This document shows, piece by piece, positions 1-64,000 of a DNA stretch of 64,000 nucleotides; positions within the stretch are counted from its first letter, which is position 1; each line of letters begins with the position of its first letter. The stretch is from an uncultured Acidobacteriota bacterium (GTDB lineage: Bacteria > Acidobacteriota > Thermoanaerobaculia > Multivoradales > UBA5704). Location of the stretch: assembly GCA_963756455.1 (NCBI GenBank), contig CAVWNC010000004.1, positions 503,098 through 567,097 on the forward strand, in the 5' to 3' direction. The translations under genes and the position numbers were made by a program. The notes under the pieces were generated by a model. The model made no database searches, was not told the origin of the DNA, and saw only the letters and a program-made list of their open reading frames with translations.

Positions 1-681
1 CAGGGGCTCTTCGGCGGCGGGCTCGCGGCCGTAGACGCGGAGGAATCGGCGGAGGGACGCGACGCCGCGGGCCTGGGCCTCCGGCGTCAGCTCGATTCCC
101 AGGAAATGGGGCAGGAGGTGGTTCCTTACGAAGTCGCCCTGCTCGCTCCCCTCGCCTCCCTCGCCCCGATGCCAATCCGCCTCCAGGGCGAGCCGCCAGG
201 AGGCGCGCAGGAAGTTCATCGAGCCGGCGGCCGGGTCGAGCAGGCGAACCCGGGGGTCGGCCAAGCCGGCGCTCCAGCCGAGCTTCGTCTGGAGCAGCCG
301 GTGGACCGAGCGCGCCAGGTAGCCGGTGAGCGCCGGAGGCGTGGCATAGATGCCACAGCGGCCGCGGACGTCCGCCTGCAGGCTTGCCCGCCGCCCCTTG
401 CACACGTGCCCCGAGAGCCGGCTGCCGCGGAGCGCCACCTTGAGCCCCAGGGCCTCCCCTTCGTCCCCACAGGCGACGACCGCGAGGCCGCGCTGCCGCA
501 GGTCGCGGAAGAGGGTTTCGACCCCGCGGCCCAGCTTGGGAAGCCAGGGGATGTCCTGCGAGATCCGGGAGACGTCTTCGATCTCGTCTGCGGTCGGCAC
601 GAATTGGAGCACCAGGTGCCAGGTCTGGCCCGGCCGGGTGAGCGCATGTTTCAAGACGTCGACGACGGAAAGAGCTTTCAT
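1..681 (-). CDS. 5' part of a gamma-class N6-adenine DNA methyltransferase gene (type IIG / Eco57I / PglX-like); 3' end lies beyond the window start
   Basis: Reverse-strand frame is open from ATG at 681-679 to position 1, and is absent from the ORF track because it has no stop. Translation reads MKALSVVDVLKH... and contains GIYATPPALTGYLARSV followed about 40 aa later by LLDPAAGSMNFL. This is the TPP-x-x-V motif followed by AdoMet motif I (LDPAxGSGxFL), in the order seen in M.TaqI-like gamma-class amino-MTases. Confidence 0.5.
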   Translation of the reverse strand, partial: MKALSVVDVLKHALTRPGQTWHLVLQFVPTADEIEDVSRISQDIPWLPKLGRGVETLFRDLRQRGLAVVACGDEGEALGLKVALRGSRLSGHVCKGRRASLQADVRGRCGIYATPPALTGYLARSVHRLLQTKLGWSAGLADPRVRLLDPAAGSMNFLRASWRLALEADWHRGEGGEGSEQGDFVRNHLLPHFLGIELTPEAQARGVASLRRFLRVYGREPAAEEPL

Positions 682-692
682 GGTCGGAGGGG

Positions 693-983
693 TCAGACGC
701 GGGCGGGCTGCTGGTAGTCGGCGGCGGCTTGGAGCGTCTCGATCAGCGGGTCGAGGCGATCGTCGAGCACGATCGCGGCCACCGCCCGGATTTCCGTCAG
801 CACGTCGAGCTCGTCGGGCATGTCGACGTCGGCGATCTCTTCCGGGGAGGGAGGAATGCTGGCGTGCAGCTGGACGAGCCGATCGCGGACGCCCTGCAAG
901 GTCACGACGATCGCCCGCAGCATGGCCCGAGCCACTTCGATCTCCTCGTCTCCGCCGGTCCTCAGCGCTCCCGTCTTCGCCAT
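693..983 (-). CDS. hypothetical 96-aa protein immediately upstream of the methyltransferase gene
   Basis: ORF track 693..983(-). AGGAGA RBS about 10 nt upstream of the ATG at 983. Stop lies 12 bp before the MTase ATG. No recognisable motif. Confidence 0.4.
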   Translation of the reverse strand: MAKTGALRTGGDEEIEVARAMLRAIVVTLQGVRDRLVQLHASIPPSPEEIADVDMPDELDVLTEIRAVAAIVLDDRLDPLIETLQAAADYQQPARV

Positions 984-987
984 CGCT

Positions 988-1188
988 TCAGGCTCTCCTT
1001 TCCCGCGCGAGGCGGAGCGCCCGCCGTCCCCGTCCGTCCGCGATTCGCCAGAGCGGCCGGGTCACGGCCGCGCACGAACGGCAGCCGGAGAGGAGGTGGC
1101 GGACGATGGCGCGGCTTTCGGTCTTCGAGGTCTCCCCTCGGAGGAAGCCGAGGAGCAGGGTGGGGTGGGGATGTTCGCGGTCTCGCAT
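988..1188 (-). CDS. possible small zinc-finger protein with an HxxxCxxC motif (anti-sigma zf-HC2-like)
   Basis: Internal ATG at 1188 of ORF 988..1419(-) gives MRDREHPHPTLLLGFLRGE...VRHLLSGCRSCAAV, which resembles LxxxLDGEL...HLxxCxxC of zf-HC2 domains. Its stop overlaps the RBS of the next gene. The upstream part of the track ORF crosses an AT-richer promoter region and was discarded. Confidence 0.25.
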   Translation of the reverse strand: MRDREHPHPTLLLGFLRGETSKTESRAIVRHLLSGCRSCAAVTRPLWRIADGRGRRALRLARERRA

Positions 1189-1400
1189 GGTGGCTTTCTG
1201 GGTAGCGCTCCAGGCGCCCGGTGCAGGAGATCGTAGGGGCCGCCGTCCTGTCCGAGAGGACGGGAGTGCTTGTTTTCCATGCCTTATCGTTGGTCCGGGG
1301 GTGTGTCGCAGAGTTCCATCATTCTTTCTCGCTCTTTTGTCACGAAAGCACGCTGGCTCGCACTTTGGTCCTATAGGAATCTCTTGTAGGAGGGGATGGA
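1189..1400. promoter_or_regulatory. divergent promoter region between the zf/MTase operon (reverse) and HTH-TPR regulator 1 (forward)
   Basis: A 212-bp non-coding stretch with visibly lower GC than its flanks. GGAGGGG RBS precedes ATG 1401. Confidence 0.3.
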
Positions 1401-2909
1401 ATGACGAGGAAGCGTTCACCCGAGGCTCTGGCCCTGCTCTACCTGCGCCTCGCCTTCAATTGGGGGATCAAGAAGCTGGCGGCGGCCCTCGGGTTTTCGA
1501 GCGAGAAGCACCTCGCCGGCTACGAGACGGGCGAGCGGCCGCTCAGCCGCGACTACCTGGACACCCTCGTCGCTCCGCTCGGCGCCCCGCCGGAGGCGGT
1601 CGACGTCCTGCTCTGGGTCCACGAACGGATCGTCCCCAAGCCCGAGGAGGAGACCGCGCCGGCTTCACCGCTCGACCTCACCCCGGTCGAGCGCTTCAGA
1701 ATCTTCCGCACCGCCCTCGCCGCCGGGTGGGCGCTGGCGGAGAGGCTCGTCACGGAGCTGACGCGGCAGAAAAAGGCGCAGAAGCTGGCGGCGGTCCGGC
1801 GGGCGGCGCAGGAGCTCGCGACGCGGTTGAAGTCGGTTGCGTCGCAGAAGCGGCGGGTGTTGCTCGATCTCTTCCCGGAGTTTCGGAGTTGGGCCGTCGT
1901 GGAGGCGCTCAGCCACGACAGCGAACGGGCGGCCTCGCACTCGGTCGAGAACGCGATGGAGCTCGCCGAGCTCGCCGTCTACGTCGCCGAACGCCTGCCG
2001 GGTGGGGAGGCGGAGCGGGCGAGAGCCGCGGGTTATGGCTGGTGTTACATCGCCAACGCGCTCCGGGTGGCGACCGAGTTCGACCGGGCCGCCGAGGCCA
2101 CGAAGCGCTCCTGGAGACTCTGGCAGGCCGGGGAACCCGCCCGCGCGCTGCCGCTCGCCGAGTGGCGTTTGTGGGATCGCGAAGCGTCCCTGCGGCGCGA
2201 GCAGCAGAGGTTTCCGGAGGCGCTGGAGAGCATTGAACGAGCGCTTGCCTCCTGCGACGGCGAACCTGCGGCGGCTGGGCGCATCCTCCTCAACAAGGAT
2301 GCCATTCTCCATCAGATGGGCGACTTTCAGGGCGCTCTCGAAGCCTTGGTGAAGGCTGCTCCTCTCGTCGAAGCCACGGCGGACCCCAATCAACTCTTCG
2401 CGCTTCGGTTCAACCGGGTTGCCCACCTGTGCGCTTTGGAACGCTTCGCGGCGGCGGCGGCCCTTCTGCCCGAGGTCCGCGAGATGGCAGTCGACCAGGG
2501 CAGGAGATTTCACCTGATCCGGCTGCGGTGGCTGGAGTCCAAACTGATGGCCGGGCAAGGGCAGACCGAGGAGGCGAGGGCCTGTCTGGAGCAAGTCTGC
2601 CAGGAGTTCGCGGGTCTGGATCTACCCTACGAGGCGGCACTCGCCGCGCTCGAGCTGGCAGTGATCGACCTCGAGGCAGGGCGCACCGCCGAGGTGCGGG
2701 AGCTCACGCTTACCATGCGCCGGATCTTCGAGCATAAGGGTATCGCGCGGGAGGCTATGGTTGCACTCGCCCTCTTCTGCGAGGCTGCCCGGCGGGAACG
2801 CGCTACTGTCGAATTGGCGCGCCAGGCAATCGCAGCAGTAGAGAGAGCGCAGCGCTCGGCCTCCCCGGCGACAAGCTGGCGGAGAGGCCGAAGAAAAGCT
2901 CGCTCCTAG
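1401..2909 (+). CDS. XRE-family helix-turn-helix regulator with a C-terminal TPR-like domain (paralog 1, intact)
   Basis: 502 aa. N-terminal ALALLYLRLAFNWGIKKLAAALGFSSEKHLAGYETGERPLSRDYLDTL is an HTH_XRE-like fold. The remainder is alpha-helical TPR-like repeats. RBS aggagggg precedes the start. Confidence 0.75.
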   Translation: MTRKRSPEALALLYLRLAFNWGIKKLAAALGFSSEKHLAGYETGERPLSRDYLDTLVAPLGAPPEAVDVLLWVHERIVPKPEEETAPASPLDLTPVERFRIFRTALAAGWALAERLVTELTRQKKAQKLAAVRRAAQELATRLKSVASQKRRVLLDLFPEFRSWAVVEALSHDSERAASHSVENAMELAELAVYVAERLPGGEAERARAAGYGWCYIANALRVATEFDRAAEATKRSWRLWQAGEPARALPLAEWRLWDREASLRREQQRFPEALESIERALASCDGEPAAAGRILLNKDAILHQMGDFQGALEALVKAAPLVEATADPNQLFALRFNRVAHLCALERFAAAAALLPEVREMAVDQGRRFHLIRLRWLESKLMAGQGQTEEARACLEQVCQEFAGLDLPYEAALAALELAVIDLEAGRTAEVRELTLTMRRIFEHKGIAREAMVALALFCEAARRERATVELARQAIAAVERAQRSASPATSWRRGRRKARS

Positions 2910-3268
2910 CTGTGGCAGCGGCCACCTGGGTCGATAACGCAGCCGGTGTCGGTGCTCGGCTTCGAGGCCCCCTCCGTGCAGCGGCCGTTCGGGTCGATCC
3001 AGCAGCCCAAATTGGTGCTCGCTTTGGGCGGTGCCGGTGGGACCACCTGCGTGGCACCGGTCAGGCAACGACCGCTCGGGTCGATCCAGCAACCCGTGTC
3101 GCTCCAAAGCCTTTGGAGGCTGCTCCAGGCGCGGTCCAAGATCGTCGAAGGGGCCGAGGCCGTCGTTTTCAGAGCCCTTCGCGGCGCGGCGACCGAGGGC
3201 CAGGGGAGGACGAGCACGGCGACGAACAGGAGGAAAAGGGTCTTGCGACGGAGAGAGAGGGTGGTCAT
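2906..3268 (-). CDS. small secreted protein/peptide precursor with three tandem GCWIDPxGRC repeats
   Basis: Second ATG (3268) of ORF 2906..3307(-) is preceded by a GGAG RBS. MTTLSLRRKTLFLLFVAVLVLPWPSVAAP is a signal peptide. It is followed by DTGCWIDPSGRC, NLGCWIDPNGRC and DTGCVIDPGGRC. The DNA shows three imperfect repeats of the core ggtcgatccagca (one copy variant ggtcgataacgca). The gene converges on regulator 1 and diverges from regulator 2. Confidence 0.6.
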   Translation of the reverse strand: MTTLSLRRKTLFLLFVAVLVLPWPSVAAPRRALKTTASAPSTILDRAWSSLQRLWSDTGCWIDPSGRCLTGATQVVPPAPPKASTNLGCWIDPNGRCTEGASKPSTDTGCVIDPGGRCHS

Positions 3269-3384
3269 GGAGGCTCCTGAGGAGAGGGGCTCCGCCGTGG
3301 CCGCCATGGCCCCGGGGGCGGCTCTCGATAAGAAAGGTGCACCAACTCACCATAACCGATGGAAAAACGAGGGAGGGGGTTGAC

Positions 3385-4836
3385 ATGGCGAAGAGGGGAG
3401 ATCCGAAGGTCCTGCGGTTCGTCGTGCTGTTCCTGCGCCACTATGCGGACCTGACCCAGGAGGCCTTCGGCCAGGCCGCGAGGGTCGACCAGGGGACCAT
3501 CTCGATTTACGAGGCGGGCGACAAGGCCCCACCGGAAGACGTTCTGCGGCGGATGGCGGTCGTGGCGCAGGTGCCCTGGCCGCTGGTGGTGCTCCTGCGC
3601 CGCTTCCTCACCGTCCTCTTCGCCTGGCTGGCTGGCGGGAGCGCGCTCGCGGTGCCGCGGGAGGGAACGCCGGCCGAAGAGGCAGCCCTGGAGGCGGCGC
3701 TTCTGGCGGTGGTCCCGTACCGGATCGAGGAGGCTGTAGCGGACGAGAACGGCCCCTCACCGGAGGAGGAGCGCCGGGAGGCCGAGGAGATCTGGGCCGG
3801 CCTGGAGCCCTTTCCGCTCGCCGAACGCCGGCGGTGGATCGAGCTCACCGTCCGCGCCTCCCGGAGTTGGGCCCTGGCGGAGAAAATCTGCCATGCCAGC
3901 GAGCTCGCGGCGGCGCACGAAGAGGCGATGGAGCTGGCGGTCCTCGCCATCTCGATTGCGGAACGGGTGCCGGACGAGGCGCGAAGGGCGCGCACTCTGG
4001 GCTACTCTGGGGGCTACGTCGGAAACGCTCATCGGGTCGCAACCGAATTCGAGCGCGCTCGGGCGGCCTTCGCTCTGGCCCGGGAGCACTGGAAGTCGGG
4101 TGAAGGAGCGCGTTCCCTACCCCTTGCCGGCTGGCGGCTGGAAGACCTCGAAGCGTCGCTCTACACCGATCGACGCCAGTTCCCCGAGGCTCTGGACTGT
4201 CTCAACCGGGCTTTAGCGGCCTGTGGAGACGATGCCTTGGCGGTCGGGCGTATCCTGACGAAGAAGGCGCATGTCCTGGAACAGTTGGGCGACCCCGCGG
4301 GTTCTCTCCAGGCCTTGGAACAGGCGACTCCCGCGATCGAAGCTTCTGGCGATCCGTAGCTCCTCTTTGAGCTTCGCTTCAACACCGTGGCCAACCTTGT
4401 CCACCTGGAGCAATATGAAAAGGGAGAGCGGCTCCTCGCCGAGGTGCGCGAGATGGCGGTCGCGCAAAGAAGGAATCTCCACCTGATCCGCCTGACGTGG
4501 CTGGAGTCTAAGGTAGCCGCCGGGCGGGGACGGACGGAGGAGGCGAAGGCCGGCCTGGAGCAGGTGATCCAGGAGTTCGCGGGCCTCCCCTATGAAGCAG
4601 CTTTGGCCTCCCTGGACCTGGCGGTGCTCCAACTCAAGGAAGGGCGCACGGCCGAGGTGAAGGAGCTGGCGGGCGCCATGGGCGGGATCTTCGAGGTCAA
4701 GGGGATCGCTCGGGAGGCGCTGGCGGCGCTTCGACTTTTCTGCGAGGCCGCGATCCAGGAGGGCGCTACGGTCGAGCTGGCGAAGCAAGTGATCGCTGAG
4801 GTGGAGAGAGCCCAGCGCGCGAGCTCTCCTGCGTAG
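3385..4836 (+). pseudogene. XRE-HTH + TPR regulator paralog 2, interrupted by an in-frame amber codon at 4357-4359
   Basis: ATG 3385 with a gagggaggggg RBS. ORFs 3031..4359 and 4387..4836 share one frame (both coordinate mod 3 = 1). Alignment to paralog 1 reads ADPNQLFALRFN against GDP*LLFELRFN, so a single nonsense change separates the halves. Confidence 0.6.
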
Positions 4837-4892
4837 CGAGGGCCAGGGGTAGGCGTTTGGGATCGCGGGATGCTGGATTCCGTCCGCTCCCA

Positions 4893-5192
4893 CGTGGAGA
4901 CACAACAATCGGACCCAGAAGCCCATGGGAGGGGTTTCCGGACACTACGGCGAGCCGTAGAGACACAAGCGCTGGTCCTGGAGACACTACGGGAGGACGT
5001 AGAGCCACTACGCTTACGACTGTAGACACTACGGAACGATCCAGAGACACTACGTTTTCTGCTGGAGACACTACGAAACGAGCTGGAGACACAAGAAACT
5101 CTGGCGGAAGCGAAGGACACGGCCTGCCGTAGTGTCTCGCCGACCGGTTCCCGGGTGTCGACGGGGGACCTTTGTGTCTCTACGCCAGCAGG
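4893..5192. repeat. array of 21-bp tandem repeats (about 9 direct copies, consensus tgGAGACACTACG + 8 nt) plus 2 inverted copies, abutting the 3' side of tRNA-Leu
   Basis: Successive units include tagagacacaagcgctggtcc, tggagacactacgggaggacg, tagagccactacgcttacgac, tgtagacactacggaacgatc, cagagacactacgttttctgc, tggagacactacgaaacgagc and tggagacacaagaaactctgg. Inverted copies are cgtagtgtctc at about 5128 and tgtgtctctacg at about 5172. Track ORF 4857..5132 (DTT heptads) is its translation artefact. Confidence 0.7.
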
Positions 5193-5208
5193 GTACGAAG
5201 GTCCAGAG

Positions 5209-5291
5209 TGCCGGAGGCGGGACTCGAACCCGCATGCCCTTACGGGCGGAAGATTTTAAGTCTCCTGCGTATACCATTTCGCCACTCCGGC
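5209..5291 (-). tRNA. tRNA-Leu, anticodon UAA
   Basis: Reverse complement reads GCCGGAGUGGCGAAAUGGUAUACGCAGGAGACUUAAAAUCUUCCGCCCGUAAGGGCAUGCGGGUUCGAGUCCCGCCUCCGGCA. There is a 7-bp acceptor stem GCCGGAG/CUCCGGC, an anticodon loop CUUAAAA, a long variable arm and a GGUUCGAGUCC T-arm. CCA is not encoded. Confidence 0.8.
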
Positions 5292-5377
5292 GGCGGCTGG
5301 ATTGTAGCAGTGCCGGCAGGCTACAATCCCGCCCCGCACGCAATCGACCGACCTTCGTCGTCTTGGGACCCTCTGCC

Positions 5378-6463
5378 ATGTATCGTGAGCCCGACCTCTC
5401 TCTGCCGCACTTCGCCGCCGCCCCCGACTGCCGCTTCACCCCGGCGCCGGCGGACACCGTCCTCCCCGATGGGTTCATGTCGACGACCGACCATCCGACC
5501 TACGTCAAGATCGCGGGCCGCTGGCGGATGCCCGAACGGCCGCGCATGGACTCCCACCTGGTTTGGGACCCCGCCACCGAGCGGTTGATCGTCAAGGAGT
5601 TCCGCCTCGTCCGCCAGGGCGACCTCGTGGCCACCGTGCGCGCCGAGGACGGCTCGGAGGGGGTTCTCGTCTGGGATCACGGCTTCGCCGACGAGGTCGA
5701 CCAGACCGCCGCCGAGGCGTTCTCGTTCATGTCCTCCGAGGTGAGCCGGGAGAAGCCGGTCAACTACGATGCCATCTTGAAGGAATTCCTCAACAACCGG
5801 GGCGATCGCGGCTACATCCTCTGGGTGATCGGGCCGGCTCTCGTCCATGCCCGCGGGCGCCAGGCCATGGAGTGGATGATCCACCACGGCTTCTGCCATG
5901 GCCTCATCTCCGGCAACGCGGTGGGAGTCCACGACGTCGAGGCCGCCCTCTACGGCACGACGCTCGGCATGATGGCCGACGGGTCGGGGAGCGCGGGCGG
6001 GCACATCACCCACATGCGGGCGATCAACGAGGTCAAGAAGGCGGGCTCGATCCGCGCTCTGGTCGACGACGGGCGCCTCAAGAGCGGCATCATGCACGCG
6101 CTTACGGTGACCGGCACGCCCTATGTCCTCGGCGGCTCGATCCGCGACGACGGTCCGCTGCCGGAGACCCTCGCCTCCGTCCTCGACGCCCAGGCCGCCA
6201 TGCGCGAGCTGACCGTCCAGGCGACCATGGTCGTCATGGTGGCGACCGCCCTCCACGCCATCGCCGTCGGCAACATGCTCCCCACCTTCTGCGCCCGCCC
6301 CGACGGCTCGATCTCGGAGGTTACGACCATCTGCGTCGACCAGACCGAGTTCGTCGTCAACAAGCTCAAGGACCGCGGCACCCACCAGGCCTTCGGCGTC
6401 GTCACCAACGCCCAGGACTTCCTCCGTCTCCTCCAGCTCGAGCTCCAGGAACGGGTCGGATAG
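5378..6463 (+). CDS. conserved hypothetical protein, possibly a LOR/SDH-like (TIGR00300-type) enzyme
   Basis: Track ORF 5132..6463 begins inside the tRNA, so the start is taken at ATG 5378 (MYREPDLS...). Globular composition with GGHITHMRAINEV and GNAVGVHD motifs. Family assignment is from memory and tentative. Confidence 0.4.
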   Translation: MYREPDLSLPHFAAAPDCRFTPAPADTVLPDGFMSTTDHPTYVKIAGRWRMPERPRMDSHLVWDPATERLIVKEFRLVRQGDLVATVRAEDGSEGVLVWDHGFADEVDQTAAEAFSFMSSEVSREKPVNYDAILKEFLNNRGDRGYILWVIGPALVHARGRQAMEWMIHHGFCHGLISGNAVGVHDVEAALYGTTLGMMADGSGSAGGHITHMRAINEVKKAGSIRALVDDGRLKSGIMHALTVTGTPYVLGGSIRDDGPLPETLASVLDAQAAMRELTVQATMVVMVATALHAIAVGNMLPTFCARPDGSISEVTTICVDQTEFVVNKLKDRGTHQAFGVVTNAQDFLRLLQLELQERVG

Positions 6464-6504
6464 ATAGGTAGCTCCGGCGGCTGGCCTCCGGCATCGCGAT
6501 CTGG

Positions 6505-6905
6505 AATCCCGTAGATCCACGCCAGGGGCAGGGTACTTTGGGCTTGGATCTATGTGGTTCCAGTTTGAAACCACGTAGATCCACGGCGGAAGTCGGGTGC
6601 TTTTGGCGTGGATCTAGGTGGTTCCAGTTTGAATCCACGTAGATCCACGGCGGAGACCGGGTGCTTTTTGTCGTGGATCTGGGTGGTCCTGGTTTGAAAC
6701 CACGTAGATCCACGGGCGGAGGCCGGATGCTTTGGACGTGGATCCAGGTGGTTCCAGTTTGAAACCACGTAGATCCACGGTGGAGGTCGGGTGCTTTTGT
6801 CGTGGATCTAGGTGGTTCCAGTTTGAAACCATGTAGATCCACGGTGGAGGTCGGGTGCATTGGACGTGGTTCTACAGGCTTCCGGTTGGGAACCCGTAGG
6901 CCCAT
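6505..6905. repeat. tandem array of about six 64-bp units, each with a 16-bp-arm hairpin (GTGGATCTAGGTGGTT-ccagtttga-AACCACGTAGATCCAC) plus a conserved 23-bp linker
   Basis: Units start at about 6543, 6608, 6673, 6738, 6802 and 6866, the last one degenerate. Linkers are ggcggaagtcgggtgcttttggc-like and conserved between units, so these are not CRISPR spacers. Every copy shares the same single G-G mismatch in mid-stem. Confidence 0.75.
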
Positions 6906-7073
6906 GCGTCCCACCGCCGGGCGGGCGGTGGTGAGCCAGGGCGGGGGTGCAGGCGACACGGTAGGGCATTCTACGATCCCGTTGCGGTCCCGTGGCTCTG
7001 GGTCGACCAGACTCGGAGATTCGTCAGAGGCGAATCTGCAGGGGTGAGCTTGCAGGTGTTTAGCCTTACCGGC

Positions 7074-7427
7074 TCACCGGCGCTTCTGTTTTCCAGGGGT
7101 GGCAGTCCCGAAGTAGCTCGCTGTTGCCTGTTCGAGGAGGAGTGCTGCGACCTGCATGGGGCTTACTTGCCGGTCCCCCGCGCTGAGCAGACTGGCGAGC
7201 TCTTTGAGACGTTGCTCGGTTTCAGGAGCCATGGGCACCTTCGGCCTTTTACTCCATGCCGGATTGGAAGGACGACCAGGACGCTTACCGGAGCTCGGTT
7301 CCAGTCGCCCTCGCAAGCTCTCCGCCAGCGCTGCCATGCCGAAAGCACCCGCGGAGTAATCGGGCACAGTACCTACCATGGTAGCGCCAAGTTTTTTCGC
7401 CAAGGACTCAATGTTCTTAGCCATCAT
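7074..7427 (-). CDS. putative ribbon-helix-helix (CopG-like) DNA-binding protein, 117 aa
   Basis: KRPKVPMAPETEQRLKELASLLSAGDRQVSPMQVAALLLEQA fits a strand-helix-helix RHH pattern. It overlaps the upstream ORF by 11 bp. Confidence 0.4.
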   Translation of the reverse strand: MMAKNIESLAKKLGATMVGTVPDYSAGAFGMAALAESLRGRLEPSSGKRPGRPSNPAWSKRPKVPMAPETEQRLKELASLLSAGDRQVSPMQVAALLLEQATASYFGTATPGKQKRR

Positions 7428-17189: not shown

Positions 17190-17231
17190 TGAGTGGAGAC
17201 GACGTCGTATAAGCGGAAGTCGAGGAGGACT

Positions 17232-18431
17232 TTACGGCTTGGCGGCGGGCATAATCGCCACGAAACGCGCTTCCGAGAGAGCGCCTTTCTCGAAGATGCG
17301 GACGACGAGGCCCGAGCCGTTCGCGGTCGCGGCGCAGCCGGAGAGGAGCACGAGGGTCCCGGCGCGCGGGGAGAGGACGTGGCTGACCTCCAGGCGGTCG
17401 TCGTTCTTCGTCCGGATCTCGCTCTTCGAGTGGGCGAGGGTGACCCACTCGCCGGCCGGGTTCAGACGGGTGAGGAAGAGCGCCTCTTCGTCCGGGGTGC
17501 GGCGGTCGAACCAGGCGAGCTCCAACGGCCCGCGCCGGTCGCCGGTGGGGAGGTCGATCCAGTAGTCCTTGCCCTGGCGCCAGATGCCGGTGGTGCCTGT
17601 GTTGCCCCACGGGGTCCAGGTCGAGCGGCGCCAGCTTTTGCCGGAGTCTGAAGAGAGATAGATGGCGCCGTCGGCCGAGAGATAGGCGGCGCCGCCACCG
17701 GTCAGGGAGACGACGGCGCCGCGCCGGGCGGGAGGCAGATCGGGGAGCCCCTGCACCCAGACCTCGGGAGGACCGGAGGCGAGGAACAGGCCGGTGCCCG
17801 AGAGCACGCCGTCCTTGTGCTGCGGTGAGGGGACCGCCTCGAGGTCGCCCACGGCGGTCACCAGGAGGTTCCCCTTGCTCCGCCAATCGCGCTCTTCGAG
17901 GCGGTAGGCCCAGGCCCGCACGACGCCGACCTCTTTCCCCTGACCCTGGACGACGAGCCAGGGCGTCCCGGTCTCGTCGTAGGTGGCGGCGGCGGTGATG
18001 ACGGCGGGGGCAACGATCGGCTCTCCAAGGGGCTCCCAGGCGCCGTCCTTGAAGCGGACCGGCTGCAGGCAACCGGCGCCGCAGTTACGGGCGGCGACGA
18101 CCGGTCCCGGTCCCACCGAGCCGCCGAAGCGGCCCTCCCCGGGATCGGGATAGGCAGTCGCCGAGCTGCCGTCCGCCGCCATCTCGACGACCCAGGCCTG
18201 CGGGCTGCCGGCGAACGGCGGCACCGAGAGGAGAACCCGGCCGGACGCGGTGTCCGTGCCGATAGGCGTCAGGGCGGAAGTGCCGTCGCAGATCCGCTGC
18301 AGGCTCGACGTGGCCGGTGAGGTCTCCGATGTCGCCGACAGGGCATGCACGGGCTCGGGCGGTGGCGCGGCGGCGAAGAGCTGTGGGGCGAAGAGCAGGG
18401 CAGCGGCGGAGAGGAGAGCTCGGATTTTCAT
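17232..18431 (-). CDS. secreted hypothetical protein with a BNR/Asp-box-like motif
   Basis: Signal peptide MKIRALLSAAALLFAPQLFAAAPP. SSDSGKSW matches the S-x-D-x-G-x-x-W Asp-box. No other motif recognised. Confidence 0.5.
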   Translation of the reverse strand: MKIRALLSAAALLFAPQLFAAAPPPEPVHALSATSETSPATSSLQRICDGTSALTPIGTDTASGRVLLSVPPFAGSPQAWVVEMAADGSSATAYPDPGEGRFGGSVGPGPVVAARNCGAGCLQPVRFKDGAWEPLGEPIVAPAVITAAATYDETGTPWLVVQGQGKEVGVVRAWAYRLEERDWRSKGNLLVTAVGDLEAVPSPQHKDGVLSGTGLFLASGPPEVWVQGLPDLPPARRGAVVSLTGGGAAYLSADGAIYLSSDSGKSWRRSTWTPWGNTGTTGIWRQGKDYWIDLPTGDRRGPLELAWFDRRTPDEEALFLTRLNPAGEWVTLAHSKSEIRTKNDDRLEVSHVLSPRAGTLVLLSGCAATANGSGLVVRIFEKGALSEARFVAIMPAAKP

Positions 18432-18453
18432 AGGGATTAGGTCGAGCGAGAGG

Positions 18454-18675
18454 TCAGCGAGCGAGTTGGTAGATCAAGGGACGATAACGGGGCGCAGGGA
18501 TAGGCTTTCCGGTCTCCCTTGCCGCCGAGAGCCAGGCTTCGCGCGCCTGTTCGACCTGAGCCAGAGCCTCTTCCGCGGTTCCACCGAAGGCCGAGCACGC
18601 GTCGAGGTCTGGAATATCGGCGATATATCCACCGTCCTCATCGCTGTAGAAAATGTTGATATGGTAATCGGTCAC
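18454..18675 (-). CDS. hicB: HicB-family antitoxin
   Basis: MTDYHINIFYSDEDGGYIADIPDLDACSAFGGTAEEALAQVEQAREAWLSAARETGKPIPAP matches the UPF0150/HicB pattern (EDGGY.A..PDL.GC...G.T.EEAL, with P-I/L-P at the C-terminus). Confidence 0.75.
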   Translation of the reverse strand: MTDYHINIFYSDEDGGYIADIPDLDACSAFGGTAEEALAQVEQAREAWLSAARETGKPIPAPRYRPLIYQLAR

Positions 18676-18677
18676 CG

Positions 18678-18929
18678 CTACTCCTCCAGGTGGAGATTGT
18701 ACCGCTCGATCAGCTTCAAGAGTTGGCGAATCTGGTAGGGCTTGGCTTCGCCGCCGACCTCTTGCAGATTGACGAGCTCCGGAATGGATGGGTGGGTGAA
18801 CACGTGATGGCTGCCGCTGACTCGGGTTTGCCGAAAGCCGAAGCCTTCCGCCAGGCTGCGCAGATCCGCGAAATCCACATTGTGCAGAGCGCCCTGAGCC
18901 AACTTCTTAAGTAGGGCTCTGCGCTTCAT
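18678..18929 (-). CDS. hicA: HicA-family mRNA-interferase toxin
   Basis: FRQTRVSGSHHVFTHPSIPELVNLQEVGGEAKPYQIRQLLKLIE matches the YcfA/HicA signature (GSHH.F.HP...K.YQ.RQ). The start overlaps the stop of the upstream acetyltransferase gene by 4 bp. Confidence 0.7.
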   Translation of the reverse strand: MKRRALLKKLAQGALHNVDFADLRSLAEGFGFRQTRVSGSHHVFTHPSIPELVNLQEVGGEAKPYQIRQLLKLIERYNLHLEE

Positions 18930-19456
18930 CCCGCCTTCGTCCCACCGCGAATCACCCGCGCCGGCACGCCCGCCACCGTGGCGCCCCGGGGAACGTCGGC
19001 GAGCACCACCGCGCCGGCCCCGATCACCGCGTCGTCGCCGACCGTGATCCCGCCGAGCACCCGGGCACCGGTGCCGATCGTCACCCGGTCTCCCACCCGC
19101 GGGCAGTCGAGCTCGTCGAAGCGGACCTCCCCCAGGGTGACGCCGTGGAGGAGCGTACAGTCCTCGCCGATCACCGTCCGGCCGCCGATGACGAGCCCCA
19201 GGGCATGGGCGATGATGCAGCCGCCGCCGATCTCCGCCCGCGGCAGGATGTCGACCCCGCAGTAGGCGATCGCCCAGCGCCGGCAGACGGCGGGGAGGAG
19301 CGGCACCCCCCAGACGGCGAGCGTGTGGCCCAGGCGGTAGGCGAGGAGAGCCTGGAAGCCGGCATCGAAGAGCAGGGAGTCGGCGAACGCGAAGAGGAAG
19401 CCGCGGCCCTTGACCGTGCGCAGGCGCGAAAAGTCACGGGAAAGCCGCGGCCACAT
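18926..19456 (-). CDS. hexapeptide-repeat acetyltransferase of the serine O-acetyltransferase (CysE/WcaB-like) family
   Basis: N-terminal SAT-like helix FADSLLFDAGFQALLAYRLGH. Left-handed beta-helix hexapeptides IGGGCIIAHALGLVIGGRTVIGEDCTLLHGVTLG. Confidence 0.65.
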   Translation of the reverse strand: MWPRLSRDFSRLRTVKGRGFLFAFADSLLFDAGFQALLAYRLGHTLAVWGVPLLPAVCRRWAIAYCGVDILPRAEIGGGCIIAHALGLVIGGRTVIGEDCTLLHGVTLGEVRFDELDCPRVGDRVTIGTGARVLGGITVGDDAVIGAGAVVLADVPRGATVAGVPARVIRGGTKAG

Positions 19457-20254
19457 CTAGGCGGCGCCCGCTTTCCGGGGAGCCCGCCGGAAGGCGCGGA
19501 GGAGCCCCAGCCGCGGCAGGCGGCTGTAGAGGGGATAGAGCCCGTTCGCCTTGAGTCGCCGCTCGAAACGGCTCTCCCCGGGATTGACGATCAGCCGCGG
19601 CAGGGCGAAGGGGTCGCCCGCCCGGGCGCCGGGGTGAGCCTGGATACCCACGGCCGCCAGGTAGCCGGCCTCGGCCACCGCGGCGCGGGCCCGCTCGTCG
19701 AGCCGGCCATAGGGGTAGCAGAAGGTCCGGACGGGGACCCCGAACGCCGCCTCCAGATCCTGCCGCGAGCCGGCGACTTCCCCCGCCAGCTCCGCCGCCG
19801 AGCTGGTGGTCAGGTCGCGGTGGGTACGGGAATGAGAGCCGATCTCGATTCCGGAGTCGGCGAGACGCCGCAACGCCTCGGCACCCAGGAGCCGCTCTTC
19901 CCGTTCCCCTGCCGTCCGGTCCCACCGGTTGCTCCCCCCAAGCTCGCCCGAAACCGCGAAGAGGGTCGCCGTCATGCCCCGTGTCTGCAACTCCGGGAAG
20001 GCATACTCGGCGAAGCAGCGGCAGCCGTCGTCGAAAGTGAGAACGACGCTCCGCCGCGGCAGGGATTCCCCCTCACCAGCTCTCGCCACTGCCTCGGCGA
20101 GAGTCCACGTCCGGTAGCCCCGGGCAGCGAGGTCGTCCAGGAAGCGGGCGAAGTCGGCGCGGTCGAGATAGCTGTTCGGATGGAGGGGAGGCGGCGCGAG
20201 GGGGCCAGGCTCGACGTGGTGGAGCATGAGGATGGGGGTGGAGAGGGGGGGCAT
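19457..20254 (-). CDS. polysaccharide deacetylase (NodB homology domain)
   Basis: VVLTFDDGCRCF (TFDDG motif) and IGSHSRTHRDL (His motif). Confidence 0.7.
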   Translation of the reverse strand: MPPLSTPILMLHHVEPGPLAPPPLHPNSYLDRADFARFLDDLAARGYRTWTLAEAVARAGEGESLPRRSVVLTFDDGCRCFAEYAFPELQTRGMTATLFAVSGELGGSNRWDRTAGEREERLLGAEALRRLADSGIEIGSHSRTHRDLTTSSAAELAGEVAGSRQDLEAAFGVPVRTFCYPYGRLDERARAAVAEAGYLAAVGIQAHPGARAGDPFALPRLIVNPGESRFERRLKANGLYPLYSRLPRLGLLRAFRRAPRKAGAA

Positions 20255-20275
20255 GGTGGGATCGAAACCAGGGTA

Positions 20276-21451
20276 TCACTCGGGGAATCGAGCTAGAAGT
20301 GCGCGTCGCCCAAGCCCTCGCAGCATCTCCGCATACGCCCGCACCGTCCCGCCAACGGGGAAGCGCTCGGCCCTCCTGCGCGGGATCTCTCCCCAATCCC
20401 GGCCGAGCGCCGCTTCGAGCGCCGCGGCATAGGCAGCGACGTTCGTCACGTCGCAGAAGATCCCCGCCTCGCCCACCACCTCGCGCCGCACCTCGTCGTC
20501 CGGAGCCACGGCGGGGCGGCCGCAGGCCAGGGCTTCCAGGTAGGTGAGGCCGAACGACTCGGTGAGCGAGGGGAGGGTCAGGCAATCGGCGGCGGTGTAC
20601 CAGGAGGGCATGGCGGAACGCGGCACGGCCGAGCGCAGGTAGCGGCCGGGGAGGAGCCGTGCTCCCAGCCGGTCGACGGCGGCGGCTTCCGGTCCCTCTC
20701 CCAGGAGGACGAGGCTACCCCGCCCCAGGCGCGCCACCGCCTCGACCGCGAGGTGCATCCGCTTGTGCTCGTCGATCGCCCCGGCGGCGAGGACGATCGG
20801 CCGCGGCAGGTCGAGCGGCACGGGCGGGGCGTCCGGTCGAAAGAGCTCCAGGTCGATCCCATGCGGGATGACCGCGATCCGCGCCCGCGGCGCCCGGGCC
20901 CGGATCATCCGCGCCGCGGCCGCGGTGAAGGTCACCACCCGGTTCGGACCCTGGCGCGCGAACGCTCCCTCCCACTTCGGGCTGTTGCCGTGGGCGATGT
21001 CGACGAAGGGGACCCTCTTGAGCCGCCGCAGCAGCCGGCAGAGCCAGGCCCCCACGATCCCGCCCTCCATGACGACGGCGTCGAAGTCGCCGCTCCAGAG
21101 CCGCGGGAAGGCGGCGAGGGCGGCGGTGTCCCATTCGAGGTTCAGGGGATCGAGAAAGAGAGTGTCGAGGGCCTTCCGACCCAGCCGGGTGGCCGAGTAG
21201 AGGGCGTTCACCAGTCGTTGGTCCCGCGGAATCGCTCCGATCCGCTCGATCCGCACGCCGGGAATGGACGCCTCGCCCCGGCAGTAGAGGGTGACGGAGA
21301 AGCCATGCTCGCGGACGAGCGTCGCGGCGAGCTCGACGACGAAGGCCTCCGCCCCGCGGTTGAGGAGGCCGACGCCGGGCATGAGGAAGGCGATGTTCAA
21401 CGGGGGCTCGCGGGGGAGGTCCACTCTCGGCTCGATTGTATCTCCCGCCAC
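20276..21451 (-). CDS. glycosyltransferase family 4 (GT-B, retaining)
   Basis: C-terminal ESFGLTYLEALACGRPAVAPD matches the GT4 E-x7-E region. The exact start is uncertain and the gene may overlap the preceding gene end. Confidence 0.65.
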   Translation of the reverse strand: MAGDTIEPRVDLPREPPLNIAFLMPGVGLLNRGAEAFVVELAATLVREHGFSVTLYCRGEASIPGVRIERIGAIPRDQRLVNALYSATRLGRKALDTLFLDPLNLEWDTAALAAFPRLWSGDFDAVVMEGGIVGAWLCRLLRRLKRVPFVDIAHGNSPKWEGAFARQGPNRVVTFTAAAARMIRARAPRARIAVIPHGIDLELFRPDAPPVPLDLPRPIVLAAGAIDEHKRMHLAVEAVARLGRGSLVLLGEGPEAAAVDRLGARLLPGRYLRSAVPRSAMPSWYTAADCLTLPSLTESFGLTYLEALACGRPAVAPDDEVRREVVGEAGIFCDVTNVAAYAAALEAALGRDWGEIPRRRAERFPVGGTVRAYAEMLRGLGRRALLARFPE

Positions 21452-22632
21452 ACCGCCTCCGCCGCCAGCCGGATCCCCGCCGCGTTCCAGTGCGTGTCGT
21501 CCCGCCAGTAGAGGTACTTGTGCCGGGGGAGCCCTGAGGCGGCCTGGGCCGTGAAGAGGGGTGTCACGTCGACGACGGGCAATCCGGACGCCCGGAGCCG
21601 GTCCGCCAGGCCCGCCAGCAGCCGGGCTCCCTCGGGCTCCCGCGGCCCTCCCGTGGTGAGCGGCCCGTACACGGTGTATTTGTTGGGCACGAGGAGGACC
21701 ACCAGCTGAAGGTCGTGCTGCCTGACCTTCTCCGCGTACCAGGTGAGATAGTCGCTCCAGCCTGTGACCAGGGGCTCTGGATCTCCCACGGGCCCCAAGT
21801 CCCAGGGAATGAAGAGCATCTCGTCGCCGCCGGGGAGCGGGCGGCGGACCACGGCATCGCGCTGGCCGTTGGGTTCGAAGACGTCATCCTGGAACCACCT
21901 TAAGAATCGGACGGTCTCGATGTGGAGCGGGGATTCGACCCAGGGGGAGAGCCGGTGCACCGTCGGCAGGAGGCGGGTCTCGAAGGCGCCGGCGGCATTG
22001 GGGGCATTGGCGGCATTGGCGGCATTGACGGCCCGGCCCGGCGGGTAGGCGACCACCGGGGCGTCGACGCGGGTCGGCGGCGCGATGCGCGCCTGCCGTT
22101 CGAGGAGCTCGTAGATCGCGAGGCCCGGCCGGAGCTTCAGGGTCTGGGCAAGAGAGGCCAGCGGGTCCGGCGGAGGGGGGCCGGGCGGCAGGGAGAATCC
22201 CGCGTTGTAGAAACGGGCGCCCGCGAGTTGGGTGAGCTGGCCGGAGAAGGTTTCCGCCTCAGGCTCGGCATGCCCCACGATGAACGAGTCGCCGGTCACG
22301 ATCCCAAGGTAGCGCTCGCGGTCGATGTCGTAACCGTTTCTGAAGCCCAGCCGGTCGACGTGAAACTCCTCGTCGTGGTACTGCCGCAAGCCCCGTAAGT
22401 TCCCCATGGACGCGAGATCGCCATACGCCCGGCGCATCCGCACCACCTTGCCCGGCTCGAAGGGACCCGGAGCGCTCAAGGTGGTGCGGAGCGCCGGCTC
22501 CCAGACGCGGAAGGCGACGAGGTCGAGCGGCAGGAAGCGCCCGGCGAGATCGGCGACGAGGACGAGCACCATGAGCGCGGGGAGGAGCGTCCCGAGCTGC
22601 CAGAAGCGTCTCGTCCTGGGTGCCGTCGCCAT
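21397..22632 (-). CDS. AlgJ/AlgX-like DHHW-family SGNH-fold polysaccharide O-acetyltransferase
   Basis: N-terminal membrane anchor. YLYWRDDTHWN (D-x-H-W motif). Located immediately after the MBOAT gene. Contains an NAANAANAPNAAG stretch encoded by the ggcattgg microsatellite. Confidence 0.55.
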   Translation of the reverse strand: MATAPRTRRFWQLGTLLPALMVLVLVADLAGRFLPLDLVAFRVWEPALRTTLSAPGPFEPGKVVRMRRAYGDLASMGNLRGLRQYHDEEFHVDRLGFRNGYDIDRERYLGIVTGDSFIVGHAEPEAETFSGQLTQLAGARFYNAGFSLPPGPPPPDPLASLAQTLKLRPGLAIYELLERQARIAPPTRVDAPVVAYPPGRAVNAANAANAPNAAGAFETRLLPTVHRLSPWVESPLHIETVRFLRWFQDDVFEPNGQRDAVVRRPLPGGDEMLFIPWDLGPVGDPEPLVTGWSDYLTWYAEKVRQHDLQLVVLLVPNKYTVYGPLTTGGPREPEGARLLAGLADRLRASGLPVVDVTPLFTAQAASGLPRHKYLYWRDDTHWNAAGIRLAAEAVWREIQSSREWTSPASPR

Positions 22633-22633
22633 G

Positions 22634-24034
22634 TCAGAACTGGGAATAGAGGAACGGCGAGGCCGTCCCTCCGGCGATGATGGCCAGGCAGAGGGCGTAG
22701 CCGACGGCGAAGGCGGCCGTCCAGCCCGGCCGCCAGTCGTGCTCGATCTCCCAGGTGTTGGGAGCGAAATGCGCGATGCCGGAGGCGACCCCGAGCGCCA
22801 GGAGGAGCCCCACCGTGGCGGGCATGCCCGCCGTGCCGGAGACGTTGGGGTGATAGCTGAACATGCGGCCGAGCATCACCGTCGCCATTTGAAAGTCGGT
22901 GGCGCGGAAGAAGAGCCAACCGAAGACGACGGCGAAGAAGGTGACCGTTCTCCGCACGGTTACGTTCACCCGCTCCAACGGTTCGGCGAAGAGGCGGTTG
23001 AGGCAGAGGAGCGCTCCGTGATAGCCGCCCCAGAAGACGAAGGTCCAATTGGCGCCATGCCAAAGACCGCCGAGGAGCATGGTGATCATCAGGTTGCGAT
23101 AGGTTTTCCCCTCCCCCTTTCGGCTTCCCCCGAGGGGAATGTAAAGGTAATCCCTGAGGCAGGTGGAGAGCGAGATGTGCCAGCGGCGCCAGAAATCCGC
23201 GATGTCGACCGACTTGTACGGCGAATTGAAATTCTGCGGCAGGCGGAGGCCGAAGAGGAGCCCGAGGCCGACCGCCATGTCGCTGTAGCCCGAGAAGTCG
23301 AAATAGAGCTGGTAGGTGTAGCCGAGGAGGCAGAGCCAGGTCTCGAAGGTCGAGAGCTGCGCATAGCCTGAGAGCGCGGGGTTGATGATGCGGGCGATCG
23401 TATCAGCGAGGAGAACCTTCTTCATCATACCGATGGCGAAGAACGACCAGCCGCGGTCGAGATTGCGGACGCGGTCGGCCTGTCCCAGGTTTTCCAGATC
23501 GCTCTCGATCTGGCGAAAGCGCACGATCGGCCCCGCCACCAGCTGCGGAAAGAGGCAGACGTAGCAGGCGAGCTCGAAGAAGTTTTTAGTCGGCGTGATC
23601 GTGCCGCGATAACTGTCGACGATGTAGGTGATCGTATGGAACGTGTAGAACGAGATGCCGATGGGAAGGAGGATGTCCAGGGGTTGGACGTTTAAGGGAT
23701 GCGCGAAGAAGCGTGCGAGGGCCGCAGCGGTTGAAAGACCGAAATTCACATATTTGAAAAACCCAAGGAGCAGGAGGTCGACGGTGATCGGGAGCACCAG
23801 GCAGAGCTTCCTTAGGCGGGGGGTGTGCCAGCGGAGCATCCCGAGGCCGGCAGCGTAGCTCACCAGGGTCGAGAAGGCCATCAGGCCGCAGAATTTATAG
23901 TTCCAGCTGCCATAGAAGACGTAGCCCGCGATCGTCAGCCAGACATAGCGCTGATCTTTCGTCCGCAACCGCCAGAAGACGAAATAGACGATGGGGAGGA
24001 AGAGAAAGAGAAATTTGAGGCTGTTGAAGAGCAC
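22634..24034 (-). CDS. MBOAT-family membrane-bound O-acyltransferase (AlgI/DltB-like)
   Basis: 466 aa and polytopic. WRRWHISLSTCLRDYLYIPLGG...LWHG matches the conserved MBOAT His region. Confidence 0.75.
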   Translation of the reverse strand: MLFNSLKFLFLFLPIVYFVFWRLRTKDQRYVWLTIAGYVFYGSWNYKFCGLMAFSTLVSYAAGLGMLRWHTPRLRKLCLVLPITVDLLLLGFFKYVNFGLSTAAALARFFAHPLNVQPLDILLPIGISFYTFHTITYIVDSYRGTITPTKNFFELACYVCLFPQLVAGPIVRFRQIESDLENLGQADRVRNLDRGWSFFAIGMMKKVLLADTIARIINPALSGYAQLSTFETWLCLLGYTYQLYFDFSGYSDMAVGLGLLFGLRLPQNFNSPYKSVDIADFWRRWHISLSTCLRDYLYIPLGGSRKGEGKTYRNLMITMLLGGLWHGANWTFVFWGGYHGALLCLNRLFAEPLERVNVTVRRTVTFFAVVFGWLFFRATDFQMATVMLGRMFSYHPNVSGTAGMPATVGLLLALGVASGIAHFAPNTWEIEHDWRPGWTAAFAVGYALCLAIIAGGTASPFLYSQF

Positions 24035-24043
24035 GGCGAGCTT

Positions 24044-25462
24044 TTAGGTGGCGGAGGCGAAGAGCGCTTTGAGCGGCTTGGCGAACTTCGCCGCGTAGAC
24101 GAGCGCCGCGACCGTCGCCGCTACGAGCGAGGCCGCGAAGAGCGCCCAGCTGTCTTTCGGACAGAGCCAGCCGGCCAAGAGGAAGAGGGGGAGAGGGACG
24201 AGGTAGAGGAAGGCGAGGTCTTGCCCTAAGCGCCAGAACTCCGCGGGCGAGATGCGGTAGACCCGCCAGGCGAGGAGCCAGTTGCCGAGGAGGAGGTACT
24301 GCGCCCAGGCGAGGCCGGCGGCGCCCCAGGCGCGGGTGAAGAGGATGCCGAAGAGGAGGAGGGAGGCGAGGTTCAAAGCCACCGCCGCGAACCAGGAGCG
24401 GTCCTGCCCCTCGACTTTCAACACCTCTCCCCCCAGGCGGGAGAAGGGGTCGGTCAGGGGGACGAAGCAGAGGATGCGGAGGATCGGCACCGCCGGCCCC
24501 CAGTTGTGACCGATCAAGATCTGGAGGAGGACGACCCGGGCGTTCCAGAAGAGGAAATAGGCGGCGAGGGTTTCGAGGGCGAGGATGGTCACCGTCCCCA
24601 GCCGGTAGGCGGCGAGGAAGCGCGGGCGGTCCTCGGTGCGGTACTCGACGAGCGCCGGGTAGAGCACCCGGGCGACCGCCGGGAGCACCAGGGCCTGGAG
24701 GCGGAAGCCCCAGTCGCGGGCCTTGCCGTACTGGCCCACCATCCCGACCTTGGTGTAGGCGCCGAGGATGAAGCGCGACACGTAGGGCACCGGGAGGGCG
24801 GCGAGCGCGATGAGGAAGAGATAGTTGCTCCGGGCGAGGAGGCCGGGGAGGAGCGCGAAGTCTTTCTTCCCCAGCTCGAGATGTAGGCGGCCGCGCACCC
24901 GCCACCAGAGGAGGGCGGCGAAGAGCGCGGCGCCGGTGAGCTCGCCGGCGACCAGGCTCCAGACCCCGAAACCGCGGAGGGCGAGGGCGACCGCCACGAG
25001 GGCGATCGAGAGGCCGCGGAGGATCTCGGGCAGCACCAGCCGGCCGACGGCAAGCTCGCGCTCGAAGAAGAGCTTGGGGACGACCGCTAGACCGTCCAGG
25101 AACACCCAGAGCGCAAAGACCCGGAGGATCGCGGGGAGTCCGGCGGCCCCCTCCGACAGGTGGGCGAAGAGCGGGGCTCCCAGAGAGAGAGCGAGAGCGA
25201 GGAGCGCCCCGGCCGCGGTCACCCAGAGAAAGACCGCGCCGTAGGGGCGGCGCTCGTCCCGCACCAGCTGGTAGGGGAGCCCGACGTCTCTGAAGATGCT
25301 CGCCACCATGACCACCCCCAAGGCGAGCTCGAAGAGGCCATGGTCGTCCGGCACGAGGAGCCGGGCGAGGAGGACGTCCCCGGCGGCGCGGATGAGCAGG
25401 CGGCCGATCTGGCTGCCGTAGGCCGCGAGGGTCGAATGGAGGAAGCGGCGCTCGGTCGTCAT
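24044..25462 (-). CDS. Wzx-like polysaccharide flippase (MOP superfamily)
   Basis: 472 aa with about 12 to 14 TM helices. Composition is typical of oligosaccharide flippases. Sits in the EPS operon. Confidence 0.55.
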   Translation of the reverse strand: MTTERRFLHSTLAAYGSQIGRLLIRAAGDVLLARLLVPDDHGLFELALGVVMVASIFRDVGLPYQLVRDERRPYGAVFLWVTAAGALLALALSLGAPLFAHLSEGAAGLPAILRVFALWVFLDGLAVVPKLFFERELAVGRLVLPEILRGLSIALVAVALALRGFGVWSLVAGELTGAALFAALLWWRVRGRLHLELGKKDFALLPGLLARSNYLFLIALAALPVPYVSRFILGAYTKVGMVGQYGKARDWGFRLQALVLPAVARVLYPALVEYRTEDRPRFLAAYRLGTVTILALETLAAYFLFWNARVVLLQILIGHNWGPAVPILRILCFVPLTDPFSRLGGEVLKVEGQDRSWFAAVALNLASLLLFGILFTRAWGAAGLAWAQYLLLGNWLLAWRVYRISPAEFWRLGQDLAFLYLVPLPLFLLAGWLCPKDSWALFAASLVAATVAALVYAAKFAKPLKALFASAT

Positions 25463-26382
25463 CGCGGATCAGAGGACGGTCGCGGAGAGGCGGGCCAACT
25501 CGCCAGGACGGAGCGGTACCAGGCGCGGCGGAAGGCGATCACCCCCGGGAGGGCCGGCAGGCAGCCGGCGAGCGCCTGGCGATGGTCCAGGAAGATCGCC
25601 AGGCTCCCGGTGATCGCCTTGACCGGCGCGGTCCAGGCGAGGCGGCGGCGGCTCGCCCAGGTCGGGCCGGTGGCGAAGGCCTCCGGGTGGCGGACGCGGA
25701 AGGCATGGAAATGGGCGCCGTACCAGGTGGCGTGCTCGACGAGCGAAAGGCGGCTGGTGCGGACCGCCGCGTGCTCGACCCGGGCCTCCGGCACGAAGGC
25801 GGTGGCGAGGCCGAGCTTGCGGGCGCGGAGAACCCAGTCGTGGTCCTCGGAGGTCGTCAACGCCTCGTCGAAGGGGCCGACCCGCTCCCAGGCGTCTCTG
25901 CGGACGGCCAGGTTCAGGCTGCCGAGCGGTCGGCGGCTGTCGGCCTCGGCCGGGCGGTCGGCAAGGAGCTCGTGGAAGGAGGCGATGTTGTCGGCGAGCG
26001 CCCAGCGGTCCCCGCCCCGGGGGAACTCGACGGCGCCGCCCGCGATCGGCGCCCGGTCGAGGGCGGCGGCCAGGGCCTCCACCCAGCCGGGGGCGGGACG
26101 GCAGTCGGCGTCGATGAAAAGGAGGCGAGAGCCGCGCGCCACCCCGACCGCCCGGTTGCGGGCCGCCGCCGGGTTCAGCCGCTCCGCGGTCTCGACGAAG
26201 CGGAGCCCTGAGCCGGTACGCTCACGCGGCACCTTCCCCGGCGCGTCTTTTCCCACGACGACGACCTCGATCCCGGGACCGGGCGCCCCCTGCCCGGCCA
26301 GGGCGGCGAGCGTCCGGTCGACCCAGGGGGAGTCGAGATCCGGGATGAGAACGCTGAGGAGGCTGACGTCGGGGTCGGGCAA
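25459..26382 (-). CDS. glycosyltransferase family 2
   Basis: SLLSVLIPDLDSPW..., LLFIDADCRP (DxD) and TSEDHDW. There is no in-frame ATG after the LeuDH stop, so a TTG start at about 26382 is assumed. Track ORF 25459..27369 is partly antisense junk. Confidence 0.55.
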   Translation of the reverse strand: MPDPDVSLLSVLIPDLDSPWVDRTLAALAGQGAPGPGIEVVVVGKDAPGKVPRERTGSGLRFVETAERLNPAAARNRAVGVARGSRLLFIDADCRPAPGWVEALAAALDRAPIAGGAVEFPRGGDRWALADNIASFHELLADRPAEADSRRPLGSLNLAVRRDAWERVGPFDEALTTSEDHDWVLRARKLGLATAFVPEARVEHAAVRTSRLSLVEHATWYGAHFHAFRVRHPEAFATGPTWASRRRLAWTAPVKAITGSLAIFLDHRQALAGCLPALPGVIAFRRAWYRSVLASWPASPRPSSDPR

Positions 26383-26399
26383 GGGACTCCGGGGCTGCC

Positions 26400-27509
26400 C
26401 TACGACCGGCTCCGGCGCTGCCGGATCATCCGGCCCCAGTGCTGGGAGCGCAGTCCCGCGACCTTGCGGATGCGCTCCTCGGCCACCCGGCCCGCCGCCT
26501 GGGAGGTGGGGATCGACTCCGAGCGCGAGATCTCGAAGACCCGCATCATGTTGAGGTAGATGCCGCGGGTCATCCGCATCGCCCGCTCGCGGTTGTAGCT
26601 CGTCATCAGCTCGTTGTAGACGTTGATGAGGCCGCCGGCGTTGATGACGAAGTCGGGAGCGTAGAGGATGCCCCGGTCGTGGAGGGCGCGGCCGTGCCGC
26701 TCCTCGTCGGCGAGCTGGTTGTTGGAGGCTCCGGCGACCACCTTGCAGGCCAGCTTGGGGATCGTCTCGTCGTTCAGGATCGCCCCCAGGGCGCAGGGGG
26801 CGACGATGTCGCAGGGGACCGCCAGGATCTCGCCCGGGGGGACGATCTCCACCCCCAGCTCCGCGCGCACCCGCTCCGTCGTCTCGCTGTCGATGTCGGC
26901 GGCGAAGATCTTCGCCCCCTCCTCTTTCAAGTAGGTCGCGAGATGGTAGCCGACGTTCCCCAGGCCCTGGATGGCGACCGAGCGGCCGGCGAGCGAGGCC
27001 TCGTCGAACTGCCAGCGCGCCGCCGCCTTGATCCCCTGGAGGACGCCGAAGGCGGTGACCGGCGAGGGGTCGCCGCCGCCGCCGTGGGCCGGAGCGACCC
27101 CGGTCACGGAGCGGGTTTCGGTCAGGATGACCTCCATGTCCTCCATGTCGGTCCCCACGTCCTCGGCCGTGATGTAGAGGCCGCCCAGCTCCTCGACGTA
27201 CTGGCCGAAGCAGCGGAAGAGGGCCTCGCTCTTGTCCTTTTTGGGGTCGCCGACGATGACCGCCTTGCCGCCGCCCAGGTTCAAGCCCGCCGCGGCCGCC
27301 TTGTAGGTCATCCCCCGCGACAGCCGGAGGACGTCGGTCAGGGCGTCGTCCATGCTCTGGTACGGCCACATGCGGACCCCGCCCAGGCCCGGGCCGAGGA
27401 CGGTCGAGTGGACCGCGATGATCGCCTGCAGGCCGACTTCCGGGTTGGAGCAGAAGAGGATCCGCTCGTGCCCCATGCCCGCCATCTGCTGGAAGAGCTC
27501 CATACTCAA
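26400..27509 (-). CDS. Glu/Leu/Phe/Val dehydrogenase family (leucine dehydrogenase-like)
   Basis: GLNLGGGKAVIVGDP (catalytic Lys region) and Rossmann GLGNVGYHLATYL. Confidence 0.7.
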   Translation of the reverse strand: MSMELFQQMAGMGHERILFCSNPEVGLQAIIAVHSTVLGPGLGGVRMWPYQSMDDALTDVLRLSRGMTYKAAAAGLNLGGGKAVIVGDPKKDKSEALFRCFGQYVEELGGLYITAEDVGTDMEDMEVILTETRSVTGVAPAHGGGGDPSPVTAFGVLQGIKAAARWQFDEASLAGRSVAIQGLGNVGYHLATYLKEEGAKIFAADIDSETTERVRAELGVEIVPPGEILAVPCDIVAPCALGAILNDETIPKLACKVVAGASNNQLADEERHGRALHDRGILYAPDFVINAGGLINVYNELMTSYNRERAMRMTRGIYLNMMRVFEISRSESIPTSQAAGRVAEERIRKVAGLRSQHWGRMIRQRRSRS

Positions 27510-27547
27510 TCCTTCTTTCGGAGAGACCCGACGTCAGTTAGGAACCG

Positions 27548-27577
27548 TGACGGCAATTGACGGCAATTGACGGCAAA
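27548..27577. promoter_or_regulatory. three tandem 10-bp direct repeats TGACGGCAAT in the divergent LeuDH / histidine-kinase intergenic region
   Basis: tgacggcaat tgacggcaat tgacggcaaa, each one helical turn apart, 38 bp from the LeuDH ATG. Confidence 0.45.
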
Positions 27578-27776
27578 AGGGCCGGGTCCGGCAGGAGGAC
27601 GACTCGGTCAGGATGGCGCGCACCCCGGGACCCGTTCTGGCGGCGGAAGTCTATCCGATGGCAGGAATGGGGACAACGCGGAAGGATCGGCCCTCCAGGT
27701 GGCGGCGGGGCCTGACTAAGTGTATGCTTAGATATTATCCTCGTAGTCAGTACCAAGCCGGGGGTGGAGGCCGTGC

Positions 27777-29968
<2,192 letters not shown>

Positions 29969-29972
<4 letters not shown>

Positions 29973-30862
29973 GAATCCTCATCGCGGAAGACGATCCGGT
30001 GTCCCGGACGCGGCTCGCGCACGCCCTCGTCGAGCTCGGACACCAGGTCGTGGCGGTGGCGGACGGCCTCGCGGCGAGCGGAGAGCTCCTGAAGCCCGAC
30101 GGTCCGCGGCTCGCGATCCTCGACTGGATGATGCCCGGGGCGGACGGCCTGGAGGTGTGCCGCGCCGTCCGTGCGCGCGCCGGACACTACGTCTACGTCC
30201 TCCTGCTCTCCGCCCGGCACGGCCAGGAGGACGTCGTCACCGGCCTCAACGCGGAGGCGGACGACTTTCTGAGCAAGCCGTTCGACGTCTCGGAGCTCGC
30301 CGCCCGGCTGCGCTCCGGCGAGCGCGTGCTCGAATTGCAGGAGGGCCTGCTCCGCGCGCAGGAGGAGCTCCGAGCGCAGGCCACGCACGATCATTTAACC
30401 GGTCTGTGGAATCGCGCCATGATCCTCGATCAACTGGCGCGGGAGCTCAGCCGTGCCGAGCGGACGAAGAGCCGCCTCGCCGTGGCCCTGGCCGACCTCG
30501 ACCACTTCAAGAGCATCAACGACACCTACGGGCATGCCGTGGGGGACGACGTGCTCCGCCACGCCGGCCAGCGGATCACCTCCCAGCTGCGCAAGTGTGA
30601 CTACGTGGGCCGCTATGGAGGCGAGGAATTCCTCCTCGTCCTCCCGGGCTGCGACCTGGACGGCGCGGCGGAGGTCGCCGAGCGGATCCGCGCCAACCTG
30701 GCGGCGGAGCCCCTCCGTTCCGGCGCGGCGCTGCTGCCGGTGCGCGCCAGCCTGGGCATCGCGGCCTGGTGGCCCACGGTGACCGCTCCGCTGCTGATCA
30801 AGGCGGCCGACGATGCGCTCTACCGGGCCAAGGCGCTCGGCCGCAACCGCGTGGAGGTCTAG
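29969..30862 (+). CDS. response regulator with a GGDEF diguanylate cyclase output (REC-GGDEF)
   Basis: Start overlaps the kinase stop (ATGA). MRILIAEDD...[13 protein letters not shown] receiver. [11 protein letters not shown] is an intact GGEEF site. Confidence 0.8.
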
Positions 30863-30865
30863 GTC

Positions 30866-31837
30866 GTGGAGCCGGCGAGCGGCGCCGCGCTGCGCTGTTT
30901 TTTGGTACTGGCCTTGACCGCCCTGGCCGCTCTCGCCATGGGGGATCGCCTGGCGGCCGAGGAAGCGGCGGCGGAGGCGCCGCGCCTGCGCGACCAGATC
31001 AAAGAGGGCCTGGCGGGTTCCTTCGCCCTGCCCTGGCACCAGCTGCTGGAAAAGGAGAGCGAGTCGGAGTGGAGGAACCTGCTGACCGGTTTCAGTGGCT
31101 CGTTCGCCTTCAGCTATCCCCTCAAGGTTTCGTCGCCGCAGGCGAAAAGCGGCGCCGGGAGCGAGGGCGACCGCGCGCTACACTCGGAAGTCTTGACCGC
31201 CACCGTGACCTACCAGCCGCTCGGCGCGTGGTTCGCGAGCCTCACCGCCTACCGCTACCTGGAAGCCGGCCTCCAGGCACCGTGGAACCCCGATTTCACC
31301 TATGTCTTCGGCTACGACGACTGGCACCCCTACTCCCTGAGCTTCACGTACTCGAACTACGGCGGCAACCGCTGGTCCCCGGACGTCGCCGCCGGCGAGC
31401 GCCGGACGCAGTTCCGCCAAGGGGGTTGGTCGCTCGGTTGGAAATTCGCCCTGCCGCCTCCGGTCGAGAGATTTCTCCTCAATCCGGAAGGGAGCCTGGG
31501 CTGTGGGACGAACGTCAATCTCTCGCCCGATTACACGGATCTCGCTTCGGGCGGCCTGCTCCACAACAAGACGACGCTCAGCGTGGGCTGCAAGTACGCC
31601 CCCTTCGGCTGGTGGTACGTGAACGTCAAGGCGAACTACTATCCCCATCCGGCGCAGCAGCAGCCCTGGGATCCGGACTTCACCTACGGCTTCGGGTACT
31701 TCGATTGGCATCCCGGGACGGTCTCGGTCCAGTACAACAACTACTCCGGCAACCGCTACCCGGGGCGCAAGCCGGGGGTGGGAACCGGCCGCTTCGAGGA
31801 CGGCAGCCTGACCGTTTCCTACTCGTGGGCGCCCTGA
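30866..31837 (+). CDS. secreted hypothetical protein, possibly an outer-membrane beta-barrel (GTG start)
   Basis: Signal peptide LRCFLVLALTALAALA. Alternating aromatic/polar beta-strand composition with many Y/W-x-N-Y motifs. Confidence 0.45.
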   Translation: MEPASGAALRCFLVLALTALAALAMGDRLAAEEAAAEAPRLRDQIKEGLAGSFALPWHQLLEKESESEWRNLLTGFSGSFAFSYPLKVSSPQAKSGAGSEGDRALHSEVLTATVTYQPLGAWFASLTAYRYLEAGLQAPWNPDFTYVFGYDDWHPYSLSFTYSNYGGNRWSPDVAAGERRTQFRQGGWSLGWKFALPPPVERFLLNPEGSLGCGTNVNLSPDYTDLASGGLLHNKTTLSVGCKYAPFGWWYVNVKANYYPHPAQQQPWDPDFTYGFGYFDWHPGTVSVQYNNYSGNRYPGRKPGVGTGRFEDGSLTVSYSWAP

Positions 31838-31868
31838 GGTCGAGGGACTTATTTTTAGTTGAGCCTAT

Positions 31869-31898
31869 TTGACAATACCGGGCAATCTAAAGTATCAT
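31869..31898 (+). promoter_or_regulatory. sigma70-type promoter candidate for the STAS gene
   Basis: TTGACA (31869-74), an 18-nt spacer, then TATCAT (31893-98), in a low-GC intergenic patch about 100 bp upstream of ATG 32002. Confidence 0.45.
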
Positions 31899-32001
31899 CC
31901 AGATAGTTCACCGGCACATCATCGGCAGTCCAAAGAGCCCACGAGGGCTCGTCATGCACGGCAGAAGCGCCCGGCAGAAATGCGGGCAGGGGGAGAGTCG
32001 T

Positions 32002-32352
32002 ATGCAGATCGAGGAGAGCAGGGAGGGAGAGGTCGTCATCGTCGAGCCCAGGGTGGCTCGCTTGGACGCCCAGCAGGCGATCGGTTTCAAAGAGGGCCTG
32101 CTCCGATTGGTCGAGGGCGGCGATCGCCAGCTCATCCTCGACCTCAACTACGTGGAGTTCATGGACAGCAGCGGCCTCGGTGCCGTGGTGGCGATTTTGA
32201 AGCGCCTGGGCTTCCATGGCGTGCTGGTGATCTGCAATGCCCACCAGGCGGTGTCCGAGCTCTTCCGGCTGACCCGCATGGACAAGGTGATCCAGCTGGT
32301 CGGGACCCGGGCGGACGCCCTCACTCTGGCCCACGCCGAGAGCCTGAGTTGA
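32002..32352 (+). CDS. STAS-domain anti-sigma-factor-antagonist-like protein (SpoIIAA family)
   Basis: LILDLNYVEFMDSSGLGAVVAILKRL has a conserved Ser in the DSSG motif. 116 aa. Confidence 0.7.
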   Translation: MQIEESREGEVVIVEPRVARLDAQQAIGFKEGLLRLVEGGDRQLILDLNYVEFMDSSGLGAVVAILKRLGFHGVLVICNAHQAVSELFRLTRMDKVIQLVGTRADALTLAHAESLS

Positions 32353-32394
32353 TTCGCGCTTCCCATTGTCGCCCTAGGACCCGGTACCAGGCCG

Positions 32395-34677
32395 ATGGAA
32401 ATGCGAGCGCAGCGCCTCAGGTGGGGGCTCGGGGTCAGCCTTTGGATCGGCGGGATCGGCGGGATTGGCGGGATGGTCTCTGCCCAGCCGGCGGCTTTGC
32501 CGATCGCGGCAAAGCCGCCGGAAACGCCGTGGCCTCTCGTGCTGTCGCTCGACGGCCTGTGGAAGGCTCTGCCGGGTAACCTCGCGCCCGCCGATCTGTA
32601 CGCGCCGGCGGTCGACGACTCGGCCTGGGCGGATCTCAAGGTTCCCGCGAATTGGTTTCTGGAGGGTTTAAACGTCGGCGGCACCGTCTGGTATCGGCGC
32701 CGCTTCGAGGCACCGTCGTCGTCGGCCGGAACCGTGGCGAGCCTGGAGTTTGCGGGGGTCGACTACACGGCGGACGTCTGGCTCAACGGCATCTACCTCG
32801 GCCACCACGAAGGCTACTTCGCGCCTTTCTCTTTCGTCGTCGGGAACGCCGTGAAACCCGGCGCCTCGAACCTTCTCGCCGTCCGGGTCGACAGCCCCTA
32901 TGAGACACCGGAGGCCTGGTCGCTCCACAAACGCCTGATCAAAGGGGTTTTCTCCCACCACGATACGCGTCCGGGAGGGGCCTGGTCGCCGCGTGGGCAG
33001 GACGGCAACACCGGCGGCATCTGGGCCTCCGTCACCTTGCGGCTGACCTCGCGGCTCCGGCTCCTGGAGTTGCGCGTCCGGCCCGAGGTCGATCCGGCGA
33101 CGGGAATCGCGGCGCCGCGGGTGGAGCTCACCGTCGATCTCGCCGGGCCGCCCGATCAGATGGCGGATTTTGCGGTCGTCTTGGCGCCGGACAATTTCGC
33201 CGGCCGGGCGAGCGAATCCCTCCGCTTCTCTCGTCCGCTCAAAGCCGGTCCCAACGAAGTCGTCCTGCTCCTGCCGCCGCGGGCGGTCGAGCTGTGGTGG
33301 CCCTGGGAGCAGGGCGAGCCCCGCCTCTACCGGTTGGCGGTCACGGCGAGTCTCGGGGGTCAGATCAGAGACCGCAGAGAGACGGTCCTCGGCTTTCGCA
33401 CCGTCGCCCAGGAGAGCTCGGGAACCTGGCGCATCAACGGCCGGCGCACTTTTCTCCGCGGCACCAACTACATCTCCACCCAGTGGCTGAGCGAGATGAC
33501 GCCGCAGCGCTTCGCCTTCGACGTGGGGCTCATGAAGGCCGCCAACGTCAACGTCGTTCGCGTCCACGCGCACGTCGAGCCGGAGGCGTTCTATCGCGCC
33601 TGCGACGAGGCCGGCCTCCTCGTCTGGCAGGACTTTCCCCTGCAATGGGGATACACCGACGAACCGGCCTTCGCGGCCGAGGCGGAGCGCCAGGCGGTGG
33701 CGATGGTCGACCTCCTCTTCGATCATCCCGCGGTCGTCGTCTGGAGCCTCCACAACGAGCCCCCCTGGGATGCGGATTGGATGCGCTACCGCTACCCCGA
33801 CTACGATCCGGAGCAGAACCGGGCGCTCGACTTGAAGCTCCACGACACGGTCGCGGCGCGCGATCCGTCGCGGGTGACCCACCTCGCTTCGAGTACGACG
33901 GAGCACCCCTGGTACGGCTGGTATTCGGGCTCCTGGCTCGACTACGGAAAGCCGGCCAAGGTGCCGCTCATCACCGAATTCGGCGCCCAGGCACTCCCCG
34001 GGCTCTCTGCGCTCCGCCGTTTTCTCGCCGAGGACGAGCTGTGGCCGGAGACCGACGCGGCGTGGGCGGTCTGGGAGTACCACAACTTCCAGCGCAAGGA
34101 GACCTTCGAGAACGCCGGGGTAGAGAAGGGCGCTTCGATCGACGAGCTGATCGCCAACACTCAAGGCTACCAGGCGCGCCTGATCCAGCTGGCGGCGGAG
34201 AGCTATCGAAGGCAACGCTATGCGCCGGTTACGGGGATCTTTCAATTCATGTTCGTCGAGAGCTGGCCGTCCATGAGCTGGGGCCTCCTCGATACCTGGC
34301 GGCAGCCGAAGGCGGGCTACCAGGCGCTCCGCGACGCCTACCAGCCGGTGATGCCGAGCGTCGAGTGGCAGCGCCTGCGCTTCAAACCGGGAGAGGAGGT
34401 GGCGTTGGGGCTCTGGGTCGTCAACGACCTCCAGACCGCTTTTCCCGGTGCCGCTCTGCGCTGGATTCTGCGGCGCGACGGCGCGGCCGTCGACAGCGGC
34501 GATGCGCCGCTCGACGTCGCCCCCGACAGCGGCCGGCGGGTTTTGACGCTTCTCCGGAAGGATCTGCCGGTCGGCCACTACGAGCTGGCGGTGCGGCTTT
34601 CCGGACGGGATGGCAAGATGCTGGGCCGCAGCGAGCACACCTTCGAGGTCGCCTCCGGGAGCAGCGATGCGCATTGA
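32395..34677 (+). CDS. secreted glycoside hydrolase family 2-like protein
   Basis: Signal peptide with an IGGIGGIGG repeat. GH2 sugar-binding region WYRRRF...LEFAGVDYTADVWLNGIYLGHHEGYFAPFSF. TIM-barrel region NVVRVHAHVEPEAFYRACDEAGLLVWQDF. Confidence 0.6.
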   Translation: MEMRAQRLRWGLGVSLWIGGIGGIGGMVSAQPAALPIAAKPPETPWPLVLSLDGLWKALPGNLAPADLYAPAVDDSAWADLKVPANWFLEGLNVGGTVWYRRRFEAPSSSAGTVASLEFAGVDYTADVWLNGIYLGHHEGYFAPFSFVVGNAVKPGASNLLAVRVDSPYETPEAWSLHKRLIKGVFSHHDTRPGGAWSPRGQDGNTGGIWASVTLRLTSRLRLLELRVRPEVDPATGIAAPRVELTVDLAGPPDQMADFAVVLAPDNFAGRASESLRFSRPLKAGPNEVVLLLPPRAVELWWPWEQGEPRLYRLAVTASLGGQIRDRRETVLGFRTVAQESSGTWRINGRRTFLRGTNYISTQWLSEMTPQRFAFDVGLMKAANVNVVRVHAHVEPEAFYRACDEAGLLVWQDFPLQWGYTDEPAFAAEAERQAVAMVDLLFDHPAVVVWSLHNEPPWDADWMRYRYPDYDPEQNRALDLKLHDTVAARDPSRVTHLASSTTEHPWYGWYSGSWLDYGKPAKVPLITEFGAQALPGLSALRRFLAEDELWPETDAAWAVWEYHNFQRKETFENAGVEKGASIDELIANTQGYQARLIQLAAESYRRQRYAPVTGIFQFMFVESWPSMSWGLLDTWRQPKAGYQALRDAYQPVMPSVEWQRLRFKPGEEVALGLWVVNDLQTAFPGAALRWILRRDGAAVDSGDAPLDVAPDSGRRVLTLLRKDLPVGHYELAVRLSGRDGKMLGRSEHTFEVASGSSDAH

Positions 34678-36367
34678 GCCGGCGCTCGCCGTTTTCGGCC
34701 TTCTCGGCCTGTTCGCCGTCCGCGGCAACCAGGTGGGGTATCTGCCGGGCTGGCCGAAGGTGGCCCTGCTGCAAAGCGGTGCGCTGACGATGACCTCGGC
34801 GGAGCTGCGGGAGACCGAAGGCGGCCGCGTCGTCTGGCGGGGCCGCGCCCGGCCGCTCGCTCGCCGGGGATCTGCCGGAGCGGGTTGGGCGACGGTCGAC
34901 TGGAGCGCGGTGCGGACCGCGGGCAGCTACGTCCTCTCGGTCGATGGGGTCGTCTCGCCCCCCTTCCAGGTGGGAGCGACGGTCTACGATCTTCCCTTGC
35001 GCTCGCTGCTGCGTTCCTACTTCCTCCAGCGCTGTGGGGTCGCCCTGGACGACGCCGAGACCGGCCTCAAGCACGGGCCCTGCCATACCGACGACGGGGT
35101 GACCGTCCGCGCCGATATCGACGGACCGGCCGGGCGCCGGCAGGCGGCGGCGGGCGGCTGGCACGACGCGGGGGACTATGGCAAGTACGTGGCGACCGGC
35201 ACTGTGGCGGTGGCGGAGCTCCTCTCGGCCTATGCGGCCTGCCCCGCCCTCTTCCCCGACGGCCAGCTCGGCATCCCCGAGAGCGGCAACGGGCGCTCGG
35301 ACCTGCTCGACGAGGTCACCGTCGAGCTTTTGTGGCTCCTCCGCATGCAGCGCGCGGACGGGGCGGCCTACAGCAAGCTTTCGGGAGCGCGGTGGCCCGA
35401 CCTCGTGCCGCCCGACGCCGACCTCCAGCCGCGCTACCTCTACGGTGTCTCGAGCGCCGAAACCGCCAAGCTCGCCGCGGCTTTCGCCTTCGCGGCGCGC
35501 GTCTTCGCGCCCTTCGATCGACCGGCCGCGGAGCGCTATCTGGAAGCGGCGAAGAAAGCCTGGAGCTATCTGGAGGACCACCCCGGCCAGTTTTTGGATT
35601 GGCGGGCCGAGGACGACTCCGGGTCGGGCAAGTACCGCGCTTCGGACATCGATCGCGAAGCGACGCTTCGGACCGATGAGGCCGATCGCTTCTGGGCGGC
35701 GGCGGAGCTCCTGCTGACGACGGGCGAGCCGCGCTTCGCGCGCTATGTCGACCGCCACGCCGCCGCCTTACCCTACACGCTCTTCGAATGGAAGAATCCC
35801 GCGCCGCTCGCCATGGTGCATCTGCTGACGGCGAAGGCGACGGGCCGGCCGGGCCGGGCCACGCGGGCTCTCCTGCGCAAGAAACTCCTGGCGCGCGCCG
35901 CCGCGATCCTCACCGTCGCGCGGCGCGATCCCTTCGGCCTCGCCAACGACCGCTTCATCTGGGGCTCCAACAAGATGGCGGCGGAGGACGGCATCACCCT
36001 CTGGTGGGCCTGGCGGGCGACCGGTCGCGCCGAGCTGCGGGCCCGGGCGCTCGACCAGCTGCACTACCTTCTCGGCCGCAACGCGCTCGGCAAAAGCTTC
36101 GTCACCGGCGTGGGCGCCGATCCGGTGCGGCAGGTGAGCCATATCTTCGCCCGCGCGGTGAAGCTCGACGTTCCCGGGCTTCTGGTGGGCGGCCCCAACG
36201 AGCTCGAACAGTCGGGGATCGCTCCCCGCGGCCAGGGATCTCTGAGCTACGCAGACGATGCGCGCTCCTACGCCACGAACGAGTCGGCGATCGACTACAA
36301 CTCCGCTCTCGTCGGGCTTCTCACCTTCGCTCTCGCCGAGCCGCTCGGCGACCGGTGCCGACCATGA
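34667..36367 (+). CDS. glycoside hydrolase family 9 endoglucanase-like protein
   Basis: Start overlaps the GH2 stop. GGWHDAGDYGKY is the GH9 signature. (alpha/alpha)6-type composition with an N-terminal Ig-like domain. Confidence 0.65.
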   Translation: MRIEPALAVFGLLGLFAVRGNQVGYLPGWPKVALLQSGALTMTSAELRETEGGRVVWRGRARPLARRGSAGAGWATVDWSAVRTAGSYVLSVDGVVSPPFQVGATVYDLPLRSLLRSYFLQRCGVALDDAETGLKHGPCHTDDGVTVRADIDGPAGRRQAAAGGWHDAGDYGKYVATGTVAVAELLSAYAACPALFPDGQLGIPESGNGRSDLLDEVTVELLWLLRMQRADGAAYSKLSGARWPDLVPPDADLQPRYLYGVSSAETAKLAAAFAFAARVFAPFDRPAAERYLEAAKKAWSYLEDHPGQFLDWRAEDDSGSGKYRASDIDREATLRTDEADRFWAAAELLLTTGEPRFARYVDRHAAALPYTLFEWKNPAPLAMVHLLTAKATGRPGRATRALLRKKLLARAAAILTVARRDPFGLANDRFIWGSNKMAAEDGITLWWAWRATGRAELRARALDQLHYLLGRNALGKSFVTGVGADPVRQVSHIFARAVKLDVPGLLVGGPNELEQSGIAPRGQGSLSYADDARSYATNESAIDYNSALVGLLTFALAEPLGDRCRP

Positions 36368-38154
36368 GCTTCTATTTCGATCGCTTCGAGGATCGCCGCC
36401 CGCCCGCGCCGTTACCTTATTCGGCGGCCCGGGAGCTCCTCTGGCAGTTCCTCGCGGCCTTGAGCCTCGGGCTCGGCGCCTGGTACATCGCCTGGCGTTG
36501 GGGCGGGTCGCTCAACCGCCAGGCGCTGTGGTTCGCCATCCCTCTGGTGCTGGCGGAAACCTGTGCCTATATCGGCATGGTCCTCTTCACCTTCAACCTC
36601 TGGCGCGACACGCCGCCGTCGATCCCCGAGCCGCCGCGCCGGATCGCCGAGTGCGTGGCCGCCGCCGTGGCGGAGGACCGGCCGCTCCGGGTGGACGTCT
36701 TTTTCCCCACCTACAACGAGGAGCTCGACCTCGTCCGGCTGAGCGTCGAGGACGCCAAGCGGCTCTCCTATCCCTATCCGATCGATATTCGCATCCACGT
36801 CCTCGACGACGGTCGCCGCGACGACATGCGGCAGCTCGCGGCGGAGCTCGGGGTCGGCTACATCACCCGCACGAGCAAGGCCGGCTTCAAGGCCGGCAAC
36901 CTGCGAAACGCCATGGAGCAGACCGACGGCGACTTCATCGTCATCTGCGATGCCGACACCCGGCCGTTCCCCACTCTCCTGGAGCACACGCTCGGCTACT
37001 TCCGCGATCCCGAGATGGCGTGGGTGCAGACGCCGCAGTGGTTCTTCGATCTCCCCGCGGGGAGCCGTCTGCCGGCGGCCTGGGGGCGCCGGCTGGGGGC
37101 CATCGGCCGTCTTCTCGGGCGGGGCGTCGAGGCCTGCATCGGGCCGGTGACGGTGGGCGCCGATCCCTTCGTCAACGATCCGCAGATGTTCTACGACGTC
37201 ATCCAGCGCCGTCGCGGTTGGGCCAACGCCACCTTCTGCTGCGGCGCGGGCTCCGTGCACCGCCGGGAGGCGGTGATGGAGGCGGCGGTGAAGGGTTGGG
37301 TGGCGCAGATCGACGACGAGGTTCGGCGGGTGAAGGAGAGCCTGGGGGAGGCAGACGTCCCTGGTGGCTTGGAAGCGGCGATGCGCCGCCAGGTCGCCCG
37401 CGACATCGAGCTCACGCCCTACAAGTTCCACGTTTCGGAGGACATCTACACCTCGATCGTCCTCCACGGCGACCGCGACCGGCACTGGAAGTCGGCGTTT
37501 CACCCCTATGTGCAATCGAAGATGCTGTCCCCTCAGGATCTGCAGACCTGGGCCATCCAGCGCTTCAAGTACGCCGGCGGCACCCTGGACATCTGCCTGC
37601 ACGACAACCCGGTCTTCCGGCGTGGTCTCGACTGGCGGCAGAAGGTGATGTACGCCTCGACTTTGTGGTCGTATTTCGGCGGCCTGTGGAACGTCGCCTT
37701 CCTCGCCTCGCCGGTGATCTTCCTGTTCACCGGCATCGCCCCGGTTGCGAGCTACTCGTTCGAGTTCTTCAAGCACGCGCTGCCGTTCCTGATCGCCAAT
37801 CAGCTCGCGACGATGGTGGGCACGTGGGGCGTCGAGAACCTGAAGGGCAAGGGCTCGTTCATCTCCTTTTTCTCGCTCAACCTGCGCGCCCTGTGGACGG
37901 TCGTGCGCGGCGAGACGATCAAGTTTCCGGTCACCCCCAAGGAGCGGCAGAGCGGTACGTTCTACCGCCTGGTGAAGCCGCAGATCGCCTTCATCGCCCT
38001 CACTCTCGCCGGTCTCCTCGTGCAGGCGCTGCGGCTTCTCTTCTGGCACCGGGGCGATCCCGGCGCCTACCTGACCAATCTTTTCTGGGGCTTGAACAAC
38101 GTCTACCTGCTGTCGGGCATCGTCCGCGCGGCGGGCTTTAAACCCGAGGAGTGA
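36364..38154 (+). CDS. membrane GT2 processive beta-glycan synthase (cellulose-synthase-like), lacking a PilZ domain
   Basis: Start overlaps the GH9 stop. TM helices flank a GT-A domain with VFFPTYNEE, VLDDGRRD, IVICDADT (DxD), TEDI-like VSEDIYTS and a Q-R-F-K-Y variant of QxxRW. Confidence 0.65.
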   Translation: MSFYFDRFEDRRPPAPLPYSAARELLWQFLAALSLGLGAWYIAWRWGGSLNRQALWFAIPLVLAETCAYIGMVLFTFNLWRDTPPSIPEPPRRIAECVAAAVAEDRPLRVDVFFPTYNEELDLVRLSVEDAKRLSYPYPIDIRIHVLDDGRRDDMRQLAAELGVGYITRTSKAGFKAGNLRNAMEQTDGDFIVICDADTRPFPTLLEHTLGYFRDPEMAWVQTPQWFFDLPAGSRLPAAWGRRLGAIGRLLGRGVEACIGPVTVGADPFVNDPQMFYDVIQRRRGWANATFCCGAGSVHRREAVMEAAVKGWVAQIDDEVRRVKESLGEADVPGGLEAAMRRQVARDIELTPYKFHVSEDIYTSIVLHGDRDRHWKSAFHPYVQSKMLSPQDLQTWAIQRFKYAGGTLDICLHDNPVFRRGLDWRQKVMYASTLWSYFGGLWNVAFLASPVIFLFTGIAPVASYSFEFFKHALPFLIANQLATMVGTWGVENLKGKGSFISFFSLNLRALWTVVRGETIKFPVTPKERQSGTFYRLVKPQIAFIALTLAGLLVQALRLLFWHRGDPGAYLTNLFWGLNNVYLLSGIVRAAGFKPEE

Positions 38155-38167
38155 AAGGAGCGGCGCC

Positions 38168-39526
38168 GTGACGTTCAAGGAAGGGCTCATCCTGTCGCGT
38201 GGCCATCTCGTCTTCCTGGCCGGTCTCGCGGCGGCGTTCGGCATCGCCATCGCGCTCGAACGGGAAAAAATCCAGGTTCCGGTCCATGCGTCCGCTTCCC
38301 AGGTGACGGCGACGATGACCGCTCCGGGTCCGCCGCTGGCGCTGCCGGCGGTTCCGCCGCCCGGGCCGCTGTCGGCGGCGGACCTGGCGCGGGCGCAGCG
38401 GGCCTGGTCCTACTTCGAGGTCAACCGGCGACCGGAGACCGGGCTCGTCGACTCCGTCGACCGCTATCCGGCGACGACGATGTGGGATACGGCCTCCTAC
38501 CTGATGGCCTTGATCGCCGCCCGCCGCCTGGAGGTGATCCCACAGGCGACTTTCGATGCGCGGATCGCGGCCGCCCTGGGCGCCCTCGCGCGGCTGCCGC
38601 TCTTCGCGGGCAAGCTGCCCAACAAGTCGTACAACACGCAGTCTCTCGCCATGGTCGATTACAGCAACCACCCCACGCCGCGCGGCATCGGCTGGTCGGC
38701 GATCGACATCGGCCGCCTGCTCGTGCCGATGAACATCCTCGTCTGGCAGCAGCCGCAACACACCCCGGCCGTGCGCGCGGTCGTGGCGCGCTGGCAGCTC
38801 GCCGACCTGGTGCGCGACGGCCGGCTCTTCGGGGAGATCCTGAAACCCGACGGCCAGGTCGCGAGCCAGCAGGAGGGGCGCCTGGGGTACGAGGAGTACG
38901 CGGCCAAGTCGTTCACGCTCCTCGGGCAGGACGTCTCCGAAGCCCTCGGATACCGGGAGTTCGTGCAGTGGGTGAAGATCGACGGCATCGAGGTCGCGAC
39001 CGACAGCCGGACGCCGCAGCTCTTCGGGGCGCACAATTACGTCGTGAGCGAGCCCTACGTCCTCGACGGCCTGGAGTTCGGTTGGGATCGCGCCAGCCGC
39101 GATCTCGCGGCGCGGGTCTTCGCCGCGCAGGAGGCGCGCTTCCACCGCACCGGGGTGCTCACCGCGGTGAGCGAGGACAACATCGACCGGGCGCCCTATT
39201 TCGTCTACAACACCGTTTTTAGCGACGGCAAGGCGTGGAACACGCTGACCGACACCGGGGCCGATGCTTCGGTCGACCGGAGCCTGAGCGTCAAGGCGGC
39301 CTTCGGTTGGGATGCGCTCTACCGGACGGCCTATACCGCCCAGCTCGTCGCGGCGGTCGAGGGTCTTTACGATCCGGCGCGCGGCTACTATTCCGGCCGC
39401 TACGAGAGCGACGGCCAGCCGAATCGGGCGATCACCTGCAACACCAACGCGATTCTTTTGGAAAGCCTCGCCTACCGTCACCTCGGCCCGCTGGTCCAAG
39501 GCGACGCCGGGAAGAGCGCGCCATGA
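38168..39526 (+). CDS. paralog 1 of an unidentified about 450-aa secreted/membrane-anchored family
   Basis: GTG start with an AAGGAG RBS. N-terminal TM anchor. Family motifs are RAWSYFEVN, TGLVDSVDRYPATTMWDTASYLMAL, LPNKSYNT, IGWSAIDIGRLL and QEGRLGYEEYAAKSF. Confidence 0.6.
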   Translation: MTFKEGLILSRGHLVFLAGLAAAFGIAIALEREKIQVPVHASASQVTATMTAPGPPLALPAVPPPGPLSAADLARAQRAWSYFEVNRRPETGLVDSVDRYPATTMWDTASYLMALIAARRLEVIPQATFDARIAAALGALARLPLFAGKLPNKSYNTQSLAMVDYSNHPTPRGIGWSAIDIGRLLVPMNILVWQQPQHTPAVRAVVARWQLADLVRDGRLFGEILKPDGQVASQQEGRLGYEEYAAKSFTLLGQDVSEALGYREFVQWVKIDGIEVATDSRTPQLFGAHNYVVSEPYVLDGLEFGWDRASRDLAARVFAAQEARFHRTGVLTAVSEDNIDRAPYFVYNTVFSDGKAWNTLTDTGADASVDRSLSVKAAFGWDALYRTAYTAQLVAAVEGLYDPARGYYSGRYESDGQPNRAITCNTNAILLESLAYRHLGPLVQGDAGKSAP

Positions 39527-41055
39527 CGCCGCGTTGGCCGGCCTTTCTGCTGGTCGGCATCGCCGCGCTGACCGCGCTGGGGGGCCCTCTCGGCTGCAGC
39601 GGCTATGCGGCGAAGGCGGCTCCCGCGACGAGCGCGGCCGGCACGGCGGCCGTCTCCAGGGTGGAGCGCGAAGCGACGGCGGCGGCGGCCTGTGCCACCG
39701 GGCAGGGGCAGACGCAACCGGTCTGCTGCATGGCGACCGCGGCCTGCTCGGGCACGGCCCGTCATCCCGGGCGGAACGGCTGCCTGACGCCGAAAGAGCT
39801 CGAAATGGCGAAGATCGCCTGGCGGTACTTCGAGAACAACGAGCAGAAAGAGACCGGCCTCGTCAACGCCGTCGACACCTACCCGTCGACCACCCTGTGG
39901 GACACCGCCTCCTACCTGGGGGGGCTGATCGCCGCCCATCGCCTCTGCCTCATCCCGACGAGCGAATTCGATCGCCGGGTCGTCGCCCTGCTCCACACTC
40001 TGGGCTCGGTTTCGCTCTACCGGGGCGAGCTGCCGAACAAGGTGTACAACACGAAGACGGCGGAAAAAGTGAACTATGGGAACGTTCCCGGTGAGATCGG
40101 CTTTTCCGCCCTCGATATCGGCCGTCTCTTGATCTGGCTCCGCATCCTCCGCGAGTACTATCCGGAGCACGGCAACGCCGCGGACAGAGTCGTCATGCGC
40201 TGGAACTTCTGCCACGTCGTCGACGCCTGCGGCACCCTCTTCGGGGCCTACATCGATACCGACAAGTCGACCGTCTACGCGCAGGAGGGACGGCTCGGCT
40301 ACGAGGAGTACTCGGCCCAGGGCTTCGATCTCTGGGGAGCACCGGCGCCGCGGGCGGAGCTGCCGGAGCCCTACGCCGTCATCCCGATCTACGGCATCGA
40401 CATCCCGTACGACACCCGCGACCCGCGGGAGCTCAAGGCGCACAACTACGTCGTCTCCGAGAGCTACATCCTTTCCGGCATCGAGCTCAACTGGGACCTG
40501 GCTTCCGACAAGAGCGAAGACGACATGCACCACAGCATCCCCTGGATGGCGGATTTCGCCGACCGCATCTACCGCGTGCAGGAGGCGCGCTACAAGGCGA
40601 CAGGAATCGTGACGGCGCGCACCGAGCACCAGCTGGACAGCGCACCCTACTTCGTCTACGACACGATCTTCAGCGACGGCTTCGCCTGGAACACGATCAC
40701 CGAGGAGGGCCTGTATTCGCCGCGTTTCGCGGCGATCGCGATCAAGGGCGCGCTCGGCCTCTGGGCACTCTGGGATACGCCTTATACCGACCTGCTGTTC
40801 CGCATCGTCGCCAACAAATACGATCCGGAGAAGGGTTTCTACGAGGGGATCTACGAGGACGGCCGGGGCGTGATCAAAACCTTCACCGCCAACAACAACG
40901 GGATTCTCTTAGAGCTCCTGCTCTACAAGGTGGAGGGCAAGCTCCTGCGCTTCAGCGGCGCGCCGAGCCTCTGGGAGCACTATCTGGTCAACGAGCGCTC
41001 GAACGGCGCGGTGCGCTGCGTGCCGCGCAGTGTCAGCTGCAAGGATCCACCTTGA
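39523..41055 (+). CDS. paralog 2 of the same family, lipoprotein
   Basis: ATGA overlap with paralog 1. Lipobox LGGPLGC. Same motifs: TGLVNAVDTYPSTTLWDTASYLGGL, LPNKVYNT, IGFSALDIGRLLIWLRI and QEGRLGYEEYSAQGF. Confidence 0.6.
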   Translation: MTPRWPAFLLVGIAALTALGGPLGCSGYAAKAAPATSAAGTAAVSRVEREATAAAACATGQGQTQPVCCMATAACSGTARHPGRNGCLTPKELEMAKIAWRYFENNEQKETGLVNAVDTYPSTTLWDTASYLGGLIAAHRLCLIPTSEFDRRVVALLHTLGSVSLYRGELPNKVYNTKTAEKVNYGNVPGEIGFSALDIGRLLIWLRILREYYPEHGNAADRVVMRWNFCHVVDACGTLFGAYIDTDKSTVYAQEGRLGYEEYSAQGFDLWGAPAPRAELPEPYAVIPIYGIDIPYDTRDPRELKAHNYVVSESYILSGIELNWDLASDKSEDDMHHSIPWMADFADRIYRVQEARYKATGIVTARTEHQLDSAPYFVYDTIFSDGFAWNTITEEGLYSPRFAAIAIKGALGLWALWDTPYTDLLFRIVANKYDPEKGFYEGIYEDGRGVIKTFTANNNGILLELLLYKVEGKLLRFSGAPSLWEHYLVNERSNGAVRCVPRSVSCKDPP

Positions 41056-42476
41056 GGTCAGGGCCGTTGCGCGGTCGCTGGTGCCGGGCTCTCTCGCTCG
41101 CGGCGGCGATCCTGCTCGCCGGCTGCGGCGTGATCGTCCGCGGTGTCTATCGTGGGGTCTCTTCGGTCCGCGATTCCGAGCTCTTCCACCAGGGCCGGCA
41201 CGGCCCCTTGAGCGACGAGGAAAAGGAATGGGCGAAGGCGGCGTGGAAATACTTCGAGAACAATGAGAACCCCGCGACCGGGCTCGTCGGCTCGGTCGAT
41301 CAGTACCCGGCCGCGAGCCTGTGGAACCTGGCGGATCACCTGGCGGCGATGCTCGCCGCCAAAGAGCTCGGGCTCATCACCCAGCGCGACCTCGACGCCC
41401 GCCTGAGCCTCACCCTCCAATTTCTCAACACCATGCCCCTCTTTCTGGATCGGCTGCCCAACCGCCTTTACAACACGGCGAGCGGCCGCATGGTCAACTA
41501 TGCCAACCAGCCGGAGGCGATCGGCTGGTCGGCGATCGATCTCGGCCGGCTGCTGCTCTGGCTGCGGATCGCCGCCCAGCGCTACCCGGCCTATCGGGAG
41601 TACATCGAGAAAGCCGTGCTCCGCTTGAGCTTCTGCGACGTCGTGGACGAGTGCGGCGGGCTCCACGGCGGCGCCCGCATGCAGGATCGGCTGCAGCTGC
41701 TGAGCGAGGGGCAGCTGGGCTACCAGCAGTACGCCGCCCTGGGCTTTCAGGCCTGGGGCTTCGACACCACCCGCGCCTCGCGGATCGCGCCTTTCGCGCG
41801 CCTCAAAATCGACGGCGTCGAGATCCTCTACGACGCGGAAGATCCGAGAGAGACCGGCGGCTTCGCGCCGGTCCTCTCCGGCCCCGCCGTGCTGGAGGGC
41901 CTGGAGCTCAACTGGGATCGCGTCGACGACCGGACGAGCAACGACACCGAGCACAGCGATTTCGTCCTGGCGGATCTGGCAGAGCGCATCTACGCCGTCC
42001 AGGAGGCCCGCTTTCGGCAGACCCACGTGCTGACCGCGCGGACGGACCATCCGCTGTCGCAGAACCCTTTTTTCGTCTACGACTCGATCTTCGTCGCCGG
42101 CTATCCGTGGAACACCATCTCCGATCACGGCGACGTCTTCCTCGACAAGTCGCTGGTTTCGACCCGCGCCGTCTTCGGCCTCTGGGCGCTCTGGCGGACC
42201 GCCTACACCGACGAGCTGATGCGCGGCACGCGCCACCTCTACGACCCCCAGAAGGGGTGGTTCGAGGGGCGCTACGAGGCGACCGGCGGCTACGAGCGGA
42301 CGATCTCCTGCACCACCAACGCCATCGTCTTGGAGAGCCTCCTCTACAAGCTTCAGGGCAAGCTCTTCGGGCGCGACGCGCCCGGCTCGTATCTGACGGC
42401 GTTCCTGGCCGACCCGTTCCGCCATCCGGGGCGCTGCTTTCCGAACGAGAGGGCGGGATGCAAAGGCGAGCCTTGA
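41052..42476 (+). CDS. paralog 3 of the same family, lipoprotein (TTG start)
   Basis: Lipobox LLAGCGV. TGLVGSVDQYPAASLWNLADHLAAM, LPNRLYNT, IGWSAIDLGRLLLWLRI and SEGQLGYQQYAALGF. Confidence 0.55.
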   Translation: MRSGPLRGRWCRALSLAAAILLAGCGVIVRGVYRGVSSVRDSELFHQGRHGPLSDEEKEWAKAAWKYFENNENPATGLVGSVDQYPAASLWNLADHLAAMLAAKELGLITQRDLDARLSLTLQFLNTMPLFLDRLPNRLYNTASGRMVNYANQPEAIGWSAIDLGRLLLWLRIAAQRYPAYREYIEKAVLRLSFCDVVDECGGLHGGARMQDRLQLLSEGQLGYQQYAALGFQAWGFDTTRASRIAPFARLKIDGVEILYDAEDPRETGGFAPVLSGPAVLEGLELNWDRVDDRTSNDTEHSDFVLADLAERIYAVQEARFRQTHVLTARTDHPLSQNPFFVYDSIFVAGYPWNTISDHGDVFLDKSLVSTRAVFGLWALWRTAYTDELMRGTRHLYDPQKGWFEGRYEATGGYERTISCTTNAIVLESLLYKLQGKLFGRDAPGSYLTAFLADPFRHPGRCFPNERAGCKGEP

Positions 42477-44449
42477 TCCGCTGGGCGCGACTCGGGCTGA
42501 GAGCCGGCCGGATCGCGATCGTGATCGCGCTCGCCGCCGCTCGCTCGGCTCCGCTCGTCGCCCTCACGGATCCCAACACCCACGGGCGCGAGTTGCTCCA
42601 GGCCGGCGACCCGCGCACGGCGGGGGTCGCCTGGCTCGCCGCCGCCGCGGAGCAGTCGCGGGAGGGGAGCAACCCCGGCGTCCTGCGACAGGCGGCCCTG
42701 TCGGCGGTTCTCGCGACGATCGCTTTCGAACGCGCCAGGGATGGGCGCGCCTATGTCGCCTGGTCGCAGGCGATCCGCTGGTGGCTGGAGGCCGGCACCT
42801 CCTGGGAAGTGGAGCGCGCGGTCCTCGGCCGGCGGGTCCGCGAGATCCAGGCCAGCCTGCGGGGCGCGGAGGTGACCGCCGGAGGTCCCACCCCGGCGGC
42901 GGGGGAGCTCCAACTCCTCGCGCTCGCGTCCGCCACCGGCTTTCTCGACTACTCGGGGCCGCGGCCGGGCCTGCCCTCTCCCCAGGAGGACGCCGGGCTG
43001 CCGATCCCCGTGCAACGCGACTACTTCGCGCGTCCGCTGGGGGTGGAAGAGGAGGAGAAGAGCGCTCCCGAGACGCGGGGCCGCGTAGCAGAGGAGCCGC
43101 CGCCGGCCCTGGCTCTGGACCCCACTGCGAGCCCGGCCCCAGTTTCACCTGCCGGGCTTGGCGGGCACGGCTTGCCGAGCGCGGGCTCCCCCGCGGAGAT
43201 CACTCCCGCTCCGACTCCCAGCCTGCCGCCTCCGGCGCCTACGCCTGAGAAGCCCGCCGAGCCGAAGGGCGAGGCCGCGCCGCTCGCCATGACGGACCTG
43301 GCGGTGGCGCGGGCGGCCTGGCGGTACTTCGTCGCCGCCCGGCAGGAGAACACCGGGCTCTACAACTCCGTCGCCGGCTACCCCTACGCCACCCTGTGGG
43401 ATCTGGGCAGCGGGCTCGCCGGCCTGGTCGCGGCCGAGCAGCTCCACATCCTCGATGCGGGGAGCTTCCACCGCGATGCCGTGCTGTTCTTGACGACGCT
43501 GCGTGAGATGTCGCTCTACAAGGGCGAGCTGCCCAACCGCGAATACCAGACGCAGAGCGGCCGCATGGTCGATCTCCTAAACCACCCGTCGCCGGTCGGA
43601 AGCGGTTGGTCGGCGCTCGACCTCGGACGCCTGCTGATCTGGCTGCGGATCACCGCCGACTTCTATCCGGACCTCCGCCCGCGGGTCGAGAAGGTGGTCC
43701 AGCGGTTCGATTTCTCCCGCCTCGCGGCCGGCGGCGAGATGCACGGGGCGATCGTCACCAAAAACGGCGAGAGCCTCAACCAGGAAGGGCGCTTGGGCTA
43801 TGAGCAGTACGCCGCCGCCGGTTACGCTCTCTGGGGCGTGGCCCTCCAGGCGGCGCACGGCTACGGAGAGATCGTCTTCACCCCGCTCGACGGCCAGAGC
43901 GTCCCGCGCGACCGGCGCGAGAACGCCAATCTGACGAGCGACCCGTTCATCCTCGCCGGCCTCGAATTGGGCGGCATCGACCCGACCTTCCAGGGTTTCA
44001 CCGAGACCGTCCACGCCGCCCAGCGGCGGCGTTTCGAGACGACCCGGATGCTGACCGCGGTGGGGGAGGATGCGCTCGACCAGGAGCCCTGGTTCGCCTA
44101 CAACTCGGTCTTCGCCGACGACCGGCCCTGGCAGTGCCGGAGCGCCGGCGGCCGCGACGTTCCCGAGCTGCGGACGCTCGGCACCAAGGCGGCGTTCGGC
44201 TGGGCGGCCCTCTACCCCGACGACTACGGCAAGCGCCTGCGCCGGGCCGTCGAGCCGTTGCTCCATCCGCGCCTCGGCTTCTACGCCGGGATCTACGAGC
44301 GCGATGGCGCGACCAACAAAGCGCAGAACGTCAACACCAATGCCGTCATCCTGGAAGCGATGCTCTTCTTACAGCGCGGCGGCAAGCCCTTTCTCGACCT
44401 CCCGGCGATCCCGGCCGGGCCGGAGCCTCAGCGCGGCACCCAGCGGTAG
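42458..44449 (+). CDS. paralog 4 of the same family with an about 280-aa N-terminal extension and a Pro/Ala-rich linker
   Basis: ATG 42458 with MQRRALIRWARLG signal-anchor. TPAPTPSLPPPAPTPEKPAEPKGEAAP linker. Then TGLYNSVAGYPYATLWDLGSGLAGL, LPNREYQT, SGWSALDLGRLLIWLRI and QEGRLGYEQYAAAGY. The 5' portion of track ORF 41321..44449 is an out-of-frame artefact. Confidence 0.55.
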   Translation: MQRRALIRWARLGLRAGRIAIVIALAAARSAPLVALTDPNTHGRELLQAGDPRTAGVAWLAAAAEQSREGSNPGVLRQAALSAVLATIAFERARDGRAYVAWSQAIRWWLEAGTSWEVERAVLGRRVREIQASLRGAEVTAGGPTPAAGELQLLALASATGFLDYSGPRPGLPSPQEDAGLPIPVQRDYFARPLGVEEEEKSAPETRGRVAEEPPPALALDPTASPAPVSPAGLGGHGLPSAGSPAEITPAPTPSLPPPAPTPEKPAEPKGEAAPLAMTDLAVARAAWRYFVAARQENTGLYNSVAGYPYATLWDLGSGLAGLVAAEQLHILDAGSFHRDAVLFLTTLREMSLYKGELPNREYQTQSGRMVDLLNHPSPVGSGWSALDLGRLLIWLRITADFYPDLRPRVEKVVQRFDFSRLAAGGEMHGAIVTKNGESLNQEGRLGYEQYAAAGYALWGVALQAAHGYGEIVFTPLDGQSVPRDRRENANLTSDPFILAGLELGGIDPTFQGFTETVHAAQRRRFETTRMLTAVGEDALDQEPWFAYNSVFADDRPWQCRSAGGRDVPELRTLGTKAAFGWAALYPDDYGKRLRRAVEPLLHPRLGFYAGIYERDGATNKAQNVNTNAVILEAMLFLQRGGKPFLDLPAIPAGPEPQRGTQR

Positions 44450-45651
44450 AGCACCTTGTAGCGCACGAGAAGCCAGAGGATCGCCAAGGCCGCCGTGTGG
44501 AGGAGGGTATTGATCCACAGGTCGCCGTGCTCCGTCGTCAGGTGGAACGGAAATGCGTTGCTGAAGAGCGCCAGCACGTAGACGTGGACGACGAAGACAT
44601 AGAGCGAGGCCTGGCCGATGGGGATGAAGAACCAGCCGAAGGCGCGTTCGAGCGGTCGCCAGAGGAGGGTCAGAAGAGTGAGAGCGGCGACCAGGGCCAC
44701 GGCATCGTTTAAGACCCGCAGCGGTCCCAGGGTATTTTTGAGAAAGTAGGGATCGTACAGCTTGTTGAAGACCGTTGGCGGAATCATCGCCAGGCGCGCG
44801 TAGGCCGGGATGAGCGGATTGGGCGTGTTCTGGGCGAAAAAGAAGAAGGCGCCGAAGAGGATGCAGCAGGCGATGAGGAGCGGCCGGCCGCGCCGGCCGC
44901 TCATGAAGGCGAAGACGCTCTCCCGGTAATAGCCCAAGGTCAGGCCGTGGACGTAGAGGAGCTGCCAGGTGAGAAGGGGGAAGGCGTATTCGAACTGCGC
45001 TCCGGTCGGCATCTGCGGGTAGGCCCAGTTGAAAATGTAGAAGAGCCACGAGAGCGCGAGAAGGAGACGCCAACGCCCCTGCCGCAGGAGGAAGAGAGCG
45101 AACGGCGAGAGAGCCAGAAGACACACGTAGAGACCGAGGATCTGGATCTGGTGCGGTCCGCCGCGCAGAGTGAGGATGCGGGCGAGCCAGGTTTGCACGT
45201 TGTTGCCCGGCTCGGGGTAGAGCTGGTAGACGGTGCCGGAGCCGCGGTCGGTGAAGCTCATCACGGCCCGCATGTCCAGGACGGGCAGGAGACTCAGGAG
45301 AAAGATGCTGACGCTCACGAAGACGTTGACCCGGTAGAGGAGCGTCGCGCGGTCGAAGAGCTTGAAGCCGGCGTCGCGCCAACCCTTTTCCTCGATGCGC
45401 CGCCGGTAGATCATACCGATCACCGAGCCGGAGAGAAGGACGAAACCTTCCGCTCCGGAGATCACCCCGAACCTCTCCCAGGCGAGAAAGTTGTAAAGGG
45501 AAAAAATCTCGAAGTGGACGACGACGAGGACGAGCATCACGACTCCGCGCAGGAAGTCGATCCGCAGATCACGGCCGTCCGCGGTGGGACTGTAGGCCCA
45601 GGCATGCCGCGGGCCGGCCGGCGGTAGGACCGCGGCGATCGATTCGTTCAT
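44428..45651 (-). CDS. OpgC-like / acyltransferase-3-related integral membrane protein (candidate glucan acyl/succinyl-transferase)
   Basis: 407 aa with about 10 TM helices. N-terminal RIDFLRGVVMLVLVVVHFE resembles OpgC/acyltransferase-3 family N-termini. Its 3' end converges on and overlaps paralog 4 by 22 bp. Confidence 0.4.
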   Translation of the reverse strand: MNESIAAVLPPAGPRHAWAYSPTADGRDLRIDFLRGVVMLVLVVVHFEIFSLYNFLAWERFGVISGAEGFVLLSGSVIGMIYRRRIEEKGWRDAGFKLFDRATLLYRVNVFVSVSIFLLSLLPVLDMRAVMSFTDRGSGTVYQLYPEPGNNVQTWLARILTLRGGPHQIQILGLYVCLLALSPFALFLLRQGRWRLLLALSWLFYIFNWAYPQMPTGAQFEYAFPLLTWQLLYVHGLTLGYYRESVFAFMSGRRGRPLLIACCILFGAFFFFAQNTPNPLIPAYARLAMIPPTVFNKLYDPYFLKNTLGPLRVLNDAVALVAALTLLTLLWRPLERAFGWFFIPIGQASLYVFVVHVYVLALFSNAFPFHLTTEHGDLWINTLLHTAALAILWLLVRYKVLYRWVPR

Positions 45652-45676
45652 GGCGTCTCCTCGGTAGGGTCTCGGC

Positions 45677-46021
45677 TCAGCCGGCGGCGAGCGCTTCGAC
45701 GGCCTCCTCGGGGGTCGCGAAGAGCCGCAGGACGCGGTCGAGCCGGGTCAGCTTGATGAGCTCGGTGACCGGCTTCCGGCAGCCGGCGAGCGCCAGGATC
45801 CCGCCCTCGGGCGGCAGGCGCTTCAAAGCCGAGAGGATGGCCGAAAGGCCCGTGCTGTCGACGAAATCCACGGCGGAAAGGTCGAGCACGAGGAGGGACA
45901 GGCCGGTCCCGATGCGGTCGCCCATCCGGGTTTTGAAATCCGGTGCGCCGGCGGCGTCGAGCCGGCGGTCGAGGAGCTTGGCGAGCGTGACGCCGTGCGA
46001 GAGAGAAAAATCGATGTTCAT
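45677..46021 (-). CDS. second STAS-domain anti-sigma-antagonist-like protein
   Basis: LVLDLSAVDFVDSTGLSAILSALKRL carries the DSTG motif. 114 aa. Confidence 0.65.
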   Translation of the reverse strand: MNIDFSLSHGVTLAKLLDRRLDAAGAPDFKTRMGDRIGTGLSLLVLDLSAVDFVDSTGLSAILSALKRLPPEGGILALAGCRKPVTELIKLTRLDRVLRLFATPEEAVEALAAG

Positions 46022-46055
46022 GGCATCTCCTTGAAAGGCCTGGCCGCCGTTTCCG

Positions 46056-46742
46056 TCAGCGCCCGACCAGAAGGACGGTGGAATGGGGAGCGACCGTGTA
46101 GGTGAAGGCGTCGACGAGGAGCGGCTCGGCGCCGTCGGGGTTGAAATCGAAAGGCGAGGGAAGGGCGCTGTCGGCGGCGAGGCGGAAGCGGCGGTCGCCC
46201 AGAAGCGGCAGCTCGCAGAGCACGGCTTCGTCGCTCGAGTTGGCGAGGACCATCAGGGCGTCGTCGGTTTTTCCGCCAGGACCGGGATCGCCGATCGGCT
46301 CGCCGCCCCAGCCGGCGGCGCCGACCAACGCCTTGGCGAACGGATCGAGCAGCTCGCACCGCGGATCGAAACGCTTGAGAGGAATATCCGCCGCATCGGG
46401 CGCCTCGGGCGGACCGCCGGCGCGAAAGGCGTACTCGACCCCGGGGTCGAGGCCGGCCACGAACGCATGCCAGATGTCGCCCGTGCGGTTCGTTCGCGGG
46501 TCGAGGACGAGCTCGATGGCCGGCATCGCGACCGCTTCCGCGGTCGGCGTGCCGGGCGGGTAGAGGATCAGGTGGACCCACGAGGCGTGCGCCGAGACGA
46601 CGGCGAAATTGATGCCGCGCCGGCGGAGCGTGGCGCCGAGCGGCAGGGGATGGCCGCGCTCGACGGCGAACTCCGGGCTGACCAGGCCGAGGAGCGCGGT
46701 CCGCGGATCGCGCTCCCCGGCGGTCTCGGGGGCGACGTTCAT
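46056..46742 (-). pseudogene. glgX: internally deleted glycogen debranching enzyme (GlgX/isoamylase) remnant: N-terminal CBM48-like domain fused to the C-terminal domain, with the catalytic barrel missing
   Basis: PLGATLRRRGINFAVVSAHASWVHLILY and EYAFRAGGP...RFDPRCELLDPFAKAL match the GlgX N-terminus. LMVLANSSDEAVLCELP...TVLLVGR matches the C-terminal domain. Only 228 codons fit between the neighbours. The ATG overlaps the glgP TGA. Confidence 0.55.
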
Positions 46743-49205
46743 TCGGGGACACTCCGCAGGTCCCAGATCTCGTCCGCGTACTCGCGGATCGTCCGGTCGC
46801 TCGAAAACTTGCCGGTCCGCGAGACATTGAGGATCGCCTTTCGCCACCACTCTCCGGGCTCTCGGTACTGCCGCCCCGCGAGCTCCTGGGCCTCGCGGTA
46901 CGCGGCGAAGTCCGCCAGGTGGAAATAGGGATCACCGTGGTCGACGAGGTTCCGCCGGACCCAGTCGAAGCGGCCCGGGAAGCCCGGCGAGAACCGATCG
47001 CCGGAGAAGGCGTCCAGCACGCGGCGGAGGGCGGGATCGTTCGCATAGAGGTCGGCCGGCCGGTAGGCGCCGCTCGCCTTCAACGCCGCGATCTCATAGA
47101 CCTTGAGCCCGAAGATGAAGATGTTCTCCGCGCCCACCTCTTCGCGGATCTCGACGTTGGCGCCGTCCAGAGTGCCGATCGTCAGGGCGCCGTTCATGGC
47201 GAACTTCATGTTGCTGGTGCCCGAGGCCTCGGTGCCGGCGGTCGAGATCTGTTCGGAGAGGTCGCCCGCGGGGATGATGATCTCGGCGAGCGACACCCGG
47301 TAGTCGGGAACGAAGGCGACGCGCAGCCAGTCGCGGGCGCGGGGATCGTTGTTGACCACCTCGGCCAGGCTGTTGATGAGGAGGATGATCTGTTTCGCCA
47401 CCCAGTAGCCGGGCGCCGCCTTGCCGGCGAAGACGTAGGTCTTGGGCACCGGCGGGGTCTCCCGGTCCTCGACCAGGGCGAGATACTGATGGGCGATGTG
47501 CATGGCGTTCAGCAGCTGGCGTTTGTACTCGTGGATGCGCTTGACCTGGATGTCGAACAGCGAGGTCGGATCGACCTCGATGCGGGTCGAGTCGGCGATC
47601 AGCTCCGCCAGGCGCTCCTTGTTCTGGCGCTTGACGGCAGAAAAGGCGTCGTGGAACCCGACGTCGTCCGCCAGGGCTTCGAGCCCCCGCAGCCGTTCGA
47701 GATCCGCCGGCCAGCCGGTCCCCACGGCTTCGTCGAGGAGCCGCGCGAGCCCGGGGTTGGCGGTGAGCAGCCACCTTCTCGGGGTGACCCCGTTGGTCTT
47801 GTTGTTGAACTTCTCCGGCCAGAGCGCATAGAAATCGGGCACGAGATCGGTCTTCACGAGCTCCGAGTGCATGGCGGCGACGCCGTTGACCGCGTGGCTG
47901 CCGACGATCGCCAGATGCGCCATCCGCGCCTGCTTGGGCTCGCTCTCCTCGATGATCGACATCCGGCGCAGGCGATCGACGTCGCCCGGCCAGCGTTCGG
48001 CGACCCCGGCGAGGAAGCGGTGGTTGACCTCATAGAGGAGCTGGAGGTGGCGCGGCAGGACGTGCTCCAGGAGCGGCACGGACCAGCGCTCCAGCGCCTC
48101 CGGCATGAGCGTGTGGTTGGTGTAGCCACAGGTGGCGCAGACGACCTTCCAGGCCTCCTCCCACGGCAGGTCCCTTCTCGTCGAGCAGCAGCCGCAGGAG
48201 CTCGAGCACCGCGAGGGTCGGGTGGGTGTCGTTGAGCTGGATCGCGACGTGCTCGGCGAAATCCTTGAAATCGGCATTCGGACGCCGCTCGAAACGGCGC
48301 ACCATGTCGCGTACCGCGCAGGCAACGAGGAAGTACTCCTGCAAGAGACGCAGCTCGCGCCCGGCGGCCACGGCGTCCGAGGGGTAGAGCACCTTCGAGA
48401 TGGTTTCCGATTCCATCTTCTGCTCGACGGCGCGCAGGTAGTCGCCACCGTTGAAGATCTCCATGTCGAATTCCTGCGAGGAGCGGGCGGCGAACAGGCG
48501 GAGCCAGTTGACCGTCCGGCCGCCGTAGCCGACGATGGGGAAGTCGTAGGGCACGCCGACCAGGGCCTTCCAGCCGAGCCAGAGCGGCACGTAGTTTCCC
48601 GCCGCGTCCTCCGCATGCTCGATGTGGCCGTAGGCGGGGACGTGGCAGGCCTCGTCCGGGCGCTCGATCTCCCAGGGGCTGCCGTAGGCGAGCCAGTTGT
48701 CGGGCTGCTCGCGCTGGCTGCCGTTGTCGATCTCCTGCCGAAAGAGGCCGTACTCGTAGTGGATGCCGTAGCCGAAGCCCGGCAGGTCGAGGCTGGCCAG
48801 AGAGTCGAGAAAGCAGGCGGCCAGCCGGCCGAGGCCGCCGTTGCCGAGAGCCGCGTCGTGCTCGGTCTTAAGCACCGTCTCCAGGTCGCCACCGACCCCG
48901 ATCAGAGCCTGGCGCGCCGCGTTCAAGGCGCCCAGGTTCTGCAGGTTGTTTTCGAGCGAGCGGCCGGCGAGGAACTCCATCGAGAGGTAGTACAGCCGCT
49001 TGGCGTCGGCCTTCAGGTAGCGCTCCTCGGTGTCTAAAAGATGCCCGACGGCCTCTTCGCGGACGGCCAGGGCGGTGGCGTTGAACAGCTGGGGCGGCGT
49101 GAGAGCGCCCTTGGGCAGGCCGAGACTGACGCGGGCGTGATGCTCGATCGACGCCGTCCAGGTTCCATTGGTGGAACCGGCCGGCCGCACTGCGGTCGTT
49201 GCCAT
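46739..49205 (-). pseudogene. glgP: glycogen/maltodextrin phosphorylase gene with a +1 frameshift in a G-run near 48168-48173
   Basis: The N-half is in ORF 48030..49379 (EFLAGRSLENNL, LGNGGLGRLAACFLDS) and the C-half in ORF 46739..48892 (CATCGYTNHTLMPEALERW, and the PLP-site TAGTEASGTSNMKF). The frames join as LLLDEK|DLPWEEAW if one G is removed from aaggga. RBS GGAGG precedes ATG 49205. Confidence 0.65.
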
Positions 49206-49589
49206 GTTCGCCTCCGTGATCGGAAGGGACGACCGACGCGTCGGAGGCCCTTGATGTGTGTGAGTGGCTGAAAAGCAGTGTGCGCTCAACTGCGAGTTTC
49301 TGTCAAGTGCTGGGGAAGGGGCGATATGGGCAAATCGCCGCATCCGAGGTGAGGGGTAGAGACGCCCAGCCGCTACCACGGCTTTTCCGCGACCACGAAC
49401 ACCAGGGCGTCTCTGGCCTGCGGAGACGCCCTGGCGTCAGGGTTCCGGGGATTTTTGAGGTAACGGCTGGACGTCTCTACGAAGACCCTGTCGGGCCGCG
49501 GAGAGCTAGCCCCGAGGCTGTCAAGACAGAAAAAGCACCCGCTGTCGCCCGAAGGCGTCATTCCTAGATCCAGGGGCGGCATTTCAGGT

Positions 49590-49840
49590 CGCAAAAAGAG
49601 GGGACAGGGTGCAGAAAACCGGATTTCATGGCGCAGAAACCTCTTTTCAGCCTCGAAAAACCGGTTTTTGCCTCCAGAAAAGAGGCAATCGCGAGCCAAA
49701 AAGAAGATTCCGCGCCCCAACAGCTTCTTTTCTTGCGGAGAAAAGAAGGTTCTGCGGCCAGAAAAGATGTTTTCCGCTAAAGAAAGCCTCTTTTTGCGGC
49801 GAGAAAAGAGGGTTCCGGGGCGCAAAAAGGAGAATTTGGA
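49590..49840. repeat. phased A-tract array: about 11 units of a GCnGAAAAG core recurring every 21-22 bp, in low-GC non-coding DNA
   Basis: gcaaaaagag, gcagaaaacc, gcagaaacct, cgaaaaacc, cagaaaagag, ccaaaaagaag, gagaaaagaag, cagaaaagat, gagaaaagag and gcaaaaagg. Overlapping track ORFs (the GEKRGF heptads) are translation artefacts of the repeat. Confidence 0.6.
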
Positions 49841-49919
49841 GCGCAACCGGAAGCGTCCGGCGACCGCCGAGTCGAGCCCGCCCCGGCTCGCTGCCCGTCT
49901 CCTTCCGGTTCCCTCGGCG

Positions 49920-50888
49920 TCAGTCTCGGGTGGAGTACCAGTCCAGCACGCGCAGGGCGCGGAGGGTGTTCCACCGGCTCGGCCGGCCCTCGCCCTCGTC
50001 CGTCTCGATCGGCATCCTGCCGGGATACCGGCCGTCGAGCGGCCATCGGCCGTCGTCGCCGCGCCTCGCCGCGACCAGCTCGATCGCCTCGGCGACCCGC
50101 TCGTCGGGCGCGACGCCGGCCCGGCGCAGGTATTCGAGCCCCCGCAGCACGTCGTAGTGCCACCACGTCGGGAAGGCGAAGCGCGTCCACGCGGCATCGA
50201 CGACCTCGCCGGTCGACCGGCGCCTGAAGAGGCGGCGTGCGAGGAGATACTCCTGTCCGCGGAGCCGGGCCGAGCTGACCGCCGGGCCGCCCCCGCCCGC
50301 CTGTTCGTATTCGAGCAGGGCTTCGAGCCCGCAGATCGTGGTGTGGAACGACGACCGCGTCGAGCGGTGGGGGGCCTCGCAGTTCCAGCCCCCATCCGCC
50401 AGCTGCTCCCCGAGCAGCCGATCGACGATGCCCTGGACGTCCTGGCCGAAGTACGCGCCCGGCGCCGCCACCTGCCCGTTGATGCAGGGCTCGACCTCGC
50501 CGGCGAAGAAGGGGTTGTCGTGCACCTCCCGCGGACCGCATCCGCGCCACGTCACGCGGTCGCGGACGAGCCCCACCGCGCGCCGTGCCTCCTCGCTCGC
50601 GGGATCGAGCCCCATCGCCCAGAGGAGCGACAGGACATGCATCGTCGAGTCCCACCCGCGGTTCCACGCCGTGCCGCCCCACCGTCCGTCGGGAGCCTGG
50701 AGGGCGAGGAGCCGCGCCCCCGCGCCCTCGGTCGCGACCTTCGCCCGCTCGATAGCGACCTCATCCGCGGAAGCATCGGTCAGGTCGCGGAGGACTTGCC
50801 AGCGGATCGAAGGGTCGGAATCGAGCAGCCAGTGGAGGACTGAGCTCTCCGATTTATGGGGATGCTGTTGGGGTGGGTGGTGGGGCAT
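49920..50888 (-). CDS. protein with prenyltransferase/squalene-oxidase-type (alpha/alpha toroid) repeats
   Basis: Three Q/x-x-D-G-(G/R)-W repeats: LQAPDGRWGG, EQLADGGWNC and RRGDDGRWPL. 322 aa. Confidence 0.5.
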   Translation of the reverse strand: MPHHPPQQHPHKSESSVLHWLLDSDPSIRWQVLRDLTDASADEVAIERAKVATEGAGARLLALQAPDGRWGGTAWNRGWDSTMHVLSLLWAMGLDPASEEARRAVGLVRDRVTWRGCGPREVHDNPFFAGEVEPCINGQVAAPGAYFGQDVQGIVDRLLGEQLADGGWNCEAPHRSTRSSFHTTICGLEALLEYEQAGGGGPAVSSARLRGQEYLLARRLFRRRSTGEVVDAAWTRFAFPTWWHYDVLRGLEYLRRAGVAPDERVAEAIELVAARRGDDGRWPLDGRYPGRMPIETDEGEGRPSRWNTLRALRVLDWYSTRD

Positions 50889-50987
50889 CTGCGGTTTCTC
50901 TCCTGCTGGTCCAAAGAGGCTTGGCCTTTTGCTGTCACGGCCAGCGAGCGTACCAGGCTTCGCCAGGAGGCTGGCAGCTCGGACCGG

Positions 50988-51299
50988 TTAGCCCTGGGAG
51001 TCGGAGCCGGTGGAGACCTCCGGTTCATCGTCAGTCGCCGTCTTTGACTTGCCCTCGCTGTCGACCGTCCCCAAGGCGTAGACGCAGATCTCCTCGAAAG
51101 AGACCCGGTTCTCCTCAGCAATGTCCATCAGCTTCTGGAAGCTTTCCATCACCTCCGGGGGCATGGTGCCGCTGCGCATCTCCCGCAGCCAGGCGGCCTG
51201 GAACTTGAGCGGGTGGCGCCCCGAAAGGGGTTTGCCGACATAGATGTGGAACGGGGCCTTGGTGCCATTGAAGTCACAGGGAATCGTGAATCGCTTCAT
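50988..51299 (-). CDS. small conserved hypothetical protein (103 aa) translationally coupled to the STAND gene
   Basis: MKRFTIPCDFNGTKAPFHIYVGKPLSGRHPLKFQAAWLREMRSGTMPPEVMESFQKLMDIAEENRVSFEEICVYAL. I recall this N-terminal pattern from a DUF-type small-protein family (possibly DUF2610), but cannot verify it. Its ATG overlaps the STAND TGA (ATGA). Confidence 0.5.
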   Translation of the reverse strand: MKRFTIPCDFNGTKAPFHIYVGKPLSGRHPLKFQAAWLREMRSGTMPPEVMESFQKLMDIAEENRVSFEEICVYALGTVDSEGKSKTATDDEPEVSTGSDSQG

Positions 51300-54200
51300 C
51301 CCTCCTGCCTCTCTTCTCCCGGGCGCGGGCGTTGCCGGCCGAGGTCGATGGTGCCGTTGAGCTCCAGGAGCAGCTCGTGGAAGGTCTGATCCAGGCGCCC
51401 CACGTGCCGGATGGTCTCCTTCCGCTTCCCAGAGGAGTCATTGCTCTCGAGGAGATAGACATCCCGCCGGCAGTGCGGGTGATCCACGGCGCGCGTCAGG
51501 GCGGAGAGGATCGCGTCGCGCTCCTCCGGCGGGCGGTAGAGGTTGCGCGCCAGGGCGGCGAGCGCCCGTCCGGTCGCATAGGCGGCGACGCCCGGCGCGG
51601 CGACGAGGTCGTCGAAGAGCTCCTCCAGAAAGGCACGATCCACGTCGCGGTAGCGGCCGATCGACCCGATCGCCGTCCTCTGGACATGGCCGACGTCCGC
51701 CAGGCCCGATCGCACCGCCACCTTGGCTTCGGCATCGAAGCGGCGCAGGTAGCTGAGCAGGATCAGGGCGGCCTGCCGGCCGGTATAGCTACCCTGGAAC
51801 CGCGCCGCATCCCGGAGGAGAGGCGCGAGGTCGGGGAGAGTCTGCGCCTCCGCGAGGAAGGAGATCGGCAGCTTCTCGGCGGCGACGGCGAGAACGGCGA
51901 GAAGTTCGCTCTTGGGGTCGGTGAACCAGGAACGATCATCCGGCATCTCATGGCGGAGCTCGTCGGCCAGCCAGCTCATCAGGACTGCCAGGAGGTGCGG
52001 ACTCTGCTCCACCCGCTGGGCGGCGGCCCGGATCCTTTCGTGATAAGGCTCACCAGCCCAGACCAGACCTCCCAGCTTCTTGAGTGTCTGGCGCAATTCC
52101 TCGCTATCCGCGTCGAGCAGCCGGGAGAGCGGCTGGCGCTTGGCCGCGAAGATCTGCCTGGCCGCGGCGGCCATCGGACCCATCGGCAAATTCCGGTGGG
52201 TCCGCCAGGCGAGGTCTGCCGCCTCGACCAGGGCGGCCGGATGATCCAGGAGATACGTGTCCTGGGTTAAAGCAGCGCGGGATATCCCCCGGACGGAGGG
52301 CGCGATCTCGGCCCAGCGCTCGGGCGTGATCCAGTCTCGATCGAGCAGTCTGCAGACGCTCCGGAGCAGCGCCCGTTGCGCCTTGGGAGAGGGTTTCGCG
52401 ATTTCCTTGACGAACCTTCGCCAGGCGCTTCCTGTAATCTTTTGAATGTCCCCCAGGATCAGGCGGGCCTCCTCCCCTTCTGGAGTCTCCTCGGCCGCCT
52501 CCTCCACCCAGGTGGAGAGGCAGCGTTCATCATTGTGCCGGGTGCGCTCGAACGCCCAACCGATCGCCTGGGCAACCTGCGCCTGATCCCGGCAGTCGAG
52601 GAGGGCCCGGGCCAGGCGATGGAGCGTTCGCGATCCCAGAGAGGAGACGTTGAAAATACGATGCAGGTCCGAGAAGTCGCCATACAGGGCCAGGGCCGCG
52701 CGGTAGCGGGTGCGATCGTCGGGATGGGAGAGGAGCTCGATCAAGGCCGGCAGGGTCAGCTCCGAGAGATCCTCGACCTCGGCGAGCAGGAGATCGCGGT
52801 AGCGGCGGACCTCCGGGTCGCCGCCGGCCGGCCAGCGCCGCACGATGGGCAGCACGGAGGCGTCGGGATTCTGGACCCACGGCAGGATCTCGCGCACGAG
52901 GCTGTCCTCTCCGCCTTCGAGGAGCCTGCCGAGCGTCACGGCGGCCTCGCGGGTGAGTCGAAGCCCAGAGACACGGGAGCGCTGGCGAAGGGCGTCGAGC
53001 GCCTCTTGCCGGCGAGGTGTGTCGAGGACTTGCCACAGGCCGGCTGCGTCCCAAGGCAGGAGGAAACGCTGTTGAAGATCATGGATCGTCGCTCCCAGGA
53101 GGAGTGCGGACAGGCCGCTGTCGCGCTCCGCGAGGGGCGCGGCATAGAGCTCAAGAAGCGGGGCCGCGGCGCGCTCCGCCTGGGCACGCCACCGCGGATC
53201 GCGGAGGCCGGCGACGAGCCGCTCGAAGCGGTCGCGGAGACTCCCGCCACCGGGCAGGGCGGACCGCAGGCTGAAGAGCGCTGCGGCCCGGCGTTCTTCG
53301 TCGAGCGCCGCGACGTCGTCGAGCGCCAGGGCGAGCAGAGCGTTGCTCTCTTCCAGGGGGAAGGCCGCCGCGAGCCGAGCCAGGGTTCGCGCGCGCTGTT
53401 CATGCCGGCGGGCCGGGATGCTCAGTGCCGCCTGCCGGGCGCGCCGCATCCACTCCTCCGGCTGGTGGCCGAGTGCGGCCAAGCGCTCGCAGGCCCAGGC
53501 CCGGAGCAACGGATCGGTGATCGCCTGGGCGGCACGGGGCGCGGCGGCGGCCAAGACCGCGCTGCGCTCCGTCACCGCCGCCCGGAGTCTCCCCCAGAGG
53601 CTACCTTGCGGCCGGTTGCCCTTGAGGACCGCAGGGTCGGGCGTCGCGAGGAGCTCGCCGCGCAGGTCCGAAAAGTGGCGGAGGAGCTGCCAATAGCCGC
53701 GAAAACGCAAGTATGGATCGGTGATCCCCTCGATCTCCGCCAGGAGCTGGGCGATGGGATCGACTGCGAGCAGGAGCTCCGCGTCCGGATCTCCCTGCTC
53801 GAGGAGGGCCTGGATCGTCTCGGTCCGGGTGGCGAAGCGGTCGGAGAGGCTACCCAAAGCAAGGATCAGCGCCTCAGGGAGGAGCCCGTGCTCCGGGAAG
53901 AGGGGCGCGAGGACGGTCAAGGCCCAGCCGCGGACGAAATCGAACGGTTCGTCGAGCGCGGCGAGGGCGTCCAGGGCGGCGACGAGGACATCGCGCGGAC
54001 CTTCCGGCAGGGGAGCCAGGCGGTCCAGAGCCCAGCCGCGATGTCCCTCCCAGAGTCCGTTGGCACTCTCGTGGGCGACGGCGAAGGTCTCGGCGAGGAG
54101 CATCGGCGAAGCGGCGAGTTGGCCGGCTGCGGTGTCGAGAACGACCGCCAGGCTGTAGACCGGATCTTCGGCGGAGCCCGCGAACGCGTTCTGCCAGGCT

Positions 54201-57200
54201 TCGGCGAGGAGGGGCGCCCGCGAGCCGGCGAGCTCCATCACGTTGACCGGGCCGCTGCCGAAGGCCTGCGCCACCCGGAGAGTCGCCCGCACGAGCTCGG
54301 TCCAGGCGTCGCCGGGATCCTCCTCGGCGGCGGCCTTGAAGGTCGCCAGGGCGGGCACGACCGCCGCGCTGACCGCGATTTCGAGGGTCTGGGCCACCCG
54401 AGAGAGCAGCGCGAGCACGGAGGTGGAGAGCGGTTCCCCGGAGGGGTCGACGGCCGGCGGGGCTCCGAGGGCCACGAGAGCCAGGAACACCTCGCCGCGC
54501 TTCTGGAGCGAGAGCGGTTCGCGCCAGCGATCTTCGAGCCAGGGGATCAGCGACGTGGACGGCCGGCGCGCCAGGAGGCAGCCGATCACCTCCTCAGTCA
54601 GCCAGGGGACGTCCCGGTGCATCCTCTCGATGCGGAACGAGCTCCCACTCTTCCGGAGCTCCCCGAGGGCCGCTTCGATCACTCCGCGCTCCGTGCTCAA
54701 CCGCTCCTGAGTCTCCGCAGCCCGCGGATCCCCGGACCGTTCACCCCACCGGATCTGCTCATGGTTCACCATCGCCAACTCCAGCTCCTTCGCGGCGAGG
54801 CGCTCGGGAAGGCCGCTGTCGAGACCACCGTAGAGGGCCATTCCGATCCGCACCCAGCCGGAGTCGGCGAGGAAGCGCTCGGCGAGCTCGGCGTTTCGAA
54901 GCAGCTCGCGGCCAAGGGCTCGGCGCCCGCCTAGCGGCACCTCGGGAGCTCGCGCCTTGAGGGCGCGCAGGGCGTCGTCGACCGGCCACCCCCAGGCCGC
55001 GCTGTCTCGGGGGAGGGCGGCCTCCAGGGCTTCGGCGAGGCGCAGGGAATCGCTCTTGGCAGCGCGTGCCAGCCGTGCCGCGGCCAGCCGGCGCGCCGTA
55101 GGCCCGGGCCCCTCGCTCGGAGCCGTCAGGCTCTCGCAGAGCACGCGCTCGGCGGTCTCCTCTACGGCGGTGTCGCCGCCCTCCCGGCGCTTCAGGAGCG
55201 CCGTATAAGCCCCCTCCACCTGCTGCCGGAGACGGGGGAAGCGTTCGAGCGCGCTGCGCTCAGACGCCGCGGCGAGCAGGCGCTCCGCCACCCGTTCGAC
55301 GGCCCGCGGGGGGATCTGTACCATCTCGGGGAGGGCGGCAACGATCAGCAGCGGAGCCCGGGGCATCAGGTTCCCCAGGGGGTCCGGGTGGTCGAGCATG
55401 GAGCTCAGGAGCGCCTCGAAAGCCGGCTCGTCCAGCTCACTGCTCAGGAGCCCCAGAGCCATCAAGATCGGCTCGCGCCAGCGCGGGGAGCTCAGGCGGT
55501 CGAGGATGGCGACGGTGGCGCTCGCGCGGTCATGCGCCAGATGGCAGGCCGCGAGGTACTCCTGGAAGGTGAGATGCAGGAAGCCGTAGACGCCCTGTCC
55601 GCGGGCGGCCAGGAGCCCCACCTCCTCGCTGAGGACGGTGCGGAAGGCGATGGCCTCTGCGGGCTCGAGATGCTGGCGGAGCACGGCCTCGAGTTTGGGC
55701 TCGTCGATGACCCCGATCCCGGAGGTCGCATGCACCTCGGCCGCCAGGGGCACGAGGATGGCCAGGAGCTCCTCGTCGGTGCGCAGGCGCTCGCCCTTCC
55801 CCTGCGCCCGGAGCCGCCATTTTTCGAGCAGGATGGAAACCGCCATGGCGTACAGGCGGACGCGCTGGCGGGGGAACCCACGCTGGCCGTGCTGGTAGAC
55901 CAGGGCAAGGATGGTCACGAGGAGCGGATTGCTCGCCAGCTCGCCCGCATCGCGGCGCCGGAGGTCGGCGATCGCCGTTTTGAGCCCTGCCGCTTCCCGT
56001 TCGGCTTCCCGCTCGGCCAGCGCATTCCAGGCCTCCCGCGGCAGCGCCGCCCGGCGGGCGGCGCGCACCCAGACGTCACAGAAGCGATCGACGGCCCTGG
56101 GCTCCATGGCTTCGATGGTCAGGTGGGTCGCCCGCTTGCTGAGCGGCGCCATCTGGTAACCGACGATGCGGCTGGTGACGACCAACTGCACTCCGCCGAC
56201 CTGGTAGGGCTGGGCGATCCCCCCGGGGAACTCTGCCGGACCGAGGCCCTTGGCGAGCTCGTCGTCGCCCGCCGGCAACCAGGCGTCGATGAAGCGGTCG
56301 ATCTCGTGCGCGATGTCATAGCGTTGGGCCGGATCGTCGATCTCGTCGAGCCCATCCAGGAGCACCACCGCCGTCCCCTCTTCGAGCTGGGCCAGGAGCA
56401 GGACGTGGAGGGCTTGCGGATCGAGCGGGCGGCCATCCCGCGTCGTCGCCGTCCGGCCGTACTGCGCGAGGTGATGGCCAAGGAAGGCGGCCAGGGTCAG
56501 CGTCGGCTCCTGCTCGCGGGCCTGGGCGAAGGTGGCGACCCGGATCAGGATGGGAACCCGTCTCGGCCCCAGGCTGATCCAGCCGCTCCCCTCGGTCGCC
56601 TCGGGGTCCACCTGATGGAGGGGCACCTCCACGGGGTCGCGCATCTGCAGACCCGCGGTCGCCAGCTGCAGCGTCAGCCACCGCGCCAGGGTCGTCTTGC
56701 CGCTCCCCGGGTCGCCGAGAATGACCATGCGACGATAGCTCCGGAAGGCCTCGCCCAGCGTGACGCTCTGGGAGCGGGGCGCACCCCCTTCCCGGAGGAG
56801 CTGCGGCCGGTCGCGCTCTTCGATGGACGCAGGCAGCGGCGCCATGGCCACGAGACTCGTCATGTAGGTGACCTTCCGGCGCAACTGCTCAGGGTCCAGG
56901 GCCTCGACCTCGGGGAGGTTCGCGAGAGTCCGCGCCTGTTCCTCTAACGCCTTGCGGCTCTGGGTCCGTTCGTAAGAACCGGCGAGATCGCCGCGCAGGG
57001 CTACGTAGACGGTATCGAGCGGGACCGCCGGCCGCCGGCCGATCTGCGGCAGCCCGGGGAGCTCGAGCTCCCCGTACTCTTCGACGAGCCAGCGCAGATA
57101 GCGCTCGAGGAGGTCGCTCTCCGTAGCCACTTCCCCCTTCTCGAAGAGCGCGCCCTCGCGGTTGCGCAGGAAAAGCACCGGGGTGCTCCACTCCGCGCTC

Positions 57201-64000: not shown

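Follow-up and report, generated by a model that had tools for sequence, protein, structure and literature searches.

Introduction

Receptors of the RRNPP/RRNPPA type have a C-terminal part in which 5-9 TPR or TPR-like repeats wind into a superhelix with a concave pocket for the peptide, and their pheromones mature from the C-terminal part of a propeptide whose gene lies beside the receptor gene (PMC9765709). Tandem pheromone copies in one propeptide, the arrangement on which the initial annotation of the present locus had drawn, are indeed documented for Rap-Phr (PMC11343458). Three sources treat peptide signalling through cytoplasmic TPR receptors as a hallmark of the Gram-positive Bacillota (PMC9765709, PMC10075063, PMC12998947), and one of them describes the characterised RRNPPA ligands as all linear and unmodified (PMC12998947). 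For the Acidobacteriota, which belong to the most abundant soil bacteria and the least tractable ones, and whose communication is almost unstudied, we found nothing comparable to signalling via cytoplasmic TPR receptors in the literature.

Two described systems are also close to the present one. In Streptococcus pyogenes, the paralogous peptide-binding factors Rgg2 and Rgg3 share the SHP peptide family and have different regulatory outputs, and the peptide genes are divergent from a regulator gene. Rgg proteins are about 280 aa long with degenerate TPR-like repeats, SHPs are linear, hydrophobic and exported by PptAB, and we know of no description of gene conversion between the sensor domains of Rgg2 and Rgg3. 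The prgX/prgQ pair of Enterococcus plasmid pCF10 is transcribed divergently from overlapping 5' regions, with characterised antisense RNAs.

Here we describe a module from a 64-kb stretch of DNA (the window, by which we mean that whole stretch). It comprises, in this order, the small genes B and A, which are divergent from Reg1, the regulator gene Reg1, a convergent peptide gene, and a second regulator gene, Reg2, divergent from the peptide gene across about 110 bp. The module is a conserved, so far undescribed arrangement of the Thermoanaerobaculia, a soil lineage of the Acidobacteria in which it is present in hundreds of copies. Like the RRNPP systems (Rap-Phr, NprR-NprX, PlcR-PapR, Rgg-SHP, PrgX and AimR-AimP), it joins regulators with an N-terminal HTH and, by prediction, C-terminal TPR-like repeats to a neighbouring gene for a small propeptide with a signal peptide. 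Its host, however, is a diderm Acidobacteriota, whereas RRNPP systems belong to Bacillota and to plasmids and phages; its peptide gene is convergent, whereas that of Bacillales RRNPP systems is co-directional and downstream, and Lactobacillales have other arrangements. As putative ligand the module has a Cys-bracketed loop whose core is near-invariant, instead of a linear, unmodified and highly diversified peptide, and the precursor, at 80-140 aa, is larger than typical pheromone propeptides. Unlike in RRNPP systems, a 50-residue helix separates HTH and TPR of the regulator, and one sensor domain is common to two putative receptors whose HTHs differ. The likeness to Rgg2/Rgg3-SHP lies in two paralogous regulators, one peptide family and a divergent peptide gene, the regulators themselves being unrelated in sequence. 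With prgX/prgQ the module shares an HTH regulator (peptide-sensing in pCF10), opposing or overlapping transcription and an RNA element at the peptide locus, but in the present module it is the 3' ends that overlap, and the RNA-level feature is a hairpin in the 5' leader.

Results

The peptide precursor

The peptide precursor gene (2906..3268, minus strand) encodes a protein of 120 aa; its location on the opposite strand and its signal peptide stand as first annotated, and only the length of 121 aa had to be corrected. GGAG precedes the ATG by 5-9 nt. The gene is convergent with Reg1, and the stop codons of the two overlap by 4 shared nt (CTAG); no terminator was found between them. The N-terminus is a Sec-type signal peptide with a basic n-region, a hydrophobic core and an A-x-A site, followed by a conserved Trp-rich helix, three Cys-bracketed loops and a C-H-S end. 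A Tat signal was considered for the RR motif and rejected, only the second Arg being invariant and the residues behind it not hydrophobic. All three reported loop copies were recovered, GCWIDPSGRC at 3065-3091, GCWIDPNGRC at 2978-3004 and GCVIDPGGRC at 2915-2941; they follow the pattern C-[WV]-I-D-P-x-G-R-C and yield the candidate ligand forms CWIDPSGRC, CWIDPNGRC and GCVIDPGGRCHS.

Across the family, the precursors are 80-140 aa long and contain one to four loops of C-x-I-D-P-x-G-x-C, nine residues each, whose core (G-C, I-D-P, G, C) is near-invariant across regulators of only 40% identity. The final Cys is followed by exactly two residues and the end of the protein in 119/157 precursors. In the mature part the loops are the only conserved elements and the linkers vary, and the AlphaFold2 model of the precursor displays three mini hairpins on disordered linkers, like beads on a string, and not a globular fold. 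A counter-view of the mature part starts from the conserved amphipathic helix in these proteins; this helix and their length would allow the precursors to function whole, as secreted proteins. The near-invariant loop core is far less diversified than known pherotype systems are, and a disulfide would be reduced in the cytoplasm; both observations speak against a signalling role.

The small ORF proved to be conserved: 1753 cluster representatives match the peptide profile in a full HMMER scan, so that the 22 peptide relatives returned by a word-indexed homologue search understate the family. In Pfam and NCBIfam, none of Reg1, Reg2, the peptide, A and B matched a specific family, and a literature search for the loop sequences returned nothing relevant. 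A chi-conotoxin match of the peptide (E 0.22) was dismissed as noise.

The two regulators

Reg1 (1401..2909, plus strand) is an intact ORF of 502 aa with an XRE-type HTH, a linker, a long helix and about 8 TPR-like repeats. By sequence its HTH is weak (Pfam HTH_3, 21.4 bits, just under the cut-off of 23); a profile of the Reg1 family searched against all PDB sequences retrieved XRE-type HTH structures at E 1.9e-4, and TPR matches were also obtained. The AlphaFold2 model (pLDDT 88) places a 5-helix HTH at residues 7-77, a 50-residue helix at 95-144 and 17 TPR-like helices at 148-486. Together, model and matches bear out the HTH-TPR architecture originally proposed for this protein. At least 431 homologues of about 490-500 aa exist, and among the 120 listed all source names are Thermoanaerobaculia or Acidobacteriota.

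The second regulator, annotated as a protein of about 500 aa at 3385-4836, does not read through: an in-frame TAG at 4357-4359 ends the product at 324 aa, and the same 324-aa call recurs in an independent Logan assembly of run ERR11718634. The N-terminal product (3385..4359, plus strand) holds an XRE HTH of a second, distinct type and the first TPRs (HTH_31, significant at 33.9 bits against a cut-off of 27; TPR_12, 29 bits). The C-terminal remnant (4360..4836, plus strand; 158 sense codons, 159 with the stop) is still open, in frame and homologous to the TPR C-terminus of Reg1, and a recent nonsense mutation is therefore indicated. Having lost most of its sensor, the Reg2 of the window would be, at most, an HTH protein blind to the ligand and would resemble the naturally short Reg2 forms (120-308 aa) of other genomes, where many Reg2 copies are without any TPR domain.

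An N-terminal HTH, the rule in all RRNPP/RRNPPA subfamilies except Rap, is thus present in the regulators. Homology to any RRNPP subfamily (Rap, Rgg/ComR, NprR, PlcR, PrgX, AimR) was absent outside the HTH in Pfam, NCBIfam and PDB profile searches, the last of which matched Rgg structures through the HTH only (E 0.13-0.24). A fold search with the Reg1 model lists Rap, NprR, PlcR and AimR among its neighbours, and eukaryotic TPR proteins score above these RRNPP members; the match of the predicted TPR fold is generic. Since sequence homology is absent and eukaryotic proteins outrank the RRNPP folds, the suspected membership in the RRNPP family has to be given up in favour of an analogue at most, the profile matches being those of generic TPR and HTH domains.

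The paralogy first noted between Reg1 and Reg2 holds for the TPR part, in which residues 160-483 of Reg2 and 162-490 of Reg1 are 60% identical in the window, and fails for the N-terminal 160 residues, which do not align. Across loci, the TPR domains of Reg1 and Reg2 are 70% identical within a locus versus 52% between loci. For the N-terminal ~150 residues, identity is 22% between the two genes of one locus and 40-42% among genes of the same type from different loci, which rules out a simple duplication in tandem as the origin of Reg2. At four loci, the two genes are ~100% identical in nucleotides over their 3' 1 kb, with a sharp boundary at the domain junction. Judged from these alignments, the TPR domains are homogenised within each locus while the N-termini are kept distinct, as for a gene-converted sensor domain. 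Between neighbouring direct repeats, such conversion may be neutral.

The second position of the loop is hypervariable, with 18 different residues; two repeats agree there in 47% of pairs when they share a precursor and in 12% when they come from different ones. In a partial Mantel test, its signature tracks TPR divergence (partial rho 0.24; 0/500 permutations as high), and with the TPR controlled it has a partial rho of 0.00 with HTH divergence. At the sequence level, the variable loop residue thus co-varies with the TPR domain rather than with the HTH. Since the TPR is encoded at the 3' end, right beside the peptide gene, physical linkage could produce this co-variation, and noisier distances from the short HTH could also be a cause.

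Spread and gene linkage

The peptide family and the whole arrangement are repeated at ~150 independent loci, which is more than chance. The 78 genome loci all come from Thermoanaerobaculia, Holophagales or Acidobacteriota MAGs and none from Bacillota; a phage collection contained no relatives of the module, and a plasmid collection none beyond one weak, partial TPR match. Regulator and small secreted peptide form an almost obligate gene pair when tested from both sides. Of the 106 regulator copies in species genomes that had a complete C-end and enough downstream sequence, 78 face a convergent peptide gene at the 3' end, usually within ~130 bp, and the copies without one are mostly of the Reg2 type; conversely, 64/68 metagenomic peptide genes have a convergent Reg1 C-end within 300 bp. 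The adjacency of regulator and small secreted ORF seen in the window is hence general, and because the pairing is near-obligate both ways, the regulators are not widespread without such an ORF. A small secreted propeptide gene beside the receptor gene is the RRNPP-type arrangement, its convergent orientation here being atypical. The initial annotation had set the peptide between two regulators as possible receptors; the conserved partner is the convergent Reg1, and the divergent Reg2 is not the chief one. The position divergent from the peptide gene is held by Reg2-type genes in most loci.

Clustering of the ORFs within 6 kb at the 78 loci gave the regulators, the peptide, A and B as the only recurrent families, and no conserved peptidase, oligopeptide transporter, modifying enzyme or ABC exporter was among them. 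That neither a peptidase nor an oligopeptide transporter is conserved nearby is a further observation against signalling.

Gene A (988..1188, minus strand; ATG at 1188) encodes 66 aa with the motif H-x3-C-x2-C (RHLLSGCRSC), which is present in the window copy and in all homologues. It resembles the zf-HC2 (ZAS) N-terminal domains of anti-sigma factors in having this motif in the expected helical context and in a borderline match to Pfam zf-HC2 (PF13490; 14.1 bits for the window copy and 22.1 for the best homologue, cut-off 22.2). Unlike zf-HC2 anti-sigma factors, A proteins are only about 66-85 aa long and have no transmembrane or C-terminal sensor part, and unlike in such systems no partner sigma factor was found, the module containing no ECF sigma gene. 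Gene B (693..983, minus strand), which adjoins A and is translationally close to it, encodes an acidic helical protein of 96 aa with the motif TEIR-x-V-x-x-x-V-L-x-D-x-x-x-P and no family match in Pfam or NCBIfam. At least 1 kb of upstream sequence was available for 66 loci; of these, 30 have A upstream of Reg1, 38 have B (by an HMM built from homologues) upstream of and divergent from Reg1, and 48 (~73%) have A, B or both. The divergent intergenic region between A and Reg1 (1189..1400; median A-Reg1 distance in other loci 224 bp) presumably holds the promoters of both genes.

The control region and leader hairpin

The divergent control region between the peptide gene and Reg2 (3269..3384) measures 116 bp and contains the palindrome described initially, GCCATGGC at 3303-3310. 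This palindrome is the apex of a covarying 19-bp hairpin that precedes nearly every peptide gene. The conserved GC-rich hairpin (3266..3333, minus strand) has 19 pairs and an apical loop AUGGN and lies directly 5' of the Shine-Dalgarno sequence and ATG of the peptide gene, while the Reg2 side carries a conserved box with the family consensus of an A-rich stretch, GTGNACC and CATAACCTATG. The 66 orthologous control regions compared are 104-119 bp long in 44 cases, and their peptide-proximal 70 nt have a mean pairwise identity of 0.67 versus 0.60-0.61 in the flanking coding DNA. A covariance model of the hairpin has a single match in the window, at 65.6 bits. G-U cells outnumber A-C cells by 91 to 71 in a crude alignment and by 98 to 57 in a model-based one; as a test of strand and of RNA versus DNA, this leans weakly, and not decisively, to an RNA in the peptide sense. 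An upstream in-frame ATG at 3307 was rejected as the peptide start, being out of frame with the main ATG elsewhere (for example in locus L013), and the region around it behaves as a structured non-coding element. An E. coli-type promoter scan found nothing. In Rfam 15, searched with window positions 600-7200, the leader hairpin matches no family and only a tRNA reaches its threshold; another match, to a plant microRNA family, falls outside the leader (6736-6843; 34 bits against a threshold of 79).

Discussion

We tentatively favour the reading, with a probability of about 0.4, that the module is a lineage-specific peptide-signalling system which would work like RRNPP and would have arisen independently, as an analogue and not a homologue. 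The precursor gene is genetically locked between two HTH-TPR regulators. Once exported and oxidised, the loops (or only the C-terminal loop) would be released by proteolysis, gather outside the cell or in the periplasm, re-enter, and bind the concave TPR face of Reg1, as well as that of any intact Reg2. Through their shared, gene-converted sensor domain, both regulators would read the same ligand, and through their distinct HTHs they would act on different operators. Likely targets would be the conserved control region of peptide gene and Reg2, giving feedback, and the divergent A-B operon, giving an output via the anti-sigma-like protein; the hairpin before the ribosome-binding site of the peptide gene would add cis-acting control at the RNA level.

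The main rival to this signalling system takes the small protein as a secreted or periplasmic effector, for instance a multi-headed protease inhibitor, an antimicrobial or defensin-like peptide, or a metal- or redox-reactive protein, with Reg1 and Reg2 as its dedicated regulators whose TPRs sense another cue. We regard this as possible, if doubtful. The strongly conserved loop core is like a nine-residue disulfide-closed structural scaffold, a form shared by the loops of Bowman-Birk and SFTI inhibitors, which are nine-residue disulfide loops as well; the precursor exceeds the typical size of pheromone propeptides and has a conserved helix, genes for import or processing are not linked, and the conserved control region with its hairpin shows heavy regulation of the peptide gene itself. 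Yet an effector would leave unexplained why every paralogous peptide gene has its own regulator pair, why the variable loop residue tracks the TPR and not the HTH, and why the same sensor domain occurs in two regulators with different HTHs around the peptide gene, and neither an immunity gene nor a dedicated exporter is present. The repeated short cores with a conserved region in front also recall multi-core RiPP precursors, a known class, whose enzymes would be encoded elsewhere and whose pathway the regulators would merely control. This is very improbable: no conserved modifying enzyme, peptidase or ABC exporter lies within 6 kb at the 78 loci, the N-terminus is a Sec signal peptide and not a leader of the kind recognised by RiPP enzymes, and conserved cores with variable linkers are the opposite of most RiPP families.

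Clearly unlikely, though less so, is a self-contained genetic switch with no extracellular signal, in which the exported peptide would be an output or by-product and the TPRs would serve protein contacts, be it in Reg1-Reg2 hetero-oligomers, in binding of A or B, or in capture of unexported precursor. Bistability would arise from the leader hairpin and from Reg1 and the peptide gene being transcribed towards each other; the two genes overlap tail to tail with no terminator between them, and their transcripts must therefore collide or overlap. Homogenised TPRs would favour association of Reg1 with Reg2, too, and the small, cytoplasmic-looking proteins A and B, the former resembling an anti-sigma zinc finger, accompany ~73% of the loci. 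However, A and B are missing from about a quarter of the loci while the peptide is nearly always there, many Reg2 copies wholly lack the TPR domain, and the conserved parts of the peptide are its signal peptide and Cys loops, which point to an extracytoplasmic role.

The module offers experimenters a defined peptide and putative receptor domain, two defined control regions and hundreds of natural variants. It is a natural example of one sensor domain made common to two regulators, apparently through gene conversion, and its leader hairpin is a candidate new cis-regulatory RNA motif. Even if the small proteins were effectors, a large family of secreted disulfide-loop proteins with regulators of their own would have gone undescribed so far. 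It is rather unlikely, yet conceivable, that the module would be the first case of peptide quorum sensing through cytoplasmic receptors outside the Bacillota, with disulfide-cyclised multi-copy nonapeptides, two factors whose common sensor domain recurrent gene conversion keeps fitted to the peptide, a new leader RNA motif governing pheromone production and many orthogonal copies per genome; such copies would provide these abundant soil bacteria with a private signalling repertoire. The genome studied here carries a second module, whose loops have R/R at position 2 versus W/W/V in the window.

Regulators and peptide gene

We found an intact 502-aa open reading frame for Reg1, the first regulator (1401-2909, forward strand), in line with the protein of about 500 residues given in the initial annotation. 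Reg2, the second regulator (3385-4836, forward strand), had likewise been read as a single frame of about 500 aa, but is interrupted by an in-frame TAG at 4357-4359; its product has 324 aa, and beyond the stop another 159 codons stay open and are still homologous. This stop codon is not a pasting artefact, because Logan's independent assembly of run ERR11718634 gives the same 324-aa call. Pfam matches to HTH_3 and TPR are weak in Reg1, Reg2 has a significant HTH_31 match (33.9 bits) plus TPR_12, and an NCBIfam scan of the regulators returned no specific family. A confident AlphaFold2 model of Reg1 from a 31-sequence alignment (pLDDT 88.4, pTM 0.76) comprises a five-helix HTH (residues 7-77), a disordered linker that follows it, a single 50-residue helix (95-144) and 17 TPR-like helices (148-486). 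The suggested paralogy of the two regulators holds for the TPR part, which is 60% identical over residues 162-490, but not for the N-terminal 160 residues, which in the window cannot be aligned. In one regulator homologue, P0079 (507 aa, 49% identical), a precomputed Sigma70_r4_2 match (PF08281) replaces the XRE HTH; this is of interest because gene A, one of two small genes divergent from Reg1, resembles an anti-sigma protein.

Reg1 converges with the peptide gene (2906-3268, reverse strand; GGAG immediately 5' of the ATG), and their stop codons share the tetranucleotide CTAG (2906-2909). The secreted protein proposed here keeps its signal-peptide-like N-terminus and its three loops, at a length of 120 instead of 121 aa. 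The N-terminus resembles a Sec signal peptide: its n-region (LRRK) is basic, its core is hydrophobic, and it has a site of the A-x-A type. The loops read GCWIDPSGRC, GCWIDPNGRC and GCVIDPGGRC (nonapeptides CWIDPSGRC, CWIDPNGRC and GCVIDPGGRCHS), and the C-terminal end is CHS. The AlphaFold2 model of the precursor is non-globular (pLDDT 62, pTM 0.23): the signal forms one helix, a second, conserved helix spans 40-56, and each of the three loops makes a two-stranded mini-hairpin, with disordered linkers in between.

Among 1.84 billion cluster representatives, a full HMMER scan yielded 1753 relatives of the peptide with E of 1e-3 or better, 742 of them at 1e-10; the best 150 of the 1753 are all 72-169 aa long. 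Across 157 distinct precursors from the homologous loci, the number of loops ranges from one to four (two in 65 precursors, three in 66). There is essentially no variation in G-C, [I/L]-D-P, G and the closing C, and position 2 of the loop (C-x-I-D-P-x-G-x-C) takes 18 different residues. Repeats of one precursor share this residue in 47% of pairs, repeats of different precursors in 12%, and the linkers inside one precursor are dissimilar (mean similarity ratio 0.51). The Trp found at position 2 in the window is all but unique (2 of 372 loops), and exactly two residues follow the last Cys in 119 of the 157 precursors. At the homologous locus L071, an ORF of repeated GDDRGQCGDDRR units leading into one Cys-loop motif (8751-9191, reverse strand) could have arisen from a peptide gene by rearrangement or expansion.

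Conservation of the module

Reg1 has at least 431 homologues, each of about 490-500 aa, and the source names given among 120 listed homologues are all Thermoanaerobaculia or Acidobacteriota. A regulator-profile scan with one genome per GTDB species gave 217 confirmed stretches, from which 78 loci were kept, all of them from Thermoanaerobaculia, Holophagales or Acidobacteriota MAGs. A six-frame search recovered C-x-[ILVM]-D-P-x-G-x-C repeats in 72 of these 78 loci, almost always on the opposite strand and mostly within about 130 bp of the regulator 3' end. The co-occurrence in relatives, which the initial annotation had put forward for checking, was found from both sides. A convergent peptide gene accompanies 78 of the 106 regulator copies whose C-end is intact and which have room downstream, the 28 peptide-less copies being chiefly Reg2-type. 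Of the 68 metagenomic peptide genes followed by 300 nt or more of sequence, 64 have a convergent Reg1-type C-end within 300 bp. In these metagenomic loci, which were found with the peptide profile, a divergent Reg2-type N-terminus is present for 39 of the 57 peptide genes preceded by 700 nt or more; in most genome loci the Reg2-type gene begins, on the opposite strand, about 104-119 bp past the peptide start.

One or both of the small genes A and B lie upstream of and divergent from Reg1 in 48 of 66 loci (about 73%). Gene A (988-1188, reverse strand) carries an H-x3-C-x2-C motif (RHLLSGCRSC) and resembles a zf-HC2 anti-sigma zinc finger, the match being borderline at 22.1 bits in the best homologue (cut-off 22.2; 14.1 bits for the window copy), and gene B (693-983, reverse strand) encodes an acidic helical protein that matches no known family. 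No sigma factor gene linked to A or B was found, and no further gene family, be it of a peptidase, transporter or modifying enzyme, recurred in the flanks of the loci. Plasmid and phage collections contained no relatives beyond a weak, partial TPR match in plasmids, and the window's genome harbours a second module of identical layout (peptide P0009).

A second peptide subtype with a shorter N-terminus (MRRTL[VI]A...) was observed in L004 (9420-9725), L010 (9454-9708), L047 (10064-10366) and L051 (4271-4555). Its genes are convergent with Reg2-type genes, or, in L047, lie about 760 bp downstream instead. This arrangement suggests an ancestor of the module in which two regulator-peptide units lay in tandem.

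A conserved hairpin before the peptide gene

The 66 orthologous intergenic regions between the peptide gene and Reg2 are strikingly alike, with a mean identity of 67% in the peptide-proximal 70 nt versus 60-61% in flanking coding DNA. In the peptide sense, each forms a GC-rich hairpin with some 19 pairs and the apical loop AUGGN, ending just 5' of the Shine-Dalgarno sequence. The window's region (3269-3384) had been described correctly as 116 bp long with a palindrome, GCCATGGC, which lies at 3303-3310 and is the apex of the conserved hairpin. A covariance model built from genome loci and tested on metagenomic loci outside the training set gave 74 matches in the latter, all on the peptide strand; those of the top-scoring matches that were checked stop at the start codon of the peptide gene, and the 64-kb window contains exactly one match (3266-3333).

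In the model-fitted alignment of this independent metagenomic set, 84% of cells are paired versus 37-52% with partners slid by 1-3 columns, compensatory changes occur in 15 of 19 pairs, and each of the five measures lies above all 500 shuffles; a crude MAFFT alignment gave 78% versus 34-50%. As G-U cells exceed A-C cells (98 versus 57), we lean towards an RNA element of the peptide mRNA leader over the alternative of a DNA operator. No Rfam family corresponds to the hairpin. Model matches with no readable intact Cys-loop ORF occur in L049 (3038-3105), L052 (3840-3908) and L066 (248-313), and may reflect a frameshift in, or degeneration of, the peptide gene, or else errors in the sequence.

A shared sensor domain that co-varies with the peptide

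We compared the TPR domain and the N-terminal 150 residues of the regulators in the 24 loci with a full-length Reg2. Reg1 and Reg2 of the same locus are 70% identical in the TPR domain and 22% in the N-terminal part, as against 52% and 21% for different loci; the corresponding values are 52% and 42% among Reg1 proteins, and 54% and 40% among Reg2 proteins. In four long-read assemblies (L029, L035, L068 and L078; in L035, for example, the genes at 5986 and 7845) the 3' 1 kb of Reg1 and Reg2 is about 100% identical at the nucleotide level and the 5' parts are unrelated, with a sharp boundary near nucleotide 420-480, at the HTH/TPR junction. This pattern, of which L034, L004 and the window show decayed forms, indicates recent gene conversion limited to the sensor domain; a MAG assembled from short reads would probably merge or fragment such repeats. 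Together, the identity values and the 3' near-identity show that two ancient HTH types stay distinct and that the sensor domain is repeatedly homogenised around the peptide gene. Such gene conversion can be neutral.

In a partial Mantel test of 71 modules, the position-2 signature tracks TPR divergence with a partial rho of 0.24, a value that none of 500 permutations reached, versus 0.00 for HTH divergence with TPR controlled, the HTH distances being noisier because the HTH is short. Position 6 gives a similar picture (0.17; 2 of 500), unlike position 8. The test points the same way, towards a sensor domain and a peptide that belong together; physical linkage alone could contribute, since the TPR-coding end abuts the peptide gene.

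A putative signalling module

The most economical reading would be a peptide-signalling module analogous to the RRNPP systems. We give it a probability of about 0.4, since its biochemical steps are all inferred. Its main rival, a secreted disulfide-loop effector with dedicated regulators, is somewhat less probable: it explains the invariant loop core and the absence of import genes, but leaves the one-to-one regulator pairing, the TPR-specific co-variation and the shared sensor domain unexplained. We consider a switch that works through protein contacts and convergent transcription less probable again, and a RiPP precursor very improbable.

In its AlphaFold2 model Reg1 resembles RRNPP receptors in architecture, but apart from the generic HTH and TPR we found no evidence for homology. 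That the regulators belong to the RRNPP family, as raised by the initial annotation, is unsupported, because homology was tested for and not found and the host taxon differs. RRNPPA systems are described only in Bacillota in PMC9765709, PMC10075063 and PMC12998947, and tandem pheromone propeptides are documented (PMC11343458). Our literature search returned no paper on an RRNPP(A) system in Acidobacteriota, Thermoanaerobaculia, diderm or Gram-negative bacteria, and a search with the loop sequences returned nothing relevant.

Reg2 decay and neighbouring features

Reg2-type ORFs come in three size groups: about 464-499 aa in 28 loci, about 250-270 aa in about 14 loci, and a third group of 120-220 aa. 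The closest relatives of the window's Reg2 have 300 and 308 aa, with no homology beyond their stop, and the 324-aa product with its intact-looking remnant would represent an early stage of recurrent Reg2 truncation. Reg2 may, judging from the conserved layout, have a convergent peptide gene of its own, as it does in L004, L010, L013, L051 and L070; the window contains none. The site where this second gene might be expected, between the Reg2 end and a tRNA-Leu(taa) gene (5208-5291, reverse strand), is taken up by an array of the 12-bp motif GGAGACACTACG (4896-5139; about 7-10 copies at about 21-bp spacing, plus an inverted one at 5128-5139), which holds seven of the nine window-wide matches and resembles iterons or recombinase arm sites.

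Further downstream, a 64-bp tandem repeat (6510-6874; 5.7 copies, 85% matching) has no convincing ORF, and we rejected a CRISPR array there, the repeat units being too similar throughout. A weak, sub-threshold Rfam microRNA match at 6736-6843 is probably noise. Tandem genes at 8052-12948 (forward strand) encode MacB-like duplicated permeases of about 810 aa with the N-terminus MRDLWNDLRYAARTLGRSPGFT, which we take to be typical of the acidobacterial ADOP family; they fit the taxonomic placement and are unrelated to the module.

Follow-up and report, generated by a model that had tools for sequence, protein, structure and literature searches.

A conserved pairing of a cysteine-loop repeat precursor with a convergent HTH-TPR regulator in Acidobacteriota: a candidate peptide signalling cassette

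An uncultured Acidobacteriota bacterium carries a small gene whose product consists of a signal-peptide-like N-terminus, an amphipathic helix and three GC-x-IDP-x-GRC loops joined by linkers rich in Pro, Ala, Ser and Thr. The peptide belongs to a large family without an existing name or family assignment, and its genetic coupling to a regulator with helix-turn-helix and TPR domains is near-universal. We give an even chance to the explanation that the pair signals in an RRNPP-like manner outside Firmicutes, as a receptor/pro-peptide cassette whose ligands are disulfide-loop peptides encoded in several copies. The window is the whole stretch of DNA that was analysed, 64,000 nucleotides long, and all positions refer to it.

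Acidobacteriota are abundant, hard-to-culture soil bacteria, and their cell-to-cell communication is little known. If the loops are a signal, an unannotated multi-cassette peptide/receptor family would open signalling in this phylum to direct tests; its peptides can be synthesised and its receptors are modelled with confidence. How the peptides pass two membranes, and what the disulfide does, would then become questions of mechanism. Should the product prove to be an effector instead, about 1,750 clusters of a secreted Cys-loop repeat protein would still deserve a name.

The precursor gene and its loops

The gene and its parts are as follows.

2906..3268, minus strand: peptide precursor gene, from the ATG at 3268 to the stop codon at 2906-2908, 120 aa (ORF call and translation).
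3274-3278, minus strand: Shine-Dalgarno sequence AGGAG, 5 nt 5' of the precursor ATG.
3282..3326, minus strand: GC-rich hairpin or imperfect palindrome directly 5' of the Shine-Dalgarno sequence (77-locus alignment, hand-drawn helix).
3188..3268, minus strand: signal-peptide-like N-terminus MTTLSLRRKTLFLLFVAVLVLPWPSVA, residues 1-27, with a predicted cut after SVA (hydropathy, charge and small-x-small heuristics).
3101..3151, minus strand: conserved amphipathic pro-region helix ILDRAWSSLQRLW, residues 40-56 (alignment and AF2).
3065..3091, minus strand: loop 1, CWIDPSGRC (translation and motif scan).
2978..3004, minus strand: loop 2, CWIDPNGRC (translation and motif scan).
2915..2941, minus strand: loop 3, CVIDPGGRC, with only HS between it and the stop codon (translation and motif scan).

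This is a genuine conserved coding gene. The sequence-only reading of the same DNA had called a reverse-strand ORF with a GGAG ribosome-binding site, and both are there; an equivalent, (A)GGGAG, is kept in the 77 aligned loci. It had also considered that forward antisense frames might be the conserved ones. It is the minus frame that carries the coding signature: GC3 is 0.835 vs 0.55 for GC1 and 0.64 for GC2, the 86 homologous genes use all synonymous codons for the invariant G, C, D, P, G and C, and linker length and repeat number vary among homologues by whole codons.

A word-indexed search yielded 22 homologues of the precursor, and the profile built from them retrieved 1,753 cluster representatives. 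Family precursors are 73-161 aa long, the extra length being due to repeats. The precursor has no match in Pfam or NCBIfam, nor among the defence and phage families of PADLOC and PHROGs, the only hit being an insignificant one to a chi-conotoxin (E 0.22); viral contigs (IMG/VR) contain no relatives of the peptide or of the receptor candidate described below. All 77 loci collected through that receptor come from Thermoanaerobaculia, Holophagales or other Acidobacteriota (MAGs). Several cassettes are often present in one genome. The last loop is identical in 0/62 within-genome cassette pairs, a figure that is uninformative since only ~0.6 would be expected. Some cassette copies adjoin mobile-element or defence genes.

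The signal-peptide-like N-terminus, another claim of the sequence-only reading, is a conserved property as judged by heuristics. A hydrophobic core (median 12-residue Kyte-Doolittle value 2.88) and a small-x-small cleavage site were each found in 84 of 86 relatives, and a net positive n-region in 82. The two exceptions to a signal-like N-terminus both start ~100 nt or less from an end of the fetched DNA and may therefore be incomplete genes. The N-terminal family consensus is MxxxSLRRKTxLLLL..PWAxAA, and that of the pro-region helix LDLLxRxWSFLxSLWS, with W48 invariant. In the AF2 model the precursor resembles a string of beads, with helices predicted at residues 4-20 and 40-56 and three EE-----EE hairpins separated by disordered linkers.

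The three in-frame repeats that had been read from the sequence, each with two Cys 8 apart (i and i+8), were all recovered, including the variant core copy, GGTCGATAACGCA, at 2929. In six frames of the 64-kb window, C.IDP.GRC matches the three precursor loops and nothing else, and the 13-mer GGTCGATCCAGCA occurs exactly at 2992 and 3079 only. To call them DNA-level tandem repeats was an overstatement. The DNA copies are 66-76% identical over 44-49 nt, their spacing is unequal (63 and 87 nt), and Tandem Repeats Finder, run on 2700-3500, did not report them; thus what is repeated is mainly a conserved peptide motif and not a recent DNA duplication. Homologues with a variable number of repeats, which it had been suggested to look for, do exist: among 86 precursors, 6 have one loop, 49 have two, 25 have three and 6 have four. 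The last loop ends 2 residues from the stop in 73 of the 86 family members. The family logo of the loop is C-x-I-D-P-x-G-[RGLA]-C, and His, the commonest residue at position 2 (47/195 loops), is also found at position 6. From the sequence we infer that the loops may be closed by disulfides and that a cyclic decapeptide, as envisaged earlier, might be released.

The leader carries a conserved potential for pairing. Over the 77 loci, 84.5% of the cells of the hand-drawn helix are paired, vs 35-59% with slid partners; both sides change in 15 of 18 pairs, and 70 compensatory cells are counted vs 30.8 in shuffles (0/500). The G-U pairs (99) vs A-C pairs (63) fit neither strand decisively, nor the choice between RNA and DNA. 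The minimum free energy of the window's leader, -28.3 kcal/mol, is ordinary for its composition (z -0.58), and RNAalifold gave a weak consensus on the alignment (-1.28 kcal/mol), the hand-drawn helix being tested afterwards. An alternative hairpin that would sequester the Shine-Dalgarno sequence can pair in 84% of cells, without covariation. Rfam has no family for the leader region, and neither a sigma-70-like promoter nor an intrinsic terminator was found in 2700-3500.

The convergent regulator and its co-variation with the loops

Three neighbouring genes enter the argument.

1401..2909, plus strand: HTH-B, the receptor candidate, 502 aa, an XRE-type HTH followed by a long helix and an 8-repeat TPR superhelix (Pfam, AF2, Foldseek).
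3385..4836, plus strand: HTH-A, a second HTH and TPR paralogue, divergent from the peptide gene (Pfam HTH_31, above cut-off, and TPR_12).
988..1188, minus strand: small Cys protein with the motif HP..x26..HLLSGCRSC, divergent from HTH-B; the motif is zinc-finger anti-sigma-like.

HTH-B and the precursor gene are convergent, tail-to-tail, their stop codons overlapping by 4 nt in CTAG. The Pfam matches of HTH-B to HTH_3 and TPR_2/TPR_12 are all below the curated cut-offs, that of HTH_3 to residues 14-65 scoring 21.4 bits vs a cut-off of 23. The AF2 model (pLDDT 89) has eight helix pairs at 164-486 and an extra 50-residue helix. Foldseek returns generic TPR superhelices for it, among them RapJ, RapH, RapF, RapI and the phi3T Rap, with LGN/Pins ranking above Rap, and the HTH-B profile matches lambda-repressor-like, HipB and C-protein HTH structures. 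A phmmer search of the receptor against the PDB gave no match; the receptor profile reached the Rgg structures 4yv6 and 5w4m through the HTH only (E 0.1-0.2). HTH-B has no TM-like segment (maximum 19-residue hydropathy 1.3) and its N-terminus is the HTH domain itself, which predicts an intracellular protein.

The coupling of the two genes was measured on 77 loci collected by receptor homology alone, the peptide not being used. In 74 of them the peptide gene lies directly downstream on the opposite strand, and two of the three others end at a contig edge. The same gene order recurs in seven contexts anchored on the peptide. Stop-to-stop distances are between -4 and +7 nt in 51 of 76 pairs, and all 76 fall within -23..+125 nt. 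The conserved partners in these neighbourhoods are regulators and the small Cys protein; no modification enzyme is conserved in the seven annotated neighbourhoods or recurs as a partner in the 77 loci. The sequence-only reading had noted that no such enzyme is adjacent, which holds in every annotated context, and had spoken of a RiPP or pheromone precursor. The RiPP half of that phrase gets no support. The pheromone half gains some from features that had gone unnoticed: XRE-HTH and TPR regulators flank the gene on both sides, and the convergent one shows the 74/77 coupling.

HTH-A is interrupted by an in-frame stop at 4357-4359, with receptor HMM matches on both sides, and the split is also present in an independent assembly. 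Tandem receptor/peptide arrays are seen in other loci; HTH-A is probably what is left of the receptor of an adjacent cassette that has lost its peptide gene. A CATAGGnTATG-like palindrome turned up in an operator search between the peptide gene and HTH-A, in some loci only. The gene for the small Cys protein, which has no match in Pfam or NCBIfam, lies directly upstream of the receptor in ~37/77 loci and in L002, L004 and L007 (motif and HMM scans). It thus often joins the module as a third gene, and is possibly a regulated target.

Within the loop, position 2 (x2) has the highest entropy, 3.25 bits. Its identity within a precursor is 0.45 vs 0.13 when shuffled, a ratio of 3.4; at the other variable positions the ratio is 1.1-2.1 (1.37 for position 6, x6; 1.28 for +1; 2.06 for -2). 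The two receptor columns that co-vary best with x2, 301 and 341, belong to the A-helices of TPR4 and TPR5. For x6, nine of the ten best columns are in TPR A-helices (172, 173, 175, 213, 256, 259, 260, 294 and 298), compared with ~2.3 of the ten best for 15 control peptide columns and a background of 23%. The pairings are chemically complementary. At x2, R or H goes with D or E341, and D with K341, a charge swap known from two cassettes; at x6, D goes with K298, and aromatic residues with a hydrophobic residue at 294 and M260. The loops of the window, with W, W and V, go with A301, A341 and A231. Raw mutual-information z-scores were rejected as stand-alone evidence, because control columns reach similar values: z rises up to 10, vs 5-8 in controls, and is no higher once shared ancestry is considered. 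It is location and chemistry alone that set the co-variation of x2 and x6 apart, as indirect evidence, z being confounded by phylogeny.

A possible mechanism and its alternatives

The signalling cassette could work as follows. Sec would export the precursor, and the signal peptide would be cut off after residue ~27. In the periplasm, each C-x-I-D-P-x-G-R-C would form a 9-residue beta-hairpin, closed by a disulfide and turning at D-P-x-G; cuts in the Pro/Ala/Ser/Thr-rich linkers would then free the loop peptides, two to four from a precursor and three from this one. These would build up outside, re-enter and bind in the concave TPR groove of HTH-B, altering its DNA binding; likely targets would be the divergent operon of the small Cys protein and the cassette's own promoters. 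Position 2, and position 6 less so, would decide the fit of peptide and receptor, so that one genome could hold several cassettes without cross-talk. Antisense and leader-level control might come on top, from the 3' ends that converge and abut and from the hairpin before the ribosome-binding site. By analogy, the multi-copy pro-peptides of Rap-Phr would be a precedent.

Several observations sit badly with such a cassette. With a cytoplasmic receptor in what is presumably a diderm host, the peptide's route would entail two passages through the outer membrane and one through the inner. A disulfide is reduced in the cytoplasm, so that a strictly conserved Cys pair is hard to explain in a cytoplasmic ligand. 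The receptor has no homology to RRNPP proteins beyond the HTH, Foldseek prefers LGN/Pins, and the conserved amphipathic helix plays no part in the scheme.

The Cys pair is better explained if the peptide stays outside the cytoplasm, and there is a small but real chance that the secreted precursor works as an effector itself (as an antimicrobial peptide, a protease inhibitor with several heads, or loops that bind metals or glycans) and is regulated, but not bound, by the HTH-TPR protein. Repeated disulfide-stapled loops, a secreted architecture and invariant turn residues would all be at home in such an effector. Its 9-residue ring (Cys i to i+8) equals the Bowman-Birk/SFTI reactive loop in size, and both are proline-containing beta-hairpins with several heads per polypeptide. 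However, the reactive-site consensus C-T-P1-S-x-P-P-x-C is absent and the Pro occupies another ring position; disordered linkers stand where those inhibitors have a knotted domain, the gene is paired with a regulator and not with a protease, and the precursor matches none of the inhibitor families of Pfam. His at positions 2 and 6 could suit metal binding, but only about a quarter of loops have it at position 2. No conserved immunity or transporter gene lies nearby. An effector would also leave unexplained why hypervariable positions co-vary in a complementary manner with TPR inner helices, and why 74 of 77 loci, amid changing surroundings, retain the pairing with one receptor.

The same co-variation would be expected if the receptor sensed the unexported precursor inside the producing cell, transcription being tied to secretion load or redox in a private feedback. 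We consider this improbable, although it calls for neither an importer nor passage across the outer membrane to reach a cytoplasmic receptor, reduced Cys are natural in the cytoplasm, and LGN/Pins, which the TPR domain resembles most closely in structure, bind long extended polypeptides, not short peptides. The conserved Sec signal and the strict Cys pair point instead to an exported, oxidised functional form, and diffusible pherotype signals have as their hallmarks loops in multiple copies, the last of them C-terminal, and several different cassettes in a genome. We know of no precedent for a receptor that senses its own unexported precursor.

A multi-core RiPP precursor, served by tailoring enzymes from another part of the genome, is very improbable: core-like repeats do follow an N-terminal region, and the Cys could take thioether or other cross-links, but no modification enzyme is conserved in the seven annotated contexts and the 77 loci, the N-terminus is a Sec signal peptide and not a leader for a cytoplasmic enzyme, and a chain that Sec exports unfolded could be oxidised afterwards, spontaneously or in the Dsb manner, with no enzyme of its own. 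Finally, the idea that the ORF is spurious, a product of GC-rich DNA, and the true feature lies on the forward strand, where antisense ORFs 2912..3280 and 2946..3383 are open as is usual at 68% GC, can be dismissed in view of the minus-frame GC3, the 1,753 profile matches and the whole-codon changes in linkers and repeats, and is refuted by the occurrence of every synonymous codon at the invariant residues of the 86 genes.

Comparison with known peptide systems

Multi-copy repeat precursors are known from yeast alpha-factor, from fungal Kex2-processed peptides and from multi-core cyanobactins. These likewise contain several near-identical units with spacers, in copy numbers that vary between homologues. 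They depend on dedicated processing or modification enzymes in eukaryotic or cyanobacterial hosts, whereas the conserved partner here is a transcription factor, with no enzyme linked to the gene.

The signalling cassette has its closest counterparts in the RRNPP systems (Rap-Phr, NprR-NprX, PlcR-PapR, PrgX-cCF10/PrgQ, Rgg-SHP and AimR-AimP), which have the same two-gene layout, an XRE-HTH and TPR receptor beside a signal-bearing small ORF. Their mature peptide is released, taken back up through Opp and bound in the TPR groove, which alters the activity of the receptor. Convergent arrangements of peptide and receptor genes occur in Rgg-SHP and prgX/prgQ. A survey that treats peptide quorum sensing by cytoplasmic TPR receptors as a speciality of Firmicutes gives their signature as a TPR receptor of 250-500 aa, with an N-terminal HTH in all subfamilies except Rap (PMC10075063, section 15), a small ORF of 10-100 aa within -60..400 bp of the receptor gene, and a pro-peptide that carries a Sec signal (SignalP) or leaves via PptAB, the receptor being intracellular (PMC10075063). 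HTH-B is a TPR protein 2 aa over the default limit, has an N-terminal HTH, with an HTH_3 match below the Pfam cut-off, and is predicted to be intracellular; the precursor has a Sec signal on heuristics, and the spacing of -4 nt is inside the range. At 120 aa the precursor exceeds the small-ORF rule, and the Acidobacteriota precursors are longer than any validated pro-peptide (21-50 aa). In both, the candidate mature unit is at the C-terminus and several diverged cassettes may share a genome. Phr genes, too, contain intragenic duplications of the mature unit (cited in PMC10075063), as do the loop precursors.

A literature search returned nothing linking RRNPP systems or the loop motif to Acidobacteria. 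That this is the first RRNPP-type system outside Firmicutes is a tentative claim, to which we give somewhat less than an even chance; it would have expanded in soil Acidobacteriota, to cassettes in the hundreds or thousands, with multi-copy disulfide-closed nonapeptide loops, pherotypes set mainly by one hypervariable residue, and convergent overlapping transcription with a leader hairpin. The known systems belong to Firmicutes or their mobile elements, whereas the hosts here are Acidobacteriota (Thermoanaerobaculia, Holophagales), presumably diderm. Beyond the HTH, RRNPP receptors have no detectable sequence homology to HTH-B, and the structural matches show no specific preference for them. 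Their ligands are linear, unmodified oligopeptides, in contrast to the two-Cys loop proposed here, and the amphipathic pro-helix, the leader hairpin and the extra 50-residue helix of a receptor of ~500 aa are features of the Acidobacteriota cassette.

The peptide gene and its family

Read on the minus strand (minus-strand reading of 2700-3500), the peptide gene runs from an ATG at 3268 to a TAG at 2906-2908, with AGGAG 5 nt 5' of the ATG, and encodes 120 aa: MTTLSLRRKTLFLLFVAVLVLPWPSVA / APRRALKTTASAPSTILDRAWSSLQRLWSDTG-CWIDPSGRC-LTGATQVVPPAPPKASTNLG-CWIDPNGRC-TEGASKPSTDTG-CVIDPGGRC-HS. Scanned in all six frames, the 64-kb window contains C.IDP.GRC in these three loops only. The sequence-only reading had described DNA-level tandem repeats of a 13-mer core. 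Exact copies of this core do lie at 2992 and 3079 only, with a variant copy at 2929; to call them tandem DNA repeats is an overstatement, since the copies are only 66-76% identical, unequally spaced (63 and 87 nt) and not called by Tandem Repeats Finder. The repetition is thus that of a conserved peptide motif and not a fresh DNA duplication. GC3 in this frame is 0.835, against 0.55 for GC1 and 0.64 for GC2, and the 86 homologous genes use every synonymous codon for the invariant Gly, Cys, Asp, Pro, Gly and Cys. Judged by its sequence, the peptide gene is real, and a spurious ORF has next to no probability; the long forward-strand ORFs opposite it were set aside as the usual antisense artefacts in 68% GC DNA.

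A word-indexed search returned 22 peptide homologues, among them one annotated Thermoanaerobaculia and a paralogue from the same 3.64-Mb contig. A profile built from these 22 gave 1,753 matches at E <= 1e-3 and 742 at E <= 1e-10 among 1.84 billion cluster representatives. None of Pfam, NCBIfam, PADLOC and PHROGs yielded a match to the peptide, and full-text literature searches for its motif strings returned nothing. The 86 distinct precursors taken from fetched loci all carry a signal-peptide-like N-terminus (consensus MxxxSLRRKTxLLLL..PWAxAA; heuristic signal-peptide features in 84) and the amphipathic helix LDLLxRxWSFLxSLWS. Repeat number, which the sequence-only reading had proposed to compare among homologues, varies: one loop in 6 precursors, two in 49, three in 25 and four in 6. 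Linkers between loops are 4-38 residues long and P/A/S/T-rich, and in 73 of the 86 the stop codon comes two residues after the final loop. The loop logo is [D/K/E]-[E/T]-G-C-x-I-D-P-x-G-[R/G/L/A]-C, where G(-1), C1, D4, P5, G7 and C9 are near-invariant and position 2 is hypervariable (3.25 bits). A low-confidence AlphaFold model (pLDDT 62), with two helices, three EE-----EE hairpins and disordered linkers, suggests beads on a string. In a Thermoanaerobaculum MAG (L067, 5552-6852, minus strand), three successive peptide genes with nine loops in total lie behind one receptor, and these loops are His-rich at position 6 (C-x-[IL]-DPHG-x-C).

A conserved cassette and its surroundings

The peptide gene is convergent with the gene of a 502-aa candidate receptor at 1401..2909, the stop codons overlapping in the palindrome CTAG, and divergent from a paralogue of that receptor gene at 3385..4836; both flanking proteins combine an XRE-type HTH with TPR. 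Seven peptide-anchored neighbourhoods from other metagenomes keep the same order, in which the peptide gene stands between an HTH-TPR gene that is often truncated and a convergent, intact one of ~500 aa, followed by a divergent gene for a ~100-aa Cys protein; everything beyond differs. In the reciprocal test, with the receptor alone as query against species-representative genomes, 335 relatives were found, and the best 77 loci all come from Thermoanaerobaculia, Holophagales or other Acidobacteriota MAGs, often several per genome. A family peptide gene lies directly past the receptor stop, on the opposite strand, in 74 of these 77, and two of the three exceptions run into a contig end. In 51 of 76 pairs the two stop codons lie -4 to +7 nt apart; no terminator-like site was found between the two genes in the window. 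Tandem receptor/peptide arrays occur in L002, L011, L017, L019, L022, L055 and L071.

The second HTH-TPR gene is interrupted at 4357-4359 by an in-frame stop. The same break is present in an independent Logan assembly, so that this is probably a real pseudogene rather than a sequencing error. Because tandem arrays exist, the decayed receptor would be explained as the remnant of a neighbouring cassette. Second-receptor decay is frequent; one example is L009 (460-4693), where the divergent receptor is cut to 204 aa beside a group II intron reverse transcriptase and an IS481 transposase.

DNA-level conservation extends, even among very diverged loci, over the ~115 nt that separate the peptide gene from the divergent receptor. 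This region includes:

3282-3326, minus strand: GC-rich hairpin or imperfect palindrome, directly upstream of the peptide-gene SD
3350-3362: CCATAACCGATGG, the palindrome CATAGGnTATG, present here in some loci (L005 1948, L007 7911, L024 5846, L059 5963)

Across 77 aligned loci, 84.5% of hairpin cells are paired, against 35-59% with slid partners; double changes affect 15 of 18 pairs, and 70 cells are compensatory, where shuffles give 30.8 (0/500). G-U counts 99 versus 63 for A-C, the fold z is -0.58, and Rfam has no family for the region. The hairpin may function at the RNA level, on the mRNA of the peptide gene, or at the DNA level, as a palindrome; CATAGGnTATG could serve as an operator for the HTH proteins.

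The flanks hold the following:

1-681, minus strand: N-terminal part of a Type ISP restriction-modification enzyme, sharing 84% identity with its counterpart in L004 (10224-12854) and 50% with the one in L002 (12284-15265)
693-983, minus strand: conserved ~95-aa ORF preceding the Type ISP enzyme
988-1188, minus strand: small protein with HP..(26 aa)..HLLxGCxxC, also at L002 11985-12287 and in about 37 of the 77 receptor-anchored loci
4897-5095, plus strand: eight direct copies of GAGACAC(T/A)AC, seven at an exact 21-bp period
5129-5138 and 5171-5180, minus strand: inverted copies of the same
6510-6874: 64-bp unit repeated 5.7 times (85% matches), with overlapping repetitive ORFs on both strands

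In about half of the loci the gene of this small Cys protein stands divergent to the receptor gene. The protein resembles the N-terminal motif of zinc-binding anti-sigma (ZAS) proteins, except for an additional residue ahead of the first Cys, and could be the output that the cassette regulates. In L003, an ECF sigma factor lies two genes beyond it. The shared Type ISP neighbour places three related cassettes (window, L004 and L002) beside the same defence gene, and the other flank of L004 carries a relaxase, MobC and AlpA, so that some cassettes are carried on mobile or defence islands. GAGACAC(T/A)AC occurs 11 times in the window, where 3.3 occurrences would be expected, and is absent from the 86 other loci. 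Flanked by the decayed receptor gene on one side and the 3' end of tRNA-Leu(taa) (5208-5291, minus strand) on the other, the array looks like an iteron or arm-site array beside a tRNA attachment site. A CRISPR was rejected for the 6510-6874 repeat because the entire 64-bp unit is conserved.

Receptor fold and possible partner specificity

AlphaFold modelled the receptor from a 36-sequence alignment (pLDDT 89.2):

residues 7-77: five-helix HTH
residues 95-144: 50-residue helix
residues 164-486: eight helix pairs

No TM-like segment was found in it. Against the PDB, Foldseek matches TPR superhelices, LGN/Pins complexes at the top (E 3e-5), and the first 50 include RapJ-PhrC, RapH, RapF, RapI, phage phi3T Rap and MalT domain III. 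Sequence and profile searches against the PDB return HTH domains only, and it is through the HTH that they match Rgg structures (E 0.1-0.2). The modelled architecture is that of a receptor of the RRNPP type (the peptide quorum-sensing systems of Firmicutes), common descent with any RRNPP subfamily being unsupported by these searches.

Position 2, the most variable loop residue family-wide, is yet the one most often identical within a precursor: copies match at 0.45 against 0.13 when shuffled, a ratio of 3.4. The ratios for positions 6 and +1 are 1.37 and 1.28. Recent duplication as the mere source of the concordance at position 2 was rejected. The pattern is suggestive, being that expected if position 2 defines a 'pherotype'. 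By mutual information, 9 of the 10 best receptor columns for position 6 (172, 173, 175, 213, 256, 259, 260, 294 and 298) fall in the A-helices, which line the concave TPR groove, and the best two for position 2 are 301 and 341, for first and last loop alike. The pairings are chemically sensible: at position 2, R/H with D/E341 and D with K341; at position 6, D with K298 and aromatics with M260 and a hydrophobic residue at 294. In the window, the unusual W/W/V at position 2 pairs with Ala at 301, 341 and 231. Relatedness among the sequences lifts fifteen control columns, drawn from the signal peptide and helix, to comparable z-scores (5-8); about 2.3 of their 10 best partners lie in A-helices, against a background of 23%. 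The loop positions differ from the controls in where their partners lie, which is suggestive, but not proof, of peptide-receptor contact.

Comparison with RRNPP systems

That the cassette works like an RRNPP system would be the most likely mechanism, at about even odds. The main difficulty is topology, since the receptor is cytoplasmic and the ligand apparently built for an oxidising, extracytoplasmic life; an RRNPP-like ligand must cross two membranes. The peptide could instead be a secreted effector merely regulated by the HTH-TPR protein, which we consider rather unlikely, or be sensed before export, cell-autonomously, which is more doubtful still. A RiPP with remote enzymes is very improbable.

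Literature searches on RRNPP in Acidobacteria came back empty, and those for RRNPP/RNPP-like systems in other phyla or Gram-negatives, or for peptide quorum sensing in Thermoanaerobaculia, found unrelated papers only; the sole Thermoanaerobaculia peptide paper retrieved concerns lanthipeptide clusters. The operational RRNPP signature was taken from PMC10075063. The cassette shares with it the receptor type, the HTH, gene adjacency, a signal peptide (heuristic) and an intracellular receptor. It departs from it in the length of its precursor, which exceeds the pro-peptide limit, in receptor homology and in host phylum. Since the agreement is partial and fails on homology and phylum, we describe the cassette as RRNPP-like in its working and do not file it as a member. 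Its novelty lies in the phylum and in a type of ligand not described so far.

Follow-up and report, generated by a model that had tools for sequence, protein, structure and literature searches.

A phased 21-bp repeat array beside tRNA-Leu and a dispersed foldback-like repeat family of soil Thermoanaerobaculia

The tRNA-Leu locus and its repeat array

The window, a 64-kb stretch of DNA from an uncultured acidobacterium of the class Thermoanaerobaculia, carries near its left end an array of short phased repeats that lies between a pair of regulator genes and a tRNA-Leu(UAA) gene. The tRNA gene (5208..5291; found with ARAGORN, Rfam tRNA score 59 bits) is a neighbour that lies outside the element, and since it is encoded on the minus strand the array is situated beyond its 3' end. 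Further to the right is a gene for an ArgZ-like protein (5378-6463). To the left of the array are two tandem paralogues of an HTH(XRE)-TPR regulator (1401-2909 and 3031-4836), the second of which contains an in-frame TAG at 4357-4359.

The left arm of the array (4894..5103, plus strand) consists of ten 21-bp slots that are in exact phase when the sequence is laid out in rows of 21 nt. Nine of the ten slots contain the core GAGACAC(T/A)A(C/G)(G/A), set within nT(G/T)GAGACAC(T/A)A.., and every core start in the array equals 4 modulo 21. Three cores match GAGACACTACG perfectly (4981, 5044 and 5065), two differ from it by one mismatch (5002 and 5023) and four differ by two or three mismatches (4897, 4939, 4960 and 5086). 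Three of these last four (4897, 4960 and 5086) represent a B-type variant, GAGACACAAGA/AACA, as distinct from the A-type GAGACACTACG. A-type (..CTACG) and B-type (..CAAGA) units form a 42-bp super-structure, and Tandem Repeats Finder reports a period of 42 (score 125) in addition to the period of 21. The one slot without a core (4915-4935) is a conserved 'gap' module. It forms the middle of the left terminal module (4894..4956, plus strand), which is made up of an outermost unit gtgGAGACACAACA, the core-less 21-nt gap unit with its small palindrome CCCATGGG, and a unit CGGACACTACG.

A degenerate unit (5104..5124), delimited by the row layout, marks the centre or turn between the arms; other copies of the family described below flip their orientation at the equivalent point. 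It is followed by a short right arm (5125..5187, minus strand) of three inverted units. The first has a perfect inverted core, CGTAGTGTCTC, at 5128-5138, exactly 11 x 21 bp from the first core of the array; the second is a degenerate GGGTGTC at 5153-5159 that is 2 nt out of register; and the third, CTTTGTGTCTC at 5170-5180, has two mismatches and lies 13 x 21 bp from the first core. The window copy is therefore lopsided, with ten units on the left and about three on the right. Alignment to a related locus (L001, below) delimits a gap of about 20 nt (5188..5207) between the array and the tRNA gene.

An earlier note on this DNA had described about nine direct repeats in exact 21-bp phase, and this description stands. 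Core matches with at most one mismatch number six in the 64-kb window, all of them within the array, as compared with 0.71 +/- 0.82 in 100 shuffles, which excludes chance as the origin of the array. Outside the array, the heptamer GAGACAC is neither over- nor under-represented in the window (4 observed, 5.8 expected). Two further statements of the note were accurate in part. Both of the inverted copies that it placed within 40 bp of the tRNA end are real, but the first of them is 70 nt away; and the array, said to abut the 3' end of tRNA-Leu(UAA), does lie beyond that end, but with the gap of about 20 nt in between. A scan for sigma-70 promoters between 4300 and 5500 found none. Three terminator-like matches, all weak, occur in the same interval.

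Synteny ends at the edge of the array

All relatives of the ArgZ-like protein are from Acidobacteriota, mostly from the class Thermoanaerobaculia, and the closest are encoded at loci L001 (94% amino acid identity) and L002 (90%). Among the relatives, these are also the only two loci with a tRNA-Leu(UAA) gene upstream of the ArgZ-like gene. DNA homology between the window and L001/L002 spans the tRNA and ArgZ-like genes (5206/5208-6471) and ends on both sides. No repeat array is present at the matching tRNA position in L001 or L002, where an NRPS-like gene ends 7-110 nt from the 3' end of the tRNA (AMP-binding and PP-binding domains were found in the L001 gene, and the L002 gene was judged from its sequence alone). 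In a fine alignment, positions 5191-5202 of the window (GGTACGAAGGT), within the gap between array and tRNA, match the last codons of the L001 NRPS-like gene, and about 12-20 nt of ancestral sequence are thereby seen to be kept 3' of the tRNA. This match places the breakpoint at the margin of the array, some 20-25 nt past the tRNA and outside the tRNA gene; judged from the alignment, this is not the position at which tRNA-targeting integrases cross over. The terminal 25 nt of the tRNA 3' end have no duplicate in the window with up to three mismatches allowed. The association of the array with the tRNA gene is incidental. The earlier note had held that the presence of the same array at the same position in all related genomes, with invariant flanks and no likeness to any mobile element, would speak against its interpretation; the array is in fact absent from the closest genomes, L001 and L002.

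The flank on the side away from the tRNA is a variable segment without synteny, and the element sits at that breakpoint. The HTH-TPR family has many members in Thermoanaerobaculia, where the tandem pair is met repeatedly as a module. In L130 the pair adjoins an AlpA-like excisionase gene, in a setting that has its own repeated motif, GCTGCCAGCGG; in L131 it adjoins genes for NikA/MobC, a relaxase and a T4SS coupling protein; and in L132-L134 its neighbours are chromosomal genes, including a Type ISP restriction gene in L132. The flank is possibly island-derived, and both its lack of synteny and the occurrence of the pair beside mobility genes elsewhere count in favour of the earlier note's interpretation. 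None of the HTH-TPR loci L130-L134 carries a GAGACAC array. The HTH-TPR protein was rejected as the cognate binder of the repeats, since homologous HTH-TPR loci are without the arrays and other loci with the arrays are without HTH-TPR genes.

Pfam searches with the likely ORFs of the window, of which only 5.2 kb are situated left of the tRNA, detected neither an integrase nor a transposase or Rep gene, in agreement with the earlier note as regards the integrase. BLAST comparison of the array with plasmid and phage collections, a check which that note had proposed, returned no match, and a pattern scan of viral contigs gave a single match, an unrelated AT-rich 24-bp repeat.

A dispersed family in soil Thermoanaerobaculia

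Public metagenomes, scanned for an exact pattern of two cores separated by 10-31 nt, yielded 48 loci, most of which are unrelated low-GC tandem repeats. Fifteen of the 48 have a GC content of 0.64-0.71, the core at 21/42-bp spacing and a forward block followed by an inverted block. The soil sample Ga0137403 is the source of 6 of these 15 contigs, and genes flanking the family are tied by tblastx to Thermoanaerobaculia loci. Once orthologous contigs are grouped (L105/L119/L122; L084=L102/L111/L129; L100 as the reverse of L128), the number of independent loci comes to about ten. In 1.2 Mb of sequence from other Thermoanaerobaculia loci the GAGACAC core does not occur. It is close to certain that the array in the window is a copy of this dispersed foldback family of soil Thermoanaerobaculia.

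The genes that flank the family are diverse, ordinary chromosomal genes in every orientation, and include those for a nitrilase, a MacB-like permease, STAND-TPR and CHAT-TPR proteins, a sulfotransferase-like protein, an alpha/beta-hydrolase, DinB and a weakly matching winged-helix protein. No tRNA is found near any of the 15 other family loci, no integrase, Rep or transposase gene is found next to them, and no Y1 transposase/RAYT gene occurs among the neighbours scanned. The L097 copy is located between divergent genes, the L128 copy about 40 nt upstream of a start codon, and several others directly after stop codons. Many family arrays lie within a few kb of the end of a metagenome contig, a position that would fit arrays which break assemblies, as multi-copy sequences do. 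The winged-helix gene that abuts the array in L084/L111/L129 was also considered and rejected, as it has no homologue in the window and the three contigs represent a single locus.

A logo of 248 units from 12 loci gives the unit consensus nnT(G/T)G(A/g)GACAC(T/a)A(c/g)(g/a)(a/g), followed by about seven free positions. Positions G2, A3, C4, A5 and C6 are conserved at 97-100%, a figure that is partly built in because the heptamer was used to select units; the conservation of T(-2) (85%) and A8 (93%), which are not part of the selecting heptamer, is independent. Spacer positions carry 0.1-0.5 bits. The step between units is 21 bp in 170 of about 220 cases (77%); there are 19 steps of 42 bp, which reflect a missed unit, and steps of 20, 22, 23 and 24 bp are also present. 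A-type and B-type units often alternate, and this alternation gives rise to the 42-bp period.

A full element measures 400-600 bp and consists of 7-16 forward units, T-N-GAGACAC-N-A plus spacer, followed by an opposed inverted block. The terminal modules are conserved and many elements end 5'-TGGAGACAC...GTGTCTCCA-3'; one version of the terminal module includes the core-less gap unit with the small palindrome. The left terminal module of the window copy has homologues in L128, L098 and L116, which are unrelated loci, and the homology extends to the spacers. Other copies have 7-16 units in each arm, and 9-16 inverted ones at the place of the right arm, as opposed to the three or so of the window copy. 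Full copies fold with a dG of -218 to -340 kcal/mol and a z-score of about -14, whereas the window copy reaches a z-score of only -4.2, a weakness that follows from its short right arm. No arms flanking a gene were seen among the fetched loci, and no target-site duplication was found at the boundaries of the 12 copies inspected.

Spread and persistence of the family

The copies in L097 and L122 are flanked by unrelated genes left and right, yet their arms are 89% identical. Their non-core positions are 78% identical, as compared with a baseline of 61-70% between unrelated copies. L105 and L122 have only the right flank in common. Because copies at unrelated loci have spacers and terminal modules in common, the element as a whole has spread. 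An exact empty site for the element was not recovered.

Alongside this spread there is evidence of long retention. At the locus represented by L111/L129/L084, an array that starts at the stop codon of the same upstream gene has been kept, while the protein product of that gene has diverged to 56-71% identity; the cores of these arrays are 86-90% identical and the non-core positions 64-74%. The orthologous copies in L119 and L122 differ by whole units. These sequence comparisons therefore suggest that the family was copied between loci and then underwent long vertical inheritance with a drifting number of units, a history that would resemble that of REPINs more than that of young MITEs. The persistence of the array at L111/L129/L084 is no less compatible with a host function than with a selfish element.

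Alternative explanations

Read as protein, the array would be a heptad repeat (21 nt being seven codons), or a pseudogene of one, with the sequence LETLRxx in the frame of the upstream ORF or GDTTxxx. The 21-bp period and the agreement of the ETLR frame with the upstream ORF are in favour of such a reading, as are a 91-aa ORF (4857-5132) and a stop-free minus-strand frame that cross the array; in addition, 21-bp arrays in L015, L010 (3000-3114) and possibly L132 look coding, with GC3 of 0.80-0.95. The array itself argues to the contrary. In none of its six frames does GC3 exceed 0.71, whereas the likely ORFs of the window have values of 0.74-0.96. The best-conserved bases of the unit fall on first, second and third codon positions alike, there is no variation at third positions, and the codons ACA and CTA that would result have a final A although the genes of this genome strongly prefer G or C there. 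Steps of 20, 22, 23 and 24 bp are not multiples of three, TAG or TGA breaks every frame in most members of the family, and a search of 5.8 billion proteins with the translated array returned one weak match and essentially nothing else. A coding repeat is accordingly rejected and is regarded as very improbable. The arrays could also be structured RNA loci, whose transcript would form an imperfect hairpin of about 200 bp that might give rise to an sRNA, be cut by RNase III, titrate a protein or stabilise or terminate a transcript, and both the strong predicted folding of full copies and the position of several copies immediately after stop codons are consistent with this. The hairpin potential, however, is derived from the cores. 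Pairs between invariant cores hold the consensus fold together, and compensatory changes are very few; the two strands are similar in folding strength, with no consistent asymmetry in folding or in the use of G-U pairs; and in 9 of 11 elements mirrored units have 8-nt spacers whose complementarity does not exceed that obtained when the order of the units is permuted. It follows from this last test that the arms are two independent arrays of one oriented site and not a mirror-image palindrome. No Rfam match above noise came from the window region or from eight complete copies of the family; the copies lie in every orientation relative to genes, also in divergent promoter regions, and the window copy folds weakly. 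Structured RNA is disfavoured for these elements, and is considered improbable.

The earlier note suggested that the array may be a relic attachment or replication region of a degraded integrative element, a cluster of arm-type or terminal sites, or a replication relic, at tRNA-Leu. The loss of synteny with L001/L002 beside the tRNA, the occurrence of the HTH-TPR flank elsewhere beside an AlpA-like gene or relaxase and coupling-protein genes, and the in-frame TAG in the second HTH-TPR copy, which suggests decay, would all agree with that interpretation. It is nevertheless not supported for the array itself and is rated as decidedly improbable, since no integrase or Rep gene occurs among the likely ORFs of the window, with its 5.2 kb to the left of the tRNA, the tRNA 3' end has no duplicate there, ancestral sequence persists 3' of the tRNA, and plasmid and phage collections hold no match; moreover, the other family copies lie among ordinary chromosomal genes with neither a tRNA nor the HTH-TPR module, and HTH-TPR loci elsewhere lack the arrays. 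What survives of the earlier reading is the prediction of phased protein-binding sites, which is the half with the best support. Sites for a sequence-specific protein on one face of the DNA would be expected to look like this, with an invariant core and free spacers at a repeat distance of two helical turns. The same layout also speaks for an immobile binding platform with a host function, in which centromere- or iteron-like arrays on the chromosome would be occupied by a protein of the nucleoid-associated, regulatory or segregation type and be kept by selection at particular intergenic sites. The retention of the array at L111/L129/L084 despite the divergence of the adjacent protein, the lack of target-site duplications and of a nearby transposase, and the location of some copies in promoter regions (L097 and L128) all point in that direction. 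The spacers and terminal modules held in common by unrelated loci, on the other hand, require copying of the whole element; neighbouring genes and orientation are inconsistent, the array is missing from the same site in the closest genomes, and the core sequence varies by lineage. An immobile host platform is rated as unlikely, although it is the alternative to which the most weight is given.

A foldback element with predicted protein-binding arms

The explanation favoured here, with moderate confidence, is a MITE- or REPIN-like foldback element that binds protein and is mobilised in trans. Each 21-bp unit would be a site for one sequence-specific DNA-binding protein, and the spacing of two helical turns would bring the sites onto one face of the DNA, such that the protein could coat each arm. 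The opposed arms may then be brought together in the manner of transposon ends that carry several transposase sites, and an enzyme acting in trans could copy the whole element into new places in the chromosome, as in the case of MITEs and REPINs. After copying, the element would be inherited vertically, and the number of units would shift through slippage or unequal exchange. Both the protein binding and the mobility in this scheme we infer from the layout and distribution of the copies. Some points speak against the scheme: neither a partner protein nor an autonomous copy turned up, and, to our knowledge, the 7-16 sites per arm exceed by far the number known from characterised ends of bacterial transposons.

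Comparison with known systems

In their architecture, the Foldback (FB)/Galileo elements of Drosophila are the nearest analogue; the ends of Mu, Tn7 and Tn402-type transposons offer the closest biochemical analogy. Foldback and Galileo elements are eukaryotic, with kb-scale arms, target-site duplications and autonomous copies that encode a transposase. Like the family described here, they have long inverted arms of tandem short repeats that are unequal and variable, conserved ends, dispersed copies and an association with rearrangement breakpoints. The family in fact shows the features by which foldback elements are recognised, namely inverted tandem-repeat arms whose length varies between copies. 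It differs in being bacterial, in its size of 0.4-0.6 kb, in its unit length and in that no target-site duplications are seen. Internally repetitive TIRs, a link to inversions and a transposase of the P superfamily are described for Galileo in two papers (PMC3573991, PMC4079207).

The ends of Mu/Tn7/Tn402-type elements contain transposase sites of about 19-22 bp that are direct within an end and inverted between ends. The likeness lies in close-packed, phased sites of about 20-22 bp and in units and outer termini of the form TG...CA. Those transposons have 2-4 sites in each end, ends that are kilobases apart with the transposase between them, and 5-bp duplications, none of which is seen here. 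MITEs resemble the present elements in being short, non-coding and dispersed and in having terminal inverted repeats; the target-site duplication of MITEs was not found, and no autonomous, transposase-encoding relative is present among the fetched loci. For these two reasons the elements fall outside the definitions of MITEs and of DDE transposons.

REPINs are often inherited vertically for long periods. REP, BIME and REPIN sequences with their RAYTs are also dispersed, intergenic, non-coding, hairpin-capable and arrayed, with sequences particular to a lineage (PMC3733652; PMC3116915), and the A-type units here contain GTAG (as in CGTAGTGTCTC), as do REPs of the GTAG type. A REP unit is defined as a self-palindrome of 20-40 bp tagged by GTAG (PMC3733652), whereas only a subset of the present units can form a GTAG...CTAC stem, of 4-5 bp. 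REP units usually alternate in orientation, but the units here are non-palindromic and are sorted into two opposed blocks, and thus the family is not a REP.

Iterons and centromeres such as those of R6K, RK2 and P1/F and the parC of R1 have 5-12 direct repeats at a spacing of about 22 bp, with a conserved core and a variable spacer. Two-turn spacing, the contrast between core and spacer and the occasional inverted set are common to both, and direct repeats of 17-22 bp in two-turn phase, the usual iteron layout, are what the arms contain. The context is different: iteron and centromere arrays occupy one locus per replicon, beside rep or par genes and an AT-rich region, whereas the family occupies about ten chromosomal loci with no adjacent rep gene and no plasmid or phage similarity. 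Multiple chromosomal loci without rep/par genes mean that the arrays are not of the iteron or centromere kind, and the lack of an integrase, of a tRNA-end repeat and of tRNAs at other loci means that they are not att sites. The MIRU minisatellites of mycobacteria are likewise dispersed intergenic tandem arrays that vary in copy number between strains; they are unidirectional, with units of 46-101 bp and no opposed arm. A CRISPR array was considered and rejected, as the period of 21 bp, the spacers of about 8-10 nt and the two opposed blocks are at variance with CRISPR repeats of 23-47 bp and unique spacers of similar length. The family is accordingly filed as a bacterial interspersed non-coding repeat outside every named family. 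A literature search found no description of such bacterial elements, which is absence of evidence within the literature searched.

Other 21-bp arrays in the clade

Tandem-repeat and lag scans of 1.28 Mb of Thermoanaerobaculia loci show that periods of 21, 42 and 63 account for about half of the tandem arrays. Besides the coding-like arrays mentioned above, a foldback layout is found in L028 (8816-9090; core CTCCCCTCTCTTCGT, with its own gap module), in L027 (20845-21080; core TTGGGGTCCA) and in L132 (14490-14800; core TTGGACGCGAAGAT); the first two look non-coding, yet the third has coding-like GC3. Several array cores in the clade start with TTG(G/A). The window element may be one family of a clade-wide class. 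It can be suggested, as a tentative and somewhat doubtful extension, that Thermoanaerobaculia carry an undescribed prokaryotic foldback class of opposed 21-bp arrays, in which each core family would have its own sequence-specific protein that attaches to the phased sites along a single face of the helix and brings the arms into pairing. If this is true, the arrays would represent either a bacterial transposon end of a new kind or a new chromosomal protein-DNA array system.

Significance

Arrays of this family sit at synteny breaks, both in the window and where L105 is compared with L122, and in genome annotation they could be mistaken for att sites, iterons or ORFs. If the reading as a foldback element with protein-binding arms holds, the family would be a structurally distinct addition to the REP/BIME/REPIN, BOX, MIRU and MITE repeats of bacteria, with arms of many phased short sites in an architecture otherwise known from eukaryotic foldback transposons. 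It would also be a pointer to a partner, either a DNA-binding protein or a transposase, in this large clade of uncultured soil bacteria.

Arrays of 21-bp period in Thermoanaerobaculia

Many further arrays with periods of 21 or 42 bp, built on cores different from that of the window, are present in related Thermoanaerobaculia. Across 1.28 Mb of Thermoanaerobaculia genomes, about half of all tandem arrays have a period of 21, 42 or 63. Among the fetched loci, the architecture of the window's repeat family, in which forward units give way to inverted ones, is shared by L028 (8816-9090), L027 (20845-21080) and L132 (14490-14800), and other arrays of 21/42-bp period lie in L001 (14958-15235), L017 (6263-6608), L020 (8205-8433) and L133 (17407-17640). 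The foldback array of L132 is open on both strands (14368-14933), with predicted ORFs of 143 and 136 aa that would both encode amphipathic heptads, reading L-D/N-A-K-I-x-I on one strand and I-L-x-x-K-I-x on the other. Its GC3 is 0.80, while GC1 and GC2 are low. These predicted ORFs on the two strands recall palindromic amphipathic repeat coding elements.

The GAGACAC family array carried by three metagenome contigs (L084, L111 and L129) represents one locus that is conserved across three genomes. There a small gene, whose product gives a weak winged-helix (IclR/MarR-like) match, ends at the array: its stop codon is overlapped or directly adjoined by the opening unit, GAGACATAAC in L111 and L129 and GAGACACTACG in L084 (L084 248, L111 586, L129 3024). 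The window has no homologue of this gene. Elsewhere in the window, three successive DUF3131 genes adjoin genes for an OpgC-like acyltransferase and a glycosyltransferase (38096-44449); the grouping resembles a gene cluster for a glucan or polysaccharide and has no relation to the 21-bp array.

The HTH(XRE)-TPR gene pair

Both tandem HTH(XRE)-TPR paralogues of the window (1401-2909 and 3031-4836) terminate in TAG. The second paralogue also contains a single in-frame TAG (4357-4359, ..GAT CCG TAG CTC..). Before and after this codon the sequence stays homologous to the first paralogue without a change of frame (53% and 68% identity). The second copy is either a pseudogene or subject to read-through. 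The tandem HTH-TPR pair turns up repeatedly as a module in the fetched loci. In L130 (3690-4300) the gene after the pair encodes an AlpA-like excisionase and has copies of GCTGCCAGCGG/CCGCTGGCAGC on both its sides, and in L131 (4814-16154) the pair adjoins genes for NikA/MobC, a relaxase and a T4SS coupling protein. L131 and L132 also have a Type ISP restriction gene beside the pair. Conjugative or integrative elements may be the carriers of this module.

Repeat DNA around the tRNA and ArgZ-like genes

In several relatives, arrays of 21-bp period with unrelated cores lie no more than 1 kb upstream from the ArgZ-like gene (L034 9694-9860, L035 8648-9000 and the L028 foldback array), where the window has its tRNA and array. 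It is possible that this intergenic stretch is a hot spot for arrays of this kind. On the other side of the ArgZ-like gene, 47 nt past its stop codon, begins a second tandem array of 5.7 units of 64 bp with 85% matches (window 6510-6874). Each unit contains a strong hairpin (CGTAGATCCACG...CGTGGATCTA plus GTGGTTC...GAAACCAC), and two units fold at -64 kcal/mol (z = -6.8). The array is GTAG-tagged and looks similar to a head-to-tail REP cluster, and its motif GTAGATCCACG occurs in none of the 134 fetched loci. This array and two ORFs without a Pfam match (7044-7517, plus strand; 7417-7812, minus strand) lie within about 1.6 kb of lower-GC DNA (0.59-0.62) between the ArgZ-like and MacB-like genes (6464-8050), a position at which L002 has only about 130 bp. 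The conserved block of tRNA and ArgZ-like gene thus has lineage-specific DNA with repeat arrays on both sides.

Follow-up and report, generated by a model that had tools for sequence, protein, structure and literature searches.

What is the run of near-identical hairpins that directly follows an ArgZ-like gene in this window (the whole stretch of 64,000 nucleotides that was analysed), and does it belong to any of the known kinds of bacterial repeat? The first-pass annotation had described it as a six-copy array of 64-bp hairpin and linker units, and this was borne out both by Tandem Repeats Finder, which called a repeat at 6510-6874 with a period of 64, 5.7 copies, 85% matches and a score of 495, and by a count of the 16-nt arm at three mismatches or fewer, which gave 11 occurrences, all of them within the array, against 0.17 expected from shuffles. 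The feature is real: a non-coding tandem array of about six hairpin and linker units of 64 bp.

The basic module is a 41-bp near-perfect palindrome followed by a 23-bp linker, and modules are joined head to tail with a period of 64-66 bp. The full span of the array (6496-6905) takes in five hairpins of 41 nt that are intact and two, at the ends, that are eroded, together with six conserved linkers of 23-24 nt (Table 1). The last copy had been reported as decayed, which is true of the terminal hairpin, and the first hairpin is eroded too. A G-G mismatch had been ascribed to every hairpin; it is present at arm position 10 in four of the five intact ones, the exception being unit 1, with T.G. On RNA folding each hairpin gave -25 to -28 kcal/mol (z of -2.7 to -6.1), and on DNA folding the hairpins gave about -12 to -13 kcal/mol.

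Table 1. Components of the array and the open reading frame that spans it, with positions in the window.
Feature	Position	Strand	Sequence	Remarks
Hairpin 0 (unit 0), eroded	6496..6520	.	CCCGTAGATCCAC	Right arm (sequence given) alone intact
Linker L0	6521..6543	+	GCCAGGGGCAGGGTACTTTGGGC	Divergent edge copy
Hairpin 1	6544..6584	.		16-nt arms, 9-nt loop; T.G replaces the G.G mismatch
Linker 1	6585..6607	+	GGCGGAAGTCGGGTGCTTTTGGC	
Hairpin 2	6608..6648	.	GTGGATCTAGGTGGTT-CCAGTTTGA-ATCCACGTAGATCCAC	G.G mismatch
Linker 2	6649..6672	+		24 nt
Hairpin 3	6673..6713	.		CTGGG in left arm, CTAG lost
Linker 3	6714..6737	+		24 nt
Hairpin 4	6738..6778	.		CCAGG in left arm, CTAG lost
Linker 4	6779..6801	+	GGTGGAGGTCGGGTGCTTTTGTC	Includes the family-invariant core GAGGTCGGGT
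Hairpin 5	6802..6842	.		
Linker 5	6843..6865	+		3' end TTGGAC, like the last linker of L007
Terminal hairpin, eroded	6866..6905	.	GTGGTTCTACAGGCTT-CCGGTTGGG-AACCCGTAGGCCCAT	Ortholog of the L007 terminal unit
Spurious 185-aa ORF across the array	6402..6959	-		Not a gene; usable as a protein-level probe

The open reading frames of the array had been suspected of being spurious, and a coding repeat can indeed be rejected: in a GC3 frame plot the flanking gene up to 6463 stands at 0.9-1.0 and no frame signal is found between 6464 and about 7400; the period does not divide evenly by three; and TAG codons close the frame in L007, the orthologous array described below, where every unit retains an in-frame-capable TAG. 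A Pfam search of the 185-aa ORF gave no match, and a mini-ORF starting from the linker GTG was discarded because it is missing in L005, another of the related arrays. A CRISPR array, which the locus resembles by eye and which the first-pass annotation had already argued against, is rejected as well, since the linkers are copies of one another, where the identical repeats of a CRISPR would be separated by unique spacers of similar length: all inter-hairpin segments copy one 23-24-nt sequence that is conserved at three other loci, no Cas domains or cas gene were found in the ORFs scanned in the window, and no unique leader is shared across loci.

The array is chromosomal and belongs to an uncultured Thermoanaerobaculia bacterium (Acidobacteriota). 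The upstream gene (5378-6463) encodes an ArgZ-like or saccharopine-dehydrogenase-like protein with thousands of homologs, the closest of which (81-96% identical) are metagenomic and labelled Thermoanaerobaculia or Acidobacteriota. The array lies directly after this gene in a lower-GC gap of about 1.6 kb, on the far side of which a MacB/FtsX permease operon starts at 8052, and the gap also carries a minus-strand cassette of two genes, at 7417-7812 (131 aa, ORF131) and 7074-7427 (117 aa, ORF117). At L002 and L003, the loci of the two closest ArgZ-like relatives, gaps of 85 and 9 bp precede the next gene, and the DNA ceases to be homologous to the window at 6471 and 6464, i.e., 1-8 bp past the stop codon of the ArgZ-like gene; the array therefore begins at a synteny breakpoint. 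The remainder of the window consists of ordinary chromosomal genes, and no transposase, integrase, RAYT (Y1_Tnp), cas, par or rep genes were found among the ORFs scanned across its 64 kb. An Rfam scan of the window had a tRNA-Leu(UAA) at 5208-5291 as its sole match. An actinomycete host, with this tRNA as one of the bldA type, had been considered at first and was rejected on account of the Thermoanaerobaculia and Acidobacteriota homologs of the flanking protein.

A blastn search against 72,556 plasmids and 50,697 phage records and a pattern scan of viral contigs all came back empty, and a plasmid or phage origin was rejected on these grounds. Two pattern scans of 185,579 species genomes (one genome per species) gave no match either; the first patterns used on genomes and metagenomes were too strict, demanding the outer GTGG...CCAC bases that are missing from L004, and the second genome pattern was relaxed to positions common to diverged copies. 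The sole metagenome pattern hit, L001, is a chance half-site in AT-rich coding DNA. When the spurious ORF was used as a protein probe, it found P0121 among 5.8 billion predicted proteins and P0123 in an exhaustive scan of 1.84 billion cluster representatives, both being translations of related arrays that led to the DNA of L004 and L005, and the array of L007 was met while homologs of the cassette were being traced. Another candidate, P0122, is a genuine FG-GAP-type repeat protein and therefore a false positive; a composite protein probe returned nothing further, and the large protein collections gave no other relatives.

Three related arrays, all from metagenomes, are available for comparison in this way, of which that of L007 is orthologous and those of L004 and L005 lie in unrelated contexts, the former flanked by an unknown gene and by the 3' end of a zeta-toxin-like ATPase gene, the latter near a DinB gene. 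Neither mismatch searches nor nhmmer profiles found a solitary unit in the remaining 63.6 kb of the window or in some 105 kb of related loci, which tells against dispersal and against the MITE-like element that had been one of the first proposals; nor does the unit behave as a common dispersed REP, a case the first-pass annotation had itself raised against its reading, in the window, the related loci or the 185,579 species genomes. The family is accordingly rare and, as far as visible, occurs only as arrays. Three short contigs that we examined end inside or right at the array, and such arrays break short-read assemblies. As a separate observation, 21-bp repeats in the window (4940-5200) have 9-10 nt in common with 40-bp repeats at L005 (E of at least 0.03), and no relation between the two is claimed.

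The two-gene cassette was followed separately. It resembles phrog_3543 (E = 4e-7) and adjoins the array in the window and at L007. At 90% identity or more the cassette also turned up in 10 further loci, representing four other contexts, and none of these has the array; a functional tie between the two was therefore rejected. Neither ORF131 nor ORF117 gave a match to a DNA-binding family or a PADLOC hit. The structure model of ORF131 (borderline, pTM 0.58) shows weak matches to ferredoxin-like folds and not to DNA-binding folds, and that of ORF117 (pTM 0.32) is too poor for a fold search, so that a DNA-binding role for either protein receives no support from these low-confidence models. As the flanking genes differ at L004 and L005 and the cassette often occurs without the array, no protein gene is consistently linked to it.

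The orthologous array provides a first view of how these repeats evolve. The window and L007 have in common a block of 5.9 kb (two MacB genes and the cassette) that is 94.3% identical, followed in L007 by an extra APH-family gene and then by the array, and the neighbour on the opening side differs, being the ArgZ-like gene in the window and an adh_short gene in L007. The two arrays follow the same plan, with an eroded opening half hairpin, five intact units and the same eroded terminal unit; since their copy number is equal, it has been stable over the divergence of the two loci, and the array has been inherited as a whole. Overall the two arrays are 84% identical, and between orthologous units the arms are 92.9%, the loops 86.7% and the inter-hairpin segments 77.4% identical, as compared with benchmarks of 89-92% for third codon positions and 88% for intergenic DNA elsewhere. 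Strong purifying selection therefore does not act on individual units, and the linkers outpace the neutral benchmarks.

The internal linkers are specific to each array, with GG(C/T)GGAG in the window and GGC(T/C)GAG in L007, and so are the loops (CCAG in the window, CTGG in L007). The edge units, on the other hand, retain their orthology and erode, and an eroded first unit opens the arrays of L007, L004 and L005 too; beyond these eroded edge units, no conserved unique leader or trailer was found across the loci. Array-specific internal variants combined with eroding edges are the signature of concerted evolution in a tandem repeat.

More extensive changes become apparent when the arrays from unrelated contexts are included. 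The period of 64-65 bp is kept in all four arrays, and the linker core GAGGTCGGGTGCTTTTG matches at 17 of 17 positions between the window and L004, in one orientation only. Once the linkers are set in a common direction, each of the four L004 hairpins agrees with the window hairpin at more positions after inversion (33-36 of 41) than before it (29-33 of 41). In the window and L007 the left arm is G-type and the right arm C-type, the mismatch is G.G and the loop GTT; in L004 the left arm is C-type and the right arm G-type, the mismatch is C.C and the loop AAC; and L005 has the C-type left arm, G-type right arm and C.C mismatch together with the loop GTT, its arms being flipped and its loop unflipped relative to the window. 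The whole hairpin and, separately, the loop have therefore been inverted relative to the polar linker between loci. Two of the four arrays have their hairpins inverted against the linker, and each state is uniform within its array, as concerted evolution would produce. The polarity of the linker relative to the start and end of the array is identical at all four loci, and the orientation of the array relative to flanking genes is inconsistent among them. In L004, furthermore, two linkers abut, one hairpin having been precisely lost. Flips and precise hairpin loss are the types of event expected of palindrome-mediated template switching or recombination.

A unit-by-unit orthology between the window and L004, for which the common CTGGG and CCAGG variants might have been taken as evidence, was rejected because the distance matrices were inconsistent. 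CTAG is strongly avoided genome-wide (12 observed versus 84 expected), and the recurrent changes of CTAGG to CCAGG or CTGGG in the window and L004 are therefore probably parallel mutations arising from this avoidance.

Conservation within the unit is uneven. The array consensuses hardly differ in the 14-nt arms and in the 10-nt linker core GAGGTCGGGT, the core being invariant in four of four, and the loop and the flanks of the linker vary; the outer CAC is unconserved in L004 and L005. Between the consensuses of the window and L005, arms and core match at 37 of 38 positions and the remainder at 14 of 26 (Fisher p = 3e-5), so that some constraint therefore acts on arms and core. The contrast between near-invariant arms and core and a freely varying rest suggests that some factor may read them. 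As flipping of the hairpin is tolerated, the constraint on the palindrome would be best explained by recognition that is independent of orientation, whether of duplex or cruciform DNA or of a mere stem, and a single asymmetric strand of RNA or ssDNA would explain it less well. A by-eye check for likeness to DnaA boxes, parS, attC and IHF sites gave poor matches.

A tandemly amplified structured RNA had been the first interpretation of the locus, and a dedicated RNA of this kind is not supported. No family of Rfam 15 matched the array at gathering score, and a permissive search returned eukaryotic miRNA-precursor noise (at most 34 bits versus gathering scores of at least 45, and of 79 for the best hit), as would be expected of any long hairpin. 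Covariation measured over 18 hairpins from the four arrays was 0.099 versus a shuffle mean of 0.104, with 346 of 500 shuffles at least as high; this test has low power because the arms are nearly invariant, and it neither proves nor disproves folding. Five of the arm pairs never vary and six depart from pairing through unpaired cells only, the changes being one-sided and pair-breaking. Promoter and terminator scans of the array found no promoter-like or terminator-like site. The U-rich tract said to follow the hairpin consists of a TTTT in the linker, some 16 nt away from the stem, and is not a terminator tail, and a consensus scan for intrinsic terminators, i.e., a GC-rich stem with an immediate U tract, was empty in the array. 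Inversion of the hairpin relative to the linker in two of the four arrays is, finally, hard to reconcile with a single conserved RNA strand.

From these results we give a probability of about one half to the reading that the array, non-coding and carried on a Thermoanaerobaculia chromosome, is a DNA-level palindromic repeat cluster that works like the BIME-2/REP325 class. Clusters of this class sit in 3' intergenic DNA, where slippage and gene conversion generate them and keep their units uniform; they readily undergo rearrangement driven by the palindromes, and their hairpins can hinder read-through transcription from both flanks. The array evolves in concert, and it is probably recognised by a candidate trans-acting factor. 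Replication slippage, unequal exchange and gene conversion among the units would have produced the array and would preserve it, and the flips and the loss of a hairpin may have come about through palindrome-mediated template switching or recombination within arms. Recognition by the trans-acting factor, independent of hairpin orientation, would be what keeps arms and core invariant; the likeliest candidate may be a protein that reads the palindrome as a DNA duplex or cruciform, for instance a nucleoid protein, a gyrase-like enzyme or a mobilising enzyme. In read-through transcripts from flanking genes the very stable hairpins could in addition act as a 3' barrier, on either side. The strong conservation of arms and core is a counterpoint to this reading, as it argues for a specific function, and no candidate binding protein travelling with the array was found at the four loci.

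A comparison of the array with REP-like elements had been made at the outset, and as far as architecture is concerned it holds, since the array resembles clustered palindromic repeats such as BIME-2/REP325. In E. coli, REP325 is made up of six units of 77 bp in which two palindromes accompany a constant linker, and these units are transcribed into naRNAs that bind HU (PMC4550694), and BIME-2 consists of tandem BIME-1-like units that bind gyrase (PMC2817692). Like the array, BIME-2/REP325 (the source of naRNA4) is an intergenic tandem of about six units, each having a cruciform-capable palindrome and a constant linker, and is located directly after a gene (PMC4550694, PMC2817692); its period of 77 bp is of the same order as the 64 bp found here. 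The units of REP325/BIME-2 are, however, made of two different short REPs (Y and Z2), whereas those of the array contain one long palindrome with arms of 14-16 bp and a 9-nt loop, there is no sequence similarity between the two, and the host lineage is Acidobacteriota.

The example of REP325, whose units are transcribed to naRNAs (PMC4550694), also counts towards an alternative that we consider unlikely, namely a multi-hairpin non-coding RNA gene acting as a scaffold or sponge, either of the CsrB/RsmZ type or like the HU-binding naRNA4 from REP325, in which the single-stranded linker core GGAGGUCGGGU or its complement would be the motif and the hairpins orientation-independent spacers. Each unit does fold very stably at -25 to -28 kcal/mol, the core is invariant in all four consensuses and linker polarity constant at the four loci, and flips of the hairpin would be neutral if the stem alone matters. 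Such an RNA is harder to square with Rfam results that do not go beyond generic miRNA-hairpin noise far under gathering scores, with the lack of promoter-like and terminator-like sites in the array, and with arm changes that are one-sided and break pairs with no compensation; the orientation of the array relative to flanking genes is also inconsistent across loci, and the linkers diverge faster than neutral benchmarks between the window and L007.

Membership of the REP superfamilies proper is another matter. A REP unit is short, extragenic and palindromic, with a stem of 5-13 bp, a loop of 2-20 nt and an unpaired GTAG or CGTC tag at one end (PMC3733652), and usually occurs in more than 100 copies per genome, some families having 20-100 or fewer (PMC2817692, PMC3733652). 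REP clusters are described as 'reiterated in tandem' with segments of flanking DNA (PMC3733652), in BIMEs the REPs are regularly spaced in alternating orientation (PMC2817692), and REP dimers are able to fold into one large stem-loop, in families that can be small (PMC3733652, PMC3116915). The array unit is likewise extragenic and palindromic, but its stem of 14-16 bp with one internal mismatch is longer than the 5-13 bp range, and GTAG, present once per hairpin, is found inside the right arm with three of its four bases paired with the left arm. The 64-bp tandem spacing is regular and the arms alternate in orientation, but a single arm is not itself a palindromic REP. A REPIN-RAYT system is accompanied by a single-copy RAYT gene in its genome. 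The array is thus like the GTAG/CGTC REP superfamilies and REPIN-RAYT systems in consisting of extragenic palindromic repeats (PMC3733652, PMC3116915) and differs from them in their unpaired end tag and shorter stems, and in having no solitary units or dimers seen and no transposase in the window. With GTAG internal and paired, the stems too long, and neither dispersed copies nor a RAYT gene found in the regions searched, we regard membership of the array in the REP superfamily as unproven.

It is also improbable that the array is a cluster of miniature REP/REPIN mobile elements that are copied by a RAYT (Y1/HUH) transposase with its gene elsewhere in the genome, and that it represents one locus of a dispersed family. 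Related arrays in three unrelated genomic contexts, a position at a synteny breakpoint, invariant arms and core that would serve as recognition elements for the enzyme and the GTAG in every hairpin are all compatible with this proposal, as is the fact that REP families may number under 100 copies and are often clustered in tandem (PMC3733652). Against this, neither solitary units nor doublets were found by mismatch search or nhmmer in the 63.6 kb of the window or the roughly 105 kb of related loci, two patterns had zero hits in 185,579 species genomes and the window contains no Y1 transposase; the GTAG is in the stem and mostly paired in contrast with the unpaired end tag of REPs, and the 14-16 bp stems exceed 5-13 bp (PMC3733652). 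Strand-specific HUH recognition is, moreover, hard to square with hairpins that are flipped relative to the linker.

A dedicated, phased array of protein-binding sites, whether a centromere-like (sopC-type) or iteron-like remnant of a plasmid or element that had integrated or a site that titrates a regulator, appears very unlikely. Near-invariant palindromic arms that are insensitive to orientation and a period of 64-65 bp in all four arrays, close to six helical turns, would fit it, and sopC of plasmid F, with tandem units each containing an inverted repeat, has the same plan. No par, rep or other DNA-binding gene is common to the loci, however, no partition or replication gene adjoins any of the four arrays, the neighbouring small proteins have no DNA-binding family, no similarity to plasmid or phage records or to viral contigs was found, and the genes around the array are ordinary chromosomal ones. 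The reading as a ToxI-like type III toxin-antitoxin RNA array serving the ORF131/ORF117 cassette, or as a degenerate CRISPR array, is already effectively refuted by the array-less cassette loci and the conserved linkers: ToxI copy number does resemble the 5.5-6 copies plus partial end unit seen here, and the array adjoins a small mobile two-gene cassette in the window and L007, but 10 further loci in four other contexts have this cassette, at least 90% identical, and no array. A type III array lies directly upstream of a ToxN/AbiQ-type toxin gene and is co-transcribed with it, whereas the one here is downstream of the cassette, with no gene so arranged on either strand; in addition, the neighbours gave no PADLOC hit, the L004 and L005 arrays have other neighbours, and the 'spacers' copy one sequence in a window without cas domains.

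Other bacterial repeats offer partial parallels to a palindromic repeat cluster of the kind we favour. Neisseria NIMEs, in which dRS3 inverted repeats alternate with RS units, and pneumococcal BOX elements with their tandemly variable boxB are intergenic and tied to rearrangement breakpoints; like the array, they consist of short inverted repeats alternating with conserved inter-repeat segments, and they differ from it in sequence, in unit size and in being high-copy and dispersed within genomes. The mycobacterial MIRU minisatellites are intergenic tandem units of 50-80 bp in a high-GC genome, with small or spurious ORFs possible, as in the array; they are, however, not long palindromes, and their copy number is variable whereas that of the array is identical in two orthologs.

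A bolder proposal, to which we assign a low probability, is that the array represents a new kind of chromosomal element in Acidobacteriota, recognised sequence-specifically, in which phased, orientation-free palindromes are combined with a polar 10-nt core. Such an element might nucleate a nucleoprotein or RNA-protein assembly (a nucleoid organiser like HU and naRNA, an insulator, or a sponge RNA with GGAGG/CCUCC between clamps); or else the array as a whole might move from locus to locus through an undescribed mechanism that flips its hairpins too.

In conclusion, the array would be a new and very rare family of a known kind of bacterial repeat, mildly unusual in the inversion of its modules relative to a polar linker and in its occurrence, so far, only as arrays. 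In practical terms, arrays of this type yield spurious hypothetical proteins (P0121 and P0123) and can pass for CRISPR arrays. The locus adds a clean and very rare case of clustered palindromic repeats, in an uncultured lineage that has been little studied, and the four arrays allow some dissection of its evolution, including concerted evolution, erosion of the edges, precise loss of a hairpin and independent inversion of arms and loop relative to the polar linker. If the array is transcribed or bound by protein, nucleoid biology of the REP325/naRNA type would extend beyond enterobacteria.

In L004, a related array in an unrelated genomic context, two linkers abut at about 563–608; the intervening hairpin is missing and the spacing is 86 bp instead of the usual 65. 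This arrangement therefore indicates that one 41-bp palindrome was precisely lost, as would be expected from palindrome instability. In the window, CTAG has been lost from the left arm in three of the five intact hairpins. This tetranucleotide is strongly avoided across the window when the array is excluded (12 observed against about 84 expected under a Markov model). GATC shows no such avoidance, with 523 occurrences against 488 expected.

Short-read contigs stop within or right at the array, including L005, which carries another related array, and a 2,143-bp Logan contig (ERR11718634) that carries the two-gene cassette adjacent to the window array; the adh_short contigs P0144 and P0145 probably stop there likewise. 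The repeat therefore breaks assemblies, and it also leads gene callers to produce spurious proteins, such as P0121 (257 aa) and P0123 (45 aa).

The surroundings of the array differ between the window and L007, the metagenome locus with the orthologous array. In L007 the cassette and the array are separated by an APH-family phosphotransferase gene (6830–7597), whose stop codon falls within the eroded terminal repeat unit (7549–7610). The window lacks this gene and has in its place a GC-rich stem (6910–6931) and unrelated DNA of approximately 150 bp.

A second repeat cluster, unrelated to the hairpin array, is found at 4940–5200, immediately past the 3' end of tRNA-Leu(UAA), and consists of at least six direct copies of a unit of approximately 21 bp, whose core is GAGACACTACG (TRF 4978–5099), and of inverted copies near 5128–5143 and 5180–5195. 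To the left of the cluster GC3 is lower, and HTH+TPR proteins are encoded at 1401–2909 and 3031–4359. The region may be what is left of an element that inserted at the tRNA gene; an integrase for this putative element was looked for and none was found. A separate 40-bp repeat in L005 (455–581), with a 20-bp sub-period and inverted ACGAACGCTTACG motifs, lies approximately 120 bp from the hairpin array of that locus. Its likeness to the 21-bp repeats extends to only 9–10 nt (E of at least 0.03) and was not considered meaningful.

Genes and gene groups in the window, with window coordinates
Feature	Coordinates	Strand	Details
tRNA-Leu(UAA)	5208–5291	minus	
Two-gene cassette	7074–7812	minus	function unknown; 131 aa and 116/117 aa; overlapping genes
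Tandem MacB/FtsX permease paralogs	8052–13606		two full-length (813 and 824 aa), then truncated third FtsX copy (12980–13606)
Four consecutive DUF3131 paralogs	38096–44449	plus	38168–39526, 39235–41055, 41052–42476, 41321–44449 (C-terminal part)
CHAT protease + NACHT/STAND NTPase ORF	51296–58375	minus	2,359 aa

At the place corresponding to the MacB/FtsX genes, L002, a locus of one of the closest relatives of the ArgZ-like gene flanking the array, has a single relative of 381 aa. The DUF3131 paralogs adjoin glycosyl hydrolase genes (GH2 and GH9), and the domain architecture of the CHAT–NACHT/STAND protein is typical of conflict or defence systems.

The 131-aa cassette protein matches phrog_3543 (E = 4e-7), and a low-confidence structural model of it bears a weak resemblance to the folds of phage SAM lyase and CutA/PII (TM about 0.4–0.5). 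Clustered at 90% identity, the cassette has 45 members, and in Thermoanaerobaculia metagenomes it is found in at least five distinct genomic contexts, often beside toxin-antitoxin genes (PIN/NikA-like, Gp49/HTH), and thus behaves like a mobile module.

Follow-up and report, generated by a model that had tools for sequence, protein, structure and literature searches.

A conserved, mobile gene cassette with a PilZ-less BcsA-like synthase, DUF3131 proteins and partner-switch genes, proposed to make a small envelope or secreted beta-glucan

The DNA examined was the whole 64 kb window (the complete stretch under analysis), and gene domains were assigned by Pfam. An earlier sequence-only reading, which had called for this annotation, described a beta-glycan locus bracketed by two STAS genes, with GH2, GH9 and GT2 genes and four paralogous secreted proteins on the plus strand, and a convergent OpgC-like gene preceded by the second STAS gene. 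All ten genes were found where they had been placed and with the domains ascribed to them, and both the bracketing and the convergent OpgC-STAS arrangement were upheld. The locus and its flanks contain:

27777..29972, plus strand: hybrid histidine kinase (HisKA-HATPase-REC-REC-Hpt; Pfam, NCBIfam)
29969..30862, plus strand: REC-GGDEF response regulator of diguanylate cyclase type (GGDEF TIGR00254, E 3.5e-51)
30866..31837, plus strand: unk323, secreted, 323 aa, without a Pfam family; predicted outer-membrane beta-barrel
31869..31898, plus strand: sigma-70-like promoter match, TTGACA-18-TATCAT (11/12)
32002..32352, plus strand: STAS1, anti-sigma-antagonist type (PF01740, E 6.5e-15)
32395..34677, plus strand: GH2, secreted glycosidase (four GH2 Pfam domains, E 1e-7 to 1e-11)
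34667..36367, plus strand: GH9, secreted, endo-beta-1,4-glucanase type (CelD_N and Glyco_hydro_9, E 5e-73)
36364..38154, plus strand: GT2, BcsA-like synthase-translocase, 596 aa; core gene of the cassette
38168..39526, plus strand: P1, membrane-anchored DUF3131 protein, (alpha/alpha)6, SGL clan; universal partner of GT2
39523..41055, plus strand: P2, DUF3131 paralog, secreted, possibly a lipoprotein; own orthologous group
41052..42476, plus strand: P3, DUF3131 paralog, lipoprotein (LAGC lipobox); diverged group
42473..44449, plus strand: P4, DUF3131 paralog with an N-terminal extension of about 270 aa (anchor, helical region, Pro/Ala-rich linker)
44428..45651, minus strand: OpgC-family polytopic acyltransferase (OpgC_C; PF10129, E 1.8e-53)
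45677..46021, minus strand: STAS2 (DSTGLS motif; Pfam E 3.4e-17)
46062..46706, minus strand: remnant of glgX (debranching enzyme), from tblastn with the intact L084 GlgX
46763..49262, minus strand: glgP (glycogen phosphorylase), with a 1-nt frameshift near 48170-48177

The claim of overlaps at every junction of the plus-strand genes was correct for GH9/GT2 and P1/P2 (ATGA) and for P2/P3 and P3/P4 (TTGA), but not for the supposed TTGA at GH2/GH9, where the TTG is out of frame and the in-frame ATG at 34667 makes the genes overlap by 11 nt. A 13-nt gap that includes AAGGAG lies between GT2 and P1, the stop of the hybrid histidine kinase gene overlaps the REC-GGDEF start in an ATGA, P4 and OpgC overlap by 22 nt 3'-to-3', and opgC lies 25 nt downstream of STAS2 in the same direction. 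GC3 frame plots confirmed the GT2 reading frame; an alternative ORF at 36258-38141 is a shadow. The sigma70 promoter claimed for the head of the operon does exist as a match in the gap upstream of STAS1, but such sites are not more frequent than expected from shuffled sequence (1 in 17.5 kb against a mean of 1.1), and the evidence for this one is limited to its position and is only suggestive. Extracytoplasmic targeting is predicted for GH2, GH9, P1-P4 and unk323.

The locus belongs to a gene set that is not confined to this genome. Orthologs of GT2 that are about 60% identical occur in at least eight phyla or classes, and we counted conservation in 50 GT2 loci with full flanks and gene order in 81 loci. 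DUF3131 genes were present in 50/50 fully flanked loci, STAS in 49/50, an RsbW-like kinase in 49/50, a PP2C phosphatase in 48/50 and unk323 in 36/50. A DUF3131 gene follows GT2 in 77 of the 81 ordered loci and an RsbW-like gene lies immediately upstream of it in 28. This association is far beyond chance, and the same set recurs across phyla.

The GT2 had been read as a cellulose-synthase-like enzyme without PilZ and with QRFKY in place of QxxRW, which our alignments to solved BcsA structures bear out. Its DDG, DAD (DxD), FCCGAGS (FFCGS), SED (TED), QRFKY (QxxRW) and FPVTPK (FxVTxK gating loop) motifs all align, and with DDG, DxD, a TED-like base, FxVTxK and multiple TM segments it meets the general criteria for a BcsA-like processive GT2. 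QRFKY lies opposite QRIRW/QRGRW of BcsA and fails the Q-x-x-R-W criterion; Q399, R400, K402 and Y403 do not vary among 27 homologs. The protein scores below the cutoffs of the BcsA models (TIGR03030, 224.9 versus 699.1; PRK11498, 184 versus 992), and its best NCBIfam model is CelA, at one third of the cutoff. No PilZ match was found in GT2 and the BcsA alignment stops at the PilZ boundary, both of which support the earlier proposal of a c-di-GMP-independent synthase, and neither PilZ nor BcsB gave a Pfam match in any locus gene. An assignment of GT2 to the chitin/hyaluronan type with its own conserved genomic context, which had been named as refuting the glucan reading, did not emerge. The locus resembles the bacterial cellulose synthase system (BcsA-BcsB-BcsZ-BcsC) in its processive membrane GT2, its secreted (alpha/alpha)6 glycosidases and its outer-membrane barrel. 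It differs in lacking PilZ, BcsB and a TPR-type BcsC, in the invariant QRFKY, in two GT-domain insertions (about 45 and about 26 aa), and in that a partner switch rather than c-di-GMP appears to regulate it.

P1-P4, for which no function could previously be assigned, are indeed four paralogs and full-length DUF3131 proteins (PF11329; 361-498 bits over profile positions 1-367, cutoff 20.3). They are ancient orthologous groups rather than recent duplicates. Members of the P2 group are 60-65% identical across phyla, the P3 group has lost D107 as well as the acidic residue that P1 has at position 295, and the order P1-P2-P3-P4 is kept across phyla; 2-4 DUF3131 domains also occur within single polypeptides. 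The structure comparison that had been called for gave an (alpha/alpha)6 barrel whose best matches are to the SGL clan, clan GH-S (GH144/162/189/192/194), and no match to a characterized non-glycan family, which would have counted against a role in glycan metabolism, was obtained. The nearest structural relative of the P1-P4 type is the cyclizing GH189 domain of Cgs, with P1 aligning over 344 residues to the 8wy1 chain (574 residues); by sequence, the P1-GH189 match has an E value of only 6.6e-5 over about 100 residues. In Cgs, GH189 forms an internal domain, located in the cytoplasm, of a single giant polypeptide, whereas the GH-S-like proteins of the locus are separate and extracytoplasmic, its synthase is a GT2 and not a GT84, and it lacks GH94. 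As a stand-alone secreted protein of 452 aa, P1 does not meet the criteria for GH189 membership, and it probably lacks the long helical insertion (barrel helices 4-5) typical of GH189 (PMC12102758), although this is judged from length only (452 aa versus 571).

The N-terminal half of P1 aligns well with the SGL clan, and its invariant D180 agrees with the base/nucleophile motif S-x-V-D-x-G. For the C-terminal half, global and local hhalign gave different alignments. The clan-defining residues of XcSGL are Glu E239 (the acid), Phe F286 and Tyr Y367 (PMC12102758); the invariant E236 (QEGRL versus SE[AT]R), F345 and Y412 of P1 remain candidates only, the alignment in this half being ambiguous. 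The GH193 protein SkSGL matches PF11329 marginally (21.8 bits, residues 16-152, its N-terminal third) and also matches PF10091, which gave no match in P1-P4; the A1 profile made only partial, weak matches to GH193 sequences, and P1-P4 are not GH193 over the whole catalytic domain. P1-P4 share the (alpha/alpha)6 fold of the SGL-clan (GH-S) beta-1,2-glucanases (GH144, GH162, GH192, GH193, GH194) and find their best structural matches there, but are set apart as full-length PF11329 proteins without PF10091 and with only partial HMM similarity to GH193. All characterized SGL-clan families act on beta-1,2-glucan, and PgSGL4, the only Group 4 protein of the clan to have been tested, is inactive on it (PMC12102758).

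The remaining enzymes, whose gene calls were likewise upheld by Pfam, are optional modules of the cassette, with GH2 in 22/50, GH9 in 13/50 and OpgC in 5/50 fully flanked loci. GH9 combines PF00759 (E 5e-73, profile 1-444/444) with the N-terminal Ig-like PF02927 and matches the endoglucanase 3x17 over its full length (E 8.6e-118). GH2 has sugar-binding, Ig-like and TIM-barrel domains, all above cutoff, and a predicted signal peptide; judged by its PDB neighbours, the beta-mannosidases 5n6u and 9nfe (E about 1e-37), it would fall in a beta-mannosidase/exo-glucosaminidase-like branch. OpgC matches PF10129 over the full profile and has about 9 hydrophobic segments; OpgC is also found in the Salmonella plasmid and K. 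pneumoniae versions of the cassette, and the STAS-opgC pair recurs in the relatives L083 and L084. The alignment of all BcsA catalytic and gating motifs, the closeness of GH9 to endo-beta-1,4-glucanases, the GH10 gene in a related Nitrospirillum locus and CelA as best NCBIfam model could together point to a cellulose-like beta-1,4 exopolysaccharide of a biofilm matrix, in which GH9 and DUF3131 proteins would perform BcsZ-like editing and the partner switch would replace c-di-GMP as activator. BcsZ, also (alpha/alpha)6, is among the weaker Foldseek matches. We regard a cellulose-like product as possible but rather unlikely.

Like osmoregulated periplasmic glucan (OPG) systems (OpgH-OpgG/D, OpgC), the locus combines a GT2 synthase with an OpgC-family acyltransferase and with enzymes predicted to process glucan in the periplasm. 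In Shewanella piezotolerans, DUF3131 genes form a co-expression module under salt shock (PMC8371737), which offers a further hint. Against this, neither OpgH nor OpgG/OpgD (GH186) gave a Pfam or NCBIfam match among the locus genes, the synthase is BcsA-like, and OpgC is present in so few loci.

A conserved member of the cassette that was missing from the earlier gene list is unk323 (30866-31837). It has no Pfam match at E <= 1 and is predicted to form an outer-membrane channel of the small oligosaccharide-porin type. The likeness to KdgM/NanC porins is in fold only: unk323 is not in their sequence family, is longer (323 aa versus about 200-250) and has helices at its N terminus as well as an internal two-fold repeat, and the direction of transport is unknown. 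With this porin-like channel and six predicted secreted glycosidase-like proteins, the locus might be imagined to scavenge external glycans, the GT2 being incidental. We find such a catabolic role very hard to credit, as no transporter, sugar kinase or phosphorylase that could serve to import oligosaccharides is conserved, and the invariant core is a synthase in coding overlap with an adjacent hydrolase-like gene.

Both STAS proteins retain the phosphorylatable Ser motif (DSSGLG in STAS1, DSTGLS in STAS2); against TIGR00377 (cutoff 53.45), STAS1 scores 56.9 and STAS2, at 51.0, falls just below. No RsbW-like kinase or PP2C phosphatase was found in the 64 kb window by tblastn and iterated HMM searches, the rest of the genome lying outside the search. 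The sublineage represented by the window has two STAS genes but lacks the kinase and phosphatase in cis; these two are therefore encoded elsewhere or lost, and switch control is inferred here by analogy. The partner-switch control proposed previously thus rests, within the window, on the two STAS genes only, and draws strong support from the STAS, RsbW-like and PP2C genes that flank orthologous GT2 genes in 48-49 of 50 loci. In some homologs (P0175, P0180), the RsbW-like kinase domain is fused to GT2. Precedents exist in Anabaena, where the HenR-All4160 partner switch acts on a polysaccharide enzyme (PMC13555669), and in Vibrio fischeri, where SypE-SypA acts on polysaccharide output (PMC4517449). 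The scheme suggested for the cassette is akin to both in that STAS phosphorylation would control polysaccharide output post-transcriptionally, through a REC-PP2C phosphatase and an RsbW-type kinase (PMC13555669, PMC4517449). In contrast to Anabaena, where an unrelated glycosyltransferase carries the STAS domain as a fusion, STAS is free-standing in the cassette, its kinase domain is sometimes GT2-fused, and target enzyme and polymer differ from those of both systems.

STAS/RsbW/PP2C modules classically control sigma factors, and the RsbW-like protein does match the RsbW and SpoIIAB models weakly, so that an ordinary transcriptional switch, adjoining the glycan genes by chance or for co-transcription, has to be weighed. 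The co-localization in nearly all loci across phyla, the fusion of the RsbW-like domain to GT2 and the absence of a sigma factor gene from the six Pfam-annotated cassette loci make it decidedly improbable. The REC-GGDEF gene reported just upstream is real (29969-30862); it is absent from the equivalent position in the closest relatives, L083 and L084, and is peculiar to the locus as it stands in this genome. A hybrid histidine kinase does occupy the equivalent position in both, and the one at 27777..29972 is likely to be the phosphorelay input.

The glgP and glgX genes are damaged in this genome. The glgX remnant covers only aa 9-135 and aa 620-691 of L084 GlgX by tblastn, with ~485 codons deleted internally. 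In relatives, glgP is intact and part of the STAS-opgC operon as a Glc-1-P feeder, and GlgP is linked in 7/50 loci and in the nearest relatives. The presence of glycogen phosphorylase and debranching genes in the same operon in this lineage and four others implies a supply of Glc-1-P. For an optional sugar-1-P nucleotidyltransferase (20/50 loci), the best-scoring model is that of a Man-1-P guanylyltransferase, although the score is below the cutoff. Together with the beta-mannosidase-like GH2, this means that a non-glucose sugar is not excluded: the polymer could, for example, be a beta-mannan or glucomannan, or a chain that contains glucosamine, for which the DUF3131 proteins would be specific. 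The nearest solved GH2 relatives (beta-mannosidases and an exo-beta-glucosaminidase) and the inactivity of SGL-clan Group 4 on beta-1,2-glucan would suit such a product. We nevertheless consider it improbable, since the glg genes are co-operonic, OpgC and GH9 are glucan-associated families, and both the GH2 and the nucleotidyltransferase are optional.

Altogether, our preferred reading, to which we give a probability of roughly 0.55, is that the locus is one case of a conserved but functionally uncharacterized cassette, moved by horizontal transfer, that makes a beta-glucan at the inner membrane and, in the periplasm, turns it into a small glucan of OPG-like type, either retained in the envelope or secreted. 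The earlier suggestion of such a product fits OpgC, the SGL structural clan of P1-P4, the oligosaccharide-porin-type channel and the linked glycogen phosphorylase. No functional study of the cassette was found in the literature, nor biochemical or genetic data for any member. To judge from its motifs, the PilZ-less GT2 would polymerize a sugar nucleotide and thread the chain across the inner membrane, the donor being supplied in relatives by GlgP/GlgX and the dedicated nucleotidyltransferase. P1, anchored in the inner membrane beside the synthase, may cut or transglycosylate the nascent chain, and the periplasmic or lipoprotein P2-P4 may act on it together with P1, activities which are inferred from the fold. 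By family membership, GH9 and GH2 would trim the chain and OpgC would add acyl (succinyl-type) groups, and the fold of the KdgM-like barrel suggests passage of the oligosaccharide across the outer membrane. A partner switch of STAS, RsbW-like kinase and REC-PP2C phosphatase, fed by a phosphorelay, could serve as a post-translational gate, and gene linkage, the kinase-GT2 fusions and the absent sigma genes would make the synthase, not a sigma factor, its target. In this sublineage, all that is left of the putative switch in cis is the pair of STAS proteins, one at the head of the synthase operon and the other at the head of opgC.

The sugar linkage is unproven, as the SGL clan points to beta-1,2 and GH9 and GH10 point to beta-1,4. 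It is tempting to speculate, though we hold this only tentatively and think it less probable than not, that the cassette makes periplasmic or secreted glucans of the beta-1,2 type, which may be cyclic, by a pathway not recognized before. The chain would be extruded by a BcsA-like GT2, extracytoplasmic DUF3131 enzymes, as a new family of clan GH-S with the Cgs cyclase as nearest relative, would release, cyclize or remodel it, and an RsbW/STAS/PP2C switch without a sigma factor would act directly on the synthase, the whole having spread horizontally to Klebsiella pneumoniae, Salmonella and Pantoea.

How bacteria form biofilms, adapt to osmotic conditions and interact with hosts is shaped by synthase-dependent glycan systems and by periplasmic glucans, and a widespread cassette without an assigned function is available here in genetically tractable hosts. 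It offers for testing a new glycoside-hydrolase-like family within the clan of beta-1,2-glucan enzymes, a relative of cellulose synthase whose acceptor motif is altered, and a partner switch that is likely to act on an enzyme and not on a sigma factor. Relatives of GT2 (E <= 1e-3) occur in at least 585 species-level genomes, and the DUF3131 family comprises about 1,000 clusters at 50% identity. In K. pneumoniae, the cassette belongs to the accessory blocks found to follow an ecological gradient (PMC12974863), and in Salmonella and Pantoea it is carried by mobile elements.

The ten-gene set described around a cellulose-synthase-like gene (GT2) was borne out by third-position GC (GC3) and Pfam matches. 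As had also been proposed, a convergent OpgC gene preceded by a STAS gene lies on the minus strand, and a REC-GGDEF gene is present upstream of the operon.

Features of the locus
27777-29972, upstream of STAS1, hybrid histidine kinase
29969-30862, upstream of STAS1, REC-GGDEF gene
30866-31837, 323-aa protein (predicted barrel)
32002-32352, +, STAS1
32395-34677, +, GH2
34667-36367, +, GH9
36364-38154, +, GT2
38168-39526, +, P1
39523-41055, +, P2
41052-42476, +, P3
42473-44449, +, P4
44428-45651, -, OpgC
45677-46021, -, STAS2

Because the window has a GC content of ~68%, raw ORF lists are full of shadow frames. A reading of GT2 in the ORF 36258-38141 was dismissed by GC3 as a wrong-frame shadow, and a GH9 start at TTG 34674 was rejected as out of frame; the in-frame start is ATG 34667, which gives an 11-nt overlap with GH2. 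The ATGA/TTGA start-stop overlaps claimed for the operon hold at GH9-GT2, P1-P2, P2-P3 and P3-P4, but not at GH2-GH9. P4 and opgC overlap tail to tail by 22 nt, and a terminator scan between the convergent operons gave nothing convincing. The good sigma70 promoter reported ahead of STAS1 stood only in part: a TTGACA-18-TATCAT match is found in the gap upstream, but such sites across the region do not exceed the number in shuffled sequence.

GT2 (596 aa) aligns with solved BcsA structures in two blocks, with the motifs FFPTYNEE, VLDDG, KAGN, DAD (DxD), QTPQWF, FCCGAGS (FFCGS), VSED (TED), QRFKY (QxxRW) and KFPVTPK (FxVTxK gating loop) in register. Both the alignment and the protein end at the residue where the PilZ domain of BcsA begins, and no PilZ match to GT2 was found in Pfam. 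Alignment and Pfam thus agree with the sequence-only reading of a cellulose-synthase-like enzyme with a variant QxxRW motif and no PilZ domain; GT2 reaches one third of the curated cutoff score for the CelA model. Residues Q399, R400, K402 and Y403 are invariant across 27 homologs with an overall identity of only ~60%, which marks the altered acceptor motif as a trait of the family rather than decay. Compared with BcsA, the cytoplasmic GT domain also has two family-specific insertions, at about residues 229-271 and 306-357, and these are candidate docking sites for switch proteins.

The four paralogs downstream of GT2, P1-P4, are full-length DUF3131 (PF11329) proteins (361-498 bits in Pfam) and match no NCBIfam model. 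A phmmer search of the PDB with the single P1 sequence found no relative, and the clan relationship of P1 was visible only by profile search and fold search. The comparison of predicted structures with (alpha/alpha)6 glycoside hydrolases, as had been suggested, was made for P1: in its AlphaFold2 model (pLDDT 89.3, pTM 0.85), an N-terminal transmembrane helix and a disordered linker precede an (alpha/alpha)6 barrel, to which structures of the SGL clan (clan GH-S, beta-1,2-glucan enzymes) are nearest. Foldseek independently ranked 17 SGL-clan chains ahead of all others.

Structural matches of the P1 model (structure, family, score)
8wy1, GH189, 34.0
Cgs (8rf9), GH189 domain, 31.2
three structures, GH144 beta-1,2-glucanases, 28.2-29.3
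EeSGL1, GH192, 27.6
PgSGL3, GH194, 27.2
TfSGL, GH162, 23.4
glucoamylases, GH8 and epimerases, other barrels, 21 or lower

All characterised SGL-clan families act on beta-1,2-glucan (Nakajima et al. 2025, PMC12102758); GH189 is a retaining transglycosylase, whereas the others are inverting endoglucanases, and for one small group, PgSGL4, no substrate is known (PMC12102758). P1-P4 could be placed in GH193 on the name alone, as SkSGL, the GH193 enzyme of that study, carries the NCBI label 'DUF3131'. This assignment was dismissed by a Pfam scan, in which SkSGL hits PF11329 only marginally (21.8 bits, over the N-terminal third) and is otherwise a PF10091 protein. As the DUF3131 family profile also detects GH193 sequences only partially, P1-P4 are considered a separate, unassayed family of the SGL clan.

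The N-terminal half of DUF3131 aligns well with GH193 and GH189, which puts the invariant D180 in S-x-V-D-x-G, the motif bearing the base/nucleophile. When the clan Glu, Phe and Tyr residues were mapped with hhalign, global and local alignments differed in the C-terminal half, leaving the acid Glu unplaced by sequence. In our reading, for which there is no computed alignment, the invariant E236 (QEGRL) resembles the SE[AT]R acid motif. When classified by best hit, the 188 DUF3131 genes of 81 loci fell into four orthologous groups in the fixed order GT2-P1-P2-P3-P4, which is kept in Calditrichota, Desulfobacterota, Alpha- and Gammaproteobacteria. The P1 and P2 groups retain every invariant acidic residue, and the P3 group lacks an acid at position 295 as well as D107. 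P2 orthologs are 60-65% identical across phyla, compared with ~42% between the paralogs of the window; judged from these sequence comparisons, the paralogs are old. At 50% identity, the whole family falls into about 1,084 clusters. Single chains with 2-4 DUF3131 domains exist, and two metagenomic proteins, P0361 (1,820 aa) and P0362 (1,402 aa), carry three or four in tandem.

Relatives of GT2 are encoded in at least 585 genomes (one per species, tblastn E <= 1e-3). The best 80 of these are orthologs with 56-65% identity, spanning Gamma-, Beta- and Alphaproteobacteria, Desulfobacterota, Acidobacteriota, Bacteroidota (Kapaibacteria), Calditrichota and Acidimicrobiia. Flanking ORFs were assigned by iterated HMM searches, and components were counted in the 50 loci with full 10-kb flanks.

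Components of the GT2 cassette (loci out of 50)
DUF3131, 50
STAS, 49
RsbW-like HATPase_c_2, 49
PP2C/SpoIIE (usually REC-fused), 48
323-aa protein, 36
GH2, 22
sugar-1-P nucleotidyltransferase, 20
GH9, 13
GlgP, 7
OpgC, 5

A DUF3131 gene lies directly 3' of GT2 in 77 of 81 loci. The cassette is carried by a conjugative IncF plasmid in Salmonella Rubislaw and by megaplasmids in Pantoea, Paracoccus and Sphingobium; none of 5,426 complete E. coli genomes has a homolog. In Desulfoluna (L087), a DUF4301 gene (4295-5980) occupies the slot held elsewhere by the nucleotidyltransferase and may encode an analogous activating enzyme.

In 28 of the 81 loci, GT2 is directly preceded by the RsbW-like gene, and in 26 more nothing but GH2, with or without GH9, stands between the two. 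Two metagenomic homologs (P0175, P0180) have the RsbW-like domain fused to the GT2 N-terminus. Free-standing RsbW-like kinases retain the N-box Asn and the G2 box. No sigma factor gene was found in the six loci with precomputed Pfam annotation. Precedents for a partner switch acting on a polysaccharide enzyme are known from Anabaena (PMC13555669) and the Vibrio fischeri syp system (PMC4517449). Sensory inputs vary: H-NOX, kinase and Hpt in Thiothrix, CHASE/PAS or MHYT/PAS hybrid kinases in other loci, and, between the DUF3131 genes and GH2 of the Salmonella plasmid CP074295.1 (L090) and Pantoea stewartii pDSJ10 (L086), a globin gene with a hybrid kinase of about 890 aa, a combination suggestive of O2/NO sensing in these enterobacterial cassettes. 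In the Pantoea locus, an IS66 element separates the RsbW-like and SpoIIE genes.

Partner-switch control of the window's own locus is supported in part. Both STAS proteins keep an intact phospho-serine motif and the related loci nearly always encode the cognate enzymes, but no RsbW-like kinase or PP2C, nor a nucleotidyltransferase, was found in the whole 64 kb; given the intact motifs, a kinase acting in trans is likely. The nearest relatives (L083, L084 and L085; GT2 75-83% identical) share the window's layout, i.e., hybrid kinase, 309-319-aa barrel protein, STAS, GH2, GH9, GT2 and three to five DUF3131 genes, with convergent glgP, glgX, STAS and opgC, and the window therefore represents a conserved sublineage, not a local accident. 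A single-base frameshift near 48170-48177 interrupts its glgP (46763-49262, minus strand); this may reflect a true pseudogene or an indel introduced in assembly. Its glgX (46062-46706, minus strand) is a deletion remnant in which about 135 codons from the start and about 70 from the end are left; in L083 and L084, glgX is intact between glgP and STAS-opgC.

Signal peptides are predicted for GH2, GH9 and the 323-aa protein. P1 has a predicted N-in transmembrane anchor, P2 may be a lipoprotein, P3 has a LAGC lipobox, and P4 combines an anchor with an about 270-aa extension that has no Pfam match; the glycosidase-like proteins are therefore all predicted to work outside the cytoplasm. OpgC is predicted to be polytopic. 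The 323-aa protein belongs to no Pfam family, and none of its 503 detectable homologs has a functional name. Its internal two-fold repeat (PW[ND]PDF[ST]Y.FGY.DWHP...Y.NY.GNR) suggests, on sequence grounds, that the predicted barrel may have originated by half-barrel duplication. An oligosaccharide-sized cargo is favoured. A diderm envelope is only inferred, from this predicted outer-membrane barrel and the lipoprotein signals.

Glucose is indicated by OpgC, GH9, the SGL clan and the sharing of an operon with glycogen phosphorylase and debranching genes. For the linkage, the signals disagree: DUF3131, the universal partner, indicates beta-1,2, whereas the optional GH9 (E 8.6e-118 to an endo-beta-1,4-glucanase), a GH10 in one locus and the BcsA-like synthase indicate beta-1,4. 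Among solved structures, the closest to GH2 are beta-mannosidases, and the cassette nucleotidyltransferase is not assignable. On this evidence we claim no more than a beta-glucan whose processing yields a small product, optionally acylated and either periplasmic or secreted, and put beta-1,2 chemistry at roughly even odds. The locus as first described (gene set, motifs and neighbourhood) is confirmed, and its interpretation as a glucan-type EPS/OPG-like system under partner-switch control is supported and sharpened. The cassette is a variant of synthase-dependent or OPG-type (osmoregulated periplasmic glucan) glycan systems, and three traits define it: a QRFKY synthase that lacks PilZ, a clan GH-S family without assayed members, and a partner switch with no sigma factor.

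The literature searched contains no functional study of the cassette, and only passing mentions of DUF3131/PF11329 or of a partner switch with a cellulose synthase. The cassette is listed as the accessory 'block 3b' tied to a K. pneumoniae ecocline (PMC12974863), and in Shewanella piezotolerans four genes annotated as DUF3131 make up a co-expression module under salt shock (PMC8371737). The cassette is well suited for experimental follow-up.

Elsewhere in the window, a separate polysaccharide-modification cluster (18926-25468, minus strand) encodes a hexapeptide acyltransferase, a polysaccharide deacetylase, an AlgX-like SGNH protein, an MBOAT O-acyltransferase and a Wzx-type flippase. The plus strand at 7995-16636 carries MacB/FtsX-type permease ORFs of 832, 871 and 261 aa (overlapping stop-to-stop ORFs, frameshifts unchecked) and a 999-aa patatin-like protein. 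A 2,359-aa CHAT-NACHT (STAND NTPase) protein is encoded at 51296-58375 (minus strand), and the protein after it (59527-63999), which is >1,490 aa long and combines Ig-like repeats with an alpha/beta-hydrolase domain, extends past the window edge.

Follow-up and report, generated by a model that had tools for sequence, protein, structure and literature searches.

The four tandem genes at positions 38,168 to 44,449 of the 64,000-nucleotide window (the whole stretch of DNA analysed) encode DUF3131 paralogs, which are best regarded, with somewhat better than even confidence, as ancient and functionally separate (alpha/alpha)6 barrels, predicted to be exported, that make up the part of a glucan system on the envelope side. 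Their counterpart would be a BcsA-like GT2 synthase, encoded directly upstream and without the PilZ domain that binds c-di-GMP, and the whole system appears to be conserved and horizontally mobile (Table 1). DUF3131 is a family of unknown function, and the whole gene set is also found in numerous other bacteria, among them Klebsiella, Salmonella, Pantoea and Vibrio. No biochemical or genetic study of a DUF3131 protein was found in the literature searched; genome papers on Klebsiella and Salmonella note the gene set but do not study it.

Table 1. Annotated features of the DUF3131 locus, in positions of the window.
Feature	Position	Strand	Description
Hybrid sensor histidine kinase	27777-29972	+	HisKA, HATPase_c, two REC, Hpt (Pfam)
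REC-GGDEF response regulator, diguanylate cyclase type	29969-30862	+	Pfam GGDEF 2e-46, Response_reg 2.5e-21
Predicted outer-membrane beta-barrel	30866-31837	+	Signal peptide, 12 predicted strands
Sigma-70-like promoter match	31869-31898	+	TTGACA, 18 nt, TATCAT; ~55 nt upstream of STAS gene
STAS-domain protein, anti-sigma-factor-antagonist type	31954-32352	+	Pfam STAS 6.5e-15; gene call on record
GH2-family glycosidase	32395-34677	+	GH2 Pfam domains; signal-peptide-like N-terminus
GH9 endo-beta-1,4-glucanase-type enzyme	34610-36367	+	Glyco_hydro_9 5.6e-73; CelD_N Ig-like domain
Processive GT2 synthase	36364-38154	+	BcsA-like catalytic and channel core, no PilZ; gene call on record
D1 (P1)	38168-39526	+	452 aa, GTG start; DUF3131 (alpha/alpha)6 barrel, N-terminal TM anchor
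D2 (P2)	39523-41055	+	510 aa; DUF3131 barrel, predicted lipoprotein (GPLGC|S)
D3 (P3)	41052-42476	+	474 aa, TTG start; DUF3131 barrel, predicted lipoprotein (LLAGC|GVIVRGV)
D4 (P4)	42458-44449	+	663 aa; signal/anchor, N-terminal region, Pro-rich linker, DUF3131 barrel
OpgC-type membrane acyltransferase (AT3 family)	44428-45651	-	OpgC_C 1.8e-53, Acyl_transf_3 3e-9
Second STAS-domain protein	45677-46021	-	Pfam STAS 3.4e-17; DSTG motif; just upstream of OpgC

Paralogy and predicted anchoring of the DUF3131 proteins

The four plus-strand genes were confirmed at the coordinates stated. They overlap one another by 4 nt (ATGA) between D1 and D2, 4 nt (TTGA) between D2 and D3, and 19 nt between D3 and D4, overlaps which suggest that they may be translationally coupled, as the initial annotation proposed. 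Gene calls with identical boundaries were already recorded on one 3.64-Mb NCBI/ENA contig, and the GC3 of the four genes (0.83-0.89) matches that of the adjacent ones. The other three copies are 41-43% identical to D1, and the alignment of the four, with 86 invariant columns, displays all the motifs noted before: AW.YFENN, TGLV.SVD.YP..T.WD.AS, LPNK.YNT, IGWSA.D.GRLL.WLRI and QEGRLGYEEYAA. The copies are therefore neither an artefact of assembly nor identical duplicates of recent origin.

The proteins had been taken for an unrecognised family, but DUF3131 is a curated Pfam family (PF11329), and public annotation uses the name 'DUF3131 domain-containing protein'. All four match its profile at full length (positions 1-3 to 366-367 of 367) with 361-498 bits, the gathering score being 20.3 bits, and with E-values of 1.8e-149 (D1), 8.7e-122 (D2), 8.6e-108 (D3) and 9.4e-123 (D4, whose barrel comprises residues 283-641). 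The paralog groups form separate clades (purity 0.99-1.0), with identities of 0.43-0.72 within groups against 0.28-0.44 between them. Since the orthologs of each paralog group together even when they come from different phyla, and occupy the same place in the operon, the ancient, maintained duplication proposed earlier is upheld.

The N-termini also agree with the original reading: D1 has a hydrophobic anchor, D2 and D3 carry lipoboxes, canonical in D3 (LLAGC) and weaker in D2 (GPLGC), and D4 has about 280 additional residues ending in a Pro-rich linker. Residues 1-281 of D4, which include a region of roughly 200 aa ahead of the linker, gave no Pfam match. Among orthologs, the hydrophobic anchor is present in 89 of 91 D1 proteins, and a FK.GL.RARSH..FL.GL motif recurs in those inspected; a lipobox-like motif was found in 41 of 52 D2 orthologs, and a lipobox followed by a conserved CGV(I/V)VRG in at least 34 of 48 D3 orthologs. 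Natural fusions combine two, three or four DUF3131 domains in one polypeptide, with Pro-rich linkers between them.

Predicted fold and conserved residues

The AlphaFold model of D1 (pLDDT 90.3) is an (alpha/alpha)6 barrel. In a Foldseek comparison with the PDB, made for D1 and thus on a predicted structure, the best 20 matches all belonged to the group of beta-1,2-glucanases and glucan cyclases, with families GH144, GH162, GH189, GH192 and GH194 (probability 1.00, E 2e-10 to 2e-6, TM 0.5-0.64). The link to a DUF family akin to (alpha/alpha)6 beta-glucanases and GH144, suggested tentatively in the initial annotation, is correct, the family being DUF3131. The best structural matches are the endo-beta-1,2-glucanases of clan GH-S, that is GH144 (CpSGL 5GZK, XcSGL 8XUL), GH162 (TfSGL 6IMW), GH192 (EeSGL1 8XUJ) and GH194 (PgSGL3 8XUK), with E 2e-10 to 8e-7 and TM 0.5-0.64. 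As with DUF3131, these are single-domain barrels, of about 400 aa, and their bacterial members are exported. However, they are only 10-15% identical to D1, show no match by sequence or profile search, and are catabolic, whereas the DUF3131 genes are tied to a synthase. The residues defining the beta-1,2-glucanase group are a conserved Glu, Phe and Tyr, E239, F286 and Y367 in XcSGL (PMC12102758), and a 2025 survey of the group does not mention DUF3131. Residues of these three kinds are also universally conserved in DUF3131: E236, E303, F345, Y82, Y155 and Y244.

Among characterised families, sequence homology to DUF3131 could be detected for GH189 alone, the cyclisation domain of cyclic glucan synthases (Cgs), which has the same predicted fold as D1, gives the highest query TM score (0.61) and shares the W.YFE motif. 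The DUF3131 profile matches the GH189 domain 8wy1 with an E-value of 9e-5 over the first ~90 residues only, and hhalign gives a probability of 88.7% for the same residues, the first helical hairpin; beyond them, no sequence or profile alignment of DUF3131 to GH189 was found. Cyclic glucan synthase fragments also bear precomputed PF11329 matches. A glucan synthase accompanies the barrel in both families, and the product of that synthase would be the barrel's substrate. In contrast, the GH189 domain is larger (~570 aa with a large insertion, against ~370 aa) and part of a ~2800-aa protein with GT84 and GH94, whereas D1 to D4 hold DUF3131 alone, as separate exported proteins encoded beside a BcsA-type GT2.

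In TiCGS, the GH189 catalytic set comprises a Glu acid/base (E1356), a Glu nucleophile (E1442) and a His-His pair, H1536/H1537 (PMC10834661). The set (E1356, E1400, E1442, H1536/H1537) recurs with exact spacing in three Cgs homologs, and no alignment of it to DUF3131 was obtained. No His is conserved in any DUF3131 paralog group, which argues against a GH189-like His-His pair there. By eye only, QEGRL resembles SEARL, and VSED resembles (I/V)SE(A/S), in a comparison of the two families. Within DUF3131, every paralog group has E236, D279 and E303 in at least 85% of its members, and likewise Y82, N152, Y155, R183, R238, Y244, F345 and W357. D1 and D2 retain every conserved acidic residue, whereas D3, in which several are less conserved, has lost those at positions 107, 295, 300 and 340 and D4 those at 242, 413 and 432. 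In one fused domain, again read by eye, the E236 equivalent seems to be a His. Judging from these substitutions, some copies may therefore be non-catalytic.

Gene neighbourhood and conservation across genomes

The glycan synthase expected beside the paralogs is indeed encoded directly 5' of D1, and its identity as a BcsA-like GT2 follows from its Pfam GT2 domains and from matches to BcsA structures (E 1e-35). These matches reach only to BcsA residue ~576, just ahead of PilZ, and neither Pfam nor the BcsA comparison gave a PilZ match. The NCBIfam CelA match (1.5e-66) lies far under the equivalog cut-off. The BcsA core is recognisable by DDG, CDAD, SED and FPVTPK, with QxxRW altered to QRFKY, and the motifs DDG, KAGN, CDAD, FCCGAG, SED, QRFKY and FPVTPK are kept in at least 90% of 77 orthologs.

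Across 80 genomes or related loci from Gamma-, Beta-, Delta- and Alphaproteobacteria, Bacteroidota and Kapaibacteria, a cellulose-synthase-like GT2 without PilZ lies directly upstream of the D1 ortholog in 77 cases. The same linkage occurs on plasmids of Pantoea, Nostoc and Paracoccus, and a Sulfitobacter DUF3131 protein (30% identical, with a Tat-type signal) is likewise encoded directly 3' of a glycosyltransferase. The order D1-D2-D3(-D4) is retained in 47 of the 80 loci, and a D4 ortholog is present in 15, always behind D3. At this site, many Thiothrix-type loci contain nothing of the set beyond the GT2 and D1, so four copies in tandem are not essential.

Besides the synthase and the paralogs, the STAS regulator and the predicted 12-strand barrel belong to the conserved set, and some loci have GH2, GH9 and OpgC. 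The STAS gene, first of the operon and encoding a DSSG phosphorylation-site motif, is present in 70 of the 80 loci, mostly just 5' of the GT2. Upstream of it, the sigma-70-like sequence sits in the region's sole AT-rich gap and scores 11/12; it is the only such match in 15.5 kb, where 0.9 would be expected by chance, so it is no more than suggestive of a promoter. The predicted barrel (30866-31837), found in 48 of the 80 loci and in the Pantoea cluster (E 2e-50), contains an internal repeat, PW(N/D)PDFTY.FGY.DWHP, and gave no Pfam match even at E 10; its 503 homologs are all named hypothetical. Its AlphaFold model (pLDDT 85, 12 strands) matched only outer-membrane barrels in Foldseek (such as OmpG, FapF, NanC and an oligogalacturonate porin, with low TM of 0.3-0.5), and on this modelled structure it is a candidate for the outer-membrane channel of the system.

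The GH2 protein, orthologous to that of the Pantoea cluster (E 1e-193) and present in 29 of 80 loci, has GH2 beta-mannosidase-type enzymes as its nearest solved relatives (E 8e-37). GH9 (14 of 80 loci) has endoglucanase 3x17 (E 9e-118) as its nearest solved protein, with CelD and BoGH9A next. Its true start probably lies 3' of 34610, where a Met near 34664 stands ahead of a hydrophobic stretch; the Paracoccus cluster has GH16 instead. The OpgC gene, convergent with D4 and overlapping it by 22 nt, is found in 9 of 80 loci, and also where the cluster occurs in Klebsiella, Salmonella and Paracoccus. Further upstream, the hybrid kinase is orthologous to a 'response regulator' gene of the Pantoea stewartii pDSJ10 cluster (E 2e-127) and likely regulates the cluster; the ATG of the REC-GGDEF gene overlaps the stop codon of the kinase gene (ATGA).

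Possible role and comparison with known glucan systems

The explanation that we favour, as the more probable one though far from certain, is that the DUF3131 paralogs act as an envelope module that binds the nascent beta-glucan of the GT2 and cuts or transglycosylates it. The pathway would start with the polymerization of UDP-glucose by the GT2, which would thread the chain across the inner membrane to D1, kept beside the synthase through its conserved TM helix. The lipoproteins D2 and D3, and then the tethered D4 where present, would bind the chain one after another and either cut it or act on it by transglycosylation, which would determine its length and shape. The product would then be acylated by OpgC and released, perhaps via the 12-strand outer-membrane barrel. 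The switch would probably consist of the STAS protein with kinase/phosphatase inputs rather than PilZ; a precedent comes from Anabaena, where a polysaccharide glycosyltransferase is the direct target of a STAS phosphorylation switch (PMC13555669). The processing or scaffold complex suggested in the initial annotation fits the adjacency of GT2 and D1 (77/80), the differing anchors and the fusions, whereas the physical complex itself, and catalysis as opposed to scaffolding, are steps that we infer, as are the linkage type of the glucan and the mode of regulation. Indications of the linkage disagree: every fold relative is specific for beta-1,2-glucan, and OpgC suggests periplasmic glucans, whereas the GT2 is closest to cellulose synthase, GH9 is of the endo-beta-1,4-glucanase type, and Paracoccus has GH16 in its place.

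A tentative alternative, clearly less probable, is that D1 to D4 are non-catalytic pseudo-enzymes that bind glucan and, as scaffolds or chaperones, escort the polymer on its way between the synthase and the outer membrane, like BcsB or the AlgK/AlgX scaffold. The operon contains no BcsB homolog, so D1 could take that role; many clusters already encode separate hydrolases (GH9, GH2, GH16); and PgSGL4, a protein of the related Group 4 within the same fold group, was found inactive on beta-1,2-glucans (PMC12102758). The acidic positions lost in D3 and D4, and the fused domain seemingly without an E236 equivalent, fit such a role too. However, E236, D279 and E303 are retained in all four groups across phyla, a pattern more typical of active sites than of surfaces that only bind; none of the conserved acidic residues is missing from D1 or D2, and all characterised relatives of this fold are enzymes.

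It is much more doubtful that the proteins are catabolic beta-1,2-glucanases acting on environmental or host glucans, like the GH144 enzymes of Bacteroidota and Chitinophaga, with an incidental synthase nearby. The structural matches to endo-beta-1,2-glucanases and the GH2 and GH9 glycosidases of the same operon would agree with this role, but it is not by chance that a GT2 adjoins these genes in 77 of 80 loci from different phyla, and in distant subfamilies too, and the conserved set has no sugar transporter, SusCD pair, beta-glucosidase or phosphorylase. Moreover, the TM anchor conserved in D1 and the natural fusions suggest assembly rather than secreted digestive enzymes, and sequence identity to GH144 is only 10-15%. 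That the repeat is an artefact of assembly, or was amplified locally in recent times and has no separate functions, has only the tandem arrangement in its favour, and its probability is close to nil: the copies are just 41-43% identical, each has position-matched orthologs in other phyla within its own clade, and their N-terminal targeting signals vary. It was consequently rejected.

The proposed envelope module can be compared with several synthase systems. The GT2 is a homolog of BcsA from the bacterial cellulose synthase complex (BcsA-BcsB-BcsZ-BcsC), and the two share their catalytic and gating-loop motifs, with QRFKY in place of QxxRW in the GT2. In both systems the gene right after the synthase encodes a periplasmic partner anchored in the membrane (BcsB there, D1 here), the operon has a gene for a periplasmic endoglucanase (GH8 BcsZ there, GH9 here), and an outer-membrane barrel, here predicted, is encoded nearby. 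In contrast, the DUF3131 locus is without PilZ, BcsB and the TPR-barrel BcsC, no BcsB or BcsC domain being found in the ORFs scanned between ~26.4 and 51.3 kb; its periplasmic partners are (alpha/alpha)6 barrels in one to four copies, with STAS partner-switch proteins and a histidine kinase as the likely regulators.

The osmoregulated periplasmic glucan (Opg) pathway (OpgH GT2, OpgG/OpgD of GH186, OpgC) follows the same logic: a GT2 in the inner membrane, glucanase-like paralogs in the periplasm by which the chain is shaped, and an OpgC acyltransferase (PMC10514313). However, OpgG and OpgD differ in fold (GH186) and are absent from the DUF3131 locus, whose synthase is BcsA-like rather than OpgH-like; the cluster gave no MdoG/OpgG or OpgH-type match, OpgC being the only member of that pathway present. 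OpgC itself occurs in only 9 of 80 DUF3131 loci, whereas the outer-membrane barrel belongs to the DUF3131 set. Finally, the curdlan (CrdASC) and mixed-linkage glucan (BgsBA) systems are likewise short operons with a PilZ-less BcsA-like GT2 and accessory proteins. CrdA and CrdC are of unknown function (PMC10819609), and BgsA is under c-di-GMP control (PMC13438883). The GH9 and GH16 neighbours of DUF3131 loci would agree with beta-1,4 or beta-1,3 linkages.

Family, predicted fold and conserved residues of the four paralogs

The four tandem paralogs D1 to D4 (P1 to P4) are separate genes whose consecutive ORFs overlap by 4, 4 and 19 nt with the start codons of the recorded gene calls, and their GC3 (0.83-0.89) matches that of the adjacent genes. 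P2-P4 are 41-43% identical to P1, the alignment of the four contains 86 invariant columns, and all the shared motifs listed in the initial annotation are seen in it. Contrary to the initial proposal, the family is not unrecognised: all four proteins match Pfam DUF3131 (PF11329) along its entire length of 367 positions (E values from 8.6e-108 to 1.8e-149), and public annotation of homologs reads 'DUF3131 domain-containing protein', while no NCBIfam model matches any of the four. A DUF3131 profile search of 1.84 billion representatives returned 1380 clusters (clustered at 50% identity) at E <=1e-3, and 601 at E <=1e-30. The proteins are predicted to be exported and differ in their anchoring, and here the initial description of their N-termini holds: P1 has a hydrophobic anchor, P3 a canonical lipobox (LLAGC), P2 a weaker one (GPLGC), and P4 carries about 280 additional N-terminal residues with a Pro-rich linker at their end. 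The first ~200 residues of this extension lack a Pfam family match, and some loci of Shewanella, Vibrio and Aliivibrio (L053, L066, L071, L072) contain segments resembling the D4 N-terminus as stand-alone ORFs beside D3 or D4. At the other end, D4 converges on the acyltransferase gene OpgC, and with the 22-nt overlap of their coding ends an intrinsic terminator has no space between the two.

In the AlphaFold model of D1 (mean pLDDT 90.3, pTM 0.86, built on 35 sequences), an N-terminal helix is followed by a disordered linker and then by a helical barrel. When this model was compared with the PDB by Foldseek, the top 20 matches all fell in one group (E 2e-10 to 2e-6, TM 0.5-0.64), formed by the endo-beta-1,2-glucanases of GH144 with their 'putative glucoamylase' relatives (4qt9, 3eu8, 5gzk, 5z06, 4gl3, 8xul), GH189, GH192 (8xuj), GH194 (8xuk) and fungal GH162 (6imw); other (alpha/alpha)6 enzymes (GH15, GH8 BcsZ, epimerases) rank later with lower scores. 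The tie of a DUF family to (alpha/alpha)6 beta-glucanases, GH144 among them, that was suggested initially is sound. Among PDB sequences, single-protein queries gave chance matches only, and the DUF3131 family profile reached 8wy1, the GH189 cyclisation domain of the cyclic glucan synthase Cgs (E 9.4e-5, residues 66-154). The same stretch was aligned by hhalign between DUF3131 and Cgs cyclisation domains from plasmids (88.7% probability). Moreover, cyclic glucan synthase fragments bear precomputed PF11329 matches; with the 96-aa 8wy1 fragment as query, the homologs recovered were short fragments only, and none was a full-length Cgs. Brucella BMEI1837, probably the cyclic glucan synthase locus, is listed among DUF3131 proteins in the literature, which would fit these matches. 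Together, the Foldseek group, the profile match, the hhalign result and the Cgs fragments suggest that DUF3131 is a remote branch of the beta-1,2-glucanase group, which Nakajima et al. named the SGL clan, or clan GH-S, in a survey where DUF3131 goes unmentioned (PMC12102758).

Within every one of the four paralog groups, at least 85% of the members keep three acidic residues, E236 (within QEGRLGYEEY), D279 and E303, as well as Y82, N86, N152, Y155, R183, R238, Y244, F345, W357 and N427; no His is conserved in DUF3131 across these groups. The catalytic set of GH189 comprises E1356, E1400, E1442 and an HH pair (PMC10834661), and is present at the exact spacing in three Cgs homologs. Global and local hhalign comparisons of DUF3131 with GH189, using whole domains, C-terminal halves or middle segments, aligned the first hairpin only or were meaningless. 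The resemblance of QEGRL to SEARL, and of VSED to (I/V)SE(A/S), is by eye only and is not counted as evidence.

The synthase gene and its surroundings

The BcsA-like synthase GT2, encoded directly upstream of D1, keeps the BcsA-type DDG, KAGN, CDAD, FCCGAG and SED motifs and the FPVTPK gating loop, but its match ends at BcsA residue ~576, just short of the PilZ domain, which GT2 lacks. In addition, the QxxRW of BcsA is replaced by QRFKY, and the conservation of this variant in at least 90% of 77 GT2 orthologs indicates a distinct synthase subfamily. The initial part of the cluster encodes a protein that begins with a signal peptide and contains the internal repeat PW(N/D)PDFTY.FGY.DWHP; its 503 homologs are every one named hypothetical. 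Its AlphaFold model (pLDDT 85) has 12 strands and its Foldseek matches, with low TM scores, are all outer-membrane barrels, so that a 12-strand beta-barrel of the outer membrane is predicted; the idea of a cluster devoid of an outer-membrane component was dropped with this prediction.

Features of the window, in order of position
Feature	Position	Strand	Remarks
Two tandem ~820-aa MacB-type permeases (MacB_PCD + FtsX), then a shorter FtsX-domain ORF	8052-13606	+	
Second, unrelated polysaccharide cluster	17232-25462	-	Wzx-like flippase (Polysacc_synt_3), MBOAT + AlgX-like O-acetylation pair, GT4 glycosyltransferase, CE4 polysaccharide deacetylase, hexapeptide acyltransferase
Hybrid histidine kinase	27777-29972	+	Domain hits
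REC-GGDEF regulator	29969-30862	+	Domain hits
Barrel protein	30866-31837	+	323-aa exported protein without Pfam match
Sigma-70-like match in AT-rich gap	31869-31898		Only strong match in 15.5 kb
STAS protein	31954-32352	+	
GH2-family glycosidase	32395-34677	+	Closest to beta-mannosidase-type enzymes
GH9 enzyme	about 34610-36367	+	Closest to endo-beta-1,4-glucanases (3x17, E 9e-118)
GT2 synthase	36364-38154	+	BcsA homolog, E about 1e-35
P1/D1	38168-39526	+	ORF; called gene on record (NCBI/ENA)
P2/D2	39523-41055	+	ORF; called gene on record (NCBI/ENA)
P3/D3	41052-42476	+	ORF; called gene on record (NCBI/ENA)
P4/D4	42458-44449	+	ORF; called gene on record (NCBI/ENA)
D4 N-terminal ~200 aa	42458-43300	+	
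Overlap of D4 and OpgC coding ends	44428-44449		
OpgC	44428-45651	-	Converges on D4
Second STAS gene	45677-46021	-	Precedes OpgC
Rejected ORF	46021-47046	-	Arg-rich wrong-frame sequence
CBM48 ORF	46059-46850		Fits better than the rejected ORF
Glycogen/maltodextrin phosphorylase	46742-49379	-	Two overlapping ORFs: 48033-49379 (N-terminal part), 46742-48892 (C-terminal part)
2357-aa protein	50988-58369	-	CHAT protease + NACHT/AAA NTPase domains; small DUF2610 gene precedes

The histidine kinase and REC-GGDEF genes overlap by ATGA, directly upstream of the cluster. No RsbW-like kinase or PP2C phosphatase for the two STAS genes was found in the window, where the apparent SpoIIE matches stem only from REC domains. 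Further downstream, the phosphorylase gene is split near 48170-48175, apparently by one extra base at the junction ...LLLDEKG/PWEEAW..., a frameshift that may reflect either a pseudogene or a sequencing error.

Conservation and mobile versions of the cluster

A scan of species-representative genomes revealed relatives encoded in at least 563 loci, the best 80 of which were kept and their ORFs labelled by the best-matching window protein. Their common layout is STAS-(GH2-GH9)-GT2-D1-D2-D3-(D4), close to which lie the barrel protein and in some cases OpgC, in taxa that include Vibrio, Photobacterium, Shewanella, Ferrimonas, Thiothrix, Leucothrix, Noviherbaspirillum, Sphaerotilus, Deltaproteobacteria, Kapaibacteria and Bacteroidota. 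The series D1-D2-D3 occurs in 32 of these 80 loci and D1-D2-D3-D4 in 15, whereas D1 alone follows GT2 in 29, including Thiothrix-type loci and some cut by a contig end. The accessory set is conserved (STAS in 70 of the best 80 loci, the barrel protein in 48, GH2 in 29, GH9 in 14 and OpgC in 9), and the pairing of D1 with the synthase is near-obligate, GT2 lying directly upstream of D1 in 77 of the 80. A purely catabolic role of D1-D4 is made unlikely by this pairing. An artefactual origin of the four-fold repeat is also unlikely, given the 41-43% identity of the copies and a neighbour-joining tree where every paralog group forms its own clade (purity 0.99-1.0), with identities of 0.43-0.72 inside groups versus 0.28-0.44 between them. 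The copies are old, as initially proposed: the duplications predate the lineages sampled, with each copy retained in place.

The targeting signals are also specific to each paralog group. An N-terminal hydrophobic anchor is present in 89 of 91 D1 orthologs, with FK.GL.RARSH..FL.GL as a recurrent motif among the orthologs inspected; a lipobox-like motif is found in 41 of 52 D2 proteins, D3 orthologs show a lipobox followed by a conserved CGV(I/V)VRG, and D4 orthologs carry long Pro-rich N-terminal extensions. Single polypeptides with two, three or four DUF3131 domains separated by Pro-rich linkers were also found (P0342-P0346; locus L086, 9836-12679), the 1820-aa P0342 having four, and such fusions are a classic sign of separate paralogs working together. 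In the third domain of one fused protein, a His apparently takes the place of the Glu in the QEGRLGY motif.

Similar clusters are found on plasmids. That of Pantoea stewartii DC283 pDSJ10 encodes an RsbW-like kinase, a SpoIIE phosphatase, the barrel protein, a 'cellulose synthase', three proteins of the DUF3131 family, a globin, the hybrid kinase and GH2; a Nostoc plasmid combines DUF3131 genes with a GT, a PIG-L deacetylase, STAS, SpoIIE and an anti-sigma factor; and a Paracoccus liaowanqingii plasmid (L088) carries two GH16, OpgC, SpoIIE, GAF, a GT, three DUF3131, a TPR protein, a kinase and STAS. In this last cluster, the two GH16 genes and the TPR protein stand where the window has GH9 and GH2. 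All three contain a SpoIIE/PP2C phosphatase, which in Pantoea and Nostoc has a REC domain at its N-terminus, and an RsbW-like kinase, where the window has the hybrid histidine kinase and the REC-GGDEF regulator instead. On a Sulfitobacter plasmid (L087), a 30%-identical DUF3131 domain ends an 838-aa protein with a Tat-type signal, directly downstream of a glycosyltransferase of a different type (1021 aa).

In the literature searched, DUF3131/PF11329/IPR021478 appears in genome annotations only, DUF3131 by name in four papers, with no functional study found, nor was functional work found on OpgC with a cellulose-synthase-like protein and an anti-sigma antagonist, or on partner-switching with cellulose synthase. 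The Salmonella Mississippi island SGI3, described in 2012 and also carried by Yersinia intermedia, contains OpgC, a cellulose synthesis protein, a beta-galactosidase, a histidine kinase, an anti-sigma antagonist and a serine phosphatase, with DUF3131 unnamed (PMC3401170); by gene content, this list matches the cluster type of the window. In K. pneumoniae, an accessory block with such a cluster is tied to the main axis of population structure (PMC12974863). In the curdlan system, the functions of CrdA and CrdC are given as unknown (PMC10819609).

A probable envelope-glucan pathway

D1-D4 belong to a known DUF within a widespread, mobile synthase system, and are putative members of the beta-1,2-glucanase/cyclase fold group. 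On the most likely reading, the pathway would start with the synthesis and translocation of a beta-glucan by GT2, which D1, docked through its conserved helix, would take up. The glucan would then be bound, and cut or transglycosylated, by D2, D3 and D4, acylated by OpgC and possibly released through the outer-membrane barrel. STAS would serve as the on-switch in place of PilZ, driven by kinase/phosphatase inputs or, in the window, by the histidine kinase and the GGDEF regulator. A phosphorylation switch of a STAS protein that directly controls a polysaccharide glycosyltransferase in Anabaena (2026; PMC13555669) offers a precedent for STAS acting on a synthase and not on a sigma factor. As for the linkage, the fold relatives and OpgC point towards a beta-1,2 or periplasmic glucan, and the synthase, GH9 and the Paracoccus GH16 towards beta-1,4 or beta-1,3.

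The main rival explanation is that the barrels are non-catalytic guides of the glucan, which is favoured by the loss of several acidic positions in D3 and D4 and by the inactivity of clan Group 4 (PgSGL4) on beta-1,2-glucans (PMC12102758); E236, D279 and E303 are the candidate positions for catalysis. A more far-reaching reading is put forward tentatively, as a possibility that we hold to be rather unlikely: DUF3131 would be a new GH/transglycosylase family of clan GH-S, whose one to four anchored copies form a trans-envelope line of multiple active sites that turns the linear chain made by a BcsA-like synthase without PilZ into a glucan class not described before (cyclic, branched or size-defined, sometimes succinylated, periplasmic or secreted), with STAS phosphorylation as the switch. 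If true, this would be a further widespread envelope-glucan route, which Klebsiella, Salmonella and Pantoea carry on mobile islands and many Vibrio, Photobacterium, Shewanella and Thiothrix on their chromosomes. Elucidation of the system would reveal what a large DUF does and which envelope polysaccharide is made in bacteria of clinical and ecological importance, and would probably lead to an additional GH family.

The synthase-dependent cellulose, curdlan, mixed-linkage and periplasmic glucan systems shape biofilms, osmoadaptation and host interaction, and each joins a membrane GT2 or GT84 to characteristic envelope partners. In the cluster type described here, found in K. pneumoniae accessory islands that track an ecological gradient, in Salmonella SGI3 and, in the maize pathogen Pantoea stewartii, on a plasmid, a GT2 with QRFKY and no PilZ is paired with an array of predicted (alpha/alpha)6 barrels, for which the only relatives characterised are enzymes that cut or cyclise beta-1,2-glucan, with a Pfam-less predicted outer-membrane barrel and with STAS-type regulators.
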